Source of the DNA: Candidatus Bathyarchaeia archaeon
Lineage (GTDB): Archaea > Thermoproteota > Bathyarchaeia > Bathyarchaeales > Bathycorpusculaceae
Direction of reading: 5' to 3'
Assembly: GCA_038883795.1 (NCBI GenBank)
Contig: JAVZLK010000001.1
Location: 216,131-280,130, forward strand
Length of the DNA stretch: 64,000 nucleotides
Below the pieces are notes generated by a model. That model was given only the letters and a program-made list of their open reading frames with translations. It was not told where the DNA came from and searched no databases. Shown here one piece after another: positions 1-64,000 of this stretch (within the stretch, counting starts at the first letter, position 1; each line of letters begins with the position of its first letter). The position numbers were made by a program, and so were the translations under genes.

Positions 1-1
1 G

Positions 2-409
2 GGTGTGACGCTTAAGCCTTATGACCGCGTTTATGTTGGTAAGGATGCCCGCGAGGAAATAACGTATATTATTGGGCGGGTAAGTTATGAGGAGTTAACT
101 GCGGCGGCAAAAATGGAGCTTCCTTCTGTGATTAGTCGAATAGTTTTAAATCGTGAACAATGGTTCATAAACTTCTTTAACACTGCGCAGGCTGTAACGC
201 CGCGGATGCATGCGTTGGAGTTGATTCCTGGGATTGGTAAAAAGTATATGTGGCAAGTTATAAATGAACGGGAGAAAAAGCCTTTCGAAAGCTTTGATGA
301 TTTGCAAAAGCGAACGGAGCTGCCTAATCCTGTTAAGTTGATTACTAAGAGGATTTTGGAAGAGTTGGCTGGTGAGAGCAAGTATCGCCTTTTTACGAGG
401 GCACAATAA
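2..409 (+). CDS. DUF655 family putative nucleic-acid-binding protein (5'-truncated by window edge)
   Basis: Contains HALELIPGIGKK helix-hairpin-helix and FFNxAxxxTPRMH motifs; sits upstream of ksgA as in many archaea; frame is open to the window start. Confidence 0.85.
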   Translation, partial: GVTLKPYDRVYVGKDAREEITYIIGRVSYEELTAAAKMELPSVISRIVLNREQWFINFFNTAQAVTPRMHALELIPGIGKKYMWQVINEREKKPFESFDDLQKRTELPNPVKLITKRILEELAGESKYRLFTRAQ

Positions 410-437
410 CATAAAGTGAGTGTGTTAACGAGATAAA

Positions 438-1256
438 ATGAGTCTTTTAGAAAGAACGAAGTTTCTGCTTCGAAAGCATCGAATATATCCGAAGAAAAGT
501 TTGGGGCAAAACTTTCTAATAGACTCTTCAATTTTTCAGCTTTTAGCCGATTATTGTTCGTTAAATTCTAAGGATGTGGTGTTAGATATTGGCGCGGGAC
601 TTGGTTTTCTGACTCGCTTTTTGGCTGGCTTAAGCGGCGAAGTTTTGGCTGTGGAATCTGACAAGAGGCTTGTGAAGGCTCTGAAGGAGCAACTCAAGGA
701 TTTGTCTAATGTGAAAATATTTTGGGGTGATGTATTAAAAGTGAAGCTCCCATACTTCAATAAAATTGTTTCAATTCCTCCTTACCATATCTCTTCGCCC
801 TTAATTTTGTGGCTTTTTAGCAAGGATTTCGATTGTGCAGTTTTCATTTTTCAAAAGGAGTTTGCACATCGCCTTTCCGCGTTTGTTGGAAGCGAAAATT
901 ATGGGTGGTTGGCGGTTGTTGCTTATTACTATGTTGATGTTGAAGTTTTTGATGATGTGCCCAAATGGATGTTTTATCCACAGCCAGAAGTTGACTCTGT
1001 TATTGTGCGTTTAAAACCGAAAAAGCCAAAACCTTTCAATTTGAAAAGCGAAGACTTTATTCGTTTGGCGCAATCGCTTTTTACGCATCGCAATAGAAAG
1101 GTTAGAAATGCAATTTTGCCGTTCCTAAAAGGTTTGTGTGGCATAAAAGCTGATGAGGCGGTTAAGAAAATTGAGAATCTCCCTTTTTACAACAAACGAG
1201 TGAGGGAGTTGGCGCCTGAGGATTTTGGAGTGTTGGCGAATGCTCTTGTCAGATAG
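438..1256 (+). CDS. ksgA: 16S rRNA m6,2A dimethyltransferase KsgA/Dim1
   Basis: KKSLGQNFL, VLDIGAGLG SAM motif, IPPYHISS, FYPQPEVDS. Confidence 0.95.
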   Translation: MSLLERTKFLLRKHRIYPKKSLGQNFLIDSSIFQLLADYCSLNSKDVVLDIGAGLGFLTRFLAGLSGEVLAVESDKRLVKALKEQLKDLSNVKIFWGDVLKVKLPYFNKIVSIPPYHISSPLILWLFSKDFDCAVFIFQKEFAHRLSAFVGSENYGWLAVVAYYYVDVEVFDDVPKWMFYPQPEVDSVIVRLKPKKPKPFNLKSEDFIRLAQSLFTHRNRKVRNAILPFLKGLCGIKADEAVKKIENLPFYNKRVRELAPEDFGVLANALVR

Positions 1257-1854
1257 GAAGGTGTTTTTTGAAGGTTACGTTTTCTATGTGTCGGAAAATG
1301 TTTACGAGCCGGCTGAAGATTCGTTCCTTTTTGCTGAGAATTTAAAGGTTAGGGAAGACGCTTTGGTTCTTGACATGGGTACTGGATGCGGCATATTGGG
1401 CATAATTGCTGCAGCGAAAGCATCTCATGTGCTTGCCATTGACATAAACCCTTACGCTGTTCGATGCGCAAAGGAAAATGCAAAACTGAACCATGTTTTG
1501 AATAAAATGTCCTTTATACAAGGCGATTTGTTCTCGCCACTACGGAAGGAGGAAATGTTTGATTTAATCCTTTTTAATGCGCCTTACTTGCCTACAAAAG
1601 GTAGAAAAACCGATTTTTGGCTTGAGCGAGCTTGGGCTGGTGGAAAAAAGGGTAGGGAAGTTATTGACCTTTTCATAAATGAAGCGCCGAAGTATCTGAG
1701 ACCTGAAGGGGTTATTCTTTTGATGCAGTCATCGCTTTCTAATGTTAACGAAACATTGCAAAAGTTTGGAAGGAATGGTTTAAAGGCGAATGTGATCGCT
1801 AAGAAGGCTTTGCCCTTTTTTGAAACATTGTTTCTTATGCGGGCGGAGCGGTAG
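1240..1854 (+). CDS. HemK2/PrmC-like release-factor glutamine methyltransferase
   Basis: VYEPAEDSFL, LDMGTGCG, FNAPYLP, WAGGKKGRE; start placed at ATG 1240, overlapping ksgA. Confidence 0.88.
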   Translation: MLLSDRKVFFEGYVFYVSENVYEPAEDSFLFAENLKVREDALVLDMGTGCGILGIIAAAKASHVLAIDINPYAVRCAKENAKLNHVLNKMSFIQGDLFSPLRKEEMFDLILFNAPYLPTKGRKTDFWLERAWAGGKKGREVIDLFINEAPKYLRPEGVILLMQSSLSNVNETLQKFGRNGLKANVIAKKALPFFETLFLMRAER

Positions 1855-1879
1855 ATTAATCTGCTTATGTTGCTAATAT

Positions 1880-2251
1880 TTGTTTGAGGAGAATTTGTTG
1901 GGTAGGATTGTTGGTTATTGTGGAATAGTTTGTTCTGATTGTCCCGTTTTCATTGCCACGGTGAGGAATGATAGTGTTGAAAGAAGGCGGGTGGCTGAGC
2001 TTTTTACTAGGCAGTATGGTAGGGAATACAAGCCCGGGGATATTAACTGTGATGGTTGTTTAAGCGATAGTCCACGCATTTTCCACCACTGTAATGTTTG
2101 TGAAATAAGAAAATGTGGAATGGAGAAGATGGTTGAGAACTGTGGTTTCTGTAAAGAGTATCCATGTGAGAAGCTTTCTAAATTGTTTGCTGAATATTCT
2201 AAAGCAAAGGAAACTTTAGATGCGATAAGACGTGAACGTGGCATTGTTTAA
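1880..2251 (+). CDS. DUF3795 family Cys-rich protein
   Basis: CGIVCSDC ... CDGC ... CNVCEIRKC ... NCGFCKEYPC pattern. Confidence 0.85.
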   Translation: MFEENLLGRIVGYCGIVCSDCPVFIATVRNDSVERRRVAELFTRQYGREYKPGDINCDGCLSDSPRIFHHCNVCEIRKCGMEKMVENCGFCKEYPCEKLSKLFAEYSKAKETLDAIRRERGIV

Positions 2252-2293
2252 AAGCGAGTGATTGCAGTCATGAGTTAGTTTAGGTGCGCTTTT

Positions 2294-2590
2294 TTATAAG
2301 ATGTGTTTTTGTAACCTTAACTCGTCTCTGATTGGTAGTCCGCCTATCCCTTTTAAGATCATGCCATGTTTCTCCGCTATAACGTTTTGTTTTATTTCGT
2401 AAATCTGAAAGCCTATGCTTTGGTAAAATGCTAAGGCTGGCAAATCATCATTTGATGTTGAAACAAGCAATTTTTTCTTGCATAATCGTTTAGCTTCCTC
2501 TTCAACTTTTTCTACCAGGCTTTTGCCTATGTTTAAATTTTGGTATTGGGGAAGCACCCCCAGAGCCACGATTATGATGCTTTGCTCCAA
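2294..2590 (-). pseudogene. GNAT acetyltransferase, apparently N-terminally truncated
   Basis: Motif A (LGVLPQYQNLNIGKSL) and ALAFYQSIGF are present, but the ORF is only 98 aa, starts at strand beta4, and has in-frame stops upstream. Confidence 0.55.
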
Positions 2591-2816
2591 TGTAAGTTTT
2601 AGACTGTTATATGGTTGTTAACATAATTTTATGTTTGCTGTTTTGCTAAATTGGATAGTCTTTTTCATGTTGGTTTGGAAGGTTTTCTTTTGTAATAGGG
2701 ACCTACCCTCTCTAGTTTTAAGGCGGTGTTAGAATTGATTGCCTTCTGCAACAAACAAAATTGTGTTAAAAAGCTATATAACGAGAAAGTTTCAGTATTG
2801 CTAGAAAGTTTGAGGT

Positions 2817-3347
2817 GTGGTGGCGATGTGCGTTTTGGGTAAGGATAAGCTTAAGGAGCTTATTGAGAAGTATAAGTGCATATATCCATACGATTATAAT
2901 TTGCTTGATGGAGACAGCTACGTTTTAACAGTGAAGGAGGAGACTACGCTTAACTATTTGGAGCATAAAAACCTAATAACCTATGAAATTGTTTTTGTTC
3001 CACCAGATTTTGTGGCGCATTTGACGGCTAAAAGCAAATACGGCAGAATGGGCTTGTCCTTTTTGAATGCTGCAAAGGTTCACAGCGGTTTTGTAGGAAG
3101 ACTTGCTTTGGAACTTGTGAACTTGAGCAATGACCGTTGTCCCATCACAATTAAGCGTGGAGATCCCTTTATGCACATAGAATTTGTAACACGTGAGGGT
3201 GCACCTTCTCCGTATACTGGGGAGTATCAATTTCAGTATTTGACGGATGAGGAAATGCAAATGTATATTCCAATTTTGAAGAAGGTTTTTCCAAACTATG
3301 ATGAACTCGCAAAGGCATGGTTCAAAAACAAGCGGCTACCGCCCTAA
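2817..3347 (+). CDS. dCTP deaminase / trimeric dUTPase-like protein
   Basis: AKSKYGRMGL and VHSGFVGRLALELVN resemble the Dcd motifs RSSxGRLGL and IDPGFxGxxTLE; YxGxYQxQ tail. Confidence 0.7.
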   Translation: MVAMCVLGKDKLKELIEKYKCIYPYDYNLLDGDSYVLTVKEETTLNYLEHKNLITYEIVFVPPDFVAHLTAKSKYGRMGLSFLNAAKVHSGFVGRLALELVNLSNDRCPITIKRGDPFMHIEFVTREGAPSPYTGEYQFQYLTDEEMQMYIPILKKVFPNYDELAKAWFKNKRLPP

Positions 3348-3472
3348 AATGAAGTTTTAGAGTCTAACTTTGATTTTTAAAATTGATTTTGAATTCATAA
3401 CTTTAATCAAAAAGGGTGCTCAACAAATTGTTTAAATACCACGGTTATGGTATGCAAAAGAGAGGATTTAAA

Positions 3473-3991
3473 ATGCGTGCGCGCAATTACAGAGCCGCCA
3501 AAGGGCAACCCTACACTAGAAAAGAGTTTGTGAAGGGGTTTCCTCCGCCTAAAATAACCAAGTTCACTATGGGAGATACTAAAGCAAAGTTCGAGTATGA
3601 AGCCAAACTTATAGCCTTGGAAAGGGCTCAAATTCGCCACAACGCCTTGGAAGCGGCTCGGGTGGCAATAAACCGTGTTTTAATGGACAAGCTTGCAAAC
3701 AATTATCGTTTGCATATTCATCCTTACCCCCATGTTATTCTTAGAGAGAATAAAATGATTTTTGGCGCCCACGCAGACCGTCTTCAAGATGGTATGAGGA
3801 GGGCTTTTGGAAAACCCATTGGAACGGCGGCACGAATAGAACCTAACCAAACAATTGCTACAGTAAATGTGAATGCAGATGGCATTGACGCTGCCAAAGA
3901 AGCCTTGAGGCGTGGGAGCGCCAAACTTCCGATTCCATGTAGAATAATAATTGAAAAATCACCAGTGGAAGAGGTGAAAACAGTTGGGTGA
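3473..3991 (+). CDS. rpl10e: 50S ribosomal protein uL16 (L10e)
   Basis: PYTRKEF, ALEAARV, LRENKM...ADRLQDGMRRAFGKPIG. Confidence 0.97.
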   Translation: MRARNYRAAKGQPYTRKEFVKGFPPPKITKFTMGDTKAKFEYEAKLIALERAQIRHNALEAARVAINRVLMDKLANNYRLHIHPYPHVILRENKMIFGAHADRLQDGMRRAFGKPIGTAARIEPNQTIATVNVNADGIDAAKEALRRGSAKLPIPCRIIIEKSPVEEVKTVG

Positions 3992-6455
3992 AATGCGAAA
4001 AGATTTAGTCATATGGTTTGAAAACCTAAGAAGAACAGACATTCCACTAGTCGGCGGCAAAAATGCAAACCTTGGCGAAATGACAAGTGCTGGTATACCC
4101 GTCCCACCAGGTTTTGCCATAACAGCTTATTCCTACAAAAAATTCATAGAAGAAACTGGGATAGCCTCGAAAATTTATGAGATTATAGGAAAAACCGTTA
4201 CAAATCCAAGCGACCCTGCGCAGTACGAGATAGCTTCTAAGAAGATTCGTGAACTTATAGAGTCAACGCCTATGCCGAAAGAAATTGAGAATGCCATTAA
4301 ATCCGCTTATGAAGAGTTATGCAAAAAACTTGGAGTGAAAGAGGTTTTTGTGGCTGTGCGTTCAAGCGCCACCGCCGAAGACCTTCCAGACGCTTCCTTT
4401 GCTGGGCAGCAAGAGACATACTTGAATGTTAAAGGCGTTGGCGAGGTTCTTGAGAAGACTGTTAAGTGTTGGTCAAGTCTTTTCACACCGAGGGCGATTT
4501 TCTATAGAACTGAAAAAGGCTTTGCTCATGAAAGAGTTCTAATAAGTGTTGGAGTTCAAAAAATGGTTAATTCTAAGGCTGCAGGCGTAATTTTCACAAT
4601 AAACCCCGTTACGGGAGACCCCAACCAAATAGTTATCGAGGGCAATTATGGTTTGGGAGAGGCTGTTGTTTCTGGAGCTGTAACACCTGACGATTTTATC
4701 GTTGATAAGAATACTATGAAGATAATTGAGAAGCGTATATCAAAGAAGAAAGTGCAATATCTTCGCGACCCAACCACTGGTAAAACGGTTCATGTAGAAG
4801 TGCCTTTGGAAAAGCAAGAGCAGCCGTGCTTAACGGATGAAGAAGTTCTTAAGCTTGCTGAATTGGCAAAACGCATTGAAAGGCATTATGGGAAACCTCA
4901 AGACATTGAATGGGCAATTGACAGCGATTTACCCTTCCCAAACAACGTTTTCATAGTCCAATCCAGACCTGAAACTGTTTGGAGCCTAAAAATGGCGGAA
5001 ATACCGAAAGTGGAAGCTGCGGCAATTAAGCCAACTGAAGAGTTAAAAGTTGTCGTTAAAGGAATTGCGGCTGGCAAAAGAGGCTTCGGATTAGGCAAGG
5101 CAAAAGTTGTTTTAAACCCCCAAGAGGCTGCAAAGGTTATGCAGAAAGGTGACATCCTCGTCACCGACATGACTAACCCCGATTATGTGCCTTTCATGAA
5201 GCTTGCAAGCGCCATAGTCACAGACAAAGGCGGAGTAACATGCCACGCAGCCATTGTAAGCCGAGAGCTTGGCATACCATGTGTTGTGGGAACGGAAAAT
5301 GCTACAAAGCTAATGGTGAGTGGCAAAGAATACACGGTAGATTCGCGAAGCGGTGTCGTTTATGAAGGGATAATTCCAACCCTAACAGAGCAGCTTTCAT
5401 CAGCCTCCGGAGTTTCTTCTCCATCACAAACCGTTGTGGCTGGAAGTTTCCAGTCCGTGCCAGTAACGGCGACGAAGATTTACATGAATTTAGGTGTGCC
5501 GGAAAAAATTGAGGAATACAAAGACTTGCCTTTTGAAGGAATAGGGCTTATGCGCATCGAATTCATTCTAGCCAGCTACATAGGCGAACACCCACTATAT
5601 CTCATTGAAACTGGACAATCCCAGAAATTCGTGGACAAACTTGCGGAGGGAATAGCAACTGTCGCAAGGGCTATCCAACCACGCCCCGTTGTTGTGCGTT
5701 TCAGCGACTTTAAAACAAATGAGTATAGAGAGTTGAAAGGCGGCGAAAAATACGAAATTGTGGAAGCAAACCCCATGCTTGGCTGGAGAGGATGCAGCCG
5801 TTACATAAGCCCATGGTATGAAAAAGCGTTTAGGCTTGAGTGCCAAGCAATAGTGAAATGCCGCAAAGAATGGGGGCTCAAAAACGTCTGGGTTATGCTT
5901 CCTGTTGTGCGCACTGTTTGGGAAGCCAAAAAAGTCTTGGAAATCATGCGTGAAGAAGGATTAGAAAGGTCAAAAGACTTTAAAGTTTGGTTTATGGCTG
6001 AAACTCCCTCAATCGCCATACTCGCCGATGAATTTTCAAAGCTCTGCGATGGCTTCTCCATAGGCTCGAACGACATGACCCAAGGCATATTAATGATTGA
6101 CAGAGACTCCGAACGCCTCGGGCAAATGGGATACTTTGACGAAAGAGACCCTGCCGTAAAAAGAATAATTGCCCACCTAATCAAAGTGGCTCATGAAAAC
6201 GGTGCCACGGTTTCCATATGCGGCGAAGGGCCATCAAATCTGCCCGACTTTGCAGAGTTTCTTGTTAGAGCGGGAATTGATAGCATATCCGTAAATAATG
6301 ATGCTGTGGTTGCAACGAAAAAACTTGTGGCAAGTATAGAGCAGAAGATAATCTTGGAGCAGCTTGCGGAACAGAAGGAAAGAGCTTTTGGGCGTGCGGT
6401 TCGAAAACCGAAAGAAGATTGGGAATGGTCGCCGCAGTGGGGCGAAACAGAATAG
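3984..6455 (+). CDS. ppsA: Phosphoenolpyruvate synthase (pyruvate,water dikinase)
   Basis: VGGKNANLGEM, VRSSATAEDLPDASFAGQQET, GGVTCHAAIVSRELG phospho-His motif, GFSIGSND. Confidence 0.96.
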   Translation: MGEMRKDLVIWFENLRRTDIPLVGGKNANLGEMTSAGIPVPPGFAITAYSYKKFIEETGIASKIYEIIGKTVTNPSDPAQYEIASKKIRELIESTPMPKEIENAIKSAYEELCKKLGVKEVFVAVRSSATAEDLPDASFAGQQETYLNVKGVGEVLEKTVKCWSSLFTPRAIFYRTEKGFAHERVLISVGVQKMVNSKAAGVIFTINPVTGDPNQIVIEGNYGLGEAVVSGAVTPDDFIVDKNTMKIIEKRISKKKVQYLRDPTTGKTVHVEVPLEKQEQPCLTDEEVLKLAELAKRIERHYGKPQDIEWAIDSDLPFPNNVFIVQSRPETVWSLKMAEIPKVEAAAIKPTEELKVVVKGIAAGKRGFGLGKAKVVLNPQEAAKVMQKGDILVTDMTNPDYVPFMKLASAIVTDKGGVTCHAAIVSRELGIPCVVGTENATKLMVSGKEYTVDSRSGVVYEGIIPTLTEQLSSASGVSSPSQTVVAGSFQSVPVTATKIYMNLGVPEKIEEYKDLPFEGIGLMRIEFILASYIGEHPLYLIETGQSQKFVDKLAEGIATVARAIQPRPVVVRFSDFKTNEYRELKGGEKYEIVEANPMLGWRGCSRYISPWYEKAFRLECQAIVKCRKEWGLKNVWVMLPVVRTVWEAKKVLEIMREEGLERSKDFKVWFMAETPSIAILADEFSKLCDGFSIGSNDMTQGILMIDRDSERLGQMGYFDERDPAVKRIIAHLIKVAHENGATVSICGEGPSNLPDFAEFLVRAGIDSISVNNDAVVATKKLVASIEQKIILEQLAEQKERAFGRAVRKPKEDWEWSPQWGETE

Positions 6456-6523
6456 ACAACTCTTTATTTCCTTGTTTTATTTAGTGCGTTTTAAATTTTA
6501 GTGGGCTTTTGGGTGTGGTGTAA

Positions 6524-7525
6524 ATGAAGCATTTTGATTTAGAAGAAGAAAGAGTTAAACAGGAAATCCTCAAACTTGGCGCAAAACGAGTACTAATTCA
6601 ACTACCCGAAGGCTTGAAACCGGAAGCACCATACCTATCCAAAATTGTCGAAAAGGCTGGCGCATTACCAATCGTTTCTGCAGACCCATGTTATGGTGCC
6701 TGTGATCTTGCATCAGCAGATGCTGAAGCCTTGGGCGTTGACTTAATCATTCATTACGGGCATTCGAAAATGTTGCGGTATGAAAGGGTTCCAACAGTTT
6801 ACATTGAAGCGAGGGCTACGCTAAATGTGGAAGACGTTGTTGAAAAAGCATTGCCCATGTTGGAAAAATGGCGTAAAATAGGTTTAACAACCACAGTTCA
6901 GCACGTGCAAACCCTTGATGTCGCTAGGGAAATGTTGCTGCGGGCTGGAAAAGTTGTGGCAATTGGCGATGCTGGACGCCTAAACTATGCTGGGCAAGTT
7001 ATTGGATGCAATTATAGCAACGCTAAGTCCATAGCGGATGGTGTTGAAGCCTTCCTTTTCATTGGTGGAGGGCGGTTCCATGCTTTAGGAGTTGCGCTTT
7101 CCACCTCAAAACCAACAATTATCGCTGACCCCTATGAGAAAAGAGTTTTTTCCGTGAATGAGGAAGCAGAGAAAATCGTTAAACAGCGTTGGGCAAGCAT
7201 TCAAGAGGCAGAAAAAGCCAAAACTTTCGCAGTTTTGGTTGGATTAAAACCTGGACAAAGAAAACTTGAAGAAGCCTTAATGATTAAGGAGAAGCTTGAA
7301 GAAAAGGGAAAATTAGCCTACCTTTTAGCAGCTAAAGAAATTTCTCCAGAAATGCTCATGGAATTTCCTTCAGTCGACGCTTTTGTAAATACAGCGTGTC
7401 CAAGAGTTTCCATGGATGACTCTACGAGATTTAAGAAACCCTTATTGACGGTTAATGAGGCTTTGGTTGTTGTTGGAGAATTGTCATGGGAAGAATTATG
7501 CAGAAAAGGTTGGTTCGAAAACTAG
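6524..7525 (+). CDS. dph2: Diphthamide biosynthesis protein Dph2
   Basis: IQLPEGLK, PCYGACD, GQVIGC, TACPR cluster cysteines. Confidence 0.95.
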   Translation: MKHFDLEEERVKQEILKLGAKRVLIQLPEGLKPEAPYLSKIVEKAGALPIVSADPCYGACDLASADAEALGVDLIIHYGHSKMLRYERVPTVYIEARATLNVEDVVEKALPMLEKWRKIGLTTTVQHVQTLDVAREMLLRAGKVVAIGDAGRLNYAGQVIGCNYSNAKSIADGVEAFLFIGGGRFHALGVALSTSKPTIIADPYEKRVFSVNEEAEKIVKQRWASIQEAEKAKTFAVLVGLKPGQRKLEEALMIKEKLEEKGKLAYLLAAKEISPEMLMEFPSVDAFVNTACPRVSMDDSTRFKKPLLTVNEALVVVGELSWEELCRKGWFEN

Positions 7526-8181
7526 ACCTAGAGCTTTTCCTTTCCCAAATTGAACCGCATCCAACCCCAACACCGAGCCTGGAGCAATACACGGTTCCCG
7601 TGGATGTTGCGGCTACAATGCTTTACATGGCAGCCTACACATACAACGACATTATTGATAAAACAGTTTTGGATTTGGGATGCGGCACTGGAAGGCTTGC
7701 TCTCGGCGCCGCTTTCTTGGGTGCAAAACATGTTGTAGGCGTAGACATCGACAAAAATGCGGTTAAAATGGCTTTTGAAAATTCTTTGAAAGCGAATTTG
7801 AAGGAAAGAGTGTGTTGGATTAGTGGAGACATAGACACCATTCACGGAAACTTTGACACGGTATTACAGAATCCACCTTTTGGCGTGCAAAAACCAAAGG
7901 CTGACCGAAAGTTTCTCAAAAAAGCTTTGGAAACGGGTAAAGTTGTTTATTCACTTCACAAAAGCCCCAGAAAAAATAAGGCCTTTATCAAAAAAGTAAA
8001 GGCGAGAAAAGAAGGTATTACACCAATAGTGCCTTCTCCATTCTTTAAAAGGTTTATAGAGGAACATGGTGGCAAAATTAGGGCTGTTTACGCCACAGTT
8101 ATGACAATTCCACACATGTTTTCCTTTCATGCAAAAAGGAAACATGAGTTTGTTGCTGAATTATACGTTATAGAAAGTTAG
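7498..8181 (+). CDS. METTL5-family RNA methyltransferase
   Basis: LEQYT, DLGCGTG, QNPPFG, ADRKFL, VYSLH. Confidence 0.88.
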   Translation: MQKRLVRKLDLELFLSQIEPHPTPTPSLEQYTVPVDVAATMLYMAAYTYNDIIDKTVLDLGCGTGRLALGAAFLGAKHVVGVDIDKNAVKMAFENSLKANLKERVCWISGDIDTIHGNFDTVLQNPPFGVQKPKADRKFLKKALETGKVVYSLHKSPRKNKAFIKKVKARKEGITPIVPSPFFKRFIEEHGGKIRAVYATVMTIPHMFSFHAKRKHEFVAELYVIES

Positions 8182-8234
8182 GAATCAAAAGGTTTATTGA
8201 GGTGGCATAGACAAGTAGAGAGGTGCGGTTTAAC

Positions 8235-8813
8235 ATGAATACATTATCGGAAAGGGAAAGCGGAAAATTTGTGTTGCCCGGCGAGCGTTTAGGTGTTATT
8301 GAAGAGTTCATTCCAGACGCTGGAACCTATGTTTTGGATGGGGTTATCCACTCCAAAATTGTCGGGCGGGCTTTACTTGATTTTTTGAATAAGCGGGTTT
8401 CCGTTTACCCCCTAATTCGCGGAGCCCGAATCCCAAAAGTTGGAAGCATAGTAATGGGGCAAGTTTCAACAGTCCAAACCGAAAATGCTGGCGTGCGAAT
8501 CTTCAAAATTGGCAATAAATCCTTAACAGGCTTTTTCTCCGGCATCCTTCACATTTCAGACGTGCAGCAAACCTATGTTAAATCCATGTTTGACGTATGC
8601 AAACCCGGAGACATCATAAGAGCTAAAGTTATCAGCGAAAAAAACCACGTTTATCATCTGTCTACAAAAGACAAGGAGTTGGGTGTTGTTTATGCCTTTT
8701 GTTCCCAATGTGGTTACATGTTAGAGTTGAAACGCCATGTTATGCGTTGTCTCAGATGCGGAAAAATTGAAAAGCGCAAAACTGCTTTAGATTATGGAAA
8801 AGGAATAGTATAA
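8235..8813 (+). CDS. csl4: Exosome RNA-binding subunit Csl4
   Basis: VLPGERLG N-terminus, S1 domain (GDIIRAKV), C-terminal zinc ribbon CSQC/CLRC, EKRK. Confidence 0.95.
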   Translation: MNTLSERESGKFVLPGERLGVIEEFIPDAGTYVLDGVIHSKIVGRALLDFLNKRVSVYPLIRGARIPKVGSIVMGQVSTVQTENAGVRIFKIGNKSLTGFFSGILHISDVQQTYVKSMFDVCKPGDIIRAKVISEKNHVYHLSTKDKELGVVYAFCSQCGYMLELKRHVMRCLRCGKIEKRKTALDYGKGIV

Positions 8814-8834
8814 AAGAGAAAGGAGAAATGCAAT

Positions 8835-9119
8835 TTGAAAATTAAAACTTTGAAGAAAACTCCGAACGAGCTCAAGATAGAAATTGAAGGTCTTGGTCAT
8901 ACCATTTGCAATCTCTTACAAAAGCGCCTTTTAGAAGATGAAAATGTGGATTTGGCTGGCTATGACATACCCCACCCTCTAGCTTCGAACTCTATAATTT
9001 ATGTTCGAACAAAGGGAAAAGTTAAACCTGAAGAGGCTTTGCTGAAGGCTTTGGAAAAGACCCGCGAAATGAATGAGGAATTTAGGAAGGAAGTTGAAAA
9101 AGCGTTTAAGAAAATTTAA
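8835..9119 (+). CDS. rpoL: RNA polymerase subunit L (Rpo11)
   Basis: GHTICNLL, AGYDIPHPL; directly after csl4. Confidence 0.95.
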   Translation: MKIKTLKKTPNELKIEIEGLGHTICNLLQKRLLEDENVDLAGYDIPHPLASNSIIYVRTKGKVKPEEALLKALEKTREMNEEFRKEVEKAFKKI

Positions 9120-9516
9120 TTTTCTCCTTTATTATCGCTAACAGTTGAGTTAAGGCTTCAACCAGATCCGCATTCTCTTCCAAAATTGTAACACTTTCTT
9201 CCAATGTAATGCAATCACAAAGCCAAGCATAAACAATTAGCGCCTCTGCGGCATCCGCCATCAAATGCCTTGTCATTCTTGAAGGCAAATACTCTCTTAA
9301 TCCAGCTTTCCTCAGCGCTTCCGAAAGTGCAACCCCTCTAACCTTTGCTCCTGAAGGTTTTCCCCTTCTTTTTGATAAGGCTAATGAATAAGCAAAGTTT
9401 ATGTATGCATCTCCAAGCGCTGCCAAATCGTGGTCCACAAGCACTTCTTTTAGGGTTCCATAAGATTTTATGAACGCGAATGTTTTTTCGTTTTCTTTCA
9501 AATCGAGCACGTCCAA
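9106..9516 (-). CDS. Archaeal stand-alone ribonuclease III-like protein
   Basis: LAALGDAYINF and ADAAEAL RNase III-type signatures; no dsRBD. Confidence 0.75.
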   Translation of the reverse strand: MDVLDLKENEKTFAFIKSYGTLKEVLVDHDLAALGDAYINFAYSLALSKRRGKPSGAKVRGVALSEALRKAGLREYLPSRMTRHLMADAAEALIVYAWLCDCITLEESVTILEENADLVEALTQLLAIIKEKIKFS

Positions 9517-9588
9517 GCTGCTTTATTAGTTTTCACTAAACTTATAATGTTTCTTTCTTATAATTTGTTCAAAGCGGGTGGAACAATT

Positions 9589-10176
9589 TTGGCTGTTAAA
9601 AAATTTCGTATAATTAAACCCGAAATCCGCGTTTTGGGAGTGGATGATGGAGTATTTGTTCCACGCTCAAAGGGATTGGTGCCAATTGTGGGGGTGGTTT
9701 TTAGGGGTGGTTATTGGCTTGACGGAGTAATGCATACCAACGTAAAAATAGACGGCTTGGACGCCACGAAAAAGATAACGTCTATGATAATTAATTCGCC
9801 TCACTATAAACAATTGCGGGTTATAATGCTTAATGGAATAACTTTTGCAGGCTTCAACATAGTAGATATAAGGGAACTCAGTGCCGAAACAAAACTTCCA
9901 GTTATAGCCGTAACACGAGAAAAACCCAATTTTAAAGAAATCCGCGAAGCCCTAAAAAATCTGCCAAAAAGCGAAGAGCGCTGGAAAGCAGTAGAAAATG
10001 CTGGAGAAGTGCATGAGGTATTCACTAGAAATGAAAAAGAAAAAATCTACATGCAAATTTGCGGAATACTCGAAGAAGACGCTAAGAAAATTTTGCAGTT
10101 AACATCCACAAGAAGCAACATTCCCGAAGCCTTACGTGTAGCCCACCTTATTGCTTCTGGAATAACCACCATTTAG
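9589..10176 (+). CDS. DUF99 / UPF0215 (endonuclease dU-like, RNase H fold) protein
   Basis: VLGVDDG, DGLDAT, GITFAGFN, PEALRVAHLIA; probable TTG start. Confidence 0.85.
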   Translation: MAVKKFRIIKPEIRVLGVDDGVFVPRSKGLVPIVGVVFRGGYWLDGVMHTNVKIDGLDATKKITSMIINSPHYKQLRVIMLNGITFAGFNIVDIRELSAETKLPVIAVTREKPNFKEIREALKNLPKSEERWKAVENAGEVHEVFTRNEKEKIYMQICGILEEDAKKILQLTSTRSNIPEALRVAHLIASGITTI

Positions 10177-10256
10177 TCTCAATCCTTATCACTATATGAA
10201 AAGGTTTAAAAGGGACAATGTTAAGGGAAAACAAACGGACAACGGAGTTAAAAAGC

Positions 10257-10610
10257 ATGGAATTTTGTCCCAAATGCGGTTCGCGTCTGGTGCCTAAAAA
10301 GAAGAAAACAGGCAAAGAATCATCTTTAGCGCTGGTCTGTCCAAAATGTGGTTATAGGAAGAAGGGGTCCAGCGAAAAGGTTGAGCCGAAAGTTGCAAAG
10401 GTTATACAGCATAAGCCGCAAGAACTTGTGGCGGTAATAAGCAAGGAAGAACAGAAACTGCGAACATTACCAACAGTTAGAGTTGAATGCCCAAAATGTG
10501 GAAACAATCTAGCCTATGTTTGGCAAGTGCAGACCCGTGGCGCAGACGAATCTTCAACCCAGTTTTTACGTTGCACAAAATGCGGCTACACCTTCAGAGA
10601 ATACAGCTAA
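10257..10610 (+). CDS. tfs: Transcription factor S (TFS)
   Basis: MEFCPKCG zinc ribbon; C-terminal CPKC...QTRGADE...CTKC with the catalytic DE pair. Confidence 0.95.
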   Translation: MEFCPKCGSRLVPKKKKTGKESSLALVCPKCGYRKKGSSEKVEPKVAKVIQHKPQELVAVISKEEQKLRTLPTVRVECPKCGNNLAYVWQVQTRGADESSTQFLRCTKCGYTFREYS

Positions 10611-10700
10611 AGCATCTTCACGTTACATCTAAAGCTGAAAGTTTAATATGTAAAGTCTTTTATTAACAACTAGACATATCCATTTAAAAGGAGACCTTTC

Positions 10701-11456
10701 ATGTTCAAAATCAAAATGGCAGATGCCAAACTTCTAAGAGATATGGCTACAGCCATCTCCATCCTCATAGATGAAGCTACATTCAAAATAGACCCCGAAG
10801 GCATAAAACTTCGAGCAATGGATCCGTCTCGCGTTGCTATGGTGGATTTTGAATGGCCCAAAACAGTTTTTGATGAGTACACAGTCACGGAGCCAACAAA
10901 AATGTGCATAAACATAAGCGAACTTTTAAAACTGCTTAAAAGGGCAGGCAAAGATGAGGTTGTGGAGCTTTCCCTTGACGAAAAAACTGGTAAGCTACAA
11001 GTGAAAATTACTGGAAAATACGCTCGGAACTTTACTATGCCAACCCTTGAGGCTTCAGAGGAAGAGGTTCCCACACCAAAAATACCTTTCAATGTCAAAG
11101 CAAAAGCCACAACCCAAGGATTAAGTCAAGCCATTGAAGACGCTCAACTTGTAAGCGACCATGTCAGAATAGAAGCGGACAATGAAAAACTCGTTTTAAA
11201 CGCCGTAGGCGACCTTATGGGCGCAACCATAACCCTTCAAAAGGGAAGCGACGCTCTTCTTGACTTAGAGGCGAAAGAACCTTCAAAGGCAACTTTCAGC
11301 TTAAGTTATCTTTCGGAAATCATAAAAGAGGCATCTGCAACATCCGACATTGCAACGTTAGAATTTTCCACAGACATGCCCATAAAATTAGATTTTCAAC
11401 AAGCAAAAGAGGGAAAACTAACCTTCTATCTGGCGCCGAGAATCGAAACTGAATAA
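10701..11456 (+). CDS. pcn: PCNA sliding clamp
   Basis: AMDPSRVAMV, FSLSYL, FYLAPRIE. Confidence 0.97.
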   Translation: MFKIKMADAKLLRDMATAISILIDEATFKIDPEGIKLRAMDPSRVAMVDFEWPKTVFDEYTVTEPTKMCINISELLKLLKRAGKDEVVELSLDEKTGKLQVKITGKYARNFTMPTLEASEEEVPTPKIPFNVKAKATTQGLSQAIEDAQLVSDHVRIEADNEKLVLNAVGDLMGATITLQKGSDALLDLEAKEPSKATFSLSYLSEIIKEASATSDIATLEFSTDMPIKLDFQQAKEGKLTFYLAPRIETE

Positions 11457-11457
11457 T

Positions 11458-12504
11458 GTGAAAACGATGCAAATTGCCATAGTTCATTTCACCAAAAATG
11501 ATTTAGCAAAGTACCCATTCCTTAAAGAAACAGCAGAATACGTTAAAAAACTAGATTTAAAAATTGAAGATTTAACAAGCCCGGAATTCTCCAGCATCCT
11601 CGAGCGTGCAAAAGAAAGAGTTGAAGAAGCAATATTATACGCTTTGGTAAGCAGAAGGCTCCGCAACGAAGAAATCGAAATCCTTTCCTTCCCCGTTGCA
11701 ATCATGCTGACATTGGCAACAGAAAACTCCTTCATCAAAAAAAGATACGCCCTAGCAGAAGCTAAACAAGCCTACAACGATATGAAAATTGAACCGAAAG
11801 AAAGAATCCTAGCTATCGCACAAAACTTCAACTGGAAACTTGCTTTAAACTCGGATACTAGCATTCCTTACGAGTTTAAACTTCACTTCACCGACTATCT
11901 AAAAAACACAACACAACTCAAAGACAAAAAATGGAAACTAGTCAACCGCCTTCTAATAAACGGTTATGTTTACCTAACCAAAACCGAAACCGCGAGGATC
12001 CTAAGTGAAGAAGTGCGGAGGCAAATTGAAAAAAGACTAAACGTAAAGGAATTGCCCGAATTTCCGCCAACAATAATGAATATTGCTGAAAAAATAAAAA
12101 GCCTATCCGTTGAAAAAATAGGAAAGGCTGAAATGGAAGGATTCCCAAAAACAATAGCACAACCAGCCTTTCCACCATGTATAAAAAGCCTTTACCAATC
12201 TATCTCATCTGGGCGCCACCTCCCCCACATAGGAAGATTTACACTAACAGCCTTCCTCATAAACATAGGAATGCCACCAGAAAACGTCACCGAACTCTTC
12301 AAAAACTTCTCCGACTACGACCAAAGAATGACCAGCTACCAAGTAGAACACATAGCAGGCGAAAGGGGCTCAAGAACCCGCTACATTCCACCAAAATGCG
12401 ACACACTAAAAACCCACGGCATCTGCATAAATCCAGACTCGCTATGCCAAAATATACGCCATCCCTTGGCCTACTACAGAAGAAAAGTGAAAATAGCCAA
12501 ATAA
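11458..12504 (+). CDS. priL: DNA primase large subunit
   Basis: KYPF, FPPCI, LPHIGRF, YQVEHIAG, PPKC...GIC...C...HPLAYY Fe-S domain. Confidence 0.95.
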   Translation: MKTMQIAIVHFTKNDLAKYPFLKETAEYVKKLDLKIEDLTSPEFSSILERAKERVEEAILYALVSRRLRNEEIEILSFPVAIMLTLATENSFIKKRYALAEAKQAYNDMKIEPKERILAIAQNFNWKLALNSDTSIPYEFKLHFTDYLKNTTQLKDKKWKLVNRLLINGYVYLTKTETARILSEEVRRQIEKRLNVKELPEFPPTIMNIAEKIKSLSVEKIGKAEMEGFPKTIAQPAFPPCIKSLYQSISSGRHLPHIGRFTLTAFLINIGMPPENVTELFKNFSDYDQRMTSYQVEHIAGERGSRTRYIPPKCDTLKTHGICINPDSLCQNIRHPLAYYRRKVKIAK

Positions 12505-12587
12505 GCTCTCCAAAAGCAGTCGCAGGTGGAGTAGATTTTATATAACACATACCTAATAACAGAACCTCATTTAAGGAGAAAACAGTA

Positions 12588-13364
12588 ATGGATTTTCAGA
12601 AATTGGAAGGAAACCTTGAAATAAATTCTGAAATCGGAGTAATCCTTCCTACATATTGTGAAGCACCAAGCATTGAAAGATTAATTAATGAAATTGAAGA
12701 TCTAAATTTAGATATTTCCATATTAGTCATAGATGATTCTAGCCCTGATGGAACGGCAAACGTGGTACGAAGGTTGCAAAAGAAATATGATAATATTTTA
12801 CTCTTTGTGAGACCTAAAAAACTTGGCCTTGGAACGGCAATAACAGATGGCTTCAGGATATTTATGTCGTTGCAGGCTCCCCCTAAGTACGTAATCACGA
12901 TGGATGCCGATTACTCCCATAATCCGAAGGACATTCCACGCTTAGTTTCCAGCTTGAAGGGACGATACGACCTTGTTATAGGCAGTAGATATTGTAAAGG
13001 AGGTTCCACTTTAAATTGGAGTATGGTACGTCTTACAATAAGCAAAATTGCAAACCTAATTGCATCGTTTATTATCGGAGGAAAAATAAGTGACTATACC
13101 AGTGGGTTACGTTGCTACTCCATAAACTTAATTCGAAGTATTATAGGAGAACTGCATAGTCAGACTTATGAGATACAAATCGAAACAATAAGACAAGCAC
13201 ATATCCGCAATTTCCGCATCAAAGAAATTCCGATAGTTTTCGCAAACCGGAAAAAGGGAAAATCTAAGTTGACGTTCAATGAAATGAAAGAATTTGTTTC
13301 ACATATTTTCTTTAAGCAATTTTTAAGATGTAGAAGAAATCTAAATCTTGTTGATAGAAATTAA
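12588..13364 (+). CDS. Polyprenol-phosphate mannosyltransferase-like GT2 (DPM1-like)
   Basis: ILPTYCE, VIDDSSPDGT, GLGTA, MDADYSH, IGSRY, D.TSG.R, F.NR..GKSK. Confidence 0.9.
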   Translation: MDFQKLEGNLEINSEIGVILPTYCEAPSIERLINEIEDLNLDISILVIDDSSPDGTANVVRRLQKKYDNILLFVRPKKLGLGTAITDGFRIFMSLQAPPKYVITMDADYSHNPKDIPRLVSSLKGRYDLVIGSRYCKGGSTLNWSMVRLTISKIANLIASFIIGGKISDYTSGLRCYSINLIRSIIGELHSQTYEIQIETIRQAHIRNFRIKEIPIVFANRKKGKSKLTFNEMKEFVSHIFFKQFLRCRRNLNLVDRN

Positions 13365-13378
13365 ATCAAAAATATAAA

Positions 13379-14476
13379 TTAACCAGCTACGTTCGGTTTA
13401 ATGTTGTTAGTCCATTCTTCTGCTATTGTTTTTTTGTCAAATAACATCGCCCTTTCTCTACATTCTCGACGCATCCTCTGCGGGTACCCCTCCCTCCATA
13501 TTTTAATAGCGGATTTTATAAACTCCTCCCTGCTATTGGTAAGCCATCCAGAAACGCCATGAATAACTGTTTCTTTTGGACCTTGACAGTTATAAGTTAG
13601 AACCGGAGTTCCACAAGCCATACTTTCGATTGGTACGTATCCAAAAGGTTCATCTAAAAAGGGATAAAGTGTTATCAAAGCGTTTGAATACAATTCTACC
13701 AACGTTTGCTCGCTAATAACGCCCAACGAATCAATGTTAGGATGTTTTTTTATAACATGTGGGGTTTTTAGCTTTGATCCAAATACCTTAATTTTCACCC
13801 CCATATCAGCTAATCTTTTGATTACACATAAATCAGTTTCTTTGCCAAAGTAAGTAATTACATAGTCTGAAACTGGATTGGAACTCAATGGTTTAAATTT
13901 ACTGCAATCTATAGGTGGGTATATAACTTTGTAAACTCGAATTCCAAATCGCTCATAAATCTCTTGCAAATACCGTGAATTAGATATAACCTTCCCGCTT
14001 AAGGCGTAAAATTTTTTTGAATTTCTCATATCCACAAATCTGAAAAATGGTCGACCTAGATGATAAACAAACTTATATGGCAAAGAAAATGAAGACTTGA
14101 TATTGTCAAGAGTTATGCTTGGTGGGCCTTGGGCATACCAGAAATCAGAAGGCAAACATATAACATTTGAAAAATTTAGTTTTAATCCTTCCACATCCTT
14201 AACCTTTCTTGAATTCATGGAAAATAGGGCTTCCATTAACCATGACTTAAACCACATTAATGAGTAGGGCAAGATAGATTTTCTAGATTGAAGAGCTTTA
14301 ACCGTTATACCCTGATTTTCCAAAATTTTCTGAAGGCGCCTAGTTATGTTTAATGTTATTATTTTTACATCATAGTTCCTGCTTACAAGCTCCTGTGCGA
14401 TTAAAATAGCGGGGCGACAAGAACCAAACTCATTTAATAATGGATCACTGATTATAACGATTTTGTTATCACCCAT
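13379..14476 (-). CDS. GT4 glycosyltransferase
   Basis: EPFGYVPIESMACGTPV and ETVIHGVSGWL GT-B signature. Confidence 0.9.
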   Translation of the reverse strand: MGDNKIVIISDPLLNEFGSCRPAILIAQELVSRNYDVKIITLNITRRLQKILENQGITVKALQSRKSILPYSLMWFKSWLMEALFSMNSRKVKDVEGLKLNFSNVICLPSDFWYAQGPPSITLDNIKSSFSLPYKFVYHLGRPFFRFVDMRNSKKFYALSGKVISNSRYLQEIYERFGIRVYKVIYPPIDCSKFKPLSSNPVSDYVITYFGKETDLCVIKRLADMGVKIKVFGSKLKTPHVIKKHPNIDSLGVISEQTLVELYSNALITLYPFLDEPFGYVPIESMACGTPVLTYNCQGPKETVIHGVSGWLTNSREEFIKSAIKIWREGYPQRMRRECRERAMLFDKKTIAEEWTNNIKPNVAG

Positions 14477-14530
14477 TGTATTTCACTTTAGTTGATTATG
14501 CATGCAATTATTGATATGCCTTTAGGAAAA

Positions 14531-16639
14531 TCAGTTGAAAGGTGGGATTTGTTGAACCAAAATGTAGTCCAGATAAACGTCGGTTGCATTAGAAGCAATA
14601 AATCCTCTAAATTCCATCAAAGATGATAACTTTTTTAATTGAAACGATAAGACGAATTCTTGCCAAACATTAGCTTCAGAGAAATCTCCTCCTGTCAAAG
14701 TTCTTTTAGCTAACACTTCTTTCCCGAAGTTCTTAGTTACGTCTAAGATAAGAATTTCTTGATTTGTGATATTAGTAATTTTAAGCCTAAATTTTACCTC
14801 ATATGCGCCTGGAGGCAGCCATATATAGGGGCCATACCAAAAAGAGGGTTCTTTTTTGGTGGAGTTAGCTTTGTACATGAGAACTTTTTGGCTCATTGAA
14901 GTAGGGTCATCAACGATTATTCCTTCGAAGTAGAGTTTTTTCCATTCCGTGGGCAAAGTATCTCGCCAATTAATTGACATTTTGAGCGGAAAATAGAAGG
15001 ACAATTCTCCCTTGTATCCCTTTTTATAGAGTAATAAACTGCCAGCTTGTGCTAGAAGTCCAAATTCTCCACTATCGACATATCTTGAGATGCGTTCTTC
15101 AAAAGGTGCTTCGGGTTCTCCATATCTTGCAATGTATTCGTCTGGAACTGGATCTTGATGATCAAACCAATATGAAAAGATGTCAAATAAAAGATATTCG
15201 ACAGCCGTGGTGTTCCAGTAGGCGTAAGAATGTAGAGAGTTACTAACATGTGGGAAATAGTCATTTTGTGTTAGAACGTATGGGTTTGTACTCAAGGGAA
15301 TTAAAGAAATGAGTCTATGTTTCGCTTGGGTATTTTCATCCAATGTCATCGGAATATTCTGCATAATTATTGGAGTGGTGAATAGAAGCGTAATGAGCGT
15401 TGCGATCATCATAATAAATAATATACGCGATATAACCCAATCTTTTTCAGAAATTTGGCCGCATTTAAAGGCGAGCCTTCTAACTCCATGGATAACTGCC
15501 ACAAAAATTGTTGGTATCAGCAAAAGTGGATAATGATATGTAATGGCAAAATAGTTTGGATTGGAAGCGAGCATTAATTCCAATAAATTTGGGAAAAACA
15601 GTAGTATGGAGGGAATGTCCAAAAATGCAAACATACATAATGGTAGAAAAAGCGTTGCTATAAAAACAATTTTTTGCGAGGGCAAATATGATAATTGACT
15701 AAGAATTTTTAGAGGGTTTCTTATTAAAAATGAAAGTAAACCCATTAAACCCTCACTTCCTCCCAATTCGCCATAAACATTCTGTGTGTGATGCGCATAA
15801 CCTTGGTTCCAAAGAGATCCATACCCATCTAACGTAACAAAATAACTTATCATGTAAAAAGCAAATAAAAGACCAGCAATTCCTATGAAAACAGTTAGCA
15901 AAGAAATGACTGTATTTTTATCGATTTTTCTTTTGAAAATTGATTTTATATTTCTGAAAAGACCATAAAGTCCAATTCCAACAACAACTAATGATGCATC
16001 CTCCTTCACTGAAAGCAATAATAATATACATGCAAAATATTTACTCCACTTATTATTTTTTAAAAAATAGATGGCTGAAAAACCTAAAAGTGGAATAAAA
16101 GCCTCTGGATGAAAATCGTATAAATTTGAAGCGTGAAGTACTGGATAGAGGAAGTAAAGAGCTGTAAATGCAAGACTGTGCTTTGTATTGCCAAGTTCGT
16201 TTTTTGCCAGAAAGTAGAGGGGAATCCCGCCTAAAGCAACTATAATTGCTTGGAGAATTATAAGGGTTACTGGGCTTTGATAAAGGGCATAAAATGGAAC
16301 AAACAAAAAAAGTATTGGCGAAAAATGTACGTGAAAATGGCTTCCTATCTCCAAGTTATTATAAAATATAGTGCGAAAATTTATTGTTGTATACAAAGAT
16401 TGTGAAAAAACGCCTAAATCCCATGCAGTAGCGTGGAACGTGTAATATTTTATCAAGGATAAATAAGAAATAACGGCAAAATAAACAAGAATAAAAGCAA
16501 AAAGACAAATTTCATTTTTCTTTGAAACAAGATACAAATAAAATCGTCTAAAAGTTTTCGCTAATTCCATATGGATGAACTTAATTTTGTTTTTTGGAAT
16601 GTTCCTCAAGAATTCCACATCTTCCATTTTGTTGTACAA
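14531..16639 (-). CDS. DUF2079 membrane protein (GT-C-like) with a C-terminal beta-sandwich, carbohydrate-binding-like domain
   Basis: WDLGVFSQ, HFSPIL, DFHPE, KED, multiple TM segments; C-terminal YGPYIWLPPGAYEVKFRLK...VYLDYI. Confidence 0.8.
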   Translation of the reverse strand: MYNKMEDVEFLRNIPKNKIKFIHMELAKTFRRFYLYLVSKKNEICLFAFILVYFAVISYLSLIKYYTFHATAWDLGVFSQSLYTTINFRTIFYNNLEIGSHFHVHFSPILFLFVPFYALYQSPVTLIILQAIIVALGGIPLYFLAKNELGNTKHSLAFTALYFLYPVLHASNLYDFHPEAFIPLLGFSAIYFLKNNKWSKYFACILLLLSVKEDASLVVVGIGLYGLFRNIKSIFKRKIDKNTVISLLTVFIGIAGLLFAFYMISYFVTLDGYGSLWNQGYAHHTQNVYGELGGSEGLMGLLSFLIRNPLKILSQLSYLPSQKIVFIATLFLPLCMFAFLDIPSILLFFPNLLELMLASNPNYFAITYHYPLLLIPTIFVAVIHGVRRLAFKCGQISEKDWVISRILFIMMIATLITLLFTTPIIMQNIPMTLDENTQAKHRLISLIPLSTNPYVLTQNDYFPHVSNSLHSYAYWNTTAVEYLLFDIFSYWFDHQDPVPDEYIARYGEPEAPFEERISRYVDSGEFGLLAQAGSLLLYKKGYKGELSFYFPLKMSINWRDTLPTEWKKLYFEGIIVDDPTSMSQKVLMYKANSTKKEPSFWYGPYIWLPPGAYEVKFRLKITNITNQEILILDVTKNFGKEVLAKRTLTGGDFSEANVWQEFVLSFQLKKLSSLMEFRGFIASNATDVYLDYILVQQIPPFN

Positions 16640-16678
16640 TTTTAAATTGTTTTACATCACTGCCTTTTAATATAAATG

Positions 16679-17857
16679 TTAGGAAACTTTCAAAAGGGAT
16701 TTATAAAGCTCTACGTGTTTTTGGGCGACAAAGCTCCAACTTCTGCCTTCAAATAATTTTTTAAGGTTGGTGGCGATATTTTTTCTCAATTCTACGTTTT
16801 CAAGCAAGATTTCAGCCGCATTGTAAATTTCATCTGAACTGTGCGGATTAACCATTAGACAATTGTAGCCATGAGTAAGTTCGCTCATGAATTTTGGGAT
16901 TCGGGTACATATTACTGGCTTATTAAAATCAATAACTCTGGCTAAGGCGCCACTTGCTTCTAGATATTTTGTTTCTTGCGATAATAAAATAATAATGTCT
17001 GCTTTTTGAATAACTTCATTTAGCATGCTTTCGCTTAAGAAGTTTGTTACGATTATTCTGTTTAAGCTTTTAAGCTCTGCAATTTTATTTTTGATTCTGT
17101 TAAAATAATCATCATGATTGTGAGGATGAACACCGCCGGCTAGTGTAAGCGTCACCTGGGGATAACTGGTTTGTAGTTTTTTGAAGGCGTCAATTAAATA
17201 TTCTAAACCCTTATCTTCTCTTAAAAAGCCTAAAGAGAGGATATTTATTTCATCAATTTTTTCTGGCGCGTTTGTTTGACAGAAAGTTTCTTCAACTTTG
17301 TCAACTCCGTGCGGGATTACAACGACTTTACTTTCTTTACAAGCGTAATGTTGAATCAAGGTTTTCTTCATCGCAGTATTGAGGACAATCACTCTCGAAG
17401 CAAATAAAATCATAAGCTTTGTAATCGTAAAGATTACAATGTTTGTCAGGCAGTTCAACAATTTAGATTTAAAAAATTTTGCATTCCTCAGTATAATTGT
17501 ATGCATAGTCAGCACCAAAGTTTTCAAACGTAATCGAAGAAGCAACATAAGTGAAGCAAAGGATAGGGCTGTGAAAGGTCCACCATAAAGAAGCCAGCCA
17601 TGTTGCAAATGAAGTATATGTGCCTCTGATTTAATTGCTGTTTTAAGGATTTGTGAAAGAGCTAGAGGTCCTCGCTGCCAACATCTGTGGACTTGAAGAT
17701 CACTTTTGTCTCTGTAAAAAGATTGTTGGTCAATTTTGTTTGCAATTATGCTAATTTTGATCTTTTTATTTTTCGACATCTCTAAATATAATTTAGATGA
17801 GTAAATTGCTATACCTTCGCGATATGGTGGCCAAGTAGTTACTACACATATCTTCAA
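16679..17857 (-). CDS. GT4 glycosyltransferase
   Basis: TTWPP..EGIAIY, VIPHG, GFLREDKGLEYLI, SGAL...KPVI. Confidence 0.88.
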   Translation of the reverse strand: MKICVVTTWPPYREGIAIYSSKLYLEMSKNKKIKISIIANKIDQQSFYRDKSDLQVHRCWQRGPLALSQILKTAIKSEAHILHLQHGWLLYGGPFTALSFASLMLLLRLRLKTLVLTMHTIILRNAKFFKSKLLNCLTNIVIFTITKLMILFASRVIVLNTAMKKTLIQHYACKESKVVVIPHGVDKVEETFCQTNAPEKIDEINILSLGFLREDKGLEYLIDAFKKLQTSYPQVTLTLAGGVHPHNHDDYFNRIKNKIAELKSLNRIIVTNFLSESMLNEVIQKADIIILLSQETKYLEASGALARVIDFNKPVICTRIPKFMSELTHGYNCLMVNPHSSDEIYNAAEILLENVELRKNIATNLKKLFEGRSWSFVAQKHVELYKSLLKVS

Positions 17858-17876
17858 AGTCGACTCTCCTCTTTTA

Positions 17877-19370
17877 TTAACTATTTATGCGTTTGTAAAG
17901 CATTACCCCATCTTCTTCGTCTAGAAGTTCATATTTAGCACTATTTGGATCGATGAAATCGCTTTTGATGAATTCGGCTGCCGTGGCGTAGTGAAGACTT
18001 GAGTTAAAATCCAGAAGCACATAATCTACACCGCTTTCACTGAGATTTAATAACATTTCTTTACCAACTTGTCTATATTGTTCTCCCCACGAAGGTGGAG
18101 GAATCGTATATGCATTAGGTCTGTTTGAAAGATGAGGGAACAGATTGCTTTGTGTAAGCACAGAAGCATTTTGAGGAATAGATGAAATAAATTTGTAAAC
18201 TACCGTACCATGTTCATGAAATACCTGAAAAATCTCAAACTTAGAATACATTAATGGCAAAAAAGTGGCAAGCGATATAACACATATTAAAAATGTTATT
18301 TTCACAATTTTTAAAACAAAAGTCTGATAACGATTATTTTTCTGCAACCTGTATATGCCATGAATTAATGCCAAAAAAATGAATGGCACCATAAAGGCCC
18401 CATAATGTCCTTCTACACTATAATACAATGGATAGGATGATAACAAACTTATGCAAAGATAAGGAATTGCAGGGATGAGCCCTTGTACACCTAAAAAAGG
18501 CAAAAATAATGTGGGAAGAAAAACAATTGATAAGTAGGATATCTTTGTTAGTCCGTCGTAGGTTAAAGCTCTCCATGCACCAATAGGATTTGTAATCATT
18601 TTTAATGGAAGTTCTGTAGGACCCGCGGCGCCTATCAATCCCCACTCATTCCACAATGACGGAATACCTGTCCAGCCGAAAAAAATTCTCAGTTTTTGAG
18701 CAGCAAAAAAATAAGCAATGCTTATGATCAAGATGATTAGAGAGGCTAAAAAACCCTTACTTTTAATGGATTTGTTATATAACATACCATATAACGCTAT
18801 GAATGCAATAACGACAGATGAAGCTTCATGAGTTAATAATCCAAACGCAACGGCTAATGCAAGCTTCCTAAAATCGCTCTTTACTAAGTAAAGGACAACA
18901 AACAGGAAAATTGTTACAGCAAAAGGTTCTGGAGAAAAACCAGAAATAGTGACGCCTTGCAAAGGAGGATACAACAAATAAAAAATTCCAAGAATAGCGG
19001 CTGTCTTTTCTTTTTTCAAGAAAAAATTAGCAAGGTCATATGCGGGTAAAGCCCCTATGGCCACTATGAATGTGCTTATTACAAGAAGGCCTTCGGGTTT
19101 TGGATAAATAGCGTATATGGGAAGCACTAGAAGGATTATTGGGCTGAAGTGTGTTCCTAAAAAGCATCTTGTTCTCGTATAAAATGGTTCAGTGGTGTAA
19201 TATAAAAATCGTCCATGAAGTGTGTTCCATAATGCTTGGTTGAAGATTCCTAAATCCCACGTATAAATTTGAAACGAATAATATGTTATAATTTCGGCTA
19301 TTGAGAAACAAATGGTGTATATCAATATTGCGATCAAGACGTAAATTTTATATCCAAAAAATTTTCTCAT
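17877..19370 (-). CDS. DUF2079 membrane protein (GT-C-like)
   Basis: WDLGIFNQALWNT, HFSPII, many TM segments, LTQSNLFPHLSNR; paralog of 14531..16639. Confidence 0.8.
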   Translation of the reverse strand: MRKFFGYKIYVLIAILIYTICFSIAEIITYYSFQIYTWDLGIFNQALWNTLHGRFLYYTTEPFYTRTRCFLGTHFSPIILLVLPIYAIYPKPEGLLVISTFIVAIGALPAYDLANFFLKKEKTAAILGIFYLLYPPLQGVTISGFSPEPFAVTIFLFVVLYLVKSDFRKLALAVAFGLLTHEASSVVIAFIALYGMLYNKSIKSKGFLASLIILIISIAYFFAAQKLRIFFGWTGIPSLWNEWGLIGAAGPTELPLKMITNPIGAWRALTYDGLTKISYLSIVFLPTLFLPFLGVQGLIPAIPYLCISLLSSYPLYYSVEGHYGAFMVPFIFLALIHGIYRLQKNNRYQTFVLKIVKITFLICVISLATFLPLMYSKFEIFQVFHEHGTVVYKFISSIPQNASVLTQSNLFPHLSNRPNAYTIPPPSWGEQYRQVGKEMLLNLSESGVDYVLLDFNSSLHYATAAEFIKSDFIDPNSAKYELLDEEDGVMLYKRINS

Positions 19371-20416
19371 TTTGCGGAGGATATTGCTACCTCCCTTAGC
19401 ATTTCTAAAAATTTTGGGAAAACGTTGTTAACGTCATACTTTATCACTTGTTCTCGCATATTATTGGCGATTTTGTTAAAATCGTCCTTTCTTGTTTTCC
19501 ACATATGTTGAAGTTGGCAAATTATCTGAGCGAATTCTTGTATCGATGTTGCATAGAAAAGTGGCAAGTCAAGTCCTTTGACGGCTTCTGTTGGTAAAGC
19601 TACAATAGGCACTTTACATGCTGAGGCTTCGAGAAGAGTCAATGGAAAAACGTCTATTTTACTTGCATATACTAGGATGTGAACCCTAGAATATAGGTTA
19701 ACAAGTTCTTTAACGTCTGTTATAAAACCAAGATTTTTCACGTTGTTTACACTTTCCAAATCAGGCCCTATAGCCAAAAAATCAATTTCTTTGTTTTTTA
19801 AAATTTCAGCGATTTTAACAAAAAATGAAAAACCTTTTGTTTTCCTTCCTGTAAAAAGTGCAGAAAACTTTTGATTTTTTTCTTCAACAGGCTTGTATAG
19901 AGAAGTGTCTATCCAGTTTGGGACATAATATACATGTTTATTTTTGAAGAATATTTTAAGGGCTTGCTTGTTGATTACATGAATAGCGTTAAAATTCCTT
20001 AATTCTTTGTTTTCGCTTTTGTTGAAATATAGACGAGATATGAATTTTGAAAATCCGAATTCTTTTACATAATCCACATAATTCATAAATCTTATTTCAG
20101 GATGCTGAAGTTCGTTGGCGAAAACAAAGGCATGAATTGCTGCTATTTTTGGGCATTTTCCTATAAATAAATGATGTACTATTGGTGCATAAATAAAGTA
20201 TGCGACATCCGAATCGTTAATGTTGTGAATGATATTTTCGTTATAATTAACGCCTTGAAGAAATTCATCAATGTTTATTCGTCTTCGCCCAAAAGGTAAA
20301 GCATAAATGGTTACCTCATGCCCTCTTTTTTTTAATTGTTTTGCAACTTCTATTAGGAATCGTTCACCACCCCCATGAAACGTGAGACTATAGTGGTGGC
20401 AGAGGGCTACTTTCAT
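19367..20416 (-). CDS. GT4 glycosyltransferase
   Basis: GGGERF, VPNWID, DVFPLTLLEASAC. Confidence 0.88.
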   Translation of the reverse strand: MKVALCHHYSLTFHGGGERFLIEVAKQLKKRGHEVTIYALPFGRRRINIDEFLQGVNYNENIIHNINDSDVAYFIYAPIVHHLFIGKCPKIAAIHAFVFANELQHPEIRFMNYVDYVKEFGFSKFISRLYFNKSENKELRNFNAIHVINKQALKIFFKNKHVYYVPNWIDTSLYKPVEEKNQKFSALFTGRKTKGFSFFVKIAEILKNKEIDFLAIGPDLESVNNVKNLGFITDVKELVNLYSRVHILVYASKIDVFPLTLLEASACKVPIVALPTEAVKGLDLPLFYATSIQEFAQIICQLQHMWKTRKDDFNKIANNMREQVIKYDVNNVFPKFLEMLREVAISSAK

Positions 20417-20493
20417 TACTTTTCCTCAAGTCATGAGTACCTTTTATTTTGCTTTTTAAATTTGCTACTGTCAATAAAGCCTTAACGTTAGCT

Positions 20494-20510
20494 GCTTAAA
20501 GGTTTTAAGC
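20494..20510. promoter_or_regulatory. Palindrome GCTTAAA-GGT-TTTAAGC, probable overlapping divergent BRE/TATA promoters for GT4 and priS
   Basis: Perfect 7-bp inverted repeat; reads AAAGGTTTTAAG on + and AAAACCTTTAAG on -, both BRE+TATA-like. Confidence 0.45.
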
Positions 20511-20542
20511 AAAATCCTTTCTATATTCTGAAGAGAATTTGG

Positions 20543-21772
20543 TTGGAGAAGTTGATGTCTCTCGCTTTTGTACAAAAAATTTTTCGGGAATATTACACTA
20601 AAGACTTTCGGTTTAATGAAAATTTACAGATGATCCGTAATCGGGAATTTGGCTTTATTTCATTTGAGGGATTAATGCTACGTCATGAAAGTTTTAAGAA
20701 TGCTGAAGAATTGGAAAATTTTCTACGTACTTTTGTTCCCAGAGATTCTTATTTTTCATGTGCATATTACGAAGATCCTAAGGCTGAGATGGAAAAGAAA
20801 GGGTGGTTGGGAGCTGACTTAGTTTTTGATATTGATGCTGATCACATTACTACCTCTTGCAATAAAGTTCATGATGAATGGGTTTGTAGCAATTGTAAGT
20901 TTGCGGGAAAGGGAATTGAGCCTGAAAAATGTCCAGTTTGTGGTGGTGAAAAATTTGAAGTATACACTTGGCCTTGTGAAAATTGTTTAGCTTCCGCAAA
21001 AGCGGAAACTCTGAAACTTTTGGATATGCTGATGCAGGATTTCGGTTTTTCTGAAAAAGAGTTGCACGTATTTTTTTCGGGGCATCGCGGCTATCACGTT
21101 CATGTAGAAAGTGAAGCGGTAAAAAGTTTAGATGCGATTTCACGTAAAGAGATAGTTGATTATGTTTGTGGTTTAGGGTTCGATGCAAAGTTTCAAGGCT
21201 TACGTGGAGAAGGTGTGCATATTTTTGAAAGTCTAAACTTAAGTAGTTCTGGGTGGTGTGGGAGAGTTGCCCGTGGCATTTACGATTTTATACTCACTGC
21301 TAACCCGGAGGATTACAAGAGTTTAGGGGTGAAAGGAAACGTTGCCAAAGCCATAATAAAGAACAAAGACAACATTTTAAAAAAGCTAAGCGCTCCAGCT
21401 TACCCAAGTGCCATAAAGGGAGTAGGTCTCGAGACATTGAAAAAAATTGCCGAATTTTGTGCAAAATCCAAGGCAGCTCAGGTTGATACCGTTGTAACAA
21501 CTGATATTCACCGTTTAATTAGAATGCCCAACACTTTGCACGGTAAAACAGGCTTAAAAAAAGTGGAGTTTCCCATCTCTAAAATTGAAGATTTTGACCC
21601 TTTTGACAGCGCCGTAGCCTTTAAAAAAGGAACAACAACCGTTCTGGTTTCTGACTCGCCAAAGTTTAAGCTTGGCGGTGAGTTTTTTGGTCCATATAAG
21701 AATCAGAAAGTTGAATTGCCTATGGCTGCAGCTGTGTTACTTGTATGTAAGGGTAGGGCGGAGGTTGTCTAA
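20543..21772 (+). CDS. priS: DNA primase small (catalytic) subunit
   Basis: REFGF, LVFDIDAD, FSGHRGYH, D.VVT.D..RLIR.P.TLH; extra CSNC/CPVC zinc ribbon. Confidence 0.95.
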   Translation: MEKLMSLAFVQKIFREYYTKDFRFNENLQMIRNREFGFISFEGLMLRHESFKNAEELENFLRTFVPRDSYFSCAYYEDPKAEMEKKGWLGADLVFDIDADHITTSCNKVHDEWVCSNCKFAGKGIEPEKCPVCGGEKFEVYTWPCENCLASAKAETLKLLDMLMQDFGFSEKELHVFFSGHRGYHVHVESEAVKSLDAISRKEIVDYVCGLGFDAKFQGLRGEGVHIFESLNLSSSGWCGRVARGIYDFILTANPEDYKSLGVKGNVAKAIIKNKDNILKKLSAPAYPSAIKGVGLETLKKIAEFCAKSKAAQVDTVVTTDIHRLIRMPNTLHGKTGLKKVEFPISKIEDFDPFDSAVAFKKGTTTVLVSDSPKFKLGGEFFGPYKNQKVELPMAAAVLLVCKGRAEVV

Positions 21773-21775
21773 CTA

Positions 21776-22327
21776 ATGTATAATGAGTTGTATGAAGTTT
21801 GGCGACAGGAACTTGAGAATGTTGAACTTGTAAGGCTTCCAGACGACTTTTACTCGAAAGTTGCTGATTATCTAAAAAGAATTAGAGAAGAAAGCCGAAT
21901 GCTTGACAAAAGAACGGTGAAGGCAAATCTTCTCAAGAAAGAACGGCAGAATGTTAAACGCATGCTCCTTGAATTGTTTCAAGCACGTTATAAAAAGCTT
22001 ATCGGAAAAATGGCTAAGGGTGAAAAAATATCGGTTGATGCTTTAACAATTGAAGAAAAGAAAATTTTTACTGGCGTTTCACGTATTGCAGAAGCATACC
22101 GAAGTTTTGCTAAAGACATTATTCAGGGGCATTCTTTAAAAATCAGTGTCGAAAAGGAACTCAAAATTATTGTTTTACGTTTTCTAAAGGATGTGCCAGC
22201 ACTTATCGGCTCAGACATGAAAACTTATGGTCCATTCAAAACCGAAGACGTGGCATCTTTACCCGCTGAAAATGCCAAAATTTTAGTTAGGCAAGGTTTA
22301 GCTGAAAAAGTTGAAGTATCTTTTTGA
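21776..22327 (+). CDS. GINS15 (Gins51) subunit
   Basis: Helical A domain plus C-terminal B domain (G.DMKTYGPF..EDVASLP.ENA..L...G.A); follows priS. Confidence 0.88.
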   Translation: MYNELYEVWRQELENVELVRLPDDFYSKVADYLKRIREESRMLDKRTVKANLLKKERQNVKRMLLELFQARYKKLIGKMAKGEKISVDALTIEEKKIFTGVSRIAEAYRSFAKDIIQGHSLKISVEKELKIIVLRFLKDVPALIGSDMKTYGPFKTEDVASLPAENAKILVRQGLAEKVEVSF

Positions 22328-22352
22328 TTTTAAGTGCCTAGATCGCCATGTT

Positions 22353-23399
22353 TCAGAGTTTTTTCGATGGAATCTTTCTACTTTTTATCTTTCTCCAGAG
22401 AGCTTGAGTTCCAATTATTATTAACGGGTATGCCGTAATCCAAGTTATGGAATATAACGGGCCGTAGTAATTGTGAAATTGCTGAACTTGAGGAGAAGTT
22501 GCACCGTAATCTATTGCTATTATAAAAATTGTGGCTATTCTTAGAATGTTAATGAAGTATGTGATTGCAGCGCCTATTAGGAAGTAGGCCGTTCTTTGCT
22601 TCCACGAGATAACACTGTCCTTCAAGAACAAAAGAATTGTAACGGAATATATTATGAGACTATCAATACCTGAGCATGGCCAAGCTATTCCAAAAGATGG
22701 TCCTATTGTTTGGTTTGGTTTTCGAACTGTTAAGATAGGCGTTCCGAAGAGCTGTCCCGTCCACTCGGTTTGATATCCCATTAGGGTCAAAACATTTGCT
22801 GCAAGCGTAGCTGTTGTTGGAACAAGCAATTGGAAAGGTGTGAATGTTCCGTAAGGATATATATTGTCAACGGTGTATATTATCCCAATAATTCCCAAAA
22901 AAATTACTGAAATAGAATGGTTCATTAAACCTTCATATCCATATGCTAGCAAAACTATTGAGATGAATAGTGCTGTGAAAACCAAATATTCTGTGGATAG
23001 CGGCATTTCATAAGCCCAAAAAACGTTATTCTTTTCTGCGAAATCGCCAATCATAGCGTTTAATCCATAATAATTGGCGGCGACGACGTATAATGTGGGG
23101 AGTAATAAAAAGATAATAAATGCTATAGTTCTTGTAGATTTCAGTTTGCCCAATTTATTTGTTTGGATTTTTTCCCAACTTAGTATGAGTTCTAAAGAAA
23201 CTAGCCATATGAAGAACAGATAGTATGTTCTGCCTTTCCATGTCGCTTCGTAAGATTCTGGATAAAGTGAATATAATATGAGAAATGGTATGATGAATGA
23301 AAGGACTGTTAAGATTTTTATTAAAGTGGTGGGATTTTTCTTAAGCGTTTGGGCAGCATTTAGGATTTTGTCTTTTAATGTTTGTATTATGTTTGGCAT
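22353..23399 (-). CDS. Exosortase/archaeosortase family protein (thaumarchaeosortase-like)
   Basis: Multi-TM protein with the Cys-Arg-His triad context WPCSGIDS, NILRI, FHNYYG. Confidence 0.85.
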   Translation of the reverse strand: MPNIIQTLKDKILNAAQTLKKNPTTLIKILTVLSFIIPFLILYSLYPESYEATWKGRTYYLFFIWLVSLELILSWEKIQTNKLGKLKSTRTIAFIIFLLLPTLYVVAANYYGLNAMIGDFAEKNNVFWAYEMPLSTEYLVFTALFISIVLLAYGYEGLMNHSISVIFLGIIGIIYTVDNIYPYGTFTPFQLLVPTTATLAANVLTLMGYQTEWTGQLFGTPILTVRKPNQTIGPSFGIAWPCSGIDSLIIYSVTILLFLKDSVISWKQRTAYFLIGAAITYFINILRIATIFIIAIDYGATSPQVQQFHNYYGPLYSITWITAYPLIIIGTQALWRKIKSRKIPSKKL

Positions 23400-23536
23400 T
23401 TCATCCTTTCCATTTTCAGTTTGCAATTATAATTATTAGCAAGGATTTAAGCTGTGCCCATTCCTTAAATGTTTTGGAATGGTGAAAAAGTATAAGTGCG
23501 GGTATGTTGTTTGTATGCAGAGCTGGTGTGTCTGGA

Positions 23537-23812
23537 TTGAATGTGCCGAAGGAGATTAGAACTTACTGTCCTAAATGTAAAGCTCATCAGCTTCATACGG
23601 TTACTCTTTACAAGGCTGGGAAGCGTAGGGCTTTGGCTAAGGGCGAGCGTCATCATGAACGGGAGAAGAAGGGTTATGGCGGACAGAAGTACCCTCTTCA
23701 AAGAGAATTTTCAAAAACCACTAAGAAGCAAACTTTGAAGTTGAAGTGTAAGGTTTGTGGTTATACGCGGCATAAAGAGGGTATACGTTTAAGAAAGTTG
23801 ACTATTGAATAG
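23537..23812 (+). CDS. rpl44e: 50S ribosomal protein eL42 (L44e)
   Basis: PKEIRTYCPKC..H, GYGGQKYP, KTTKK..L.L.C..C; TTG start. Confidence 0.96.
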   Translation: MNVPKEIRTYCPKCKAHQLHTVTLYKAGKRRALAKGERHHEREKKGYGGQKYPLQREFSKTTKKQTLKLKCKVCGYTRHKEGIRLRKLTIE

Positions 23813-23828
23813 GAATGGGTGAATATCA

Positions 23829-24026
23829 ATGGCTGAATGGGAGAAACTTATTCCAAAGCCGAGAAGCAGTTTTCTTAGAGTAAAATGTCAAAAATGCGGC
23901 AACGAACAATTAGTTTATAGTCATGCTGTGAACCGAGTTAATTGTAACGTATGCGGAACAGAACTTGTTGAACCTTCCGGTGGCAAAGCAAAAATTAAAG
24001 GCGAAATTGTGGCTGTTTTCGAGTAG
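23829..24026 (+). CDS. rps27e: 30S ribosomal protein eS27
   Basis: [14 protein letters not shown]...C..C...L.EPSGGK. Confidence 0.96.
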
Positions 24027-24035
24027 GGGTTTGAG

Positions 24036-24824
24036 ATGGCGTTTAAAAAACCGGAGTGGCCTGAAGTCGGCGATTTAGTTATAGCTACTGTACAGTCTGT
24101 TGCCGATTATGGCGCATATGTAAATTTGGATGAATATAATAAGAAGGGTTTGCTTCATGTTTCTGAAGTGGCTTCTTCTTGGATTCGAAACATCCGAGAT
24201 TTTGTTCGTGAAGGGCAAAAAGTGGTTTTAAAAGTTTTGAGGGTGGACCCCGAAAAGGGACACATTGATTTATCTCTTAGGAGGGTTACAAAGCGAGAGA
24301 AAATTGAGAAAATTATGTCTTGGAAAAGGGAGAGAAAAGCTGAAACCTTACTGCGTAATGTTGCTGAAAAAGCTGGCATATCCTTAGAAGAAGCTTATGA
24401 AAAAGCTGGGGCACTCATGGAAAAGGAGTATGGTTTGTATGAGGGTTTTGAGAAAGTTGTCAAAGAAGGCGTCGGAGTTTTAACAAAGATAGGTGTTCCT
24501 GAGGACTTGGCAACGGTTATTGCCGAGATTGCGAAGGAAAGAATGCGTGTGCCCATGGTTAAGGTGAAGGGCTTGGTGGAGCTGCGTTGTATAAAACCCA
24601 ACGGTGTCAACATTATCAAGGAAGCCTTTTTAAATGCTAAAAAAGCCGAAAGGTCACGGGATGCCAAGGTCCGTTTTTATGTAGTCGCAGCGCCGAAATA
24701 TTGTGTTGAAGTTATGGCTGAAAATTATAAGCGTGCAGAGGCAGTTTTGCAGAAAATTGCTGAAAGTGTTGTGGCAAACGTTGTTAAGGAAGGCGGACAA
24801 GGCAGCTTTAGAAGGGAAAAGTGA
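24036..24824 (+). CDS. Translation initiation factor aIF2 alpha
   Basis: PEVGDLV S1 domain, GLLHVSEVASSWIRNI, GHIDLSLRRV, APKY. Confidence 0.96.
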   Translation: MAFKKPEWPEVGDLVIATVQSVADYGAYVNLDEYNKKGLLHVSEVASSWIRNIRDFVREGQKVVLKVLRVDPEKGHIDLSLRRVTKREKIEKIMSWKRERKAETLLRNVAEKAGISLEEAYEKAGALMEKEYGLYEGFEKVVKEGVGVLTKIGVPEDLATVIAEIAKERMRVPMVKVKGLVELRCIKPNGVNIIKEAFLNAKKAERSRDAKVRFYVVAAPKYCVEVMAENYKRAEAVLQKIAESVVANVVKEGGQGSFRREK

Positions 24825-25009
24825 TGGTTTGGCTTTTGAGGAAATGTGAAAAATGTGGAAGATACACGTTAAAAAAAGATTCGTGTCCCTATTGTGGTGG
24901 AAAGGTTCAGGTACCTCATCCACCGAAGTTTTCACCTGATGATAAATATCTTGTTTATAGGACGGCTTTAAAAAGGAGGGAAAAAGCTGTTGAAGGAGAC
25001 GTTCATTAA
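24821..25009 (+). CDS. nop10: H/ACA RNP protein Nop10
   Basis: KC..CGRYTL...CPYCGG..PHPPKFSPDDKY..YR. Confidence 0.95.
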   Translation: MMVWLLRKCEKCGRYTLKKDSCPYCGGKVQVPHPPKFSPDDKYLVYRTALKRREKAVEGDVH

Positions 25010-25763
25010 GGAACTTGTAAAAGTTGATTTAAACAACCCGGTATTAATCGAGGGGCTTCCAGGCTTGGGGCTTGTTGGCAAAATTGCCACACGTTATTTA
25101 GTTAAAGGGTTGAAGGCTGAAAGGTTCGCTTATCTTTATTCTCCCCATTTTCCATATTTTGTGCTTGTCAGTAAGAAGGGAAGCGTTAGGCTTTTGCGTG
25201 GAACCTTTTACTATTGGAAAAACACAAACGGAAAAAGCGACATTATTTTCTTCACTGGTGATAGCCAAGCGCAAACGATTGAAGGGCAGTATGAAATTTC
25301 TAATAGCATATTGGATTTTGCCATGAAATACAACGTAAAATTGATTGTTACTATTGGGGGTTACCGAATGGAGGCTAAGGAAAAGCCAAAAGTTGTGACT
25401 GCAGCCACAAACATGGGGCTTCTAAATGCTGCCCTAAAAGCTGGTGCTGTTGTTAGTCCTATTGGAAGCCCTATTGTTGGGACTGCTGGCTTAATCTTGG
25501 GTTTAGCCCGTTTCAAAAAAATTGATGCTCTTTGCCTTTTAGGTGAGACCCGTGGATATCTGCCAGATCCGAAGGCAGCTAAGAGTGTTTTGGAAGTGTT
25601 AAAAGTGCTATTAGGCATCGATGTGGATTTAGCGGGTTTGGATGAGGAGATCGCAAAGGCGGAAAGTATGGTTACGCGGTTGCAGAAAATTGAGGAAAAA
25701 CGTGTTTTGCAAGCTGAAGAATTAAGGAAGGAGGAAGATAAGAAAATCACTTATATTTCCTAA
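24990..25763 (+). CDS. PAC2 family proteasome assembly chaperone-like protein
   Basis: IEGLPGLGLVGKIA, GDSQ, TIGGY, LLGETRGYLPDPKAA; usual neighbour of nop10. Confidence 0.9.
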   Translation: MKETFIKELVKVDLNNPVLIEGLPGLGLVGKIATRYLVKGLKAERFAYLYSPHFPYFVLVSKKGSVRLLRGTFYYWKNTNGKSDIIFFTGDSQAQTIEGQYEISNSILDFAMKYNVKLIVTIGGYRMEAKEKPKVVTAATNMGLLNAALKAGAVVSPIGSPIVGTAGLILGLARFKKIDALCLLGETRGYLPDPKAAKSVLEVLKVLLGIDVDLAGLDEEIAKAESMVTRLQKIEEKRVLQAEELRKEEDKKITYIS

Positions 25764-25767
25764 GGCA

Positions 25768-26859
25768 TTAAAGGGCTAACTCATTTCGGATTATTTCAAC
25801 AATTTTTTCTGCTGCTTTTCCATCTCCATAAGGCGATTTTTCTGGCAATTCTTTTCTATTATCCAAAACTTTATTGATAGCTTTTATTATCCCATGCTTT
25901 TCCACACCAGCAACTTCCGCAAAACCAGCTTCCACTGCTTCCGGTCTTTCTGTGGATAGGCGAGTAATCAAAACTGGTTTTCTAATGCATGGGGCTGTTG
26001 CTTCTTCTTGTATTCCGCCCGAATCCGTTACTATGATTTCGCATTTTTTCATTAAGACTAGGAAGTCTAAATAGCCCAGCGGTGGCAAAAGTTGTACATT
26101 TCTTGAGTTTTTGATTTTGGCATAGATTTTGTTTTGTCTTGTTCTCTTTTTTGTTCTGGGGTGTATTGGATAAACGACTGGTAATGGGGCTTCGGCGAAG
26201 GCTTCCATGAAATTTTTAAGAACTGCAAAGTTGTCTACGTTTTCTGCTCTGTGGGCTGTGGCTAAAATGAATTTTTCAAAGCGAACAATATCCAAAATTT
26301 TTGATTTCTTTTCCGCTATTGGCAAATTTTGGATTACGGCGTCTATCACCGTGTTTCCCGTTACATAGATTTTCCCCCAAACGCTTTCTCTTTTCAAGTT
26401 GTTTTCTGCTGTTTTTGTTGGTGCAAATAAATAGGTGGATATGTGGTCTGTTAGGCGTCGGTTGTGTTCTTCTGGCATTCGCAAATCGAAACTTCTTAGT
26501 CCAGCCTCAACATGCCCCACGGGTATTCCAAGTTTAACAGTCGCCAAAGCGGTTGCTAAAACTCCATTTGTGTCTCCTTCCACCAAGACAAGGGATGGCG
26601 AATTTTTCTTTAACAATTTCTCAATGTGTGTTATTATGACGGCTGTTTGAAGTCCTTGGGAATATGCTCTAACCTTATATTCATAGTCTGGTTTTGGGAG
26701 TTCAAGTTCTTCGATGAATTGTTGGGACATGTTATAACTGTAGTGTTGACCGCAATGGACAAACGTTAGCGGAATGCCGCTTTTTTGTAAGACTCTAATT
26801 ATGGGTGCCATCTTTATGATTTCTGGGCGGGTGCCGACAACGACGGTCACTGTTTTCAT
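25768..26859 (-). CDS. wecB: UDP-N-acetylglucosamine 2-epimerase (non-hydrolysing)
   Basis: GTRPEIIKM, GQH, HVEAGLRS, PEE.NR, HRAEN, TDSGGIQEEA, TERPE, PYGDG. Confidence 0.95.
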   Translation of the reverse strand: MKTVTVVVGTRPEIIKMAPIIRVLQKSGIPLTFVHCGQHYSYNMSQQFIEELELPKPDYEYKVRAYSQGLQTAVIITHIEKLLKKNSPSLVLVEGDTNGVLATALATVKLGIPVGHVEAGLRSFDLRMPEEHNRRLTDHISTYLFAPTKTAENNLKRESVWGKIYVTGNTVIDAVIQNLPIAEKKSKILDIVRFEKFILATAHRAENVDNFAVLKNFMEAFAEAPLPVVYPIHPRTKKRTRQNKIYAKIKNSRNVQLLPPLGYLDFLVLMKKCEIIVTDSGGIQEEATAPCIRKPVLITRLSTERPEAVEAGFAEVAGVEKHGIIKAINKVLDNRKELPEKSPYGDGKAAEKIVEIIRNELAL

Positions 26860-27082
26860 TTGTTTTCACGATTGCCATTTTAATATGGTACAAGTTTTAA
26901 CGTTTATTCAAAAATCAAAACTGACCATTAAAACTTAATTCCAATATTTTCAGAAAGTTCAAAGTTTTAATCAACCCTTTAAATAATAATCTTTAGATTG
27001 CGTTAGTTTCTGTGACATACAAAGCGTCTTACTTTTCCTCTTCAATTATTGTTGTAACAAAATCTATTTGGTGATAAAGTAT

Positions 27083-27643
27083 ATGCACCTATTAAAGAAT
27101 GAAAAGGGATTAAGCGTAGTAGTTACGACATTGATAATTCTTGTGGTCTCGGTTCTGCTGGCAACCATTGTAACTTTTTACGCCATAAACGTAGTAACAA
27201 CAAGGGTGCAGGAAGAATCATTACACCTTAGTAAACAGCACGTTTGGTATAATACCACTGGTTCATGGGCTCAAGCAGCTATAGTAATCGTAAACACGGG
27301 CGGAAGAGACGTAGTTATCGACAAAATCTCAGTTCGAGGGCAAGAATGTCCATGGAATAATGTTTATTATTGGAGAACAAACAACGTGACAGTTTCAAAT
27401 GACTTGGAGGTAACTTCAACTAATATTACCGGTTTGACTTTTGACATTATGGTGCAGGGTGAAATGCGCACTTTTCGGCAAGCTGATGACGATTTGACTT
27501 TGAGGTCCGGCTGGACTATAGTTATTTACATTATGAGCCCTGATAGCATATCGGCTAATGATGTTGGCCAGACTGTGGGCATAACAGTGTTCACTTCAAA
27601 TGCACAGTATTACAAAGAAGCTAATATTGAAGCAGCGGAATAG
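27083..27643 (+). CDS. Archaeal type IV pilin / archaellin-like protein
   Basis: Class III signal peptide KNEKG|LSVVVTTLIILVVSVLLA followed by a beta-rich domain (VNTGGRDVVIDKI.VRG). Confidence 0.75.
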   Translation: MHLLKNEKGLSVVVTTLIILVVSVLLATIVTFYAINVVTTRVQEESLHLSKQHVWYNTTGSWAQAAIVIVNTGGRDVVIDKISVRGQECPWNNVYYWRTNNVTVSNDLEVTSTNITGLTFDIMVQGEMRTFRQADDDLTLRSGWTIVIYIMSPDSISANDVGQTVGITVFTSNAQYYKEANIEAAE

Positions 27644-27673
27644 GCAACATTTTTTTCTGTTCACTTTGCAGCG

Positions 27674-29710
27674 TTAAGTCTTTTTTAGGTAGCCTTCTCT
27701 TGGTTCGTATATAGTTCCTTCTCTTAATAGTTGTCCTAAAAGGCGTTCTGCTTCATTTCTTGAAATTTTGTATTTAGTCTCCAACTCACCCAGAAGCGCT
27801 GCTTTTTCTACTATTCCCGTTTCTTTTTCCATTTCAAGCATTGTTGATAGGATTATTTGAAGTTTGTCTCTTACGCTTTTTGGTTTTCCAGTCATTATGA
27901 GGTCTATGTCATACTTGTAGGAGGACAGGTCTATACCAACTTCTTCGAGGGACCGTTTCATAATGTTGATGGCTGCTTCTGCATCTTCGGCTAAAACTTC
28001 TTTTCTTAAGGCTGCTCTGGCTCTTGCTTCAGCTATGCGCACAAGGGACTCTAGTTGCCGTGCTGTTATCGCTACTGGAGAGCCTTCTGTTTCGCTTGCT
28101 GAGCGCATGGCTAAGTAGAAGTCGTTTAGGCGTTTTAGGGCTTCTTGAGTCAAAACGGGCTTAATCCCTTTAGCATAGCTTATGTATTTTCGTAATAATT
28201 CCAAGGGTATTGGCGGTTCTACGGGAGTTAAACCCTTTCGATGAATTTCAAGGATGTGTTCCGACATTTTGCTGTCTACCTCTTTGTTTGGCACATCCCT
28301 CAAAATGAAGATTAGGTCAAACCTTGAAAGAATAGTGACTGGCAAGGAAATGTTTTCAGCAATGGTGCGGTGGGGTTCGTATCTTCCCAAGGCTGGGTTG
28401 GCTGCTGCGAGGATGGCTGTCCTTGCGTTTAGGGTTGCGACAATTCCTCCTTTTGCAACAGAAACCGTATGCTGTTCCATGGCTTCATGGATGGCAACCC
28501 TGTCTTCTGGGCGCATTTTATCAATCTCGTCAATGCATGCTATTCCTTTATCAGCTAATACTAGGGCGCCAGCCTCCAGGCTCATTCCGCCGCCTCTTTC
28601 GCGGATGACTGCTGCTGTTAAGCCGGCGGCGGTTGTGCCGCGTCCAGAGGTGTAAAGTCCGCGGGGTGCTATTCTGGCCACGTATTGCAATAGCTGAGAT
28701 TTTGCTGTTCCCGGGTCTCCTACCAAAAGAGTATTTAGCTCTCCCCTAATTGTTATGTCTGGGAGGGTTTTGGGTACACCTCCGAAGAGGAGGTACATTA
28801 TGGCTTCTTTTATGTGGTCGTATCCATATATTGATGGTGCTATTGAGTTGATTATTTTGCGGTGTATCCATGGGTCTTTTGCCAATTCAAGAATTTTTTC
28901 TTCGTCTTCTGGTGATGGGAGAGCGATTTCCGGCTCTTTTCCCAAAACTTCAATCGAGTTGGCATCTAAATGTAAAATGAAGGTGCGGAGTTTTCCAACC
29001 CGTGGAAGTGTTGGCGAAACAGCGCGGACTATTCCAACTATTGAGACGTGGTCGCCTGGTCTTGCCACATCAACTATTTCTCCTCCAACAAGCTTAACAT
29101 GCAATGTTCTGGGTAACTGTCCCGGCGGCAAATCTTCTGGTCTTTCTTGTAGGCGCAAGTCTTGGGAGTCTATGAAGGTGGATTCTTCTTGGATGAAATC
29201 GAAGGGTCCTTTTGCTCTGCAAGATGGGTTGGCGCAGGCGAAGGGTGCTTTGAGAAATTGTCCTGTTTGGTTCACTGGGGTTATTTCGCCGCATCGTTTG
29301 CATTTAAATGCTGCTTGCATGACCATGGGGCGAACGGGTGTTGAGCGGACAACTATGCCCTCCACCATTACAAGTTTTCCAATATGGATTGAGCCAAGTT
29401 TTCGTAATGGTGTTGCTTCCCAAAGCCTAACAATTCTCACGTTTACTGTGTCTATTTTTTCTGCATATTCTGGGTCTTCGCTTTGAAGTTGTGCATAAGC
29501 AGCATTGTTGGCGTGGTTTAGGAATTCGTCTGGTTTTTCTAAGAGTCCTTCAGCAAGCTTTTGTTCGAAAGCCCAAATATCCTCAAAATCAACAATTAAA
29601 GAAGTTTTCCCGGCGACTGCCATTTGCGAAATTCTTTGGCGATATTTTTCCGCTTTAAAAAAATCTTGAAAGAGCGCTTGAGGGTCTAAAGTTTCCAGTT
29701 TCTCCGTCAT
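27674..29710 (-). CDS. mcm: MCM replicative helicase
   Basis: C4 zinc motif, GDPGTAKS, IDEIDKM, SRFD, TARQLES, C-terminal WH domain; no intein. Confidence 0.97.
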   Translation of the reverse strand: MTEKLETLDPQALFQDFFKAEKYRQRISQMAVAGKTSLIVDFEDIWAFEQKLAEGLLEKPDEFLNHANNAAYAQLQSEDPEYAEKIDTVNVRIVRLWEATPLRKLGSIHIGKLVMVEGIVVRSTPVRPMVMQAAFKCKRCGEITPVNQTGQFLKAPFACANPSCRAKGPFDFIQEESTFIDSQDLRLQERPEDLPPGQLPRTLHVKLVGGEIVDVARPGDHVSIVGIVRAVSPTLPRVGKLRTFILHLDANSIEVLGKEPEIALPSPEDEEKILELAKDPWIHRKIINSIAPSIYGYDHIKEAIMYLLFGGVPKTLPDITIRGELNTLLVGDPGTAKSQLLQYVARIAPRGLYTSGRGTTAAGLTAAVIRERGGGMSLEAGALVLADKGIACIDEIDKMRPEDRVAIHEAMEQHTVSVAKGGIVATLNARTAILAAANPALGRYEPHRTIAENISLPVTILSRFDLIFILRDVPNKEVDSKMSEHILEIHRKGLTPVEPPIPLELLRKYISYAKGIKPVLTQEALKRLNDFYLAMRSASETEGSPVAITARQLESLVRIAEARARAALRKEVLAEDAEAAINIMKRSLEEVGIDLSSYKYDIDLIMTGKPKSVRDKLQIILSTMLEMEKETGIVEKAALLGELETKYKISRNEAERLLGQLLREGTIYEPREGYLKKT

Positions 29711-30276
29711 TCTCTCACTTTCTCATAATTCATTATTTGTTTTCTCCATTTTTGAATAAGACTGTAAAGTTGGTCATAGAGAATTCTCTCTTCAACGGTC
29801 AAGTTTTTTAATGTTTGTTCAACTTGAGCTGGAGCCGAGGCAAGGGAAACTATTTTCTTCAACCTTGCATTTAACACGTCCTGGGTTAAATGTTTAATTT
29901 TTTCGTATTCCCGTATCTTTTCCGGATTTTTCGAGGCTTCCTCCTTAAGTTCGGTGAGGTATCTGCGAAGTTTTGGGTAAAAGTTTTCTGGCAGTTTTGG
30001 TATTTGTCCGGCCGTTTGCACTCTTTCAGTCCACTGAATTTTGTAAAGTTTTGTGGCGTCTAAACGCTCATCTTCTCTAAACCGCGCTATCCCAGCTTTA
30101 ACCAGCTCTTGAGCTATCCAAAATTGAACCTCATATTCATTTCCTTCCTCAAAGGGACCAACATTTAATCCTGCAAGCTTGATTTCGGGGCAGTTTCTGT
30201 TGGCAATAATTTTTGCTAGTGTATGTTCAAAGATGAAATCTAAATTTTTAATGTGTGTTGGTGTTGTTTTTGGCAT
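29707..30276 (-). CDS. GINS23 subunit
   Basis: N-terminal B domain (GPF..G...EV.FWIA.EL), LP.NFY, RLKKI, LT.EE; overlaps the mcm start. Confidence 0.85.
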   Translation of the reverse strand: MPKTTPTHIKNLDFIFEHTLAKIIANRNCPEIKLAGLNVGPFEEGNEYEVQFWIAQELVKAGIARFREDERLDATKLYKIQWTERVQTAGQIPKLPENFYPKLRRYLTELKEEASKNPEKIREYEKIKHLTQDVLNARLKKIVSLASAPAQVEQTLKNLTVEERILYDQLYSLIQKWRKQIMNYEKVRE

Positions 30277-30396
30277 CCTTTCGTCCCCCTCTTGAGACTT
30301 TAAACTTTTCTAACCTAAAGTGGATATAAGGGCGATAGTTTAAAAACTTAGATTAAAAAGTTTAAGAAAATTCCAAAAGTTGATGCCAAAATTTTG

Positions 30397-31644
30397 TTAA
30401 GGCCACAAACCCAACGTTTTTATTGCTTCAGCTACTCTTCCAACTCCAAGCATTAGGGCTGCTGTTCGCATGTCGCACTTTTCCTTTTTCATTAAATTGT
30501 AAACGTCGTTGAAAGCTCTAACCATCTTATTTTCCAGTTTTCGATTCACTTCTTCTAATGTCCAGTGTTCGCGTGTTAGGTTTTGAACCCATTCATAATA
30601 GCTTGCTGTTACGCCGCCCGAGTTAGCCAATATGTCTGGAACAAGCATTATTCCTTTCTCGTTAAGAATTTTGTCTGCTTCTGGGGTTGTTGGGCCGTTG
30701 GCGCCTTCCGCCACAATTTTTGCGCTTATCTTGTCCGCATTGGCTTTTGTTATCTGGTTTTCCAAGGCAGCTGGTATAAGTATGTCGCATTCTGTTTCAA
30801 GAAGCTCCTCGTTTGTTATGTTTTTGCATCCCTTATAGTTGATCACGGAGCCTGTTTTTGATTTATGTTCATAAACATAATAGGGGTTCAATCCTTCTTT
30901 GCAATAAATCCCTCCTACGGAATCGCTTACTGCCACAACTTTACAACCCATGTCATAAGCTATTTTAGCAGCATTCCACCCAACATTCCCGTAACCTTGA
31001 ACAGCAACGGTTGCTCCTTTAAACTTTAAACCTGCAACCTTTGCGGCTTCCCTTGCACAAACAACCACGCCTAAGGATGTGGCTTCGGCTCTTCCTTCTG
31101 AACCGCCTACGCTTATTGGTTTTCCAGTGACGCATTCTGGGACGCTGTAGCCTTTGAATTGGCTGTAGGTGTCCATTATCCAAGCCATGGTTTGAGCATC
31201 TGTATATACGTCTGGTGCTGGCACGTCGCGGTATGGTCCGATAACGTCTAATATTAGGCTTGTGTAGCGTCTTGTGAGGCGTTCAATCTCGCTTATACTC
31301 ATTTTTTTAGGGTTGCAGCATACTCCGCCTTTTGCACCTCCATAGGGTATGTCCACAACAGCACATTTCCAAGTCATCCACATCGCCAAAGCAGTAACTT
31401 CATCTAATGTGACGTTTGGGTGGTAGCGTATTCCGCCCTTGAATGGTCCCCTTGCATCGTTATGTTGAACGCGGCAACCAGTGAAAGTACCAATTTCTCC
31501 GTTATCCATCTTTATTGTAACGGAAACGATGAGCGACCGTTTGGGATGTTTTAACATTTCATGGATCCCAGGGTCAAGATTTAATTTTTCAGCAGCTATC
31601 CTCAACTGTTCTAATGCCGTGTCTAAGGCTGACTGTTCCTTCAT
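30397..31644 (-). CDS. gdhA: Glutamate dehydrogenase (Glu/Leu/Phe/Val family), standard length
   Basis: KGGIRYHP, MTWKCA, GGAKGG, VPAPD, QGYGNVG, EGANGP. Confidence 0.95.
   Translation of the reverse strand: MKEQSALDTALEQLRIAAEKLNLDPGIHEMLKHPKRSLIVSVTIKMDNGEIGTFTGCRVQHNDARGPFKGGIRYHPNVTLDEVTALAMWMTWKCAVVDIPYGGAKGGVCCNPKKMSISEIERLTRRYTSLILDVIGPYRDVPAPDVYTDAQTMAWIMDTYSQFKGYSVPECVTGKPISVGGSEGRAEATSLGVVVCAREAAKVAGLKFKGATVAVQGYGNVGWNAAKIAYDMGCKVVAVSDSVGGIYCKEGLNPYYVYEHKSKTGSVINYKGCKNITNEELLETECDILIPAALENQITKANADKISAKIVAEGANGPTTPEADKILNEKGIMLVPDILANSGGVTASYYEWVQNLTREHWTLEEVNRKLENKMVRAFNDVYNLMKKEKCDMRTAALMLGVGRVAEAIKTLGLWP
30673..30756 (-). repeat. 84-bp inverted repeat, copy 1 (82/84 identical to 35765..35848)
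   Basis: The reverse complement matches 35765..35848 except at two synonymous positions. Confidence 0.95.
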
Positions 31645-31748
31645 AAAAACCACTCTTCTTTTCACTTATTGTTTGAAGCGTATTTTAAACTTTTAAGTGT
31701 GAGGAGTTTGGCTTGGGGCTTGTAAAATTTAGAAAAAGAGAGAGGATG

Positions 31749-33356
31749 TTAGTCTAGGATTTTTTCGATTGCGTCTTTTTCTGCTTCGTGAGGCATTGGT
31801 ATACCAGTAACTTTTGCGGCTGTTTCGCTTAAGCTCATCAAATCATTTCTGTTGATGAGCTCCAGTTTCCATTTTCTGTTGCCTGCAAGAAGTTGTTTTA
31901 GTCCGACGCCTATGCGGTCTGTTAGGTATGTGTATAAGGCTACGGCTTCCCATGGTATCTCTTTGAAGCGTTCTCCATATTTTGCTTGCAATTCTGGAGC
32001 TGCGATGAAGAATTTTTCTGGGGTGTTGCCGTATCTGTCTGCGAAGGCTTTTGGCAGTTTGCCCTCTTGGGCTAGTTGTTTGAAGTAGCTTGCTTTCATA
32101 ACAGCTGTTAATGGTGAGCGTCCCATCAAAACTGCTTTTACAAAGGGGCCGTCTCCAAAGTTGCTCATGGCTATTGCTTTGAAAATTTGGGTTTCGTTTA
32201 TGAAGCCCCCAGCCATTATCAAATCCGGCACATATCGCCCCTTTTTCTTCAATATTTGGGCGCATCTAAGAACTATGGCTTCTAGGTAAACTGTTGGGAT
32301 GCTCATTTCATCCATCATTGGAACTGGACTCATACCAGTTCCGCCCCCTGCTCCGTCAAAGTATACTGCGTCGATTTTTGCTTCCGAAGCTATTTTTAAT
32401 GTGTATGCAACTGCTGAGGGTCTGTATGCGCCAGTTTTTAATGTGACGTGTTTTGCTCCTTGTTTGCGGAGCCATTCTATGTCTTCTATCATGTTCCTTT
32501 CTTTTGGTATGCCAACTCTGCTGTGCCTTTCGAAGGATTTGAAGACGCCTTCTTTGAAGGCTTGCTGGACTGTGGGGTCTTCTGGGTCTGGAATTACTAT
32601 GTAGCCTCTTTTCTTCAGCATTATGGCTTTCTCTAAGTCTCTAACGCGGACTTCGCCTCCAATGGCTTTTGCGCCTTGTCCCCATTTTCTTTCTATTATG
32701 TTTACTTCCAATTTTGATATGGCATACACATCAACGCCTAGTCTTTGGTCTTCAACATTTGTTTGTACGGCTATGTCACCGTATTTTCCGTCCCAGAACT
32801 TTCGGAACAAGTCTACTCTGCGTTTTAACTCTTTTGAGTATGTTACTTTGCCCTTTGTGATTTGGGCTTCTGGATCCATGCCGCAAACGTTTTCTCCTAC
32901 AACTATTATGGCTCCTGAAAGGGCTGAGCCTATTGCTAAGTCTTCCCAGTTTAGTCTTGCAACGTCTGTTGAGCCAAATGCGCCATTGATTACTGGAACT
33001 TTGAGGGGTATTCCAGCAACTTTTGTTTCTATGCTAACATTTGGAAATAGAGCGACATCCGGGTTTTCCTCGATTCCTAAAGCTTCGAATAAGCCTGCTT
33101 GAATGTTAAAGTGGGACCAATCTAATCCAAAATCTTTGAGGGCTCCTGCAGTGCTGTATCCGAATTGGACTGGTTCGGGGTATAGGGCTTCTCTTCCTCT
33201 GAAGGCTGATAAGCTTATTTCGCACATTATTGGGCAGTCGCGGATGCATATGGGGCACATTCCACTGGTTGGGCTTGTGTCTTTAACGCGGGTCATTGTC
33301 CCTGTTGTTGATTTTCCGTTTAAGTATGAACTATTTCTTTGAACACGTTCCGTCAT
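31749..33356 (-). CDS. FMN-binding glutamate synthase family protein (stand-alone, atypical)
   Basis: KWGQGAK..GGE, DGAGGGTG, AGG, GR FMN-barrel motifs; N-terminal SGMCxxCxxxCxxxC. Confidence 0.88.
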   Translation of the reverse strand: MTERVQRNSSYLNGKSTTGTMTRVKDTSPTSGMCPICIRDCPIMCEISLSAFRGREALYPEPVQFGYSTAGALKDFGLDWSHFNIQAGLFEALGIEENPDVALFPNVSIETKVAGIPLKVPVINGAFGSTDVARLNWEDLAIGSALSGAIIVVGENVCGMDPEAQITKGKVTYSKELKRRVDLFRKFWDGKYGDIAVQTNVEDQRLGVDVYAISKLEVNIIERKWGQGAKAIGGEVRVRDLEKAIMLKKRGYIVIPDPEDPTVQQAFKEGVFKSFERHSRVGIPKERNMIEDIEWLRKQGAKHVTLKTGAYRPSAVAYTLKIASEAKIDAVYFDGAGGGTGMSPVPMMDEMSIPTVYLEAIVLRCAQILKKKGRYVPDLIMAGGFINETQIFKAIAMSNFGDGPFVKAVLMGRSPLTAVMKASYFKQLAQEGKLPKAFADRYGNTPEKFFIAAPELQAKYGERFKEIPWEAVALYTYLTDRIGVGLKQLLAGNRKWKLELINRNDLMSLSETAAKVTGIPMPHEAEKDAIEKILD

Positions 33357-33444
33357 TTTCAGTTCACCTTTACATTTGCAAACTTTTAGATATGATGGGT
33401 AATTTGCGTGCGCATTTAAACGTTACTTTAAAAGAATGCTGAAT

Positions 33445-33460
33445 TGAACATTTGTGTACA
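33445..33460. promoter_or_regulatory. Candidate operator TGAACA-TTTG-TGTACA upstream of the glutamate-synthase-like gene
   Basis: Same 6-4-6 architecture as the box at 34298..34313. Confidence 0.55.
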
Positions 33461-33478
33461 AAGTCTAGAACATAGCTT

Positions 33479-34222
33479 TTAAGGGATTTCTATCTGCAAC
33501 CCATCAACTATATATTCACGCCTTTGGTAAGTTTGTGGGCTGTACCTTCCGCCAGCCTTCTTAATTTTTAAGAAGTTCTTATCATCCTGTCTGGAAAGGT
33601 CTATAACCACTTGTGTCATGTGTTCGATTATGGCGCAAAACTCCTTTGGGTGAGCGTTTTTCGCCATTGTCCAATAGGCGAGGGTCTGGTAGGCGTACAA
33701 AGCGGGGCAAACATGCCCAAAGAAGGCTTTAACAGCGTCTCTCCCCCAATTATGCTCCATAATGGAGAGGCTGTTAAAAACAAATCTTGTTCCCGGAGTT
33801 ACAAATTCTCTTTCAATTCTTCCGAAGAAGTGGTGGAAACGTTCGGGATCTTTCGAGCTTGGAACCTTTCTAATCCATGGTGGAGCCTTATCATAAAAGT
33901 CGCTGAATATAAGTTCTCCTTGTCCAGCGGCCTCTGAGAAGCAATCTAGAACCAACAGTTTCTTTTCCCATCCTTCGGGCAGCACTTTGGTTAATGGTGC
34001 AAGCTGGAGCATTAATGCTTGAGGAGGATATATAAAATCTAAATAAATGACTTGCTTTCCTTCCAGCAAGCCTTGTCGCATAAACGAGTAGAGGAATTCT
34101 CTTGCAAAGGTTCCGGATTCAACTTCCCACAGCACATTTTCTCCAAGTAACAACCCACCGCCTAAAAGTTGGTCTAGGCTTTTTGTTCCCGTCGAGTGAA
34201 ACGCTGGCTTTTCATTTTGCAA
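33479..34222 (-). CDS. KaiC/RAD55-like (RecA-fold) protein with degenerate Walker motifs
   Basis: STG...LDQLLGGGL start typical of KaiC/RAD55; Walker A reads VESGTFAR (no GK[TS]); Walker B reads FVFNSLS. Confidence 0.8.
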   Translation of the reverse strand: MQNEKPAFHSTGTKSLDQLLGGGLLLGENVLWEVESGTFAREFLYSFMRQGLLEGKQVIYLDFIYPPQALMLQLAPLTKVLPEGWEKKLLVLDCFSEAAGQGELIFSDFYDKAPPWIRKVPSSKDPERFHHFFGRIEREFVTPGTRFVFNSLSIMEHNWGRDAVKAFFGHVCPALYAYQTLAYWTMAKNAHPKEFCAIIEHMTQVVIDLSRQDDKNFLKIKKAGGRYSPQTYQRREYIVDGLQIEIP

Positions 34223-34297
34223 TAGAGCTGCACCACGTTTATGGTTCGTAGGCGGTGTTAAAAATGTTATGTTGGGTTTTGAGACGTTTTATTGGTT

Positions 34298-34313
34298 TGT
34301 ACACGAGTGTACA
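34298..34313. promoter_or_regulatory. Candidate operator TGTACAC-GA-GTGTACA in the divergent kaiC-like/gdh2 promoter region
   Basis: Perfect 7-bp inverted repeat; extra half-sites TGCACA (34317) and TGAACA (34338). Confidence 0.6.
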
Positions 34314-34378
34314 TAATGCACACAACCTTTCTATATTTGAACATAGGTCTTTTTACTCTTCGGAAGGAAGTGATAAAA

Positions 34379-36154
34379 ATGTTGAACTCTGTGGAATTAT
34401 CCGCACGAGAATTGGGAATGATGAAGCTTATGGTAGATTTTTTCGCTGAAAAACCAGAGCTAACAGCAAAAATAGAAAGTTACACCACAGCCCATTATGC
34501 CCTCTTAACAACATACTCTGAAAACTTTGGCATACCAATAGAAGACGCTCTAAAAGTCTTCGAAGAACTTCAAAGAAAACTAACGGAAGCAGAATACGTT
34601 CACGTAAAGGCACCAGAACCAATAAAGAAACTTTTGCCCCTAACCAGAGAAGAACTTAACATGCTCCGGGTCTTGGTTGATTATTTCGCTGAAAATCCGA
34701 AAATGGCTCCTGCCGGCTCATTCCTATCAAAAAAGGAAGATGCTTTGGCTGAGGCATACCTATGGTTTTATGGAAACAGCGAAGGCAACGGCGAAGTAGC
34801 AAGAGAAACGTTAAGAAATTTGGTTGAGAAGCTTCAAACAGCAGTTTACATAAAGGTCGACACATTGGCTCCCGTGGCTGTCACGCCAAACCCTTACGAA
34901 GCCGCCCTTAAACAGCTGGATTTAGCCGCCGAGAAACTAAAACTCGACCCTGGAATTCACGAAATATTAAAGCGTCCCATGCGCACACTCATCGTTAATA
35001 TTCCAGTAGTTATGGATGACGGCAGCATCCAAGTTTTCACTGGCTACCGAGTCCAATACAACGACGCCTTAGGCCCAACAAAGGGCGGAATACGTTACCA
35101 TCCAGATCTTACGCTGGATGAAGTGACAGCCCTAGCTGCTTGGATGACATGGAAAACCGCTGTAACTGGACTACCCCTCGGCGGAGGTAAGGGCGGCATC
35201 CGATGCAATCCCAAAGAGATGTCAAAGGCTGAACTTGAACGTCTGACAAGAGGATACGTACGGGCTATAGCAAAATTCATAGGGCCGTTCACTGATGTGC
35301 CAGCGCCTGACGTTTACACGACAGCGGAAATGATGGCTTGGATAATGGATGAATACAGCGAAATAGTTGGCTACCCAGTTTTCGGGGTTGTAACAGGCAA
35401 ACCCATCAACGTTGGCGGCTCGCGTGGAAGAGGCGAAGCAACCTCAAGGGGTTTAATGTACACAGTTATTGAAGCAGCTAAACATTTGGGCATAAACCTA
35501 AAAGGTGCAACCGTGGCAGTGCAAGGCTATGGAAATGTTGGCTATCACGTAGCACGATTATTACATGAAATTGGTTGCAAAATCATTGCAGTTTCAGATT
35601 CTAAAGGCGGTGCCTACAATCCAGAGGGTTTAAACCCGGAAAAAGTATTAGCCCACAAAGACAGGACAGGTTCTGTAGTTGACTACCCAGGTAGCACCTT
35701 CATAACAAATGAGCAATTGTTAGAGTTAGAATGTGACATTCTGGTTCCAGCAGCTTTGGAGAATCAGATAACAAAGGCCAATGCGGACAAGATAAGCGCA
35801 AAAATTGTGGCGGAAGGTGCCAACGGCCCAACAACCCCAGAAGCAGACGAAATCCTATTCAAAAAAGGAGTCTTCGTTATTCCAGACATTCTCGCTAATT
35901 CTGGAGGCGTTATTGTCAGCTACTTTGAGCAAGTACAGAACCAGATGAACTATTATTGGACAGAAGAGGAAGTGCGAAACAAACTGAAAGAAACAATAAC
36001 GAAGGCTTTCCACGACGTTCTAAACATGGCAAAACAGCATAACGTGAACATGCGCACTGCAGCCTACATGCTCGCTGTTAAAAGAGTGGCAGATGCTTTA
36101 TTGGCACGTAAAGGAACCGCCTTCTCTTTAGAATCTCCATTAGCGCCTCGTTAA
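34379..36154 (+). CDS. Glutamate dehydrogenase with a ~170-aa tandem-repeat N-terminal extension
   Basis: GDH core from NPYEAALKQL with KGGIRY, MTWK, GGGKGG, VPAPD and GYGNVG intact; ATG 34379 follows an SD-like GGAAGTGA. Confidence 0.92.
   Translation: MLNSVELSARELGMMKLMVDFFAEKPELTAKIESYTTAHYALLTTYSENFGIPIEDALKVFEELQRKLTEAEYVHVKAPEPIKKLLPLTREELNMLRVLVDYFAENPKMAPAGSFLSKKEDALAEAYLWFYGNSEGNGEVARETLRNLVEKLQTAVYIKVDTLAPVAVTPNPYEAALKQLDLAAEKLKLDPGIHEILKRPMRTLIVNIPVVMDDGSIQVFTGYRVQYNDALGPTKGGIRYHPDLTLDEVTALAAWMTWKTAVTGLPLGGGKGGIRCNPKEMSKAELERLTRGYVRAIAKFIGPFTDVPAPDVYTTAEMMAWIMDEYSEIVGYPVFGVVTGKPINVGGSRGRGEATSRGLMYTVIEAAKHLGINLKGATVAVQGYGNVGYHVARLLHEIGCKIIAVSDSKGGAYNPEGLNPEKVLAHKDRTGSVVDYPGSTFITNEQLLELECDILVPAALENQITKANADKISAKIVAEGANGPTTPEADEILFKKGVFVIPDILANSGGVIVSYFEQVQNQMNYYWTEEEVRNKLKETITKAFHDVLNMAKQHNVNMRTAAYMLAVKRVADALLARKGTAFSLESPLAPR
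35765..35848 (+). repeat. 84-bp inverted repeat, copy 2
   Basis: cagataacaaaggccaatgcggac...ccagaagcagac matches the reverse complement of 30673..30756. Confidence 0.95.
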
Positions 36155-36246
36155 TTTCCCCCTTTTTCTATTTTATGTGTACATTTTTTGATTTTTATGA
36201 ACATATTTAAAAGCAACCGTTAAAAAGAATAAACACGGGAAATGGG

Positions 36247-38199
36247 ATGTCAGTTCATCTTCATACAACCATAACAAGAAAAACAAATGAAATCCTTGAA
36301 GAGTTAGCAAAAACCTACGGTACAAAAAGTCGTGTTCTCGAAAAAGCTGTAGAAACCTTGCTAAGAGTAGATAAGGTTGGTTCTTGTGATGACTGCGTTA
36401 TAAAAGCGAAGGTTCACGAGCAAACCAAGTTAAGAGAAGCCCTTGACCTCACATCGATTGGAAGGAGAAGCCTTGATGGACTTTTGGAAGTTGCCATCGG
36501 CAATAAAACAGTTGAAGATTTGGTTAGGGAACAAAAAGAAGAGGCAAAAAACGTTATTGAAATTCTTAAAAGCTCAGTTGCATGGAAAACTCCTTCAAAC
36601 TTTAAAGAATTCCTCTTAGTTTTAGAGGAGATTAAGGGGCTCACAAACCTTTTTGATATTCCCTCCTACAGCGAAATTGACAACATGGCAGTTTTAAGAC
36701 CTAAAGTCTTTAAACGCTTACCAGTTTTAGTTGCTTTTCAAATCGCCACAATCCTTGAAGGTATTGGAGTTTGCTTCGACCTTCGCGTAATGGGTGAAGA
36801 TATTGCCATTAAAATGATTCGCCCCGAAGTCTATCCTCTAAAAAGGAAAGAATTTGGCGATTTTCTAAATCAACAGATTGAAAAAGAATTAATGAACGTA
36901 ACTCCGGGTTTGTTCAAAAACACTTTGATGCTTGTGGGACCAGCCTTTATGAGTTGGGCAGAAAAGCATCTGGAAGAACCTATCACGGATTTGGGGAACT
37001 TTATAGAAGATGCGAGAACCGTTCTTGGCGTTAGCGAGTTTCCAAGAGAACCAAAAGATTTCGTGAAAGCCATTCTTTCAGCCTTTGTCAAAATGAACTG
37101 GTTCAAGCAAGCAAAAATTTTGGCTGAAAAGAAAGAAAACACCTTGGAACTGGTCTTTCAAGTTACCGCAGCTCCACTAGCCAAATTGTCCGTAACCGTT
37201 CTTTCTGTTATGTTAGCAACTCGCGGATGGAAACTTCTGAACTATTCCATTGAACACACAACCGTAAACATGGCAATCCAATTTGTAGGCGCAGAGGACC
37301 AAAGCCTCCTCGACCAACTAGCTGAATTAAGCCTCTTCCAAATAATAGGAAAACAATTTTTAGATGTAGTTCCAGTTCCTCGAGACCTCTTCAACTCCTT
37401 TGCATCAAGAGTCTATGAAAGCGATAGGCAAAAATTTGAGGAAATATACCGCGCAACCGGAGTCCGCATTTCAAATGCTATCCGTATGCTTGCAAGGAAT
37501 GATGCGGAGAAAATTAACAGACTCTCTAAAAACTTTATTCTCAAGAATATTGGTGTGACCCAGCCAGATGCGGAGGTAAGGTTTGTTGATGATGAGCACT
37601 TCACTATCATATTCAAGCGTATTGACCCCCTCGTAATGAATAGTCAGCGGGTCTTGATAGAATCCATGTTTAGGGAGTTAGGCTACGAAATTACAACCAC
37701 AACTTTTCAAAACCTTCTTAGTTTTAAGTTGAAACTTTTGGAAAAACCCATTTTGGAACCACTGCCGCGGAAAAAGTTGATGCAAACCCTTATTGAAGGC
37801 ATGTCCTGCAACTCTGTGGAAGAAGCTTTCGCCATTGAAAAAGAACAATTGGACGAATTATTCCCCGAAGATTATCCATGGACAATAAGGGATGTTGGCG
37901 AAAGGCTCATGAGCATGTATAGGGAACTGGGCATAGAGGTTGAAATAGAATATTTTGAAGGTGGCTTCACCCTCAAATATAAGAGTTGCCCATATTACAA
38001 GCTAGTTAAGACCAACCAGAAGACATGGCTCTGCAGTCTCCGCAAAAAAACACTAGAATACGTCATTTCTAGGGTCAGCCACGGCAAGAAAGGAAAAATC
38101 AAAATCATAAAATCGCTTCTTCAGAATGAACACCCATGCGAATACGCCATATTTCTAACGGGCTTTCTTGAAAAGGAGGAAGAAAAAGCCAGCGAGTAA
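36247..38199 (+). CDS. Hypothetical regulator: N-terminal ribbon-helix-helix, CxxC, and V4R/MetOD1-like C-terminal sensor domain(s)
   Basis: VHLHTTI strand plus two helices (TNEILEELAK, KSRVLEKAVETL); SCDDC; C-terminal FTLKYKSCPY...WLC...HPCEYAI. Confidence 0.6.
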   Translation: MSVHLHTTITRKTNEILEELAKTYGTKSRVLEKAVETLLRVDKVGSCDDCVIKAKVHEQTKLREALDLTSIGRRSLDGLLEVAIGNKTVEDLVREQKEEAKNVIEILKSSVAWKTPSNFKEFLLVLEEIKGLTNLFDIPSYSEIDNMAVLRPKVFKRLPVLVAFQIATILEGIGVCFDLRVMGEDIAIKMIRPEVYPLKRKEFGDFLNQQIEKELMNVTPGLFKNTLMLVGPAFMSWAEKHLEEPITDLGNFIEDARTVLGVSEFPREPKDFVKAILSAFVKMNWFKQAKILAEKKENTLELVFQVTAAPLAKLSVTVLSVMLATRGWKLLNYSIEHTTVNMAIQFVGAEDQSLLDQLAELSLFQIIGKQFLDVVPVPRDLFNSFASRVYESDRQKFEEIYRATGVRISNAIRMLARNDAEKINRLSKNFILKNIGVTQPDAEVRFVDDEHFTIIFKRIDPLVMNSQRVLIESMFRELGYEITTTTFQNLLSFKLKLLEKPILEPLPRKKLMQTLIEGMSCNSVEEAFAIEKEQLDELFPEDYPWTIRDVGERLMSMYRELGIEVEIEYFEGGFTLKYKSCPYYKLVKTNQKTWLCSLRKKTLEYVISRVSHGKKGKIKIIKSLLQNEHPCEYAIFLTGFLEKEEEKASE

Positions 38200-38259
38200 A
38201 GTTAAATGAAGTCTTAGTAAGTATTAATTACTGATACTATAATATGGAAGCTGTGAGGG

Positions 38260-39237
38260 TTGCCTTTGAGTTTTGAGATGTGGGCTGAAAAATATCGACC
38301 AAAAACATTAGATGCCATGGTCAACCAAAAAGAAATAGTTGAACGCCTAAAAAGCTTCGTAAAATCAAGAAATGTGCCCCACTGCATCTTTGCCGGACCA
38401 CCGGGAACTGGGAAAACCACGGCTGCCCTTTGTTTGGCGAGAGACCTTTACGGTGACGCCTATAGAGAGCATATTATGGAGTTAAACGCCAGTGATGAAC
38501 GAGGTATTGATGTTGTTCGTGAAACTGTGAAAACTTTTGCCAGGGTTAGGTCTATTGGCGAGATTCCCTTTAAAATAATGATTTTGGACGAGGCTGACAA
38601 CATGACTTCTGATGCGCAGCAAGCATTAAGGAGGACTATGGAGCGTTATACAGAAACTTGCCGTTTCATTCTCTGTGCCAATTATAGTGGGAAAATAATA
38701 GAGCCAATCCAATCCAGATGTGCACCGTTTCGTTTCACTTTTCTACCCAGAGAAGAACAAGACAAATATTTGAAGCACATAGCAGAAAAAGAAGGCGTAA
38801 AACTGCTAAAAGACGGGTTAGAAGCAATTTTTGAAGTCTGCGGCGGAGACCTCAGAAAAGCAATCAACACGCTACAAGCAGCAGCATCGCTAAACAAGCC
38901 AGTAGACGCAAAAGTTGTTTACTCAATTGCTGGAAGAGCCAATCCCGCAGATGTACAGAAAATGATCGAAACCGCCATGAAAGGAGATTTCTTAGAAGCG
39001 AGAAAACAGTTGCGTGATATGATTCAAAAGTATGGAGTGGCTGGAAGCGACATAATCCGACAAATTCACACTGAAATCTTTCGGGGAGACATTCCAGAAG
39101 AATGGAAAATAAAATTGGCCGACATCGTTGGCGAAATAGATTATAGGCTTGTTGAAGGTGCCGATGAGGAGGTTCAATTAAGCGCTTTATTGGCAAGACT
39201 AGTTGAGGCTGGGCATGAATTAAGAAGGGCAAGTTAG
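38260..39237 (+). CDS. rfcS: Replication factor C small subunit
   Basis: WAEKYRP, GPPGTGKT, ELNASDERG, LDEAD, SRC. Confidence 0.97.
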   Translation: MPLSFEMWAEKYRPKTLDAMVNQKEIVERLKSFVKSRNVPHCIFAGPPGTGKTTAALCLARDLYGDAYREHIMELNASDERGIDVVRETVKTFARVRSIGEIPFKIMILDEADNMTSDAQQALRRTMERYTETCRFILCANYSGKIIEPIQSRCAPFRFTFLPREEQDKYLKHIAEKEGVKLLKDGLEAIFEVCGGDLRKAINTLQAAASLNKPVDAKVVYSIAGRANPADVQKMIETAMKGDFLEARKQLRDMIQKYGVAGSDIIRQIHTEIFRGDIPEEWKIKLADIVGEIDYRLVEGADEEVQLSALLARLVEAGHELRRAS

Positions 39238-39242
39238 GTGTA

Positions 39243-40508
39243 ATGGGCTTGTATGCTGCTTGGACTGTAAAGCATAAACCGAAATCCTTGGCAGAAGTTG
39301 TGGGGAACAAGGAAGCAATCCAAAAATTCACTGAGTGGATTAAATCTTGGGAAAGGGGGGTTCCAAAAAAGAGAGCCGTCTTTCTCTACGGACCACCAGG
39401 CATTGGAAAAACCGTGTCCGTAGAGGCTTTGGCTAACGATTTAAAGATGGAGCTTGTGGAAAAGAATGCAAGCGATTATAGGACAGAAGAGGCTGTAAAG
39501 CATTTTGCTGGTTTGGCTTCCCAGTATGGTTCCTTATTTGGTGGTCGGAGAATTGTTTTGCTTGATGAGTTGGATGGTTTGACGGGAACAGCCGACAAAG
39601 GAGGAGTTAAAGCAATAACTGACGTGATAAAATCCGCTCAATGCCCAATAGTTTTGATTGCAAACAACGCCTATGACCCGCGATTCACAGAACTACGTAA
39701 CTACTGCCTTTTAATTGAGTTTAAGAAACCGCCAGCTGGCGAGGTTATGAAACATCTTAAGCGGATATGCGAAAGGGAAGGAATTCAAGCTGAAGAAAGT
39801 GCGCTTAAATTCATTGCTCAGCGTTCAGATGGTGATGTTCGCTCGGCGGTGAATGACCTTCAAGCTTTGGCTCAAGGCAGGAAAAAGTTAACCTATGAGG
39901 ATGTTTCTTGGCTTGGCTACCGTGATAGGCAAGACACTATTTTTAATGTTTTGAGGATGATAATTTATGGAAGAACATGCATGGGCGCAAAACAAGCGGT
40001 AGACATGGCTGATGTGGACATTGATATGCTTTTTGAATGGATATATGAAAACGTTCCAGCCCACCTTACGGATCCGCATGATTTGGCAAGGGCTATGGAC
40101 GCCCTTTCAATGGCTGACGTTTACCGGGGCAGAATCCGTTCAACCCAAGACTGGAGTTTCATACGCTACGTTATTGATTATATGACTGCTGGTGTTGCCA
40201 TGGCTAGACAAAATACAAAACCAGGCGGATGGATACCCTTCAAATTTCCCACACGCATCCAGTCCTTATCAAGGACTAAGGCTGAACGTGCCATGCAACT
40301 AAAAATAGGATACAAGATTAGGAACAAATGTCACATTTCAGCAAACAGAGCCTCAAAAGAAATAATCCCCTACCTAAAAATCATTTTCAGAAACAACGCC
40401 AATATGGCTGCGGGACTTGCAAAATGGTTGGATTTAGGCCATGAAATGATAGAATACCTTGCTGAAAAGGAGGAAAATGCTAAGGCTATTATTCAATTGC
40501 TTAGCTAA
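39243..40508 (+). CDS. rfcL: Replication factor C large subunit
   Basis: WTVKHKP, GPPGIGKT, NASD.R, LDELD, GDVRSA.NDLQ, WIYEN. Confidence 0.95.
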   Translation: MGLYAAWTVKHKPKSLAEVVGNKEAIQKFTEWIKSWERGVPKKRAVFLYGPPGIGKTVSVEALANDLKMELVEKNASDYRTEEAVKHFAGLASQYGSLFGGRRIVLLDELDGLTGTADKGGVKAITDVIKSAQCPIVLIANNAYDPRFTELRNYCLLIEFKKPPAGEVMKHLKRICEREGIQAEESALKFIAQRSDGDVRSAVNDLQALAQGRKKLTYEDVSWLGYRDRQDTIFNVLRMIIYGRTCMGAKQAVDMADVDIDMLFEWIYENVPAHLTDPHDLARAMDALSMADVYRGRIRSTQDWSFIRYVIDYMTAGVAMARQNTKPGGWIPFKFPTRIQSLSRTKAERAMQLKIGYKIRNKCHISANRASKEIIPYLKIIFRNNANMAAGLAKWLDLGHEMIEYLAEKEENAKAIIQLLS

Positions 40509-40525
40509 AAAAGAAAAATGGAAGT

Positions 40526-42949
40526 TTACTGTGTTGGAGATGTGGGTGTTGGTGCTGGCGGCGGAGCACCTGGTTTCTTTCTTAGAGCCATGTAAACTCC
40601 AAGTAAAGCCAATATTAGGGCTATTAAGCCTAATCCAAACCCTGTTATTGCAAGAGTCTGAGTGAATGGGTCGACGGTTTGTGCTGTTAGGGTTAGCAGT
40701 GCGCTTTCCGCAGCTTCGTATTCTTCGTTCCCATTCCAGCTTGCTTTTACTTGCCAAACGCCGGCTCGGTCAAGTTTAATTATGTCCGTGAATGTTCCTA
40801 CGTCGTTTGATGCAACGGTGCGTGTTACGGTAGTGCCGTTTGGCGCAATATAAGTTAATGTTATGGTTGCCATTTGTGCCGGTGTCAATGTTCCTGTTAT
40901 GGTGACGTTTTCGTTTACATTAACTGTTAAGGCTGAAGCTGTTATGGTGAGCGCGCTCGGGATTTTTGTTACAGTTAGTGTTGCGGGTGGGCTTTCTGCT
41001 GCTTTGTAGGTTTCATCTCCATCCCATTTTGCTTTTATTGTCCATGTTCCAGTTTGGTTGGCTGTGAACGTAGTGCTGAAAAATCCTGTTTCGTTTGAGT
41101 TAACGATTTTTGTGACAGGTATTATTCCTTGTGGGTTCATGCATTCTATGAATATTGTTGCTTCTTTCGCTGGGTACAGTGTGCCACTTATGCTTATTTC
41201 TTCTCCAAGCGTTATGGTGTAGCTTGAAAGTGTTAAGGTTATCATGCTGGAGGCTTTTTCTACAGTTAATGTGGTTGTAGCGGTTGCTCCTTCATGCTCG
41301 TAATCGCCGTTCCAGCCTACCATAATTGCGTATGCTCCAGGGGCCGGCGGAATCCATGTAAAAGTGTATTCTCCGTTTTCATCTGTTACAACCGTTGCGA
41401 GATATACGAAAACTGGAATTGGTTCACGGGAATATTCTATCCTAACCTCAACGTTTGGTATGGGCACATCGCCTGTCTCATTTGTTACCCGTCCACTTAT
41501 TGTTACCTGTTCGCCTATGACTATGCTTGAAGGTTCTACTGCCACAGTGATTGAACTTGAAACTTTGCTAATGCTCCATATGCCAAGGTTGGATTGTGGA
41601 ACTATCATGAGGCCTGCAGTAAAACCTGCAGTTACGATTTCCGCTTTAGCGTCGTTGTCCACATCATCTATAACAATACTTTGTATGTATGACGCTTCTT
41701 CCCAGTCTTTGGATTCTTCTGTAGCTAATGTTTCTCCATTCCAAGAAAATATCTTAATATGCGCCCTTGACCAATATATGATCCAGAAATTTACGCCTAC
41801 AACTATTTCATTCTTTCCGTCTGAGTCAACATCGCCTATTGCTACTGCTGTTCCAAACGTAATGGCTGGAGGCTCTATCCTTCCACTTTCTACATTGGCT
41901 TTTAGTGTTAATACTTCTTGTTTCCACGACCATACTCTCAGTTGGGCATTTACAATTTCGCCATTGGCGTGATATCCAATAGTTATTATTTCAGGTATTC
42001 CATCCTCATCTATGTCGCCTGTTGTCACAGCGTTAGCGTAAGTTTCAGAGTAAGTGTACCATTGGTAACCTAGCTCCCAGTCTAGTGTTGAACCATCCCA
42101 TGTGCATATCCTAAGCGTGGCACATCGCTGTTTTAGATTTTTATCGTAAAAATCGCCAACAATCACAATTTCCAATTCTCCATCATCGTCCACATCGTTT
42201 ATTGATACGGAACGCCAGATGGTTTCTCCACTTATCATTTTTTCATAACTTGCTTCAAGAACAAAATTCCCTTCAGTTATATTCCAAATGGTGATTACTC
42301 CATGAAAACCTGCCGGGCCTGTCATATTTCTGTAACCGACAGCAACTATTTCTACTACATTGTCTTTATCCACATCGCCCACTGCTAAGCCCAAGAATCT
42401 TGTTGTTTCGTTTTCATTGTCAGGCCATCGCGTAAACGCCTTCCTTGTGAGTGATGAGCCATTCCAGTTTCCAACAAATAGAAATCCTTGTTCTTGAAAG
42501 ACGAATTTTGGAATTGGAAATAATGATATTACGAATAGGAAATTACCATATCCAGCTCCAATTACTTCTATATCTGTATCATTATCGACATTGCTTAAAG
42601 CTACCGCGTTAAAATGTGTATCATTTGAAGTTGTGTATTCAGGATGGAAATATTCGTTATGTTCTGATGTTAATTCTGTGCCATTCCAACTCCAAATATT
42701 CATTTCGCCATCATAATAGTCTGTCGTAGAATTGTGAAAGTATCCGACAGTAACCATTTCGGTAATGCCATCGTTATCTATATCCCGTGCGGCAACAGCA
42801 TTGGTATAGCTTTCGCCATCGGTAGACCATGCATGACTTTTTTCTAATGTAAGACCGTTTTCAGCTTGTGCTATGTTTGGCAGAAAAGCAATTAAAAGAA
42901 CCATAGCGATTAGTAGCGTAGTGAATCCTTTTCTTAATGTTTTATTCAC
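40526..42949 (-). CDS. Secreted, membrane-anchored surface protein: FG-GAP/VCBS-like beta-propeller plus tandem Ig-like domains
   Basis: Signal peptide; about seven D(I/V)DxDGxxEI repeats; three Ig-like repeats ending in WxGxxxY; C-terminal TM, RKK and a Pro/Thr tail. Confidence 0.85.
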   Translation of the reverse strand: MNKTLRKGFTTLLIAMVLLIAFLPNIAQAENGLTLEKSHAWSTDGESYTNAVAARDIDNDGITEMVTVGYFHNSTTDYYDGEMNIWSWNGTELTSEHNEYFHPEYTTSNDTHFNAVALSNVDNDTDIEVIGAGYGNFLFVISLFPIPKFVFQEQGFLFVGNWNGSSLTRKAFTRWPDNENETTRFLGLAVGDVDKDNVVEIVAVGYRNMTGPAGFHGVITIWNITEGNFVLEASYEKMISGETIWRSVSINDVDDDGELEIVIVGDFYDKNLKQRCATLRICTWDGSTLDWELGYQWYTYSETYANAVTTGDIDEDGIPEIITIGYHANGEIVNAQLRVWSWKQEVLTLKANVESGRIEPPAITFGTAVAIGDVDSDGKNEIVVGVNFWIIYWSRAHIKIFSWNGETLATEESKDWEEASYIQSIVIDDVDNDAKAEIVTAGFTAGLMIVPQSNLGIWSISKVSSSITVAVEPSSIVIGEQVTISGRVTNETGDVPIPNVEVRIEYSREPIPVFVYLATVVTDENGEYTFTWIPPAPGAYAIMVGWNGDYEHEGATATTTLTVEKASSMITLTLSSYTITLGEEISISGTLYPAKEATIFIECMNPQGIIPVTKIVNSNETGFFSTTFTANQTGTWTIKAKWDGDETYKAAESPPATLTVTKIPSALTITASALTVNVNENVTITGTLTPAQMATITLTYIAPNGTTVTRTVASNDVGTFTDIIKLDRAGVWQVKASWNGNEEYEAAESALLTLTAQTVDPFTQTLAITGFGLGLIALILALLGVYMALRKKPGAPPPAPTPTSPTQ

Positions 42950-43031
42950 ATTCTTTCCTCCTAACAATAGACAAACTATTGAAACGGATGATATTTAACA
43001 ATTTTCAGTAGAAACGGCATCTACGACCGAA

Positions 43032-43358
43032 TTAGTGTACTTTGCTTCCTATTTCAATGTCCTTTTCCGGCTGCAAAATTACAACGTTGCCTTTTTCATC
43101 TTCTGCTGCTAAAATCATGCATTGGGATTCTACACCCATGAATTTTCTTCTTTGAAGATTTAGAATGAAGGCACATTTTCTACCAACAAGTTGTTCTGGC
43201 TTATACCACTGTAAGAGCCCCGCCACTGCTTGTCTCTTCTCTGTACCAAAATCCACAATCATCCGTATAAGGTTGCGTGAACCTGGAATTTGGTTTGCTT
43301 CTACAATTTTTCCTATTCGCATGTCCAACTTTTGGAATTCTTCAAACGAAATTTCCAT
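43032..43358 (-). CDS. Stand-alone tRNA-binding OB-fold protein (Trbp111/CsaA/MetRS C-terminal-like)
   Basis: ISFEEFQKLDMRIGKI, NL..RK.MGVESQ.MILA. Confidence 0.9.
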   Translation of the reverse strand: MEISFEEFQKLDMRIGKIVEANQIPGSRNLIRMIVDFGTEKRQAVAGLLQWYKPEQLVGRKCAFILNLQRRKFMGVESQCMILAAEDEKGNVVILQPEKDIEIGSKVH

Positions 43359-43404
43359 ATTCTTTACACCCTAATGTTTCTCATTTCTCAAGTGCTGAGG
43401 ATTT

Positions 43405-44112
43405 TTAAGCTTTATGCGTTTGCCTTTTCTGTTTTGTCTTTTCAACAGTTTTTGCTACGCCTTCCCAGCCTTTAACGGTTTTTGAATGGATTATTTCGAA
43501 GGCTTCTTTTGAAGTTAACATGGGCAGTTCTTCGCCAACGGCTTTTCTTGTAAGGTATGCTGCAGCGCTTAAAACTTCGCCATTCAACCGTGAATCCATT
43601 AAATCTGCTAAATGGCAGATTAGGGCTTCTATAGTGTGGGGGCTTATTGGACCGTAATGTCCATGATGAGCTGAAACGATGTGGACCAACTCTAATGGAA
43701 AACCTCTCCTGACGAGTTCTGAAATTATTAGGGATAAATGGTCTAAGTATTCGGCTAAACTTGTTGAACCATAACTTCCATCCTCATTCACAGCATATGT
43801 TATAGGCTTGAAAATGTCATGCAGCAATACCCCCGCTATGACCAAGTCGCGGTTCACTTTTCCATGATAAACTTTTTCCACAGAATTGCATAATGCCTCA
43901 GCAAGGTTGGCTGTCGAAATGATGTGTTCTATATAGCCGCCTGGATAACAGTGATGATGCGATAAGCCAGCGGGTGAAACATCCAGAGGAAGCCCAGAGT
44001 ATTTTTTCCCGTCAATTTCAAATGTCGGGTTTTCTAATAGTTCGATAACCTTTTTTCGAAGTTTTTTGTCCTGAATTTTTTGGGCTAAAGCCCTAAGTTT
44101 TGGATTAAGCAA
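43405..44112 (-). CDS. HD-domain protein (YhaM-like)
   Basis: PA...HHH.YPGG..EH, LLHD..K, HHG, EA...HLAD..DS. Confidence 0.85.
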   Translation of the reverse strand: MLNPKLRALAQKIQDKKLRKKVIELLENPTFEIDGKKYSGLPLDVSPAGLSHHHCYPGGYIEHIISTANLAEALCNSVEKVYHGKVNRDLVIAGVLLHDIFKPITYAVNEDGSYGSTSLAEYLDHLSLIISELVRRGFPLELVHIVSAHHGHYGPISPHTIEALICHLADLMDSRLNGEVLSAAAYLTRKAVGEELPMLTSKEAFEIIHSKTVKGWEGVAKTVEKTKQKRQTHKA

Positions 44113-44138
44113 TCCCTTTTCCTCTTATCTAATAGTTG

Positions 44139-44810
44139 TTAAAGTATTATTGATTTTCTTTTCAATAAATTTGCCATTTCATGAGCTTTCAAAATTGGCT
44201 CCGGTATGCGATTGCTGCGTGCGCAGTGTTTAACTATTTTTATGGCTGTTTCCAATGAAATCATGTGTCCAACACTAACGTAAACGGGTTTGCATCCCCT
44301 TTTTGTTGTAACTGCTGCACCTATGACCTTGCCATTATGCTTCAAGAAAGCCAAATCTTCTGCTTTTAGGTCCTCTAACTCTCCAAACAACTTATCTTTT
44401 GCAACACCTATAGTTGGTTTTACTATAGCCAAGCCCAAATGACTTGCAAATCCGCATCCATAAGGATGGGCAAAACCATGTCCGTCAACGAGAAAAACGT
44501 CTGGTGTTGTCCGCAGTTTTCTAATGCATAAAATTGATGGCGGAATTTCTCTGAAGGAAAGCAAGGTTGGAATATAGGGGAAGCGGGTTTTGCATGTGGC
44601 GGTTTGCGACTCAACAAGCTTAAGCGACTCATACTCTAAAACTGCAACAGCCCCAACAGAAGTGCTCTTTCTATAAGCAACGTCTACACCCGCCACATAC
44701 CGAACTTTTTTGGGTAATCTATCCTCAAAAACAATTTTTTTGGATAACAGCAACTGCGCCTTATGCGCCTTCTCAACAGAAAACATGGGCTGCACTCTTA
44801 TTTTTTCCAT
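44139..44810 (-). CDS. nfi: Endonuclease V
   Basis: AGVDVAY, FPYIPTLLSFRE, LVDGHG..HP...G.ASH, IGVAK, PVYVSVGH, PEP...AH. Confidence 0.95.
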   Translation of the reverse strand: MEKIRVQPMFSVEKAHKAQLLLSKKIVFEDRLPKKVRYVAGVDVAYRKSTSVGAVAVLEYESLKLVESQTATCKTRFPYIPTLLSFREIPPSILCIRKLRTTPDVFLVDGHGFAHPYGCGFASHLGLAIVKPTIGVAKDKLFGELEDLKAEDLAFLKHNGKVIGAAVTTKRGCKPVYVSVGHMISLETAIKIVKHCARSNRIPEPILKAHEMANLLKRKSIIL

Positions 44811-44821
44811 GTCCCTTCTTC

Positions 44822-45454
44822 TCAAGCTCTCGCAAGTTTTTCCAAGCGTTTCAACTGTTTCTCCAGTTCGCTTCTTCGCACCTCTTGCGTTATATCTCCC
44901 CTTGTCGTTTCGATAATTTTCCTTGCGATGTCGCATTTTCTTCTAAGCCCTGGAACCAGCATGTAGGCTTCATCCATAGCCATGAGTTCCACGTAAACCT
45001 CATCCATTATTTGCAAACATTTTTCGCTCTTTTTAATGTCTCCTTCGCGCAAGGCGTCCAACACAAATCGCCTATATTCTCCTATAACGTCTGCCAAGCC
45101 AAGTACATAATCAACTGATGGTACGTTAACTTCCTTTGGTGTTGCAAATTTTTCTTCTTCAATCAGTTTTAGAAATATGCATGCCTCTGAATATTCTTGG
45201 AGGGCGGCACTGAATAATCCGCTATAAATAATGTCTGGGTATGCGTTTGATGCTTCATTAAGCCTTGCAATTATCTCCTTTGCTTCTTCTATGAGCTTTT
45301 TTGCTTCCTTTAACCTTTTTTGGTGAATCATGAGTATGGCTTGTTTTGAGAGGCTTGTGGCTTTTCGCATTTTCTTTTGAAGGTCGTCTCGCACCTTTTC
45401 CTTTTCCCTTAATTCTTTCCCTATGGCTTTCAGAACACTCCTCAAAGACGACAT
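44822..45454 (-). CDS. Translin/Trax family protein
   Basis: ALQEYSEA and DYVLGLADVIGEYRR acidic motifs, LRRKCD. Confidence 0.88.
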   Translation of the reverse strand: MSSLRSVLKAIGKELREKEKVRDDLQKKMRKATSLSKQAILMIHQKRLKEAKKLIEEAKEIIARLNEASNAYPDIIYSGLFSAALQEYSEACIFLKLIEEEKFATPKEVNVPSVDYVLGLADVIGEYRRFVLDALREGDIKKSEKCLQIMDEVYVELMAMDEAYMLVPGLRRKCDIARKIIETTRGDITQEVRRSELEKQLKRLEKLARA

Positions 45455-45575
45455 AACTGCTGCACCTAACTGTTTTAAAATATTATTGTGAAGGTGCTTT
45501 ATTAGATTGGTGAAGTTAACCCTTAAAAATAATAAAAAATGTGATGGTGGCTTAGTTATTCTTGGGTTTCTGCGG

Positions 45576-45767
45576 TTATGTTTGTGTGGGTTCTTTCCAT
45601 TTTTCCACTAATAGTTTGTTGTCTCCGAGTTTGAAGCTTATTTTTACGAATATGGAGTCTGAGCCTTTGAATGGAAACATGCTGTCTTCTGCTAGGTCTT
45701 TTGGCAAGTAAATTAGGAATTTGCCGTCTTTTCTTCTGAATAGGCGTCCTCTTCCTTCGCTAACCAT
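45576..45767 (-). CDS. Small hypothetical protein, AbrB/SpoVT swapped-hairpin-like
   Basis: 63 aa; K..IYLPKDL...FPFK....V.I......LLVE pattern; SD-like GGGTGA upstream. Confidence 0.55.
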   Translation of the reverse strand: MVSEGRGRLFRRKDGKFLIYLPKDLAEDSMFPFKGSDSIFVKISFKLGDNKLLVEKWKEPTQT

Positions 45768-45910
45768 TTGTTGTCACCCCAATTAAACTTTTGGTTTATT
45801 TTTGACTAAAGGAAAAACGCAGCAGCATTTAAGCTTTATTCTCATTTGATTCGTTAAAAAATGTTGGGTGTTTAACTAACATAAGAATATTGAATCATTT
45901 GCAATTTTTC

Positions 45911-46882
45911 CTAACAATTACCAAACCTTATCGGCTTTTCAAGTTTACTCAACAATACAACACGACTATCCACAGATTCATCAATAATGTTATAACCCGT
46001 CTCCCTTGTCAGTTTCTCCGCAAACTCCCGAATTTCTTTGTGAGTTGGCATGTGCTCATAGCCTAAACGGAGTCTAGAAAATCCAACATACATGTACGCC
46101 TTAGGTTCCACATAGGTAGGCGCCGCCTCCTTAATAAGTTTGGCATAGCCTTCTATGTTTTTCATGTTTAAACCACGAACCAGGGTTATTCGGATTACTG
46201 TTGGACATTTAAAACTGGGCAATAAAGCCAAAGTTTCTTTCAAATTTTCCCAAGCTTTCGGGATTTGGGGGCGACAAACATGCTTGAACGTTTCTTGGTC
46301 TGGGGCGCAGACAGAAATGTAAAGCTGTGTTGGTTCCTGGCTTAACTTTTTTAGGCGCGCGGGCATAGTTCCGTTGGAAACCAAAAATGTTGTAAATCCC
46401 TTTTTGTGGAATGCATGTATTAGCTCTCCTATGGGTTCATAAAGTGTTGGTTCACCAGTCAAGCTTATGGCTGCATGCCTAGGGGTTAAGGCTTCTTTAA
46501 ATTTTTGCATATTTGTTTTGGGATTACCCCTATATCCGCTTAATATTTTGATTTGAGCTGCTATACTCCCATCGACAATTTCTTCAGGCGAATCCCATTT
46601 TGGAAGTTTCATTTCGTCCCATTTTATTTGGAGGTCTCCGCTTTGGGCTCTCCAACAGAAAAGACACTGTTGTGTACAATAGGAAAGGGCTGGGGTCATT
46701 TGTATGCATTGGTGCGTTTTTATTCCGTAGAATTTTTGTTTGTAGCATGGTCTATTATGAATTAAAGTTTCATAAAGCCATCTGCATCTTTTAACAGCTG
46801 AGTGTCTGCCAACCATGTGGTATTTCTGTTTCTTTAACGCCTCTACCAGTGAAGGTGGAACTAGGGCTTCCAAGGGGTTCAC
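45911..46882 (-). CDS. tyw1: 4-demethylwyosine synthase Tyw1 (radical SAM)
   Basis: HSAVK.C.W, CYKQKFYGI.TH.C.QMTP, CxxxCxxCWR, ISLTGEP, VEPKAYM.VG.SR.RL. Confidence 0.96.
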   Translation of the reverse strand: MNPLEALVPPSLVEALKKQKYHMVGRHSAVKRCRWLYETLIHNRPCYKQKFYGIKTHQCIQMTPALSYCTQQCLFCWRAQSGDLQIKWDEMKLPKWDSPEEIVDGSIAAQIKILSGYRGNPKTNMQKFKEALTPRHAAISLTGEPTLYEPIGELIHAFHKKGFTTFLVSNGTMPARLKKLSQEPTQLYISVCAPDQETFKHVCRPQIPKAWENLKETLALLPSFKCPTVIRITLVRGLNMKNIEGYAKLIKEAAPTYVEPKAYMYVGFSRLRLGYEHMPTHKEIREFAEKLTRETGYNIIDESVDSRVVLLSKLEKPIRFGNC

Positions 46883-46923
46883 TTTTTCTCTAAGAATAAA
46901 TTAGCTGGTGGTTATAAAAGCGC

Positions 46924-48105
46924 TTATGTTTTAAAGCAGTATTGGATTTCTTGGAACTCACCGCAGAATTTAACAACATCCTTCTTAACGTTTTCTGGTC
47001 TTTCCTTGTTACTGGCGGCTCTTTCAATTAATTCGGCTATTCTAACCATTTCGCTCTCCTTCATCCCTCGCCTTGTAACTTCGCATGTGCCAATTCTAAC
47101 GGCGCAATCAACAATGATGTTTGCCCTTTGAAGTTTTTCTGCGAAGGCTCTTCCTTTCTCATAGCTTCCATAATTCAATATTATTTGATGTGACTTGGTG
47201 AACCCTAAATGTTTGCAGATAACCGGAAAACCATAATTATACAATGCCTTAGCCAAAACTTGAGCGTTGCGGATAACTTGGGTGGCGTAGGCTTCGCCAA
47301 ACTCCTTCATTTCAGCCAAAGCCAAAGTTAGCGCTGCTATTCGGTTCCAGTGGGCATTATCAACAAGGGCTGGATAAATTTTTGCCTTAATAGTTTCTCC
47401 GTGATTTTTGTTCGCCAAAATTATGCCTCCTTGAGGACCGAAAAAGGTTTTGTGGGTAGACCCAAACAAGGCGTGGGCGCCTTCCCTTAGTGGGTCTTGA
47501 AATTGTTTGCCAGCGATAAGTCCCATAACGTGGGAACAGTCAAAGCCAACAACTGCGCCATTTTCGATAGCAATTTCTGCCAACTCTTTTACTGGATGCG
47601 GAAATGGGATGAAACTTGCACCAAAAATTACTATTCGAGGCTTTAGACGTCTAATTGTTTCTTTCGCTTCTTCCACTTTTACATTCATATCATTTTTTGA
47701 AAAGGGAAACGGTATGGCTTTAAGATTGAATAGTCCCGCTAAGCCATTGGTCCACAATCCTGGATATCCACCCTCTTCTGGAGGGATGCACATAAGCGTA
47801 TCTTTTGGTTTTGCGAAAGTAGCTAAGAAAATCAAATCAGCGATATGTCCAGAAAGGGGACGCAAATCAGCAACATCAGCCCCAAAAACATCCTTTGCTA
47901 GTTCTTCGCCGTACTGTTCAATTTTGTCTATGAAGTGTGTTCCCATGTAGAAATGGTCTCTTGCTGTGTAGCGGTTTCCAAGTTCTGATGAGAGAAGGCT
48001 TCTGACTGCGGGGCTCATGACATTTTCTGATGGTATTAGGTTTAAGCATTGTTTTCCTCGCCATTGCTCGTGTTTTTCAACTAAGTTTAAAATTTCATTA
48101 AACAT
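46924..48105 (-). CDS. glyA: Serine hydroxymethyltransferase
   Basis: LNLIPSEN..SP, D.SH..GLIAG, STHKTFFGPQGG PLP-lysine motif. Confidence 0.93.
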   Translation of the reverse strand: MFNEILNLVEKHEQWRGKQCLNLIPSENVMSPAVRSLLSSELGNRYTARDHFYMGTHFIDKIEQYGEELAKDVFGADVADLRPLSGHIADLIFLATFAKPKDTLMCIPPEEGGYPGLWTNGLAGLFNLKAIPFPFSKNDMNVKVEEAKETIRRLKPRIVIFGASFIPFPHPVKELAEIAIENGAVVGFDCSHVMGLIAGKQFQDPLREGAHALFGSTHKTFFGPQGGIILANKNHGETIKAKIYPALVDNAHWNRIAALTLALAEMKEFGEAYATQVIRNAQVLAKALYNYGFPVICKHLGFTKSHQIILNYGSYEKGRAFAEKLQRANIIVDCAVRIGTCEVTRRGMKESEMVRIAELIERAASNKERPENVKKDVVKFCGEFQEIQYCFKT

Positions 48106-48300
48106 GTTTGTCTCCTCGCAGTTTTACGCAATAATATTATTTTTGGCATTTAACTTATTCTCATCATTTTGAGAATATTTGTTTATGTTTGAAAAAGTGA
48201 AATTTTATAGCATTCCGTGATGGAGATGTCTCTTGCACGGTTTCTTTTTCCTTTTTATGGAATGTATGTATCAATAGGAATATAATGTAGTTTTCTTAAA

Positions 48301-48325
48301 ACAAAAAAGGGGAAGTGAGGGGGCT
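48301..48325 (-). terminator. Pyrimidine/oligo-T tract after the SBP gene
   Basis: Minus strand reads agccccctcacttccccttttttgt just after the stop, consistent with an archaeal T-rich terminator. Confidence 0.45.
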
Positions 48326-48336
48326 TGTTTCGCTGT

Positions 48337-51129
48337 TTACCATTTGCCGAACATTAGGACTACGCCGTAGAGGTCTTTCATGTCGGCTTTGTAGTCGCCG
48401 TTGATGTCGCAGATGCTGTTCCACTTGGGGTGTCCTGGGGATGTTCCGAAGGCTAAGACGCACTCGTAGAGGTCTTTCATGTCCACAGCGCAGTCTGGAT
48501 GCTGCACTCCAGCATTCTTGAAGACTGGCAGCCAGTAAGCGTCTACGGTGGCGATGTCCTCGGTGATTGTGACCCACACGTAGAGGGTCACGTTTATCCA
48601 CCGGTTTAGCCACGGGTTGGCTTGTTGGATGCCGTCGTAGGTCATGTGGTCTGGTCCAACTATTTGCACTGCAACAGTTATGTCGTGGCGGCATTTGGGC
48701 AGCACCTTGCTCACCGTTTCTATTTCTGGAGTGCAGCTGTACAGTGGTATGTTGTGTTCTTCCACTACAGTAATGCCATCTATGTAAACGTATTTGTCGA
48801 CGTATAGGAATCCTCCATTGCTGCAGTTGAGGAAGAGGTTGTGCAAAGTCACTGTGAAGTTGACCTCAATCTCCAATGGTGGTGGCGGGGGTGTTGCAGG
48901 GGCATGTGGTAGCTCAAACTTCACTTTGTAGTCGTCTGCGTGAACATTCACTTCTACTGGGCAATATCTGAAGTAGTCCCTGTTTGCTTCAAGCTCAGCA
49001 CTTCCTCCGGGCGTGCAACTAACCAGTTTCCAAGGACCAGAACCAATCATGTGAACGTCTGGCTGGAACTGGGTTGGGTTACCCTCTTCAATTATTGGCG
49101 CCCAAATGTGCCTTGGAATTATTGGGACAGCGGTGAGAACCCATTGTTCAATCCAGATGCTACCTCTTGTAAATAGCATTTCAATGGTGTATGGGTCAAC
49201 AATGTAACAGTCGATGAAATATTGGACTGCAGGGTACCACCACGGCGGAGGATAGCCCTTCGCCAGCAGTTTTCGGGCACAGACAAATGTGTAGTAAACA
49301 TCGGCTATTGTTACAGGGGTGCCGTCATGCCATTTGATGTCCGGTCTCAAAGTTATTCTAACCAGGGGAGCTAAAGCGTGCATTGTAATGGGCCACCATC
49401 CAGTCTCCCAAGTCTTCACCATCCATGGTATATACTCAGAGGGGTTGTTGGGATTTCGCTTTGCCAATGTGTCATAGATTTTGTCAAGGATTTCATGGTC
49501 CCAGTAATCTTGTGCGTACAATATGTTTAAATAGAGTGGGTAGTAAACGCTTGACCAAGCGTATCGGACAGACATCTCGCCATTGCCGTACATAAAGCCT
49601 TCGGGATGAGCGTTAAAGAAAGTCCACCAACAGTTCGTGCCGAAGCCCTGCTCGTTCACTATTTGCTTCCAGTTCTTACCTTCATAAATATCTTCTGGAC
49701 CCGTTGCATCTCCGTCTCCGAGGTATGTTACCCTCGAGGCTTTGACGCCTAATCTGCTGTACAATGGAATGGCGTGGACCATCTCAGCAAATCTCACCTG
49801 AAAGTCCCAAGTCGACTGGACCGCAGCAGCTAAACTGGGTGCAAACTTGATGCCTTCAGCAAGATCATCGAGAACTGGGTCATTCACGAACATGGTGTTT
49901 GGACACGCAACCTCTGGGCTGTGCCAATGCATACTGCTATGGAACAAATCGTAAAGATAATCCGGTTCAGGACCTATGAAAGTCCAACAAGCTGTGTAAA
50001 ATGTCCCATCTTTTTCTAACATGTAATGCTGATAGCAGGTTCCGCCTCCTCCAAGGTTCAGTGCATAGTCAATGCCTATGTTGCTCATTTGAAGCGCAAG
50101 GTCAATTGCCATAATGTTAATGTCATCTAAATCGGTTCTAACCCACATCTTCACCTTAATGGCTTCGCCTGGATCTTTTTTGCCGTTTGCGTTCTTGTCC
50201 CAGTATCGCTTACCATCCAAGCCTCGTGGAAATGTTATCCAATTACCCCAGAACACTAAGCCAGTGCTGACACAAACTTTGGCTGTTGTAGATTTTACAT
50301 GAAGCATTGAACCCGGCGCATAGCTAATATTCTGACAGTTGGGAACAACTTCCCAAGTTCCATCAGGCTTCAGCTTCTCAACTTCGCCCTCGTAGACATG
50401 AATATATGCTTCCAATTCGACATTGATGTAATTGCTGCTTCCAATCGTTTTATTGCAGTATGGTTCCCATTTTATTCCAGGATATGCTAGCATCCTACAA
50501 GCATTCTCATAGCTATACAAATAGCATAGGGCTTCTAGGGCTCCGCCTGGTTTGATGTCTGTGTTAACCCATCCTATGGGTTCCATGTAACTTGGCACCG
50601 GCGTATATATGACTAGACCTAATTGAGGAACAAGGGCTCTGTTAGTCAAGTACGCAAGCGCCCTTCTGAACCACACGTTAGAGCAGGGGTTCCAGCTTCC
50701 AGGCTCAGGATAACCATACAATGGGTTGGGGTAGGGCTGACCAGTATCGGGGTTTTTTGGTGTTCCCGGTGGATTGCCAAGATAGGTGTTGTTGTTGTGG
50801 TTCAAGTCGAAAAGGAAGAAGCCTGCCTCCCCGTTATATGGCACTTTCTTTACGATTCCATAGTATTGCGGCTTGTTAAACTGGTCATACCAATTCTTGT
50901 TCAAAGGCCAATCTGTAATGTCAGTTTCATTATTGGCTAAGGCTAGCCACATAGCATCCTGATCATGAAACATCTGTATCTTGATCTTGTCAAGCCTAGG
51001 ACCAAACATCTCAAAATTCTCGTCAAACGTTGTACCCGGTCCAGGAGTAACCCAAGCACCCACTGGAACAACCAACAACACCAGCATTAGAACAGATAGA
51101 GCAAGCATCGTAAAGCTTTTCCTACCCAT
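48337..51129 (-). CDS. ABC transporter solute-binding protein (family 5, DppA/OppA-like) with C-terminal Ig-like and dockerin-like domains
   Basis: Signal peptide; FRRALAYL, LR.DIKWHDG.PVT..DV..T, IGSGPW; C-terminal duplicated DMKDLY...FG with CDINGD. Confidence 0.85.
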   Translation of the reverse strand: MGRKSFTMLALSVLMLVLLVVPVGAWVTPGPGTTFDENFEMFGPRLDKIKIQMFHDQDAMWLALANNETDITDWPLNKNWYDQFNKPQYYGIVKKVPYNGEAGFFLFDLNHNNNTYLGNPPGTPKNPDTGQPYPNPLYGYPEPGSWNPCSNVWFRRALAYLTNRALVPQLGLVIYTPVPSYMEPIGWVNTDIKPGGALEALCYLYSYENACRMLAYPGIKWEPYCNKTIGSSNYINVELEAYIHVYEGEVEKLKPDGTWEVVPNCQNISYAPGSMLHVKSTTAKVCVSTGLVFWGNWITFPRGLDGKRYWDKNANGKKDPGEAIKVKMWVRTDLDDINIMAIDLALQMSNIGIDYALNLGGGGTCYQHYMLEKDGTFYTACWTFIGPEPDYLYDLFHSSMHWHSPEVACPNTMFVNDPVLDDLAEGIKFAPSLAAAVQSTWDFQVRFAEMVHAIPLYSRLGVKASRVTYLGDGDATGPEDIYEGKNWKQIVNEQGFGTNCWWTFFNAHPEGFMYGNGEMSVRYAWSSVYYPLYLNILYAQDYWDHEILDKIYDTLAKRNPNNPSEYIPWMVKTWETGWWPITMHALAPLVRITLRPDIKWHDGTPVTIADVYYTFVCARKLLAKGYPPPWWYPAVQYFIDCYIVDPYTIEMLFTRGSIWIEQWVLTAVPIIPRHIWAPIIEEGNPTQFQPDVHMIGSGPWKLVSCTPGGSAELEANRDYFRYCPVEVNVHADDYKVKFELPHAPATPPPPPLEIEVNFTVTLHNLFLNCSNGGFLYVDKYVYIDGITVVEEHNIPLYSCTPEIETVSKVLPKCRHDITVAVQIVGPDHMTYDGIQQANPWLNRWINVTLYVWVTITEDIATVDAYWLPVFKNAGVQHPDCAVDMKDLYECVLAFGTSPGHPKWNSICDINGDYKADMKDLYGVVLMFGKW
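48366..48483. repeat. 19-bp direct repeat cgtagaggtctttcatgtc (48366 and 48465) encoding the duplicated dockerin helix DMKDLY
   Basis: Exact copies 99 bp apart. Confidence 0.85.
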
Positions 51130-51481
51130 ATTATTTTTACCTCCAACTTTCAAAAGAGGTCAATCCTTAGAGAATTGGTTCATTCGACTTCCTGCCGGAA
51201 ATCTTCGCCTTCAAAAAGGATTTCCCTTCTTTCAATACATAGACAGTCTCATAGTTTCATTTTTAAAACTTATGGTAAAAAGTTTCACAAGTGCACCAGC
51301 CTATTGTCGCCTTTTTCATGCTCCAGCTTACGCCTTCCAATTCAAAATAATTCCGCAATATAAATAAAATCGGAACCTTCGGAACGAAAAATAAAGATAA
51401 AAATAAAAAAAGAAGGCAAAGTTTAAAATGTTCTGAGTATTTAGAAGTGTTCACAAATCCAAACAATAACGAGGGAAAAAA

Positions 51482-53587
51482 TTGCTGAACCTCTCACTCA
51501 AAAAAATTAAATCTTTAACAATTTTGTTCTTAATCCTAACTTCAGCAATCGCAATCATTTCATTTACGCCAAGAGTGAAGGCCGAAGTAACAATTTCCAT
51601 AGAACCAACTCATGGATATGTTGGCGCAAACGTTACCATAACAGCTAATATAACAACTTCTGATGGGCAATATGAAATTTTGTTTGATGGAAACAGTATA
51701 TTAAGCGGCACCGCGACCGGAACTAGTGTTTATACGTCAATTATTATTCCTCCAGCACCCGCCGGAAGCCACAATATAACAATAGTTGACGTGGAATCTG
51801 AAGCTAAGGAAAATGCCACAGCAACATTTGAGATTTTAACCGCCTATCTCCTTGAGGTAACACCACTTCCGTTTCCAACGCAACAGCGACAAGAAGGCGA
51901 CTCTGCAGAATTTCTTGTGAACATAACTGGGGGAAAGTCGAATGAGCCTTATGTTGCAAACATTACAGTGCAAACCCCAACCAATACATCTTACACAAAA
52001 ATGTTTGACATTCTCACATCAGACATTGGAAGCGTTGGCACAACCATAAAGTACCCAGACGATTTTCGAGATGTTTCGCCAAACGCTAACACGAACTTTA
52101 CTGGAGAGTACAAAGTTTTCTTCAACGAAACGTTAGCAACAGCAAGCTTCACTGTAGGCTTAACAAACTCTACAGAATATCACAGATTCCAAATAGTAGA
52201 CATAAAGGCTTCTGGTTATCAACCAGAAGAAAACGTGACTCTCACAATAACAGGAGAAAATCTGTATTATTCGGTGAGTTTAAATGCCAGCACTGAAGGT
52301 GTGATTCATTATGTGAACTGGTCTGTTCCTTCAAACGCAAGGATTGGCACTTACACGGTTAACATTACTTCTACATTAAACGTGACAGTAAAAACTCCAC
52401 CAGACGTTCAAAATTTTACAGTTCCAGGGTTTGATGTTAACATTACTGCGAGGAACCTTGCAGAAGAACCCGTGCCAGAAGTGGCTATTCAAATTTTTGA
52501 GAATGAGAGTTCTGTTGTTAATGCCACGAGCGGTTCGGATGGTTTTGCAAGTGTAAAACTTGAGATTGGAAATTATACTGCTAACGGTTATTTCAGAGAG
52601 AAAAAAGTTGGTGAGACATGGGTGAATGTTACCGAATCCTCTTTATCCTTTGATATCACCTGCAACCTCACTAACTTGAAGGTTTCAGTTTTGGCGGTTG
52701 TGGATGGAAATGAATTTCTTGTGCCTGAGGTGAGGTTAAGCCTATCGCCAGAAAATTTGACTTCAACTCCAAACTTGAACACAAACATTACAGGAGCAGC
52801 TATTTTTCACCATTTACTGCCCAACGAAACTTACACTTTAAATGCTTCAAGATATGACATGCAGTTTAACACAACAACGCTTTATGGGTTACTTCTGGAT
52901 GGAAATCCAATAGCGTGGTTTAACCTGACAATATTATGCCCACCTTGTAAGTTACAGGTTAACGTAACTAACCCCAATGCGAATGACCAACCAATCAGTA
53001 ACGCTCTAGTGAAAAGTCAAGAAATTATGGGTGGATTAAATTTTGAAAACACCACAACCACCGATGGAACCGTAATTTTCAGCAGTCCTCTTGGCAAATA
53101 TATTGTGGAAGTTTATGTTAGCGGAATAAAAATCAACGAAACCTTTGTGTTCTTGAATGAAAGTTTTATCAACCTACCTATCAGCTGCAAATTTTACGGT
53201 TTAAACATAAAAATTCAAGTTGTTGACTATTTTGGACAGCCAATTCCAAATGCGAATGTAACGTTATCACTTGATGGTCTAAAACGGTGGAATCTGGCAA
53301 AGTCTGATGGTATAGCAGAGTTTTTGGACGCTATTGGTGGAGACTTGCAAGTGGCAGTTTATTTGCCTGGTAAGGTGGAACCATATTTAGTATCGCCCTT
53401 ACACGTGGACAGTTCAAAGACTATTCAAATTAAGATTGAAAGGTATACGATTCTTGCTGGCTTTCTTGTGGAAACAAGTCATTTAGTTACATCAATAATA
53501 ATTGTGGTTAGCATAATTGTGATTCTTTCCTTAGAAATTTACAGAAGAAAACGCCTTAAACCAAAAACAAGCAAAAGTGAGAGTTGA
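51482..53587 (+). CDS. Large secreted, membrane-anchored glycoprotein with carboxypeptidase-regulatory-like/Ig-like repeats
   Basis: Signal peptide ending VKA; very many N-x-S/T sequons; repeats such as VVDYFGQPIPNANV; C-terminal TM plus RRKR. Confidence 0.8.
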   Translation: MLNLSLKKIKSLTILFLILTSAIAIISFTPRVKAEVTISIEPTHGYVGANVTITANITTSDGQYEILFDGNSILSGTATGTSVYTSIIIPPAPAGSHNITIVDVESEAKENATATFEILTAYLLEVTPLPFPTQQRQEGDSAEFLVNITGGKSNEPYVANITVQTPTNTSYTKMFDILTSDIGSVGTTIKYPDDFRDVSPNANTNFTGEYKVFFNETLATASFTVGLTNSTEYHRFQIVDIKASGYQPEENVTLTITGENLYYSVSLNASTEGVIHYVNWSVPSNARIGTYTVNITSTLNVTVKTPPDVQNFTVPGFDVNITARNLAEEPVPEVAIQIFENESSVVNATSGSDGFASVKLEIGNYTANGYFREKKVGETWVNVTESSLSFDITCNLTNLKVSVLAVVDGNEFLVPEVRLSLSPENLTSTPNLNTNITGAAIFHHLLPNETYTLNASRYDMQFNTTTLYGLLLDGNPIAWFNLTILCPPCKLQVNVTNPNANDQPISNALVKSQEIMGGLNFENTTTTDGTVIFSSPLGKYIVEVYVSGIKINETFVFLNESFINLPISCKFYGLNIKIQVVDYFGQPIPNANVTLSLDGLKRWNLAKSDGIAEFLDAIGGDLQVAVYLPGKVEPYLVSPLHVDSSKTIQIKIERYTILAGFLVETSHLVTSIIIVVSIIVILSLEIYRRKRLKPKTSKSES

Positions 53588-53692
53588 AATAAAGAGTTTG
53601 TGGGAAAAAAGTTTATATCCGCTCTTGCAGAAACCTAATTGTAGAGAGAAATAGTTGAACAATGTAAAATTTTAATATGAAAACTAAAGGTT

Positions 53693-53989
53693 GTGCGTGT
53701 ATTGGCTCAAGTGAAAACTTGTTCTCCAACATGTCAATCCTTTAAGTGTGCGAAAAATGCTGCAATATACCGTCGAGACGGCGTATGGTGTAGATGGACC
53801 GAAGAAATATGCAACGTCGCAAACTGTACATATGCCCTCTGTGTCAAAAGACGACTTCTCCCTAAGGGAATCTGCGGAGAAACTATAAAGAGAAAAACTG
53901 TTGAAAAGCAGCCAGAAGAAGTTATTGGTCCAACGATAAAACTTCGTGGAAGGGCTCTTCGTAAAATCGGAGAAAAAGAAGTTTTCTAA
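53693..53989 (+). CDS. Small Cys-rich hypothetical protein (putative metal-binding)
   Basis: Several Cys in the N-terminal 65 aa (CSPTC..FKC...WC.W....C....C.YA.C....LP.G.C); basic tail. Confidence 0.7.
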   Translation: MRVLAQVKTCSPTCQSFKCAKNAAIYRRDGVWCRWTEEICNVANCTYALCVKRRLLPKGICGETIKRKTVEKQPEEVIGPTIKLRGRALRKIGEKEVF

Positions 53990-54053
53990 AATTCACAAAC
54001 CCCAATCACAATAAAAATATGCGCTTTGCATTGGTTGGGTAGTTTACTTTATT

Positions 54054-54218
54054 TTATCTTGCTTTAACACGTTTAACAACTGGTGGTTTAATTTTCTTCA
54101 GAATTCTATAACCACACACTGTACATTTTATTTCTCCACCGCGGAGTTCCAACTCTTCGGAAGGAACCTTTGCTCCGCACCTAACGCATTCGTAAACAAT
54201 TCCGCTAGGCTTTTCCAA
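54054..54218 (-). CDS. rpoP: RNA polymerase subunit P (Rpo12)
   Basis: YECVRCG...IKCTVCGYRIL.K.KPP..KRVKAR; TTG start after GGAGG. Confidence 0.93.
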   Translation of the reverse strand: MEKPSGIVYECVRCGAKVPSEELELRGGEIKCTVCGYRILKKIKPPVVKRVKAR

Positions 54219-54303
54219 ACGCGTCCCTCCCTCTATAACGGAATCCATTTGCTTTTAAACATTTCCAGACACTATTTATTTTCAGAAGGAAGAAGGACAG
54301 AAA

Positions 54304-55152
54304 TTGAGAAGGCGTTTAAGAAAAATCCTTTCAGAAGTTCTTTCGAAGAATGAGTTGGTTTATGTTTACAATTCTTACGACATTATCGGAGACATAGCCA
54401 TTCTCCGTTTAACTGACAAGGCAATGAAATATAGCAAAATCATTGCTGAAACCATCATGAGTGTTCACAAAAGTGTTAAGACAGTTTTGGCGCAAACTGG
54501 CCCGGTCTGTGGCGATTTTAGAATTCGCAAGTTGGCGTATATTACTGGTGAAAATAAAACTGCCACTTTGCATAGGGAGTCTGAATGTTTATTTCGTGTA
54601 GATGTTGAGAAGTGCTATTTTTCGCCGAGGCTTTTCTATGAGAGGATGCGAATTGCAAGACAAGTCAAAGATGGAGAAGTGGTTGTGAACATGTTTGCTG
54701 GCGTTGGCTGTTTTTCCATAGTTATGGCTAAGCACTCTAATGTTGGGAAAGTGTATTCAATTGATGTTAACCCAGCGGCTTTCCAGTGCATGCAAGAAAA
54801 TGTTAGGCTAAACAGAGTTTATGGGAAAGTTATACCCTTGCTTGGCGATGCAAAAGAAATCATTAAAGAAAAATTATGTCATGTGGCGGATAGGGTTCTG
54901 ATGCCTTTGCCTGAAAAAGCCCTTGAATATTTGCCTTACGCCTTGTTAGCTCTTAAAAAGACTGGGTTAATACACTATTACGATTTTGTGCATGCACGGA
55001 AAGGCGAAAACCCTATCGAAAAGGTTAAGCAAAAAGTGGCTGAAAAACTCAAGAATCTGGATGTGGCGTTTGATTTTGTTTTTGGACGAGTTGTCCGCTC
55101 AACTGGTCCAAACTGGTATCAAATAGCCTTAGACATAGCCATTAAACGGTAA
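54304..55152 (+). CDS. Trm5/Taw2 (Met-10+) family tRNA G37 methyltransferase
   Basis: YDIIGDIAI, YFSPRL..ER.R, NMFAGVG.FSI, DRVLMPLP. Confidence 0.88.
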   Translation: MRRRLRKILSEVLSKNELVYVYNSYDIIGDIAILRLTDKAMKYSKIIAETIMSVHKSVKTVLAQTGPVCGDFRIRKLAYITGENKTATLHRESECLFRVDVEKCYFSPRLFYERMRIARQVKDGEVVVNMFAGVGCFSIVMAKHSNVGKVYSIDVNPAAFQCMQENVRLNRVYGKVIPLLGDAKEIIKEKLCHVADRVLMPLPEKALEYLPYALLALKKTGLIHYYDFVHARKGENPIEKVKQKVAEKLKNLDVAFDFVFGRVVRSTGPNWYQIALDIAIKR

Positions 55153-55204
55153 ACTGCAAATTTAATAAAGACATACTTCTAACTTTGTTAGAGAGGGTGC
55201 ATAA

Positions 55205-55483
55205 ATGAAGCGTAAGTTGATGGAGATATTGGCTTGCCCAATAGACAAGCATCATCCACTTGAATTGTTGGTTTTTGAGGAGAAAGAGGAAATAGTTGAA
55301 GGATTGATTATTTGTCCTCAATGCCTAAGATGGTATCCCATAAGGGATGAGATTCCAGAAATGCTTCCAGACGAACTGCGAAAGGAAAATGAGGACTTGC
55401 CGTTTCTTAAAAAATGGAAGGAAAAAATTCCAGAAAAAATATTGCATGAAGGAAAACCATTCAACCTAAAAAGCAAAACATAA
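55205..55483 (+). CDS. trm112: Trm112 methyltransferase activator
   Basis: LMEILACPIDK..PL.L, G...C..C.RWYPI.DEIP.MLP. Confidence 0.92.
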   Translation: MKRKLMEILACPIDKHHPLELLVFEEKEEIVEGLIICPQCLRWYPIRDEIPEMLPDELRKENEDLPFLKKWKEKIPEKILHEGKPFNLKSKT

Positions 55484-55594
55484 AAGAAGACTCCTTGATC
55501 TCGAATTTGTTTCAGCTTATAACAGAAAACAGAGAGGATAGGCTGCTATTGGACTGCCGAAAATCCAATAAATGTTTGATTTTGTCCTGAAATC

Positions 55595-56545
55595 CTAGCG
55601 TTTCAGTTTTACAACTTTGCCGGTCGCTGAAGATTTTAGTGCTGCTTCAGCTATTATTAATGCCTTTAACCCATCCATCCCGGTTATTAAGGGCTTTTCC
55701 TTCCCCAATATGCAATTTGCAAAATGTTGAAGCTCAAGCTTTAATGGTTCTTGCCACGGATATCTTGGCTGCACAGTCTCCTTCACACTTTCAATAGTTA
55801 ATTCTTGTGTTATGTAATCAAGTTTCATTATGCCCTCGCTTCCAGTGACAACAAGTGTTCTGGTTCTGTATGGTGTCAGCCAATTTGATTCGATGAAAGC
55901 GCTTTTTCCACCGTCAAAAGTCAGCATTATTTGGGCGTAATCCTCAAATTTTTTGTGCATCATGCTTCCGGCTTTGGCGTAAACAGCAACTGGGTCTTCG
56001 TTGAAGAGATAACGCACTATGTCTATGTCATGTATGGCGGTATCCTTAACAACCCCAACATCGCCTATTCTCTCTGGCCATTGGGAAACTCTTTTTGCTG
56101 TAGCGCACACCACTTCGCCTAGTGTTTTGGTTTCAATTGCCTTTTTAATATGTTGTAATCCTGGAATGAACCTCATTAAGAAACCTACCATGACGAGTAG
56201 CTCTTCTTTATCGGCTGTTTTTAGCAATTTTTCTGCCTGTTTTACGTTTGCTGCCATAGGTTTTTCAACCAAAACGTGCTTTCCAGCTTTTAATGCTTTT
56301 GTGGCTTCTTTTGCGAGGCTTGTGGACCATGTGCATATGCTAACGGCTTCGATGTCTTCTCTTTTCAACATTTTTCCAGAACTTGTGTAGGGTGTTACAT
56401 TGAATTGTTTAGCTACCGTTTTGGCCTTTTCGGCATTTATGTCGCAGACGGCTAGAAGCTCTGTTTCGTTTAATTCCTTGTAAATTCTTGCGTGGTTTCT
56501 TCCCCAAAACCCCGTTCCAATAACTGCAACACCCAACTTTTTCAT
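55595..56545 (-). CDS. Gfo/Idh/MocA oxidoreductase (UDP-sugar 3-dehydrogenase-like)
   Basis: VIGTGFWG..HAR, VLVEKPMA, GF..RF.P, DVGVVKDTAIHDID. Confidence 0.9.
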   Translation of the reverse strand: MKKLGVAVIGTGFWGRNHARIYKELNETELLAVCDINAEKAKTVAKQFNVTPYTSSGKMLKREDIEAVSICTWSTSLAKEATKALKAGKHVLVEKPMAANVKQAEKLLKTADKEELLVMVGFLMRFIPGLQHIKKAIETKTLGEVVCATAKRVSQWPERIGDVGVVKDTAIHDIDIVRYLFNEDPVAVYAKAGSMMHKKFEDYAQIMLTFDGGKSAFIESNWLTPYRTRTLVVTGSEGIMKLDYITQELTIESVKETVQPRYPWQEPLKLELQHFANCILGKEKPLITGMDGLKALIIAEAALKSSATGKVVKLKR

Positions 56546-57924
56546 TTCGTCCAAACTCCTCTGCCTAAACCGCGATATATGAAACCTTCCCTTTCAACTT
56601 TATAGGGCTCAACTATTCCTTCAAAATCCACGATAGCGGCTGGCATTTTCGTCATGAGCTTCAATTTTTTAAAATTTAAATGCTTAAACTGTTCATGCCT
56701 TGTTATTATCAATATGCAATCTGTGGCTTCTAAAGTTTCAGTTAAATTTTTATTATAATAATGCTGCATCTCCGCCAACTCTTCACCAGAAAAATATGGG
56801 TCGTAAATATTAACTTTGGCACCTCTAGCTTCTAAAATTTTAACAAGTTCTTTTACCAACTTTTTTGGAGGACTTTTTGCATTTGGCGTTTGTGCAATTC
56901 CAAGAAGAGAAACTTTCGCTCTTCTTAAGGTTTTTCCACAGTTTCTCAAGGCGTCTTTTGTCAAATTAATTGCATGTTTAATTATTTCCTCATTTATTTC
57001 TCTGGCAGCAGTGGGCATTCTAAGCTTCAAGTCAAAATTTTCGGTGCCTTCCAAAAATAGGTAAGATTTTTCTGCAGTTTTTTCAGCGATAAAAGTGGTA
57101 GGTAATGGCAGTTCAGAACAACCCAAAGCCCTTGCAAGTTGATAACTTTCAAGGTAATCTACACAAGCCCTTTCACAGAAAAGAGCAAATTCGGTAGCAA
57201 GGGCAACGTTTACGTCATTTTGTACGGCTTCAAAAAGGATTGCTGCCTCTGCAATTTTTATGTTTCCAAGTTTTTTAACAACATTTTTTGTAATTGTCTC
57301 CAAAATTGCGGAAGCTGCCTCTAAGCTTTTTTTGTCCAATGCCGCAACAATCCTATTTTGAAATGTTAAAGTTTCCCATGGTTGCTGGTCAAAAATCGGA
57401 GCAGGACTATAAGCAAGTCCAAAATCTACTCCAACCTTAAATCCTGAAGTATTTTCTAAAATCTCTTTAACTAAGCCTTCTGTAGCACCAACTCCCATTG
57501 TGCTTGCAATAATAGCTAAGGAGCCTCGGCGGAGATTTGACCCAATTTTTTTGCAAACGTTTTCAACATTTGAGTAGTCGGGTTTTTTCTTTTCATTAAT
57601 TTCAACGGGTGTTGTTATGATGATAAAATCGCTTTGAGAGACAGCGGTTTTAAGGTCGGTTGTGGCGCTTAAAATTCCCATTTTCACATAATTTTTTAAT
57701 TTAAATTCAATTTCCCGTTTTAAAAAAGGAACTTTTCCCCTTAAAAGATCGTTCACTATGGCTTGGTCCGCGTCCACAAAAATAACTTTGAATCCGGCGT
57801 GGGCGAAACTGCAGACATGAAATATGCCGTTTTCGCTATAACCTATAATGCTAACTAAGTATTTTTCACGCTTTTCCGGCGTGTCAACCTCTTCCTTTAT
57901 TATATTCAATGCTCTGGATGACAT
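56542..57924 (-). CDS. UDP-glucose/GDP-mannose dehydrogenase family protein with degenerate catalytic motifs
   Basis: Three-domain layout recognisable (GFKVG.DFGLAYSP, DVN.AL, YDP...TRH..F, YRGLG) but the catalytic residues are missing. Confidence 0.82.
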   Translation of the reverse strand: MSSRALNIIKEEVDTPEKREKYLVSIIGYSENGIFHVCSFAHAGFKVIFVDADQAIVNDLLRGKVPFLKREIEFKLKNYVKMGILSATTDLKTAVSQSDFIIITTPVEINEKKKPDYSNVENVCKKIGSNLRRGSLAIIASTMGVGATEGLVKEILENTSGFKVGVDFGLAYSPAPIFDQQPWETLTFQNRIVAALDKKSLEAASAILETITKNVVKKLGNIKIAEAAILFEAVQNDVNVALATEFALFCERACVDYLESYQLARALGCSELPLPTTFIAEKTAEKSYLFLEGTENFDLKLRMPTAAREINEEIIKHAINLTKDALRNCGKTLRRAKVSLLGIAQTPNAKSPPKKLVKELVKILEARGAKVNIYDPYFSGEELAEMQHYYNKNLTETLEATDCILIITRHEQFKHLNFKKLKLMTKMPAAIVDFEGIVEPYKVEREGFIYRGLGRGVWTK

Positions 57925-57996
57925 GCTAATGCTCTCCTCCAGCTTAGTTATGAGAAACTGTGTTAACTTTTAAGCTGTTTCCAGTCCTTTTAAGTT

Positions 57997-59091
57997 TTAA
58001 ATAATGCATCGGTGCTCTTGTATGCTTTCATAGACTTCTTTTGCTGGACAAATTAGGACGCCCTTAGCAAGCGAAACATTATCCCCTATCTTGGTATAAT
58101 CCCCAAGAATACAGCCTTCGCTTATTCTTGCCCCTTTTCCAATAGAAACATCTTCGCCAACAATTGCCCCTTTTATAGATGCATAATCGGATATTTTCGT
58201 GTTTGGAAGTATCACGGAGTTTTGTATACAAACATTTTTTCCAACACTAACATTTTTTCCTAAAATAGCGTAGGGCCCTATAACTGATTTTTCTCCTAAT
58301 AAAACGTTATCCAAAAATGCTGGTTCTTTGATTTCAACTTCACTTTTAACTTTTAATCTTTGGTGCGTAAAAAATGAGTTTAAAAGGATTTTGTTTATTT
58401 CTAAATAGTCTTCTGGCTTTCCTATATCCATCCATAACCCTTCATGAATGTAACCGTAAAGCATGCCTTTTTCTGCGAGTTTTGGAAAAACCTCACGTTC
58501 CATGGAAACCGCCCTTTTCGCTGGGATATATTCAAATATTTCTGGGCTGAAGGCATAGACACCCGCATTTATTAGCTTAGTTGGTGCTCCCTTCGGCGAT
58601 GGTTTTTCTATGAATCTTTTTATGTGATTATTTTCTGCGAGTTCTGCAACCCCATATCTGCTCGGGTCTTCGACTTTATAAAGCGCTATTGTTGCCACAG
58701 CGCCCTTTTCCTCATGCAGTTTCAAGAGTTCTATGTAATTTACGTCAGCGAATATATCTCCGTTCAAAACCAAGAAAGAAGCGTCACGCCCAATTTGTTT
58801 TTCAGCCTTTTTTATTGGTCCACCAGTTCCTAAGGGTTTTCTTACAGGGTCGCGGGAATAGGAAATGCGCACTCCATATTTTTGGATTTTTTGTTGTTTT
58901 ATTGCGATTTCTGTTTGATAATTAACCGCCATTATCGCTTCTTTAATGTTGTTTTTGGCAAGCCCTTCCAAAGTCCACTCTAACAATGGTTTATCAACTA
59001 TTGGAAAGAGAATTTTCGGTCTTGTACAGCTTAAGGGTCTTAACCTAGTGGCAAAACCACCCGCCAAAATTACTGCCTTCAAATTTTCCAC
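57997..59091 (-). CDS. NDP-sugar pyrophosphorylase (mannose-1-phosphate guanylyltransferase-like)
   Basis: ILAGGFATRLRPLS..RPK, PLGTGG, LNGDI, EKP, W.DIG.P; hexapeptide repeats. Confidence 0.92.
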   Translation of the reverse strand: MENLKAVILAGGFATRLRPLSCTRPKILFPIVDKPLLEWTLEGLAKNNIKEAIMAVNYQTEIAIKQQKIQKYGVRISYSRDPVRKPLGTGGPIKKAEKQIGRDASFLVLNGDIFADVNYIELLKLHEEKGAVATIALYKVEDPSRYGVAELAENNHIKRFIEKPSPKGAPTKLINAGVYAFSPEIFEYIPAKRAVSMEREVFPKLAEKGMLYGYIHEGLWMDIGKPEDYLEINKILLNSFFTHQRLKVKSEVEIKEPAFLDNVLLGEKSVIGPYAILGKNVSVGKNVCIQNSVILPNTKISDYASIKGAIVGEDVSIGKGARISEGCILGDYTKIGDNVSLAKGVLICPAKEVYESIQEHRCII

Positions 59092-59156
59092 CAGTTTTCA
59101 AACTTTAAACTTATATTCAATTTTCTTTTAATATAAGCGATTTAAAAGGTGAACCT

Positions 59157-59915
59157 ATGAAAGTTTTGCTTCATGAAATGAGTTGGACTGAAGCAGAGGA
59201 GTATTTTGCAAAAAATGACGTTGCCCTCATCCCCATCGGCTCGACTGAACAGCACGGACCCCAAAACCCTCTTGGAACAGACCATTTGATTGCTAAGGCT
59301 TTGGCTGAAGAAACCGCAAAACGGACGGGTGTTATTTGTTTGCCCGTTATTCCCTTTGGCGTAAGCTCCCATCATAGACAGTTTTGGGGAACAATTCACG
59401 TATCACCGAAAACCCTTAAAGAGTATGTGAAGGAAATATGCCTAGCCCTTAATTATTATGGCATAAAGAAAATAATCATCGTTAATGGGCATGGCGGAAA
59501 CTTGAATGCCTTGGCGGAAGCGGCTAGAGAACTCAGAGAAAAAGGAATTTTCATATCCATTTTTCAATGGTGGCCAGCAGCAAGCAAGCTTTTGCCAGAA
59601 ATTTTTAAACCTGAGGAAAGGGGGCATGCTGGCGCAGAGGAAACATCTGTAAACTTGGCTTTACACCCAAAACTTGTGAATATGAGAAAGGCGGTAGATG
59701 AAGAACCACGAAAGCATTTAGCACAAGCAGAAGGCGTAACTATTCCATTAGACACCATAGATTATACAAATTCTGGAGTTTTCGGCAAATCCAAAACAGC
59801 CTCAGCTGAAAAGGGGGAAAAAGTTTTAGAAGCTGTTATTGGTGAGCTGGTTAAGCATGTTAACAAGCTTAAAAAATCAAAAATTGAAGATTTGATGCAG
59901 AAATCTAAAGTTTAA
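59157..59915 (+). CDS. Creatininase family amidohydrolase
   Basis: P.GSTEQHG...P.GTD, S.HH..F.GT, NGHGGN, HAG..ETS. Confidence 0.92.
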   Translation: MKVLLHEMSWTEAEEYFAKNDVALIPIGSTEQHGPQNPLGTDHLIAKALAEETAKRTGVICLPVIPFGVSSHHRQFWGTIHVSPKTLKEYVKEICLALNYYGIKKIIIVNGHGGNLNALAEAARELREKGIFISIFQWWPAASKLLPEIFKPEERGHAGAEETSVNLALHPKLVNMRKAVDEEPRKHLAQAEGVTIPLDTIDYTNSGVFGKSKTASAEKGEKVLEAVIGELVKHVNKLKKSKIEDLMQKSKV

Positions 59916-59923
59916 ACATATTT

Positions 59924-61468
59924 TTATTCCCACTCTATTGTTGCTGGAGGCTTATGGGTTACATCGTAAACAACCCGTGTGACTTCTGGTATCTCGTTAG
60001 TTATTCTAGTCGAAATTTTCTCTAGCACTTCGTATGGGATTCTTGCAAAACTTGCAGTCATCGCCTCGCGACTTTCCACAATTCTAAGGGCAACAACGTA
60101 ACCATAGGCTCTCGCATCACCTTTAACACCTGTTGCCTTTGTGTCTGTTAGGACGGCAAAATATTGCCACAGGTTCTCTTCTAATCCGCTCTTTTCTATT
60201 TCTTCCCTCACAATCTTATCCGCTTTCTTCACAATCCTAACCTTTTCTTCCGTAAGCTCTCCAATAACCCTCACAGCCAAACCCGGACCGGGAAAAGGTT
60301 GTCGGAAAACGATTTCTTTTGGCATTTTAAGGATTTTCGCAACTTTTCTAACTTCGTCTTTATATAAGTCGCGGAGTGGTTCAACTATTTTCTTGAACTT
60401 CATTTTTGTTGGCAGTCCAGCCACATTATGGTGTGTTTTTATTTTGTCAGAAAACTTTCTAAACCCCGACTCGATTCTGTCTGGGTAAATGGTTCCTTGT
60501 ATGAGGATGTTTGCGCCTATTTTCTCTGCAATCTCCTCAAAAACCCTTATGAACTCTTCACCAATAATCTTTCTTTTCCTTTCCGGGTCTATGACTCCCT
60601 TCAGTTTTTCCAAAAACCTTCTTTGCGCATTTACCATTATCAGGTTTAATTTGAGTTTTTGAAAGGTTTTCTTCACAAACTCCGGCTCATTTTCTCTCAT
60701 GAATCCATGGTCAACGAAAACTGCTGTGAGGTTACCGTTTAACGCTTTGGCTGCTATGGCTGTTGCCACACTGGAGTCTATGCCTCCGCTGAGGGCTATT
60801 ATAGCCTTTTCATCACCTACTTCTCTTTTTACTTCATTTACCATTTTCTCTATGATATTTTCTATTTTCCAGTTGGCTTCGCATTTACAAACTTCAAATA
60901 CAAAGTTGCGGAGCATTTGCATGCCATTTTTTGTGTGAACCACTTCTGGATGCCACTGTAAGCCATAAATTGGCTTTTCTTTGTGTTTGAAGGCTGCCAC
61001 TGGACAGTTTTCTGTGTGGGCTAAAACTTCAAAATTGGCTGGAATAGCGAAAACTGTGTCGCCATGGCTCATCCAAACCTTTTCTTTTCTATTTAGCCCT
61101 TTCAAAACACCCAAAGACTTGTCAATTGTGACATAAGCTATTCCATACTCCCTCTGTTTGGCCGGCGCAACTTTTCCTCCAATCATTTGGGCTATAAGCT
61201 GATGCCCATAACATAAGCCTAAAACTGGCAATTTCAAATCGAGAATTTGCGTGTTTGGTTTTGGAGCATTTGGTTCGTAGACGCTGGCTGGTCCTCCAGA
61301 AAAGATAATTCCTTTAACATTGAATTTTTCGTTTAGAAGTTTTATTTCTCCAGGTTTTATGTCATGTGCTACTATTTCGGAGTAAACTCCAAGTTCTCTT
61401 ATTCTTCTTCCTATAAGGTGACAGTATTGTCCGCCAAAATCAAGGACAAGTATAGTATCATACTTCAT
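59924..61468 (-). CDS. guaA: GMP synthase (fused glutaminase and ATP pyrophosphatase domains)
   Basis: [44 protein letters not shown]. Confidence 0.97.
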
Positions 61469-61503
61469 TGAGTATCATCTTTTCATCTTTAGAAAACATG
61501 TTT

Positions 61504-62892
61504 TTAGGCGTAAAGGTATTTCTGCACTTCCCAATCTGTCACTTCATTCTTGTTTTTCGGCATTTTCGGTCCATACTCTTTCCACTCTTGCATCTTAAGT
61601 TCCCTATACTTTTCTGCTATTTTTCTACCCAAAGCCCGCATGCAAATTTCATCGCTTTCCCACTCCTCTAAAGCTTCCTTTAACGATGTGGGCAAAACTT
61701 TGATTCCAAGTTTTTTGCGTTCTGCCTCGCTGAGATGATAAACGTTCACTTCCACAGGATCTCCAGGCTCAATTTTCTTTTTAATTCCATCCAATCCAGC
61801 CTCAAAGATTGCCGAATATGCCAAGTAAGGATTACAAAGCGGGTCTGGACATCTAAACTCCACTCTGGCTTCTGCCTCTTTTCCAGGAAAATACTCTGGT
61901 ACTCTTATGAGGGCTGAACGGTTCCTCTTACTCCAAGTAACATAAACTGGGGCTTCATAACCAGGCACAAGTCTCTTGTAACTATTAACTGTGGGCGCTA
62001 CTATTGCGCTGAGGGCTCTGGCATGTTCTAAAATGCCGCCTATGAAATATCTGCACTTCTGCGAAATATAGGCGTAACCTTTAGGGTCGTAGAAGACATT
62101 TTTTTCTGTTTTTGCGTTGAAAAGTCCTAAATGAACATGCATTCCATTGCCCGCTCTCCCAAACCATGGTTTAGGCATGAAAGTAGCTATCCAACCATAT
62201 TTTTTGTCCGCCACAGCCTTTGCTGCAAACTTGTATCGAATGATGTTGTCTGATGTGGTTTTTGGATCTGAATATGTGAATGTTATCTCATTTTGGGCTG
62301 AACCAACTTCATGGTGCATTCGCTCCACATTAATTCCCATGATGGATAAAACATTGGATAAGTCCATCCGATAAGCTTCTGTAAGGTCCCGACCGGGCGC
62401 TATATCAAAATATCTTTGTTTATCCGCAATGTGACTTTCAACTGGGTTAATCTCGCCTTTCGCATTTTTCTGTACAAGATAAAATTCCAATTCGGCAGCC
62501 GCACTTGGTTTATACTCTTCCAGCGCCATTTTTTCTATAGTTTTTTGGCAAATGAGTCTTGGGTCGCCATCAAAGGGTTCTCCATCGGGTTTGTATATGT
62601 TGCAGATGAAGCTTACAACGCCTTTATCATAAAAATAGTAAGGGCAAACAGCAAAAGTTGATGGGTCCGCCCGTAAAAGCATGTCGCTTTCTTCTATGCC
62701 TACTCCACCCATAATGGAGGAACCATCAAAGCCTATGCCTTCTGTTAAAGCGTTTTCTGCTTCTTCCACTGGGATGGTTCTGCCTTTAAGGGCTCCCAGA
62801 ATATCTGTAAAGTGAAGCAGGACATAATCGGCATTTTTCATAAGCTTAAGATACGTGTCAAAATTTTGCATGAGTTTTGCTTTTCTTCGCAT
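61504..62892 (-). CDS. glnA: Glutamine synthetase type I
   Basis: GFDGSSI, ELEFY, HHEV...Q.EI, ATFMPKP...GNGMH.H, NSYKRLVPG.EAP, RSALIRVP, R.EFR.PDP..NPY. Confidence 0.96.
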   Translation of the reverse strand: MRRKAKLMQNFDTYLKLMKNADYVLLHFTDILGALKGRTIPVEEAENALTEGIGFDGSSIMGGVGIEESDMLLRADPSTFAVCPYYFYDKGVVSFICNIYKPDGEPFDGDPRLICQKTIEKMALEEYKPSAAAELEFYLVQKNAKGEINPVESHIADKQRYFDIAPGRDLTEAYRMDLSNVLSIMGINVERMHHEVGSAQNEITFTYSDPKTTSDNIIRYKFAAKAVADKKYGWIATFMPKPWFGRAGNGMHVHLGLFNAKTEKNVFYDPKGYAYISQKCRYFIGGILEHARALSAIVAPTVNSYKRLVPGYEAPVYVTWSKRNRSALIRVPEYFPGKEAEARVEFRCPDPLCNPYLAYSAIFEAGLDGIKKKIEPGDPVEVNVYHLSEAERKKLGIKVLPTSLKEALEEWESDEICMRALGRKIAEKYRELKMQEWKEYGPKMPKNKNEVTDWEVQKYLYA

Positions 62893-63023
62893 TTAGCCAC
62901 CTCTATGAAGCAAGTTTACAGTAAAATGCATTACTTTAATAAATATAAAAGTTTTATTGACAAAAATTAGAGCAAATGTTAAATAAATCAACTATTATCT
63001 GAATAAATGTGTTATATGAGGTG

Positions 63024-63473
63024 ATGAAAATGCAACTAGACGAAACAAGTGTCGAAATATTAAAAGCATTAACCCTTGACGCAAGGCTTTCATCGCGGCA
63101 AATAGCCAAAAAGTGTAAAAAATCCGTAAGCACCGTTTTGGCACGGATAAAGAAAATGGAAGAAGACGGCATTATAAAGGGTTATTCTGTTCTAATCGAC
63201 CATGAAAAAATTGGATACGAGTTAACCGTTATCACTGAATTAACAGTTTCTAAAGGAAGACTTTTAGAAGTAGAAAGCGAAATTGCAAGGCTCCCGAACG
63301 TCTGCTGCGTTTATGATGTTACAGGCCTAACTGACGCTATAGTAATTGCAAAATTTAAAACCAGAGAGGAACTGAGCAGGTTCACAAAGCGTTTGCTTTC
63401 CATACCCTATGTGGAACGCACAAACACCCATGTCGTGTTGACAACGGTGAAGGAGGACTTTCGACTAATTTAA
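63024..63473 (+). CDS. Lrp/AsnC family transcriptional regulator, divergent from glnA
   Basis: LD....IL..L..DAR.S...IA, RIKKMEEDGIIKGY, YDVTG..D, RT.THVVL. Confidence 0.93.
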   Translation: MKMQLDETSVEILKALTLDARLSSRQIAKKCKKSVSTVLARIKKMEEDGIIKGYSVLIDHEKIGYELTVITELTVSKGRLLEVESEIARLPNVCCVYDVTGLTDAIVIAKFKTREELSRFTKRLLSIPYVERTNTHVVLTTVKEDFRLI

Positions 63474-63557
63474 CCATCGCACCATTTTGCTGTAGGCTAA
63501 GTAGTAAAAGCAAGATTTAATTTTAACCATAAATTAGAAAATAAGAGAGCATCCAAA

Positions 63558-63642
63558 GCGGGGGTTGCCAAGCATGGCCAAAGGCGTAGGCCTGAGGCGC
63601 CTATCCCATAGGGGTTCGTGGGTTCAAATCCCACCCCCCGCA
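63558..63642 (+). tRNA. tRNA-Leu (anticodon GAG), intronless, CCA not encoded
   Basis: Acceptor stem GCGGGGG/CCCCCGC plus discriminator A; anticodon arm TAGGC-CTGAGGC-GCCTA; long variable arm; T arm GTGGG-TTCAAAT-CCCAC. Confidence 0.96.
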
Positions 63643-63697
63643 TCAATTTTGAAGATGGCGTGGCAATTAGAATGCTGAAAATGTTCATGTTATTTTA

Positions 63698-63739
63698 GTA
63701 AACTTCTCTTTACGAGCAGTTCAGTAAAAGTTCTTTTAC
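63698..63739. promoter_or_regulatory. Two tandem palindromes GTAAA-N6-TTTAC (63698..63713 and 63724..63739)
   Basis: GTAAACTTCTCTTTAC and GTAAAAGTTCTTTTAC, starts 26 bp apart, upstream of an ArsR-type gene. Confidence 0.6.
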
Positions 63740-63784
63740 GGGAAAACTTAATTCCATCACTTCGGCTAATACCTTTGATGGCTT

Positions 63785-64000
63785 ATGTCTGATTTGGAAG
63801 AAGATACGTATTCGATTATATTTTCGTCTCTGAAGCACCCGATTCGTCGAAATATTCTAAGAATGCTTTCTGCAAGGCCTCGAAGTTTTTCTGAAATGCA
63901 AGAAGCGTTCAAGATAGAGAGCCCTTACCTATCCTATCATTTAGAAAGCTTGGGTCCTCTTATTTTCAAGACTGATGATGGAAAATACGCATTGTCCTCT
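63785..64000 (+). CDS. ArsR-type winged helix-turn-helix protein (3'-truncated by window edge; not in the ORF track)
   Basis: Manual translation MSDLEEDTYSIIFSSLKHPIRRNILRMLSARPRSFSEMQEAFKIESPYLSYHLESLGPLIFKTDDGKYALSS; open to the window end. Confidence 0.85.
   Translation, partial: MSDLEEDTYSIIFSSLKHPIRRNILRMLSARPRSFSEMQEAFKIESPYLSYHLESLGPLIFKTDDGKYALSS

Follow-up and report, generated by a model that had tools for sequence, protein, structure and literature searches.

RHH repressors such as MetJ, Arc, CopG, NikR, and omega act on tandem operator subsites and are auto-regulated, and PutA of enteric bacteria, an amino-acid-catabolic dehydrogenase, is likewise auto-regulated, through an RHH domain that acts on several short operator sites. 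The DNA-binding domain of the archaeal regulator MsvR is a winged helix. This methanogen-specific V4R-domain protein with a Cys-bearing sensor is a repressor that acts on repeated boxes in its own promoter, and the cysteines of its V4R domain modulate DNA binding (PMC3729527). In Bacillus subtilis, a catabolic glutamate dehydrogenase (GDH; RocG or GudB), the transcription factor GltC, and the glutamate synthase encoded by gltAB are joined in one circuit (PMC6794564). Finally, inactivated KaiC-like (iKaiC) domains occur in archaeal signal transduction (PMC5847659, citing Makarova et al. 2017).

Features that may be likened to those of these systems are found at one locus of an uncultivated hot-spring archaeon, represented by a 2.18-Mb assembly that is 87% complete. 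In the window (the whole 64,000-nucleotide stretch of DNA that was analyzed), GINS23 (29707-30276, minus strand; the MCM gene, 27674-29710, minus strand, lies to its left) and rfcS (38260-39237, plus strand) flank five genes: gdh1, gltBL, kaiCL, gdh2ext, and reg650. Gene, Pfam, and NCBIfam annotation bears out the divergent layout that a first-pass annotation had described between mcm/GINS23 and rfcS. The products it had named, two GDHs, an atypical GltB-like flavoprotein, a dead KaiC-like protein, and an RHH-V4R regulator, are supported as well, the RHH and V4R matches being sub-threshold. As it had supposed, the gene set appears to be undescribed: no account of the cassette was found in the literature searched, a comparison outside which the iKaiC subfamily listings of Makarova et al. 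2017 fall.

The proposal that all five genes form a unit is not borne out. The inherited unit is a self-contained three-gene cassette, in which kaiCL is divergent from gdh2ext-reg650. Starting from 65 reg650 loci and scoring only those with enough flanking sequence, gdh2 is found directly upstream of reg650 in all 57 loci with at least 1.5 kb of flank, and the N-terminal extension of gdh2 and kaiCL are both present in all 52 loci with at least 2.9 kb, although these counts overstate independence because the genomes are kin. The trio does co-occur in other genomes, being kept across Bathyarchaeia and Asgard archaea, and is intact even in a rearranged locus (G075), where reg650 is placed behind kaiCL. 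Its flanks vary, with GINS23 and rfcS in Bathyarchaeia and NfnA-like and Pat-like genes in Asgard archaea. Only in Bathyarchaeia are gltBL and gdh1 cassette neighbors (38 of 41 loci); neither is found in any of the 6 Asgard loci. Gene loss is coordinated: reg650-less genomes G048 and G004 carry kaiCL pseudogene remnants, and the loss of reg650 in G022 has left a 22-aa scar of this gene. Two further genomes, G303 and G262, encode the extended GDH without kaiCL and reg650, whose place is occupied by Lrp/AsnC regulators and a Zn-ribbon protein; the N-terminal domain of this GDH is therefore independent of both. In the tree, all Asgard copies group in one clade that branches within those from Bathyarchaeia, and they may therefore descend from one transfer. 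This nesting and the relatedness of the genomes would suit a view of the trio as a neighborhood without shared function, passed on as a block through vertical inheritance plus a single transfer or a small number of them, with its promoter boxes belonging to an unrelated global regulator. The coordinated gene loss argues against that view, as do the boxes themselves (see below).

The product of kaiCL (33479-34222, minus strand) is a 247-aa inactivated KaiC/RadB-like protein of the RecA fold. It matches the PAXNEB domain (40.1 bits against a cut-off of 28, residues 8 to 74) and stays under the cut-off for KaiC (17.3 versus 26.6 bits in Pfam). Its sequence is similar to RadB (2cvf; E = 1.1e-4) and SSO2452 (E = 0.0098), a similarity to the RecA-fold core that, at the level of sequence, places it with the inactivated forms of this fold, and its ten best Atlas clusters are annotated as KaiC domain or RAD55 family ATPase. 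Mean column identity is 74 to 77%. At the P-loop site, the protein has E(S/T)GTF..EF, and GK[ST] is missing in 19 of 19 orthologues, which confirms the earlier description of a "dead" KaiC-like protein. Assignment to the KaiC/RadA/RecA-type ATPases was rejected, as the Walker A motif (G-x4-GK[ST]) is absent, and the protein is predicted to be unable to bind ATP via a P-loop. It resembles the iKaiC domains mentioned in PMC5847659 in having a RecA/KaiC fold, a lost P-loop, and a genomic tie to a sensor/regulator protein, but differs from them in standing alone and in having as its genomic partners an RHH-V4R protein and a GDH that bears a novel domain. The bacterial protein P0281, sole member of a single protein cluster, has a kaiCL-like domain (35% identity) that lacks the P-loop and is fused to XRE HTH and cupin domains. 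We read kaiCL as a putative accessory subunit, which would most likely work together with the regulator; docking on the acidic N-terminal domain of the GDH is the less likely option.

The two GDHs are the only ones found in this genome; they are full length, carry both Pfam domains of the ELFV family above threshold, and belong to separate clades (support 100/100). The canonical 422-aa GDH is encoded by gdh1 (30397-31665, minus strand; ELFV_dehydrog, 283.6 bits; ELFV_dehydrog_N, 192 bits), which probably starts at the ATG at 31644. The gdh2 frame (34292-36154, plus strand) scores 287.9 and 195.9 bits, respectively, for the same domains. Its true start is likely the ATG at 34379, downstream of GGAAGGAAGTGAT, so that gdh2ext (34379-36154, plus strand; 591 aa) would consist of a 168-aa N-terminal extension (34379-34882) and the catalytic core (34883-36154). 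The NCBIfam scores, 577 bits for gdh1 (GdhA_Arch) and 642 bits for gdh2ext (archaeal GdhA equivalog), are below the cut-off of 750. The extension is a duplicated domain of two beta-alpha-alpha-alpha-beta repeats, with a negative net charge in 15 of 15 orthologues. It is seen only in frames of about 590 aa, in 11 of 301 genomes of the class, and only on GDHs: among 257 longer proteins, each of the best 120 is a GDH. The domain is compact and confidently modeled (pLDDT 82.6, pTM 0.82), and no chain among 48,161 PDB chains matches its fold at a Z score of at least 5.

A compact domain that is exclusive to this GDH clade, has no known fold match in that search, offers an acidic surface suited to protein-protein contacts, and is encoded in a co-inherited trio could turn the enzyme into the bearer of the signal. 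The extended GDH, or a GDH-kaiCL complex, would then act as a trigger enzyme, whose N-terminal domain and/or kaiCL would bind reg650 and alter its DNA binding with glutamate flux. Control of a transcription factor by a GDH is established in the B. subtilis work cited above (PMC6794564), where RocG/GudB act on GltC, and this mechanism would add to the role of reg650 as the regulator, not replace it. Nevertheless, gdh2ext persists without reg650 and kaiCL in G303 and G262, and the sole fusion hint, P0281, joins kaiCL to a DNA-binding protein and not to a GDH; a trigger enzyme is a possibility that we hold only tentatively and would not favor.

The remaining member of the trio, reg650 (36247-38199, plus strand), encodes a 650-aa putative one-component regulator that has no Pfam match above threshold. 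It consists of an RHH-like N-terminus (residues 1 to 40), a GSCxxC motif (C47 and C50), and four helix-hairpin-helix-hairpin modules (residues 119 to 190, 269 to 346, 420 to 497, and 547 to 637, approximately), the last of which bears C581, C596, H629, and C631. All six of these Cys and His residues are strictly conserved in 64 of 64 sequences, and so are H4 and H6 in the putative ribbon. In the model of the monomer (pLDDT 70.9, whole-model pTM 0.40), helices 11-24 and 27-40 follow the unstructured residues 1 to 10. RHH_3 gives sub-threshold matches to 3 of 10 members, which cover profile positions 6 to 41 of 44 and of which the strongest has E = 0.011. In the PDB profile search, the best match, over residues 18 to 45, falls on the helix-hairpin-helix segment of an NAD-dependent DNA ligase (E = 3.5e-4). 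Structural matches that agree in family but are of middling strength link reg650 to Bet3/TRAPP (Z = 8.8 over ~120 residues, rmsd 3.6 to 3.9), H-NOX (Z = 7.3 to 7.6), and the DmpR/MopR sensor (Z = 7.1 to 7.8). MetOD1, a domain that is related to HNOB and V4R and has a set of three conserved Cys residues (PMC5847659), scores 17.4 bits, below its cut-off of 23.8. Just 40 matches to reg650 are found among 1.84 billion representatives; its distant relatives keep the N-terminal ~190 residues and have a receiver domain in place of the C-terminus.

Like MsvR, reg650 would be an archaeal one-component regulator, with a Cys-bearing sensor that may be of the V4R type. However, MsvR, as presented in PMC3729527, is small, forms homodimers, has a single V4R domain, and targets oxidative-stress genes, whereas reg650 combines four V4R/H-NOX/Bet3-like modules with an RHH-like N-terminus and an extra GSCxxC motif and putatively targets the GDH cassette. 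Membership in the MsvR family was rejected, as the architecture differs and no similarity was detected in the Pfam, NCBIfam, PDB, and 1.84-billion-representative searches. The putative short N-terminal strand-helix-helix of reg650, the presence of repeats that are about one helical turn apart and overlap the core promoter, and the predicted auto-regulation are reminiscent of RHH repressors, but its size and its four V4R-like sensor modules are unlike those of MetJ, Arc, CopG, NikR, and omega, and with a sub-threshold RHH_3 match it is a candidate member only. PutA, in turn, fuses the RHH domain to the enzyme. Here, the sensor protein that bears the RHH-like domain is separate from the GDH, which has an acidic domain of no known fold fused to it instead.

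Given that the RHH matches of reg650 are sub-threshold, the boxes might instead be read by the N-terminal domain of gdh2ext, whose weak structural neighbors come largely from the HTH and winged-helix classes (LuxR/NarL, Lrp/AsnC, sigma region 4, and ScpB), or by kaiCL, leaving reg650 as a sensor or scaffold that has no DNA-binding role. We consider this improbable: those matches do not exceed a Z score of 4.7, the extension is negatively charged, the Lrp/AsnC regulators beside the extended GDH in G303 and G262 imply that a separate regulator is needed, and the relatives of reg650 join the same N-terminal module to receiver domains, an arrangement typical of DNA-binding output.

As a single hexamer, TGWACA is not enriched in the window, with 71 matches compared to 66.4 ± 9.2 in shuffles, 29 of 100 of which reach 71. 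Phased pairs, 10 or 20 bp apart, are found on three promoters (33445/33455; 34298/34308, with a further box at 34338; and 36178/36198). TGWWCA-N4-TGWWCA occurs only twice, and TGTACA-N14-TGAACA only once, in the whole 2.18-Mb assembly, always at this locus. Near-unique in the genome and conserved across phyla, these pairs mark the common TG(T/A)ACA boxes, pointed out at first sight in three intergenic regions, as a real cis-element. Three putative operators, to which no strand is assigned, can be delineated. O1 (34298-34343), in the divergent spacer between kaiCL and gdh2ext, has four boxes, TGTACA (34298-34303), TGTACA (34308-34313), a degenerate TGCACA (34317-34322), and TGAACA (34338-34343), which lie on either side of the TATA-like TTTCTATATT (34328-34337). 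Its N4 pair recurs in 54 of 56 kaiCL-gdh2 spacers, among them 6 of 6 from Asgard archaea, and every one of the 15 + 10 spacers inspected, Asgard loci included, shows the complete arrangement of four boxes. In the same spacer, TGTTAAAAATGTT (34256-34268, minus strand), conserved in most of 15 aligned spacers, is the likely TATA/BRE region for transcription of kaiCL. The second operator, O2, together with the promoter of reg650 (36178-36213), comprises TGTACA (36178-36183), N14, and TGAACA (36198-36203), which abuts TATTTAAAAG (36204-36213). This arrangement, followed by a TATA box, is found in most of 15 Bathyarchaeia spacers upstream of reg650; in the Asgard ones, TGTACA boxes flank ATTAATAAA on both sides. 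O3 (33445-33460; TGAACA-N4-TGTACA) is located upstream of the TATA-like boxes of gltBL, TTTTAAAG / GTTTAAAT (minus strand), and 39 of 40 Bathyarchaeia loci carry a box pair in the interval from the kaiCL stop to the gltBL start. Where the cassette is missing, the region in front of gltBL has no such pair in L016, L017, L020, and L022 and a half-site only in L014 and L018. A TGAACA-N4-TGAACA pair is still there in L019, a gltBL locus of a genome (G026) in which reg650 was not found. The gdh1-gltBL spacer (31666-31748) has no TGWACA box.

Because the phased pairs occur nowhere else in the genome, a global regulator is unlikely. Besides, the boxes are kept even at 50 to 53% regulator identity and in differing genomic flanks, so that we regard a neighborhood without shared function as very improbable.

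The fifth gene, gltBL (31749-33356, minus strand), encodes a 535-aa divergent stand-alone relative of the GltS FMN-domain proteins. It belongs to PF01645 (Glu_synthase; 39.3 bits, compared to the gathering cut-off of 20.4), with a match limited to residues 283 to 397 (profile positions 185 to 296 of 369). The same domain is found on all 120 homologues among the matches listed and on 100% of members of its Atlas clusters. Searches for gltBL returned no NCBIfam match, no PDB sequence match, and no other domain; with this partial match alone, it does not qualify as a canonical GOGAT large subunit, which would call for amidotransferase, FMN/central, and GXGXG domains or for the split set of them known from archaea. 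The four residues of the N-terminal Cys4 motif (C34, C37, C41, and C45) are kept in 58 of 58 sequences, two of which are paralogues with 48 to 49% identity, and identity across the order is 74 to 96%. The family is large and widespread, extending to methanogens and bacteria. It has been suggested that alternative glutamate synthases are built around divergent GltS FMN-domain proteins of the stand-alone type (PMC9012536). In a wider idea of the first-pass annotation, gdh1, gdh2ext, and gltBL would assemble into hetero-oligomers or a counter-enzyme complex and so determine which way glutamate flux runs, with kaiCL as the regulatory subunit, by analogy with Thermus GdhA/GdhB and B. subtilis GudB-GltAB. 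The two genes that adjoin the cassette in Bathyarchaeia, the operator shared by gltBL, and a genome in which PF01645 finds only gltBL and one 20-bit match, making it the only clear Glu_synthase-family gene next to the only two GDH genes found, are all consistent with a metabolic complex. However, gltBL and gdh1 are missing from the Asgard cassettes, and gltBL often stands alone, with no GDH nearby (L016, L017, L018, L020, and L015), which makes such a complex quite unlikely. The locus is similar to the RocG/GudB-GltC-gltAB circuit in function only, and hypothetically so, in placing a GDH, a dedicated regulator, and a glutamate-synthase-type gene around glutamate and 2-oxoglutarate. Even so, the circuit as portrayed in PMC6794564 relies on the LysR-type GltC and canonical GltAB, from entirely different protein families whose genes do not form a cassette, and that account features neither a KaiC-like component nor an N-terminal domain of the GDH.

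The first-pass annotation had envisaged a combined transcriptional and post-translational switch between glutamate synthesis and catabolism that dispenses with PII, NrpR, and Lrp. Neither PII (PF00543) nor NrpR (PF01995) was found in this genome, an absence that is not proven because the assembly is 87% complete; the part concerning Lrp does not hold throughout, given the Lrp/AsnC regulators next to the extended GDH in G303 and G262. A dedicated layer of transcriptional control that is not of the PII/NrpR type is supported, whereas the post-translational part and the choice between synthesis and catabolism are hypothetical.

We favor, with a probability of roughly 60%, the reading that reg650 is a one-component regulator, probably a repressor, and controls a local glutamate regulon built on the three-gene cassette with its shared operators. 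Its RHH-like N-terminus would bind, as several dimers, TGTACA/TGAACA hexamers phased by one or two helical turns, and its V4R/H-NOX/Bet3-like modules, with the conserved Cys and His residues, may sense a metabolite or the redox state. Three boxes lie upstream of the TATA box of the gdh2ext promoter, and a fourth follows that TATA box, ahead of where transcription is expected to start; one box abuts the TATA/BRE of reg650, and one pair lies upstream of the TATA box of gltBL. Since the boxes adjoin or interleave core promoter elements, repression and auto-repression are the most likely action, and both would be relieved by the signal. In Bathyarchaeia, the regulon would extend to gltBL and probably to the co-transcribed gdh1. 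A bolder and rather doubtful version would have kaiCL physically connect the RHH-V4R regulator to the novel N-terminal domain on the hexameric GDH, relaying the catalytic or ligand state of the enzyme directly to the boxes. This would amount to an archaeal trigger-enzyme circuit that has its own adaptor, was exchanged as a cassette by Bathyarchaeia and Asgard archaea, and is, in Bathyarchaeia, wired to gltBL as a ferredoxin-type glutamate-forming flavoprotein to set the direction of glutamate flux. Together, kaiCL, gdh2ext, and reg650, under one conserved promoter motif, look like a previously undescribed switch on glutamate metabolism.

The region at 30397-38199 contains five genes bounded by MCM/GINS23 and rfcS/rfcL, and gene calls and family matches bear out the five-gene layout that the first-pass annotation had read from sequence alone. 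Judged by the names given to homologues, the organism belongs to the Bathyarchaeia. Three of them lie on the minus strand: gdh1 (30397-31665), which encodes a normal 422-aa glutamate dehydrogenase (GDH); gltBL (31749-33356; 535 aa), a GltS-FMN-like gene recognizable at family level only because residues 283-397 match part of the glutamate synthase FMN domain (39.3 bits), and whose product carries an N-terminal C-x2-C-x3-C-x3-C motif; and kaiCL (33479-34222), which encodes a 247-aa RecA/KaiC/RadB-like protein (PAXNEB, 40.1 bits; RadB, E 1.1e-4). On the plus strand are gdh2ext, which encodes a 591-aa GDH, and reg650 (36247-38199), which encodes a 650-aa putative regulator with no above-threshold family match. 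The gdh2ext frame is listed from a TTG at 34292, but its true start is most likely the ATG at 34379, preceded by the Shine-Dalgarno-like GGAAGGAAGTGAT; counted from this ATG, the first 168 residues form an N-terminal extension made of two halves that resemble each other. The replication genes also have as neighbors a 191-aa pilin-like protein with a weak UpsA match (27068-27643, plus strand) and an 813-aa FG-GAP/bacterial Ig-like surface protein (40526-42967, minus strand), both syntenic in relatives.

These five genes had been proposed to form a single unit; only three of them are inherited as one. Among 40 relatives and the 2.18-Mb genome itself, gltBL is matched in 33 of 41 genomes, while in the 40-relative survey true kaiCL orthologues are found in 12 genomes and full-length reg650 in 11, and either gene, wherever found, lies beside an extended GDH. 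The GDH extension itself is matched in 11 of 301 sampled genomes of the class, always in a frame of about 590 aa. Scanning all species genomes with the reg650 alignment yielded 65 orthologous loci, which partly overlap the 40-relative survey and come from kindred genomes, so that the counts are not independent; 57 are labeled Bathyarchaeia or Bathyarchaeota and 8, at 50-53% identity, Promethearchaeota, Hermodarchaeota, or Thorarchaeota. In each of the 57 loci flanked by 1.5 kb or more, gdh2 lies immediately 5' of reg650, and in each of the 52 flanked by 2.9 kb or more, both the N-terminal extension and kaiCL are present; in one genome (G075), the trio is retained even though reg650 has been relocated behind kaiCL. 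The conserved neighborhood thus covers kaiCL, gdh2ext, and reg650 and leaves out gltBL and gdh1 beyond Bathyarchaeia: gltBL is next to the trio in 38 of 41 Bathyarchaeia loci but in none of the 6 Asgard loci, and in many genomes it occurs alone. This pattern argues that the inherited unit is a three-gene cassette (kaiCL, gdh2ext, and reg650), with gltBL and gdh1 as lineage-specific neighbors.

Losses of the trio have left remnants, including kaiCL pseudogene pieces in G048 and G004. In G022, which has no cassette, a 22-residue remnant of the reg650 C terminus (82% identity; locus L014, ~7750-7815) next to the gltBL start is a deletion scar, marking a place where the cassette was formerly present. 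An apparent splitting of reg650 by in-frame stops in G021, G005, and G007 was rejected, as these represent the natural stop codon near the C terminus. The G048 locus (L027), where kaiCL survives as pseudogene pieces only, also has a split MCM gene (983-1822 and 3344-4588) and a split rfcS (9710-10051 and 11351-11980), with interruptions of 1.3-1.5 kb that look like inteins or other insertions. Five loci (L033, L046, L061, L066, and L076) have about 3 kb of extra DNA from the end of reg650 (~8940) to the start of rfcS (~11950-12050), and in G007 3.4 kb separates gltBL from kaiCL (L004, 7447-10837).

The trio also persists in a very different genomic setting: the Asgard copies have an NfnA/PyrK-like gene on one side and a Pat-like ACS-GNAT gene on the other. 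Although these two genes flank every Asgard copy, they were rejected as cassette parts, their homologues in the Bathyarchaeia genome being located elsewhere (contig C5), away from the cassette. In loci L086 to L091, the Pat-like protein that follows the cassette (~9030-11930, plus strand, and ~1350-4190, minus strand) has about 930 aa, with CoA-binding, ATP-grasp, and GNAT domains, and the FAD/Fe-S protein of the NfnA/PyrK type is kept upstream. In L021, the lone extended GDH is likewise followed by a GNAT gene, of 297 aa (6470-7363). In the GDH tree, gdh1 and gdh2 are set apart with full support, and the Asgard copies fall inside the Bathyarchaeia gdh2 clade (96/92), which suggests, short of proof, that the cassette was transferred from Bathyarchaeia to Asgard archaea.

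The first-pass annotation had further pointed to TG(T/A)ACA boxes or half-sites shared by three intergenic regions. Counted singly, TGWACA hexamers are no more frequent in the window than expected (71 versus 66.4 +/- 9.2 in shuffled sequences); what stands up, unlike the hexamer count, is the phased arrangement of the boxes, which is the distinctive feature of the locus. The boxes read TGAACA-N4-TGTACA at gltBL (33445-33460), TGTACA-N4-TGTACA-N3-TGCACA at gdh2ext (34298-34322, with an extra TGAACA at 34338), and TGTACA-N14-TGAACA at reg650 (36178-36203). Across the entire 2.18-Mb assembly, TGWWCA-N4-TGWWCA is found two times, at gltBL and gdh2ext, and TGTACA-N14-TGAACA once, at the reg650 promoter. 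Every box set adjoins a TATA-like element. The TATA-like TTTCTATATT of gdh2ext (34328-34337) has three boxes on its 5' side and a fourth between it and the expected start; reg650 has its second box directly against TATTTAAAAG; and at gltBL, the box pair is found about 12 bases 5' of TTTTAAAG on the minus strand. Such positions suggest repression.

Across loci, the operator travels with the cassette. Paired boxes 4 bp apart occur in 54 of 56 kaiCL-gdh2 spacers, including all 6 from Asgard archaea, and every spacer inspected shows the full set of four boxes arranged about the TATA box. At the reg650 promoter, TGTACA-N14-TGAACA-TATA is kept in most Bathyarchaeia loci, and in Asgard loci TGTACA flanks ATTAATAAA on either side. 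A box pair precedes gltBL in 39 of 40 cassette-bearing Bathyarchaeia loci, which supports the earlier proposal that the boxes link the two arms of the locus; it is missing at the cassette-free loci L016, L017, L020, and L022, and the cassette-free loci L014 and L018 have half-sites only. Retention of these boxes with the cassette, and their frequent absence without it, argues that in Bathyarchaeia gltBL has joined the cassette's regulon. An exception is L019, from G026, where TGAACA-N4-TGAACA (~7008-7023) precedes gltBL and reg650 was not found in the genome; either the assembly missed the reg650 gene or some other protein reads the boxes. The gdh1 gene, 83 bp behind gltBL, has no box of its own and may be cotranscribed with gltBL. 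None of the sequencing runs listed is recorded as RNA, two that carry a metatranscriptomic label being flagged as probably DNA; read data at the locus gave short contigs from several related strains, uninformative as to transcripts, their starts, or their levels.

The reg650 family is rare, with 40 matches among 1.84 billion representative proteins and a single full-length cluster. Some distant relatives (490-530 aa) share its first ~500 residues; others share only the first ~190, followed by a terminal receiver domain, a pairing which suggests that the reg650 N-terminal part behaves as an output module. On a Deferrimicrobium contig (L094), a distant relative is accompanied by a radical-SAM protein, CDC48, and an amine oxidase, with no KaiC-like or GDH neighbor, so the pairing with these genes does not extend to distant relatives. 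Residues 1 to 40 were modeled as a short N-terminal segment and two helices, with the invariant H4 and H6 placed on the supposed ribbon and helix 2 preceded by a Gly-Thr/Ser turn; RHH_3 gives a subthreshold match in 3 of 10 members. A PDB profile search instead aligned the N terminus with a helix-hairpin-helix segment of DNA ligase (E 3.5e-4). Given the helices, the invariant histidines, and the RHH_3 matches, RHH is the better-fitting, if unproven, label. PDB sequence searches with gltBL, reg650, and the gdh2ext N-terminal extension gave no useful match.

The remaining part of the reg650 model (pLDDT 70.9) shows four helix-hairpin-helix-hairpin repeats. Structural comparisons matched Bet3/TRAPP (Z 8.8), H-NOX (Z 7.3-7.6), and, at Z 7.1-7.8, the domains with which DmpR and MopR sense phenol; a Foldseek search gave no match at E <= 0.001. 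MetOD1 and V4R are described (PMC5847659) as HNOB relatives with three conserved Cys residues in common. In reg650, C581, C596, and C631, along with H629, would correspond to this three-Cys set and are invariant in 64 of 64 sequences, as is a second Cys pair, C47 and C50. The properties of reg650 fit a one-component sensor-regulator.

The P-loop lysine/serine of kaiCL is absent in 19 of 19 orthologues, in agreement with its earlier description as a dead KaiC-like protein; despite this loss, kaiCL is the best conserved of the three proteins. A search among longer proteins for fusions of this subfamily found a single, bacterial case: P0281 (434 aa, labeled Thermodesulfobacteriota). Its residues 10-232 form a kaiCL-like domain that has no P-loop and aligns with 92% of kaiCL at 35% identity; an XRE-type HTH (254-312) and a cupin (362-431) make up the rest of the fusion. 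This single fusion points to kaiCL working with a DNA-binding regulator.

The gdh2ext N-terminal domain was modeled with confidence (pLDDT 82.6) as two beta-alpha-alpha-alpha-beta halves, with no structural match at Z >= 5 among 48,161 chains and no Foldseek match at E <= 0.001. No protein other than a GDH was seen to carry it, each of the best 120 of 257 longer proteins being a GDH. The domain is acidic in 15 of 15 orthologues, which counts against DNA binding. G303 and G262 encode an extended GDH without kaiCL and reg650. There, a conserved four-CxxC zinc-ribbon gene (105-107 aa, 70% identical between the two) precedes the GDH and Lrp/AsnC regulators face it (L021, 9455-9772, minus strand, and 10022-10489, plus strand; L022, 8460-8783, plus strand, and 7766-8245 and 7287-7766, minus strand). 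The extended GDH seems here to be under an alternative set of control genes, and the nesting of the G303 and G262 copies among cassette copies in the GDH tree argues for a secondary replacement.

In the genome itself, gdh1 and gdh2ext are the only GDH genes found, gltBL is the only clear Glu_synthase-family gene, and glutamine synthetase is encoded twice. One of its two genes falls within the window (~61516-62568, minus strand; Gln-synt_C, 394 bits), about 23 kb beyond the cassette on the downstream side. Near this gene, phased TGWACA pairs were not observed; a weak Lrp/AsnC-like match lies about 500 bp from it (~63030-63413, plus strand). Neither PII nor NrpR, which had been said to play no part here, was found in this 87%-complete genome. 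The gltBL family is large, comprising proteins annotated as "FMN-binding glutamate synthase family protein" or "glutamate synthase-related protein," and extends to methanogens and bacteria. Divergent GltS FMN-domain genes that stand alone have been put forward as cores of alternative glutamate synthases (PMC9012536). The gltBL Cys4 motif is invariant in 58 of 58 sequences and, as a guess, could hold an Fe-S cluster through which electrons enter.

RHH repressors with tandem subsites come closest to the operator logic of the cassette and show no family match to it. The closest working analogue of reg650, again not a family match, is MsvR, which binds boxes at its own promoter as a Cys-dependent repressor of the V4R-domain type (PMC3729527). 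As a circuit, the nearest system is RocG/GudB-GltC-gltAB of Bacillus subtilis (PMC6794564), likewise without a family match. Literature searches found no description of the cassette, in line with the first impression that the gene set had not been described; the 2017 survey of KaiC-like hubs (Makarova et al.) may list the kaiCL subfamily. We rate the cassette as a one-component regulator, presumably a repressor, with its local regulon, assembled from a regulator family that has no earlier description and two parts to which no function is yet assigned.

Glutamate dehydrogenase stands at the junction of carbon and nitrogen metabolism and is central to peptide fermentation, by which Bathyarchaeia and Asgard archaea are thought to live; to our knowledge, little is known of gene control in either group. 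The cassette offers a compact circuit amenable to in vitro work, with one regulator of an undescribed family, an operator of 6-bp boxes, and three to five target genes, as well as two parts so far without an assigned function, a GDH N-terminal domain with no known fold and an inactivated KaiC-like protein. Testing it without cultured organisms is feasible, as recombinant proteins and synthetic promoter DNA would be enough. If the signal of reg650 is found, the boxes could mark glutamate or redox state in metatranscriptomes of Bathyarchaeia and Asgard lineages.
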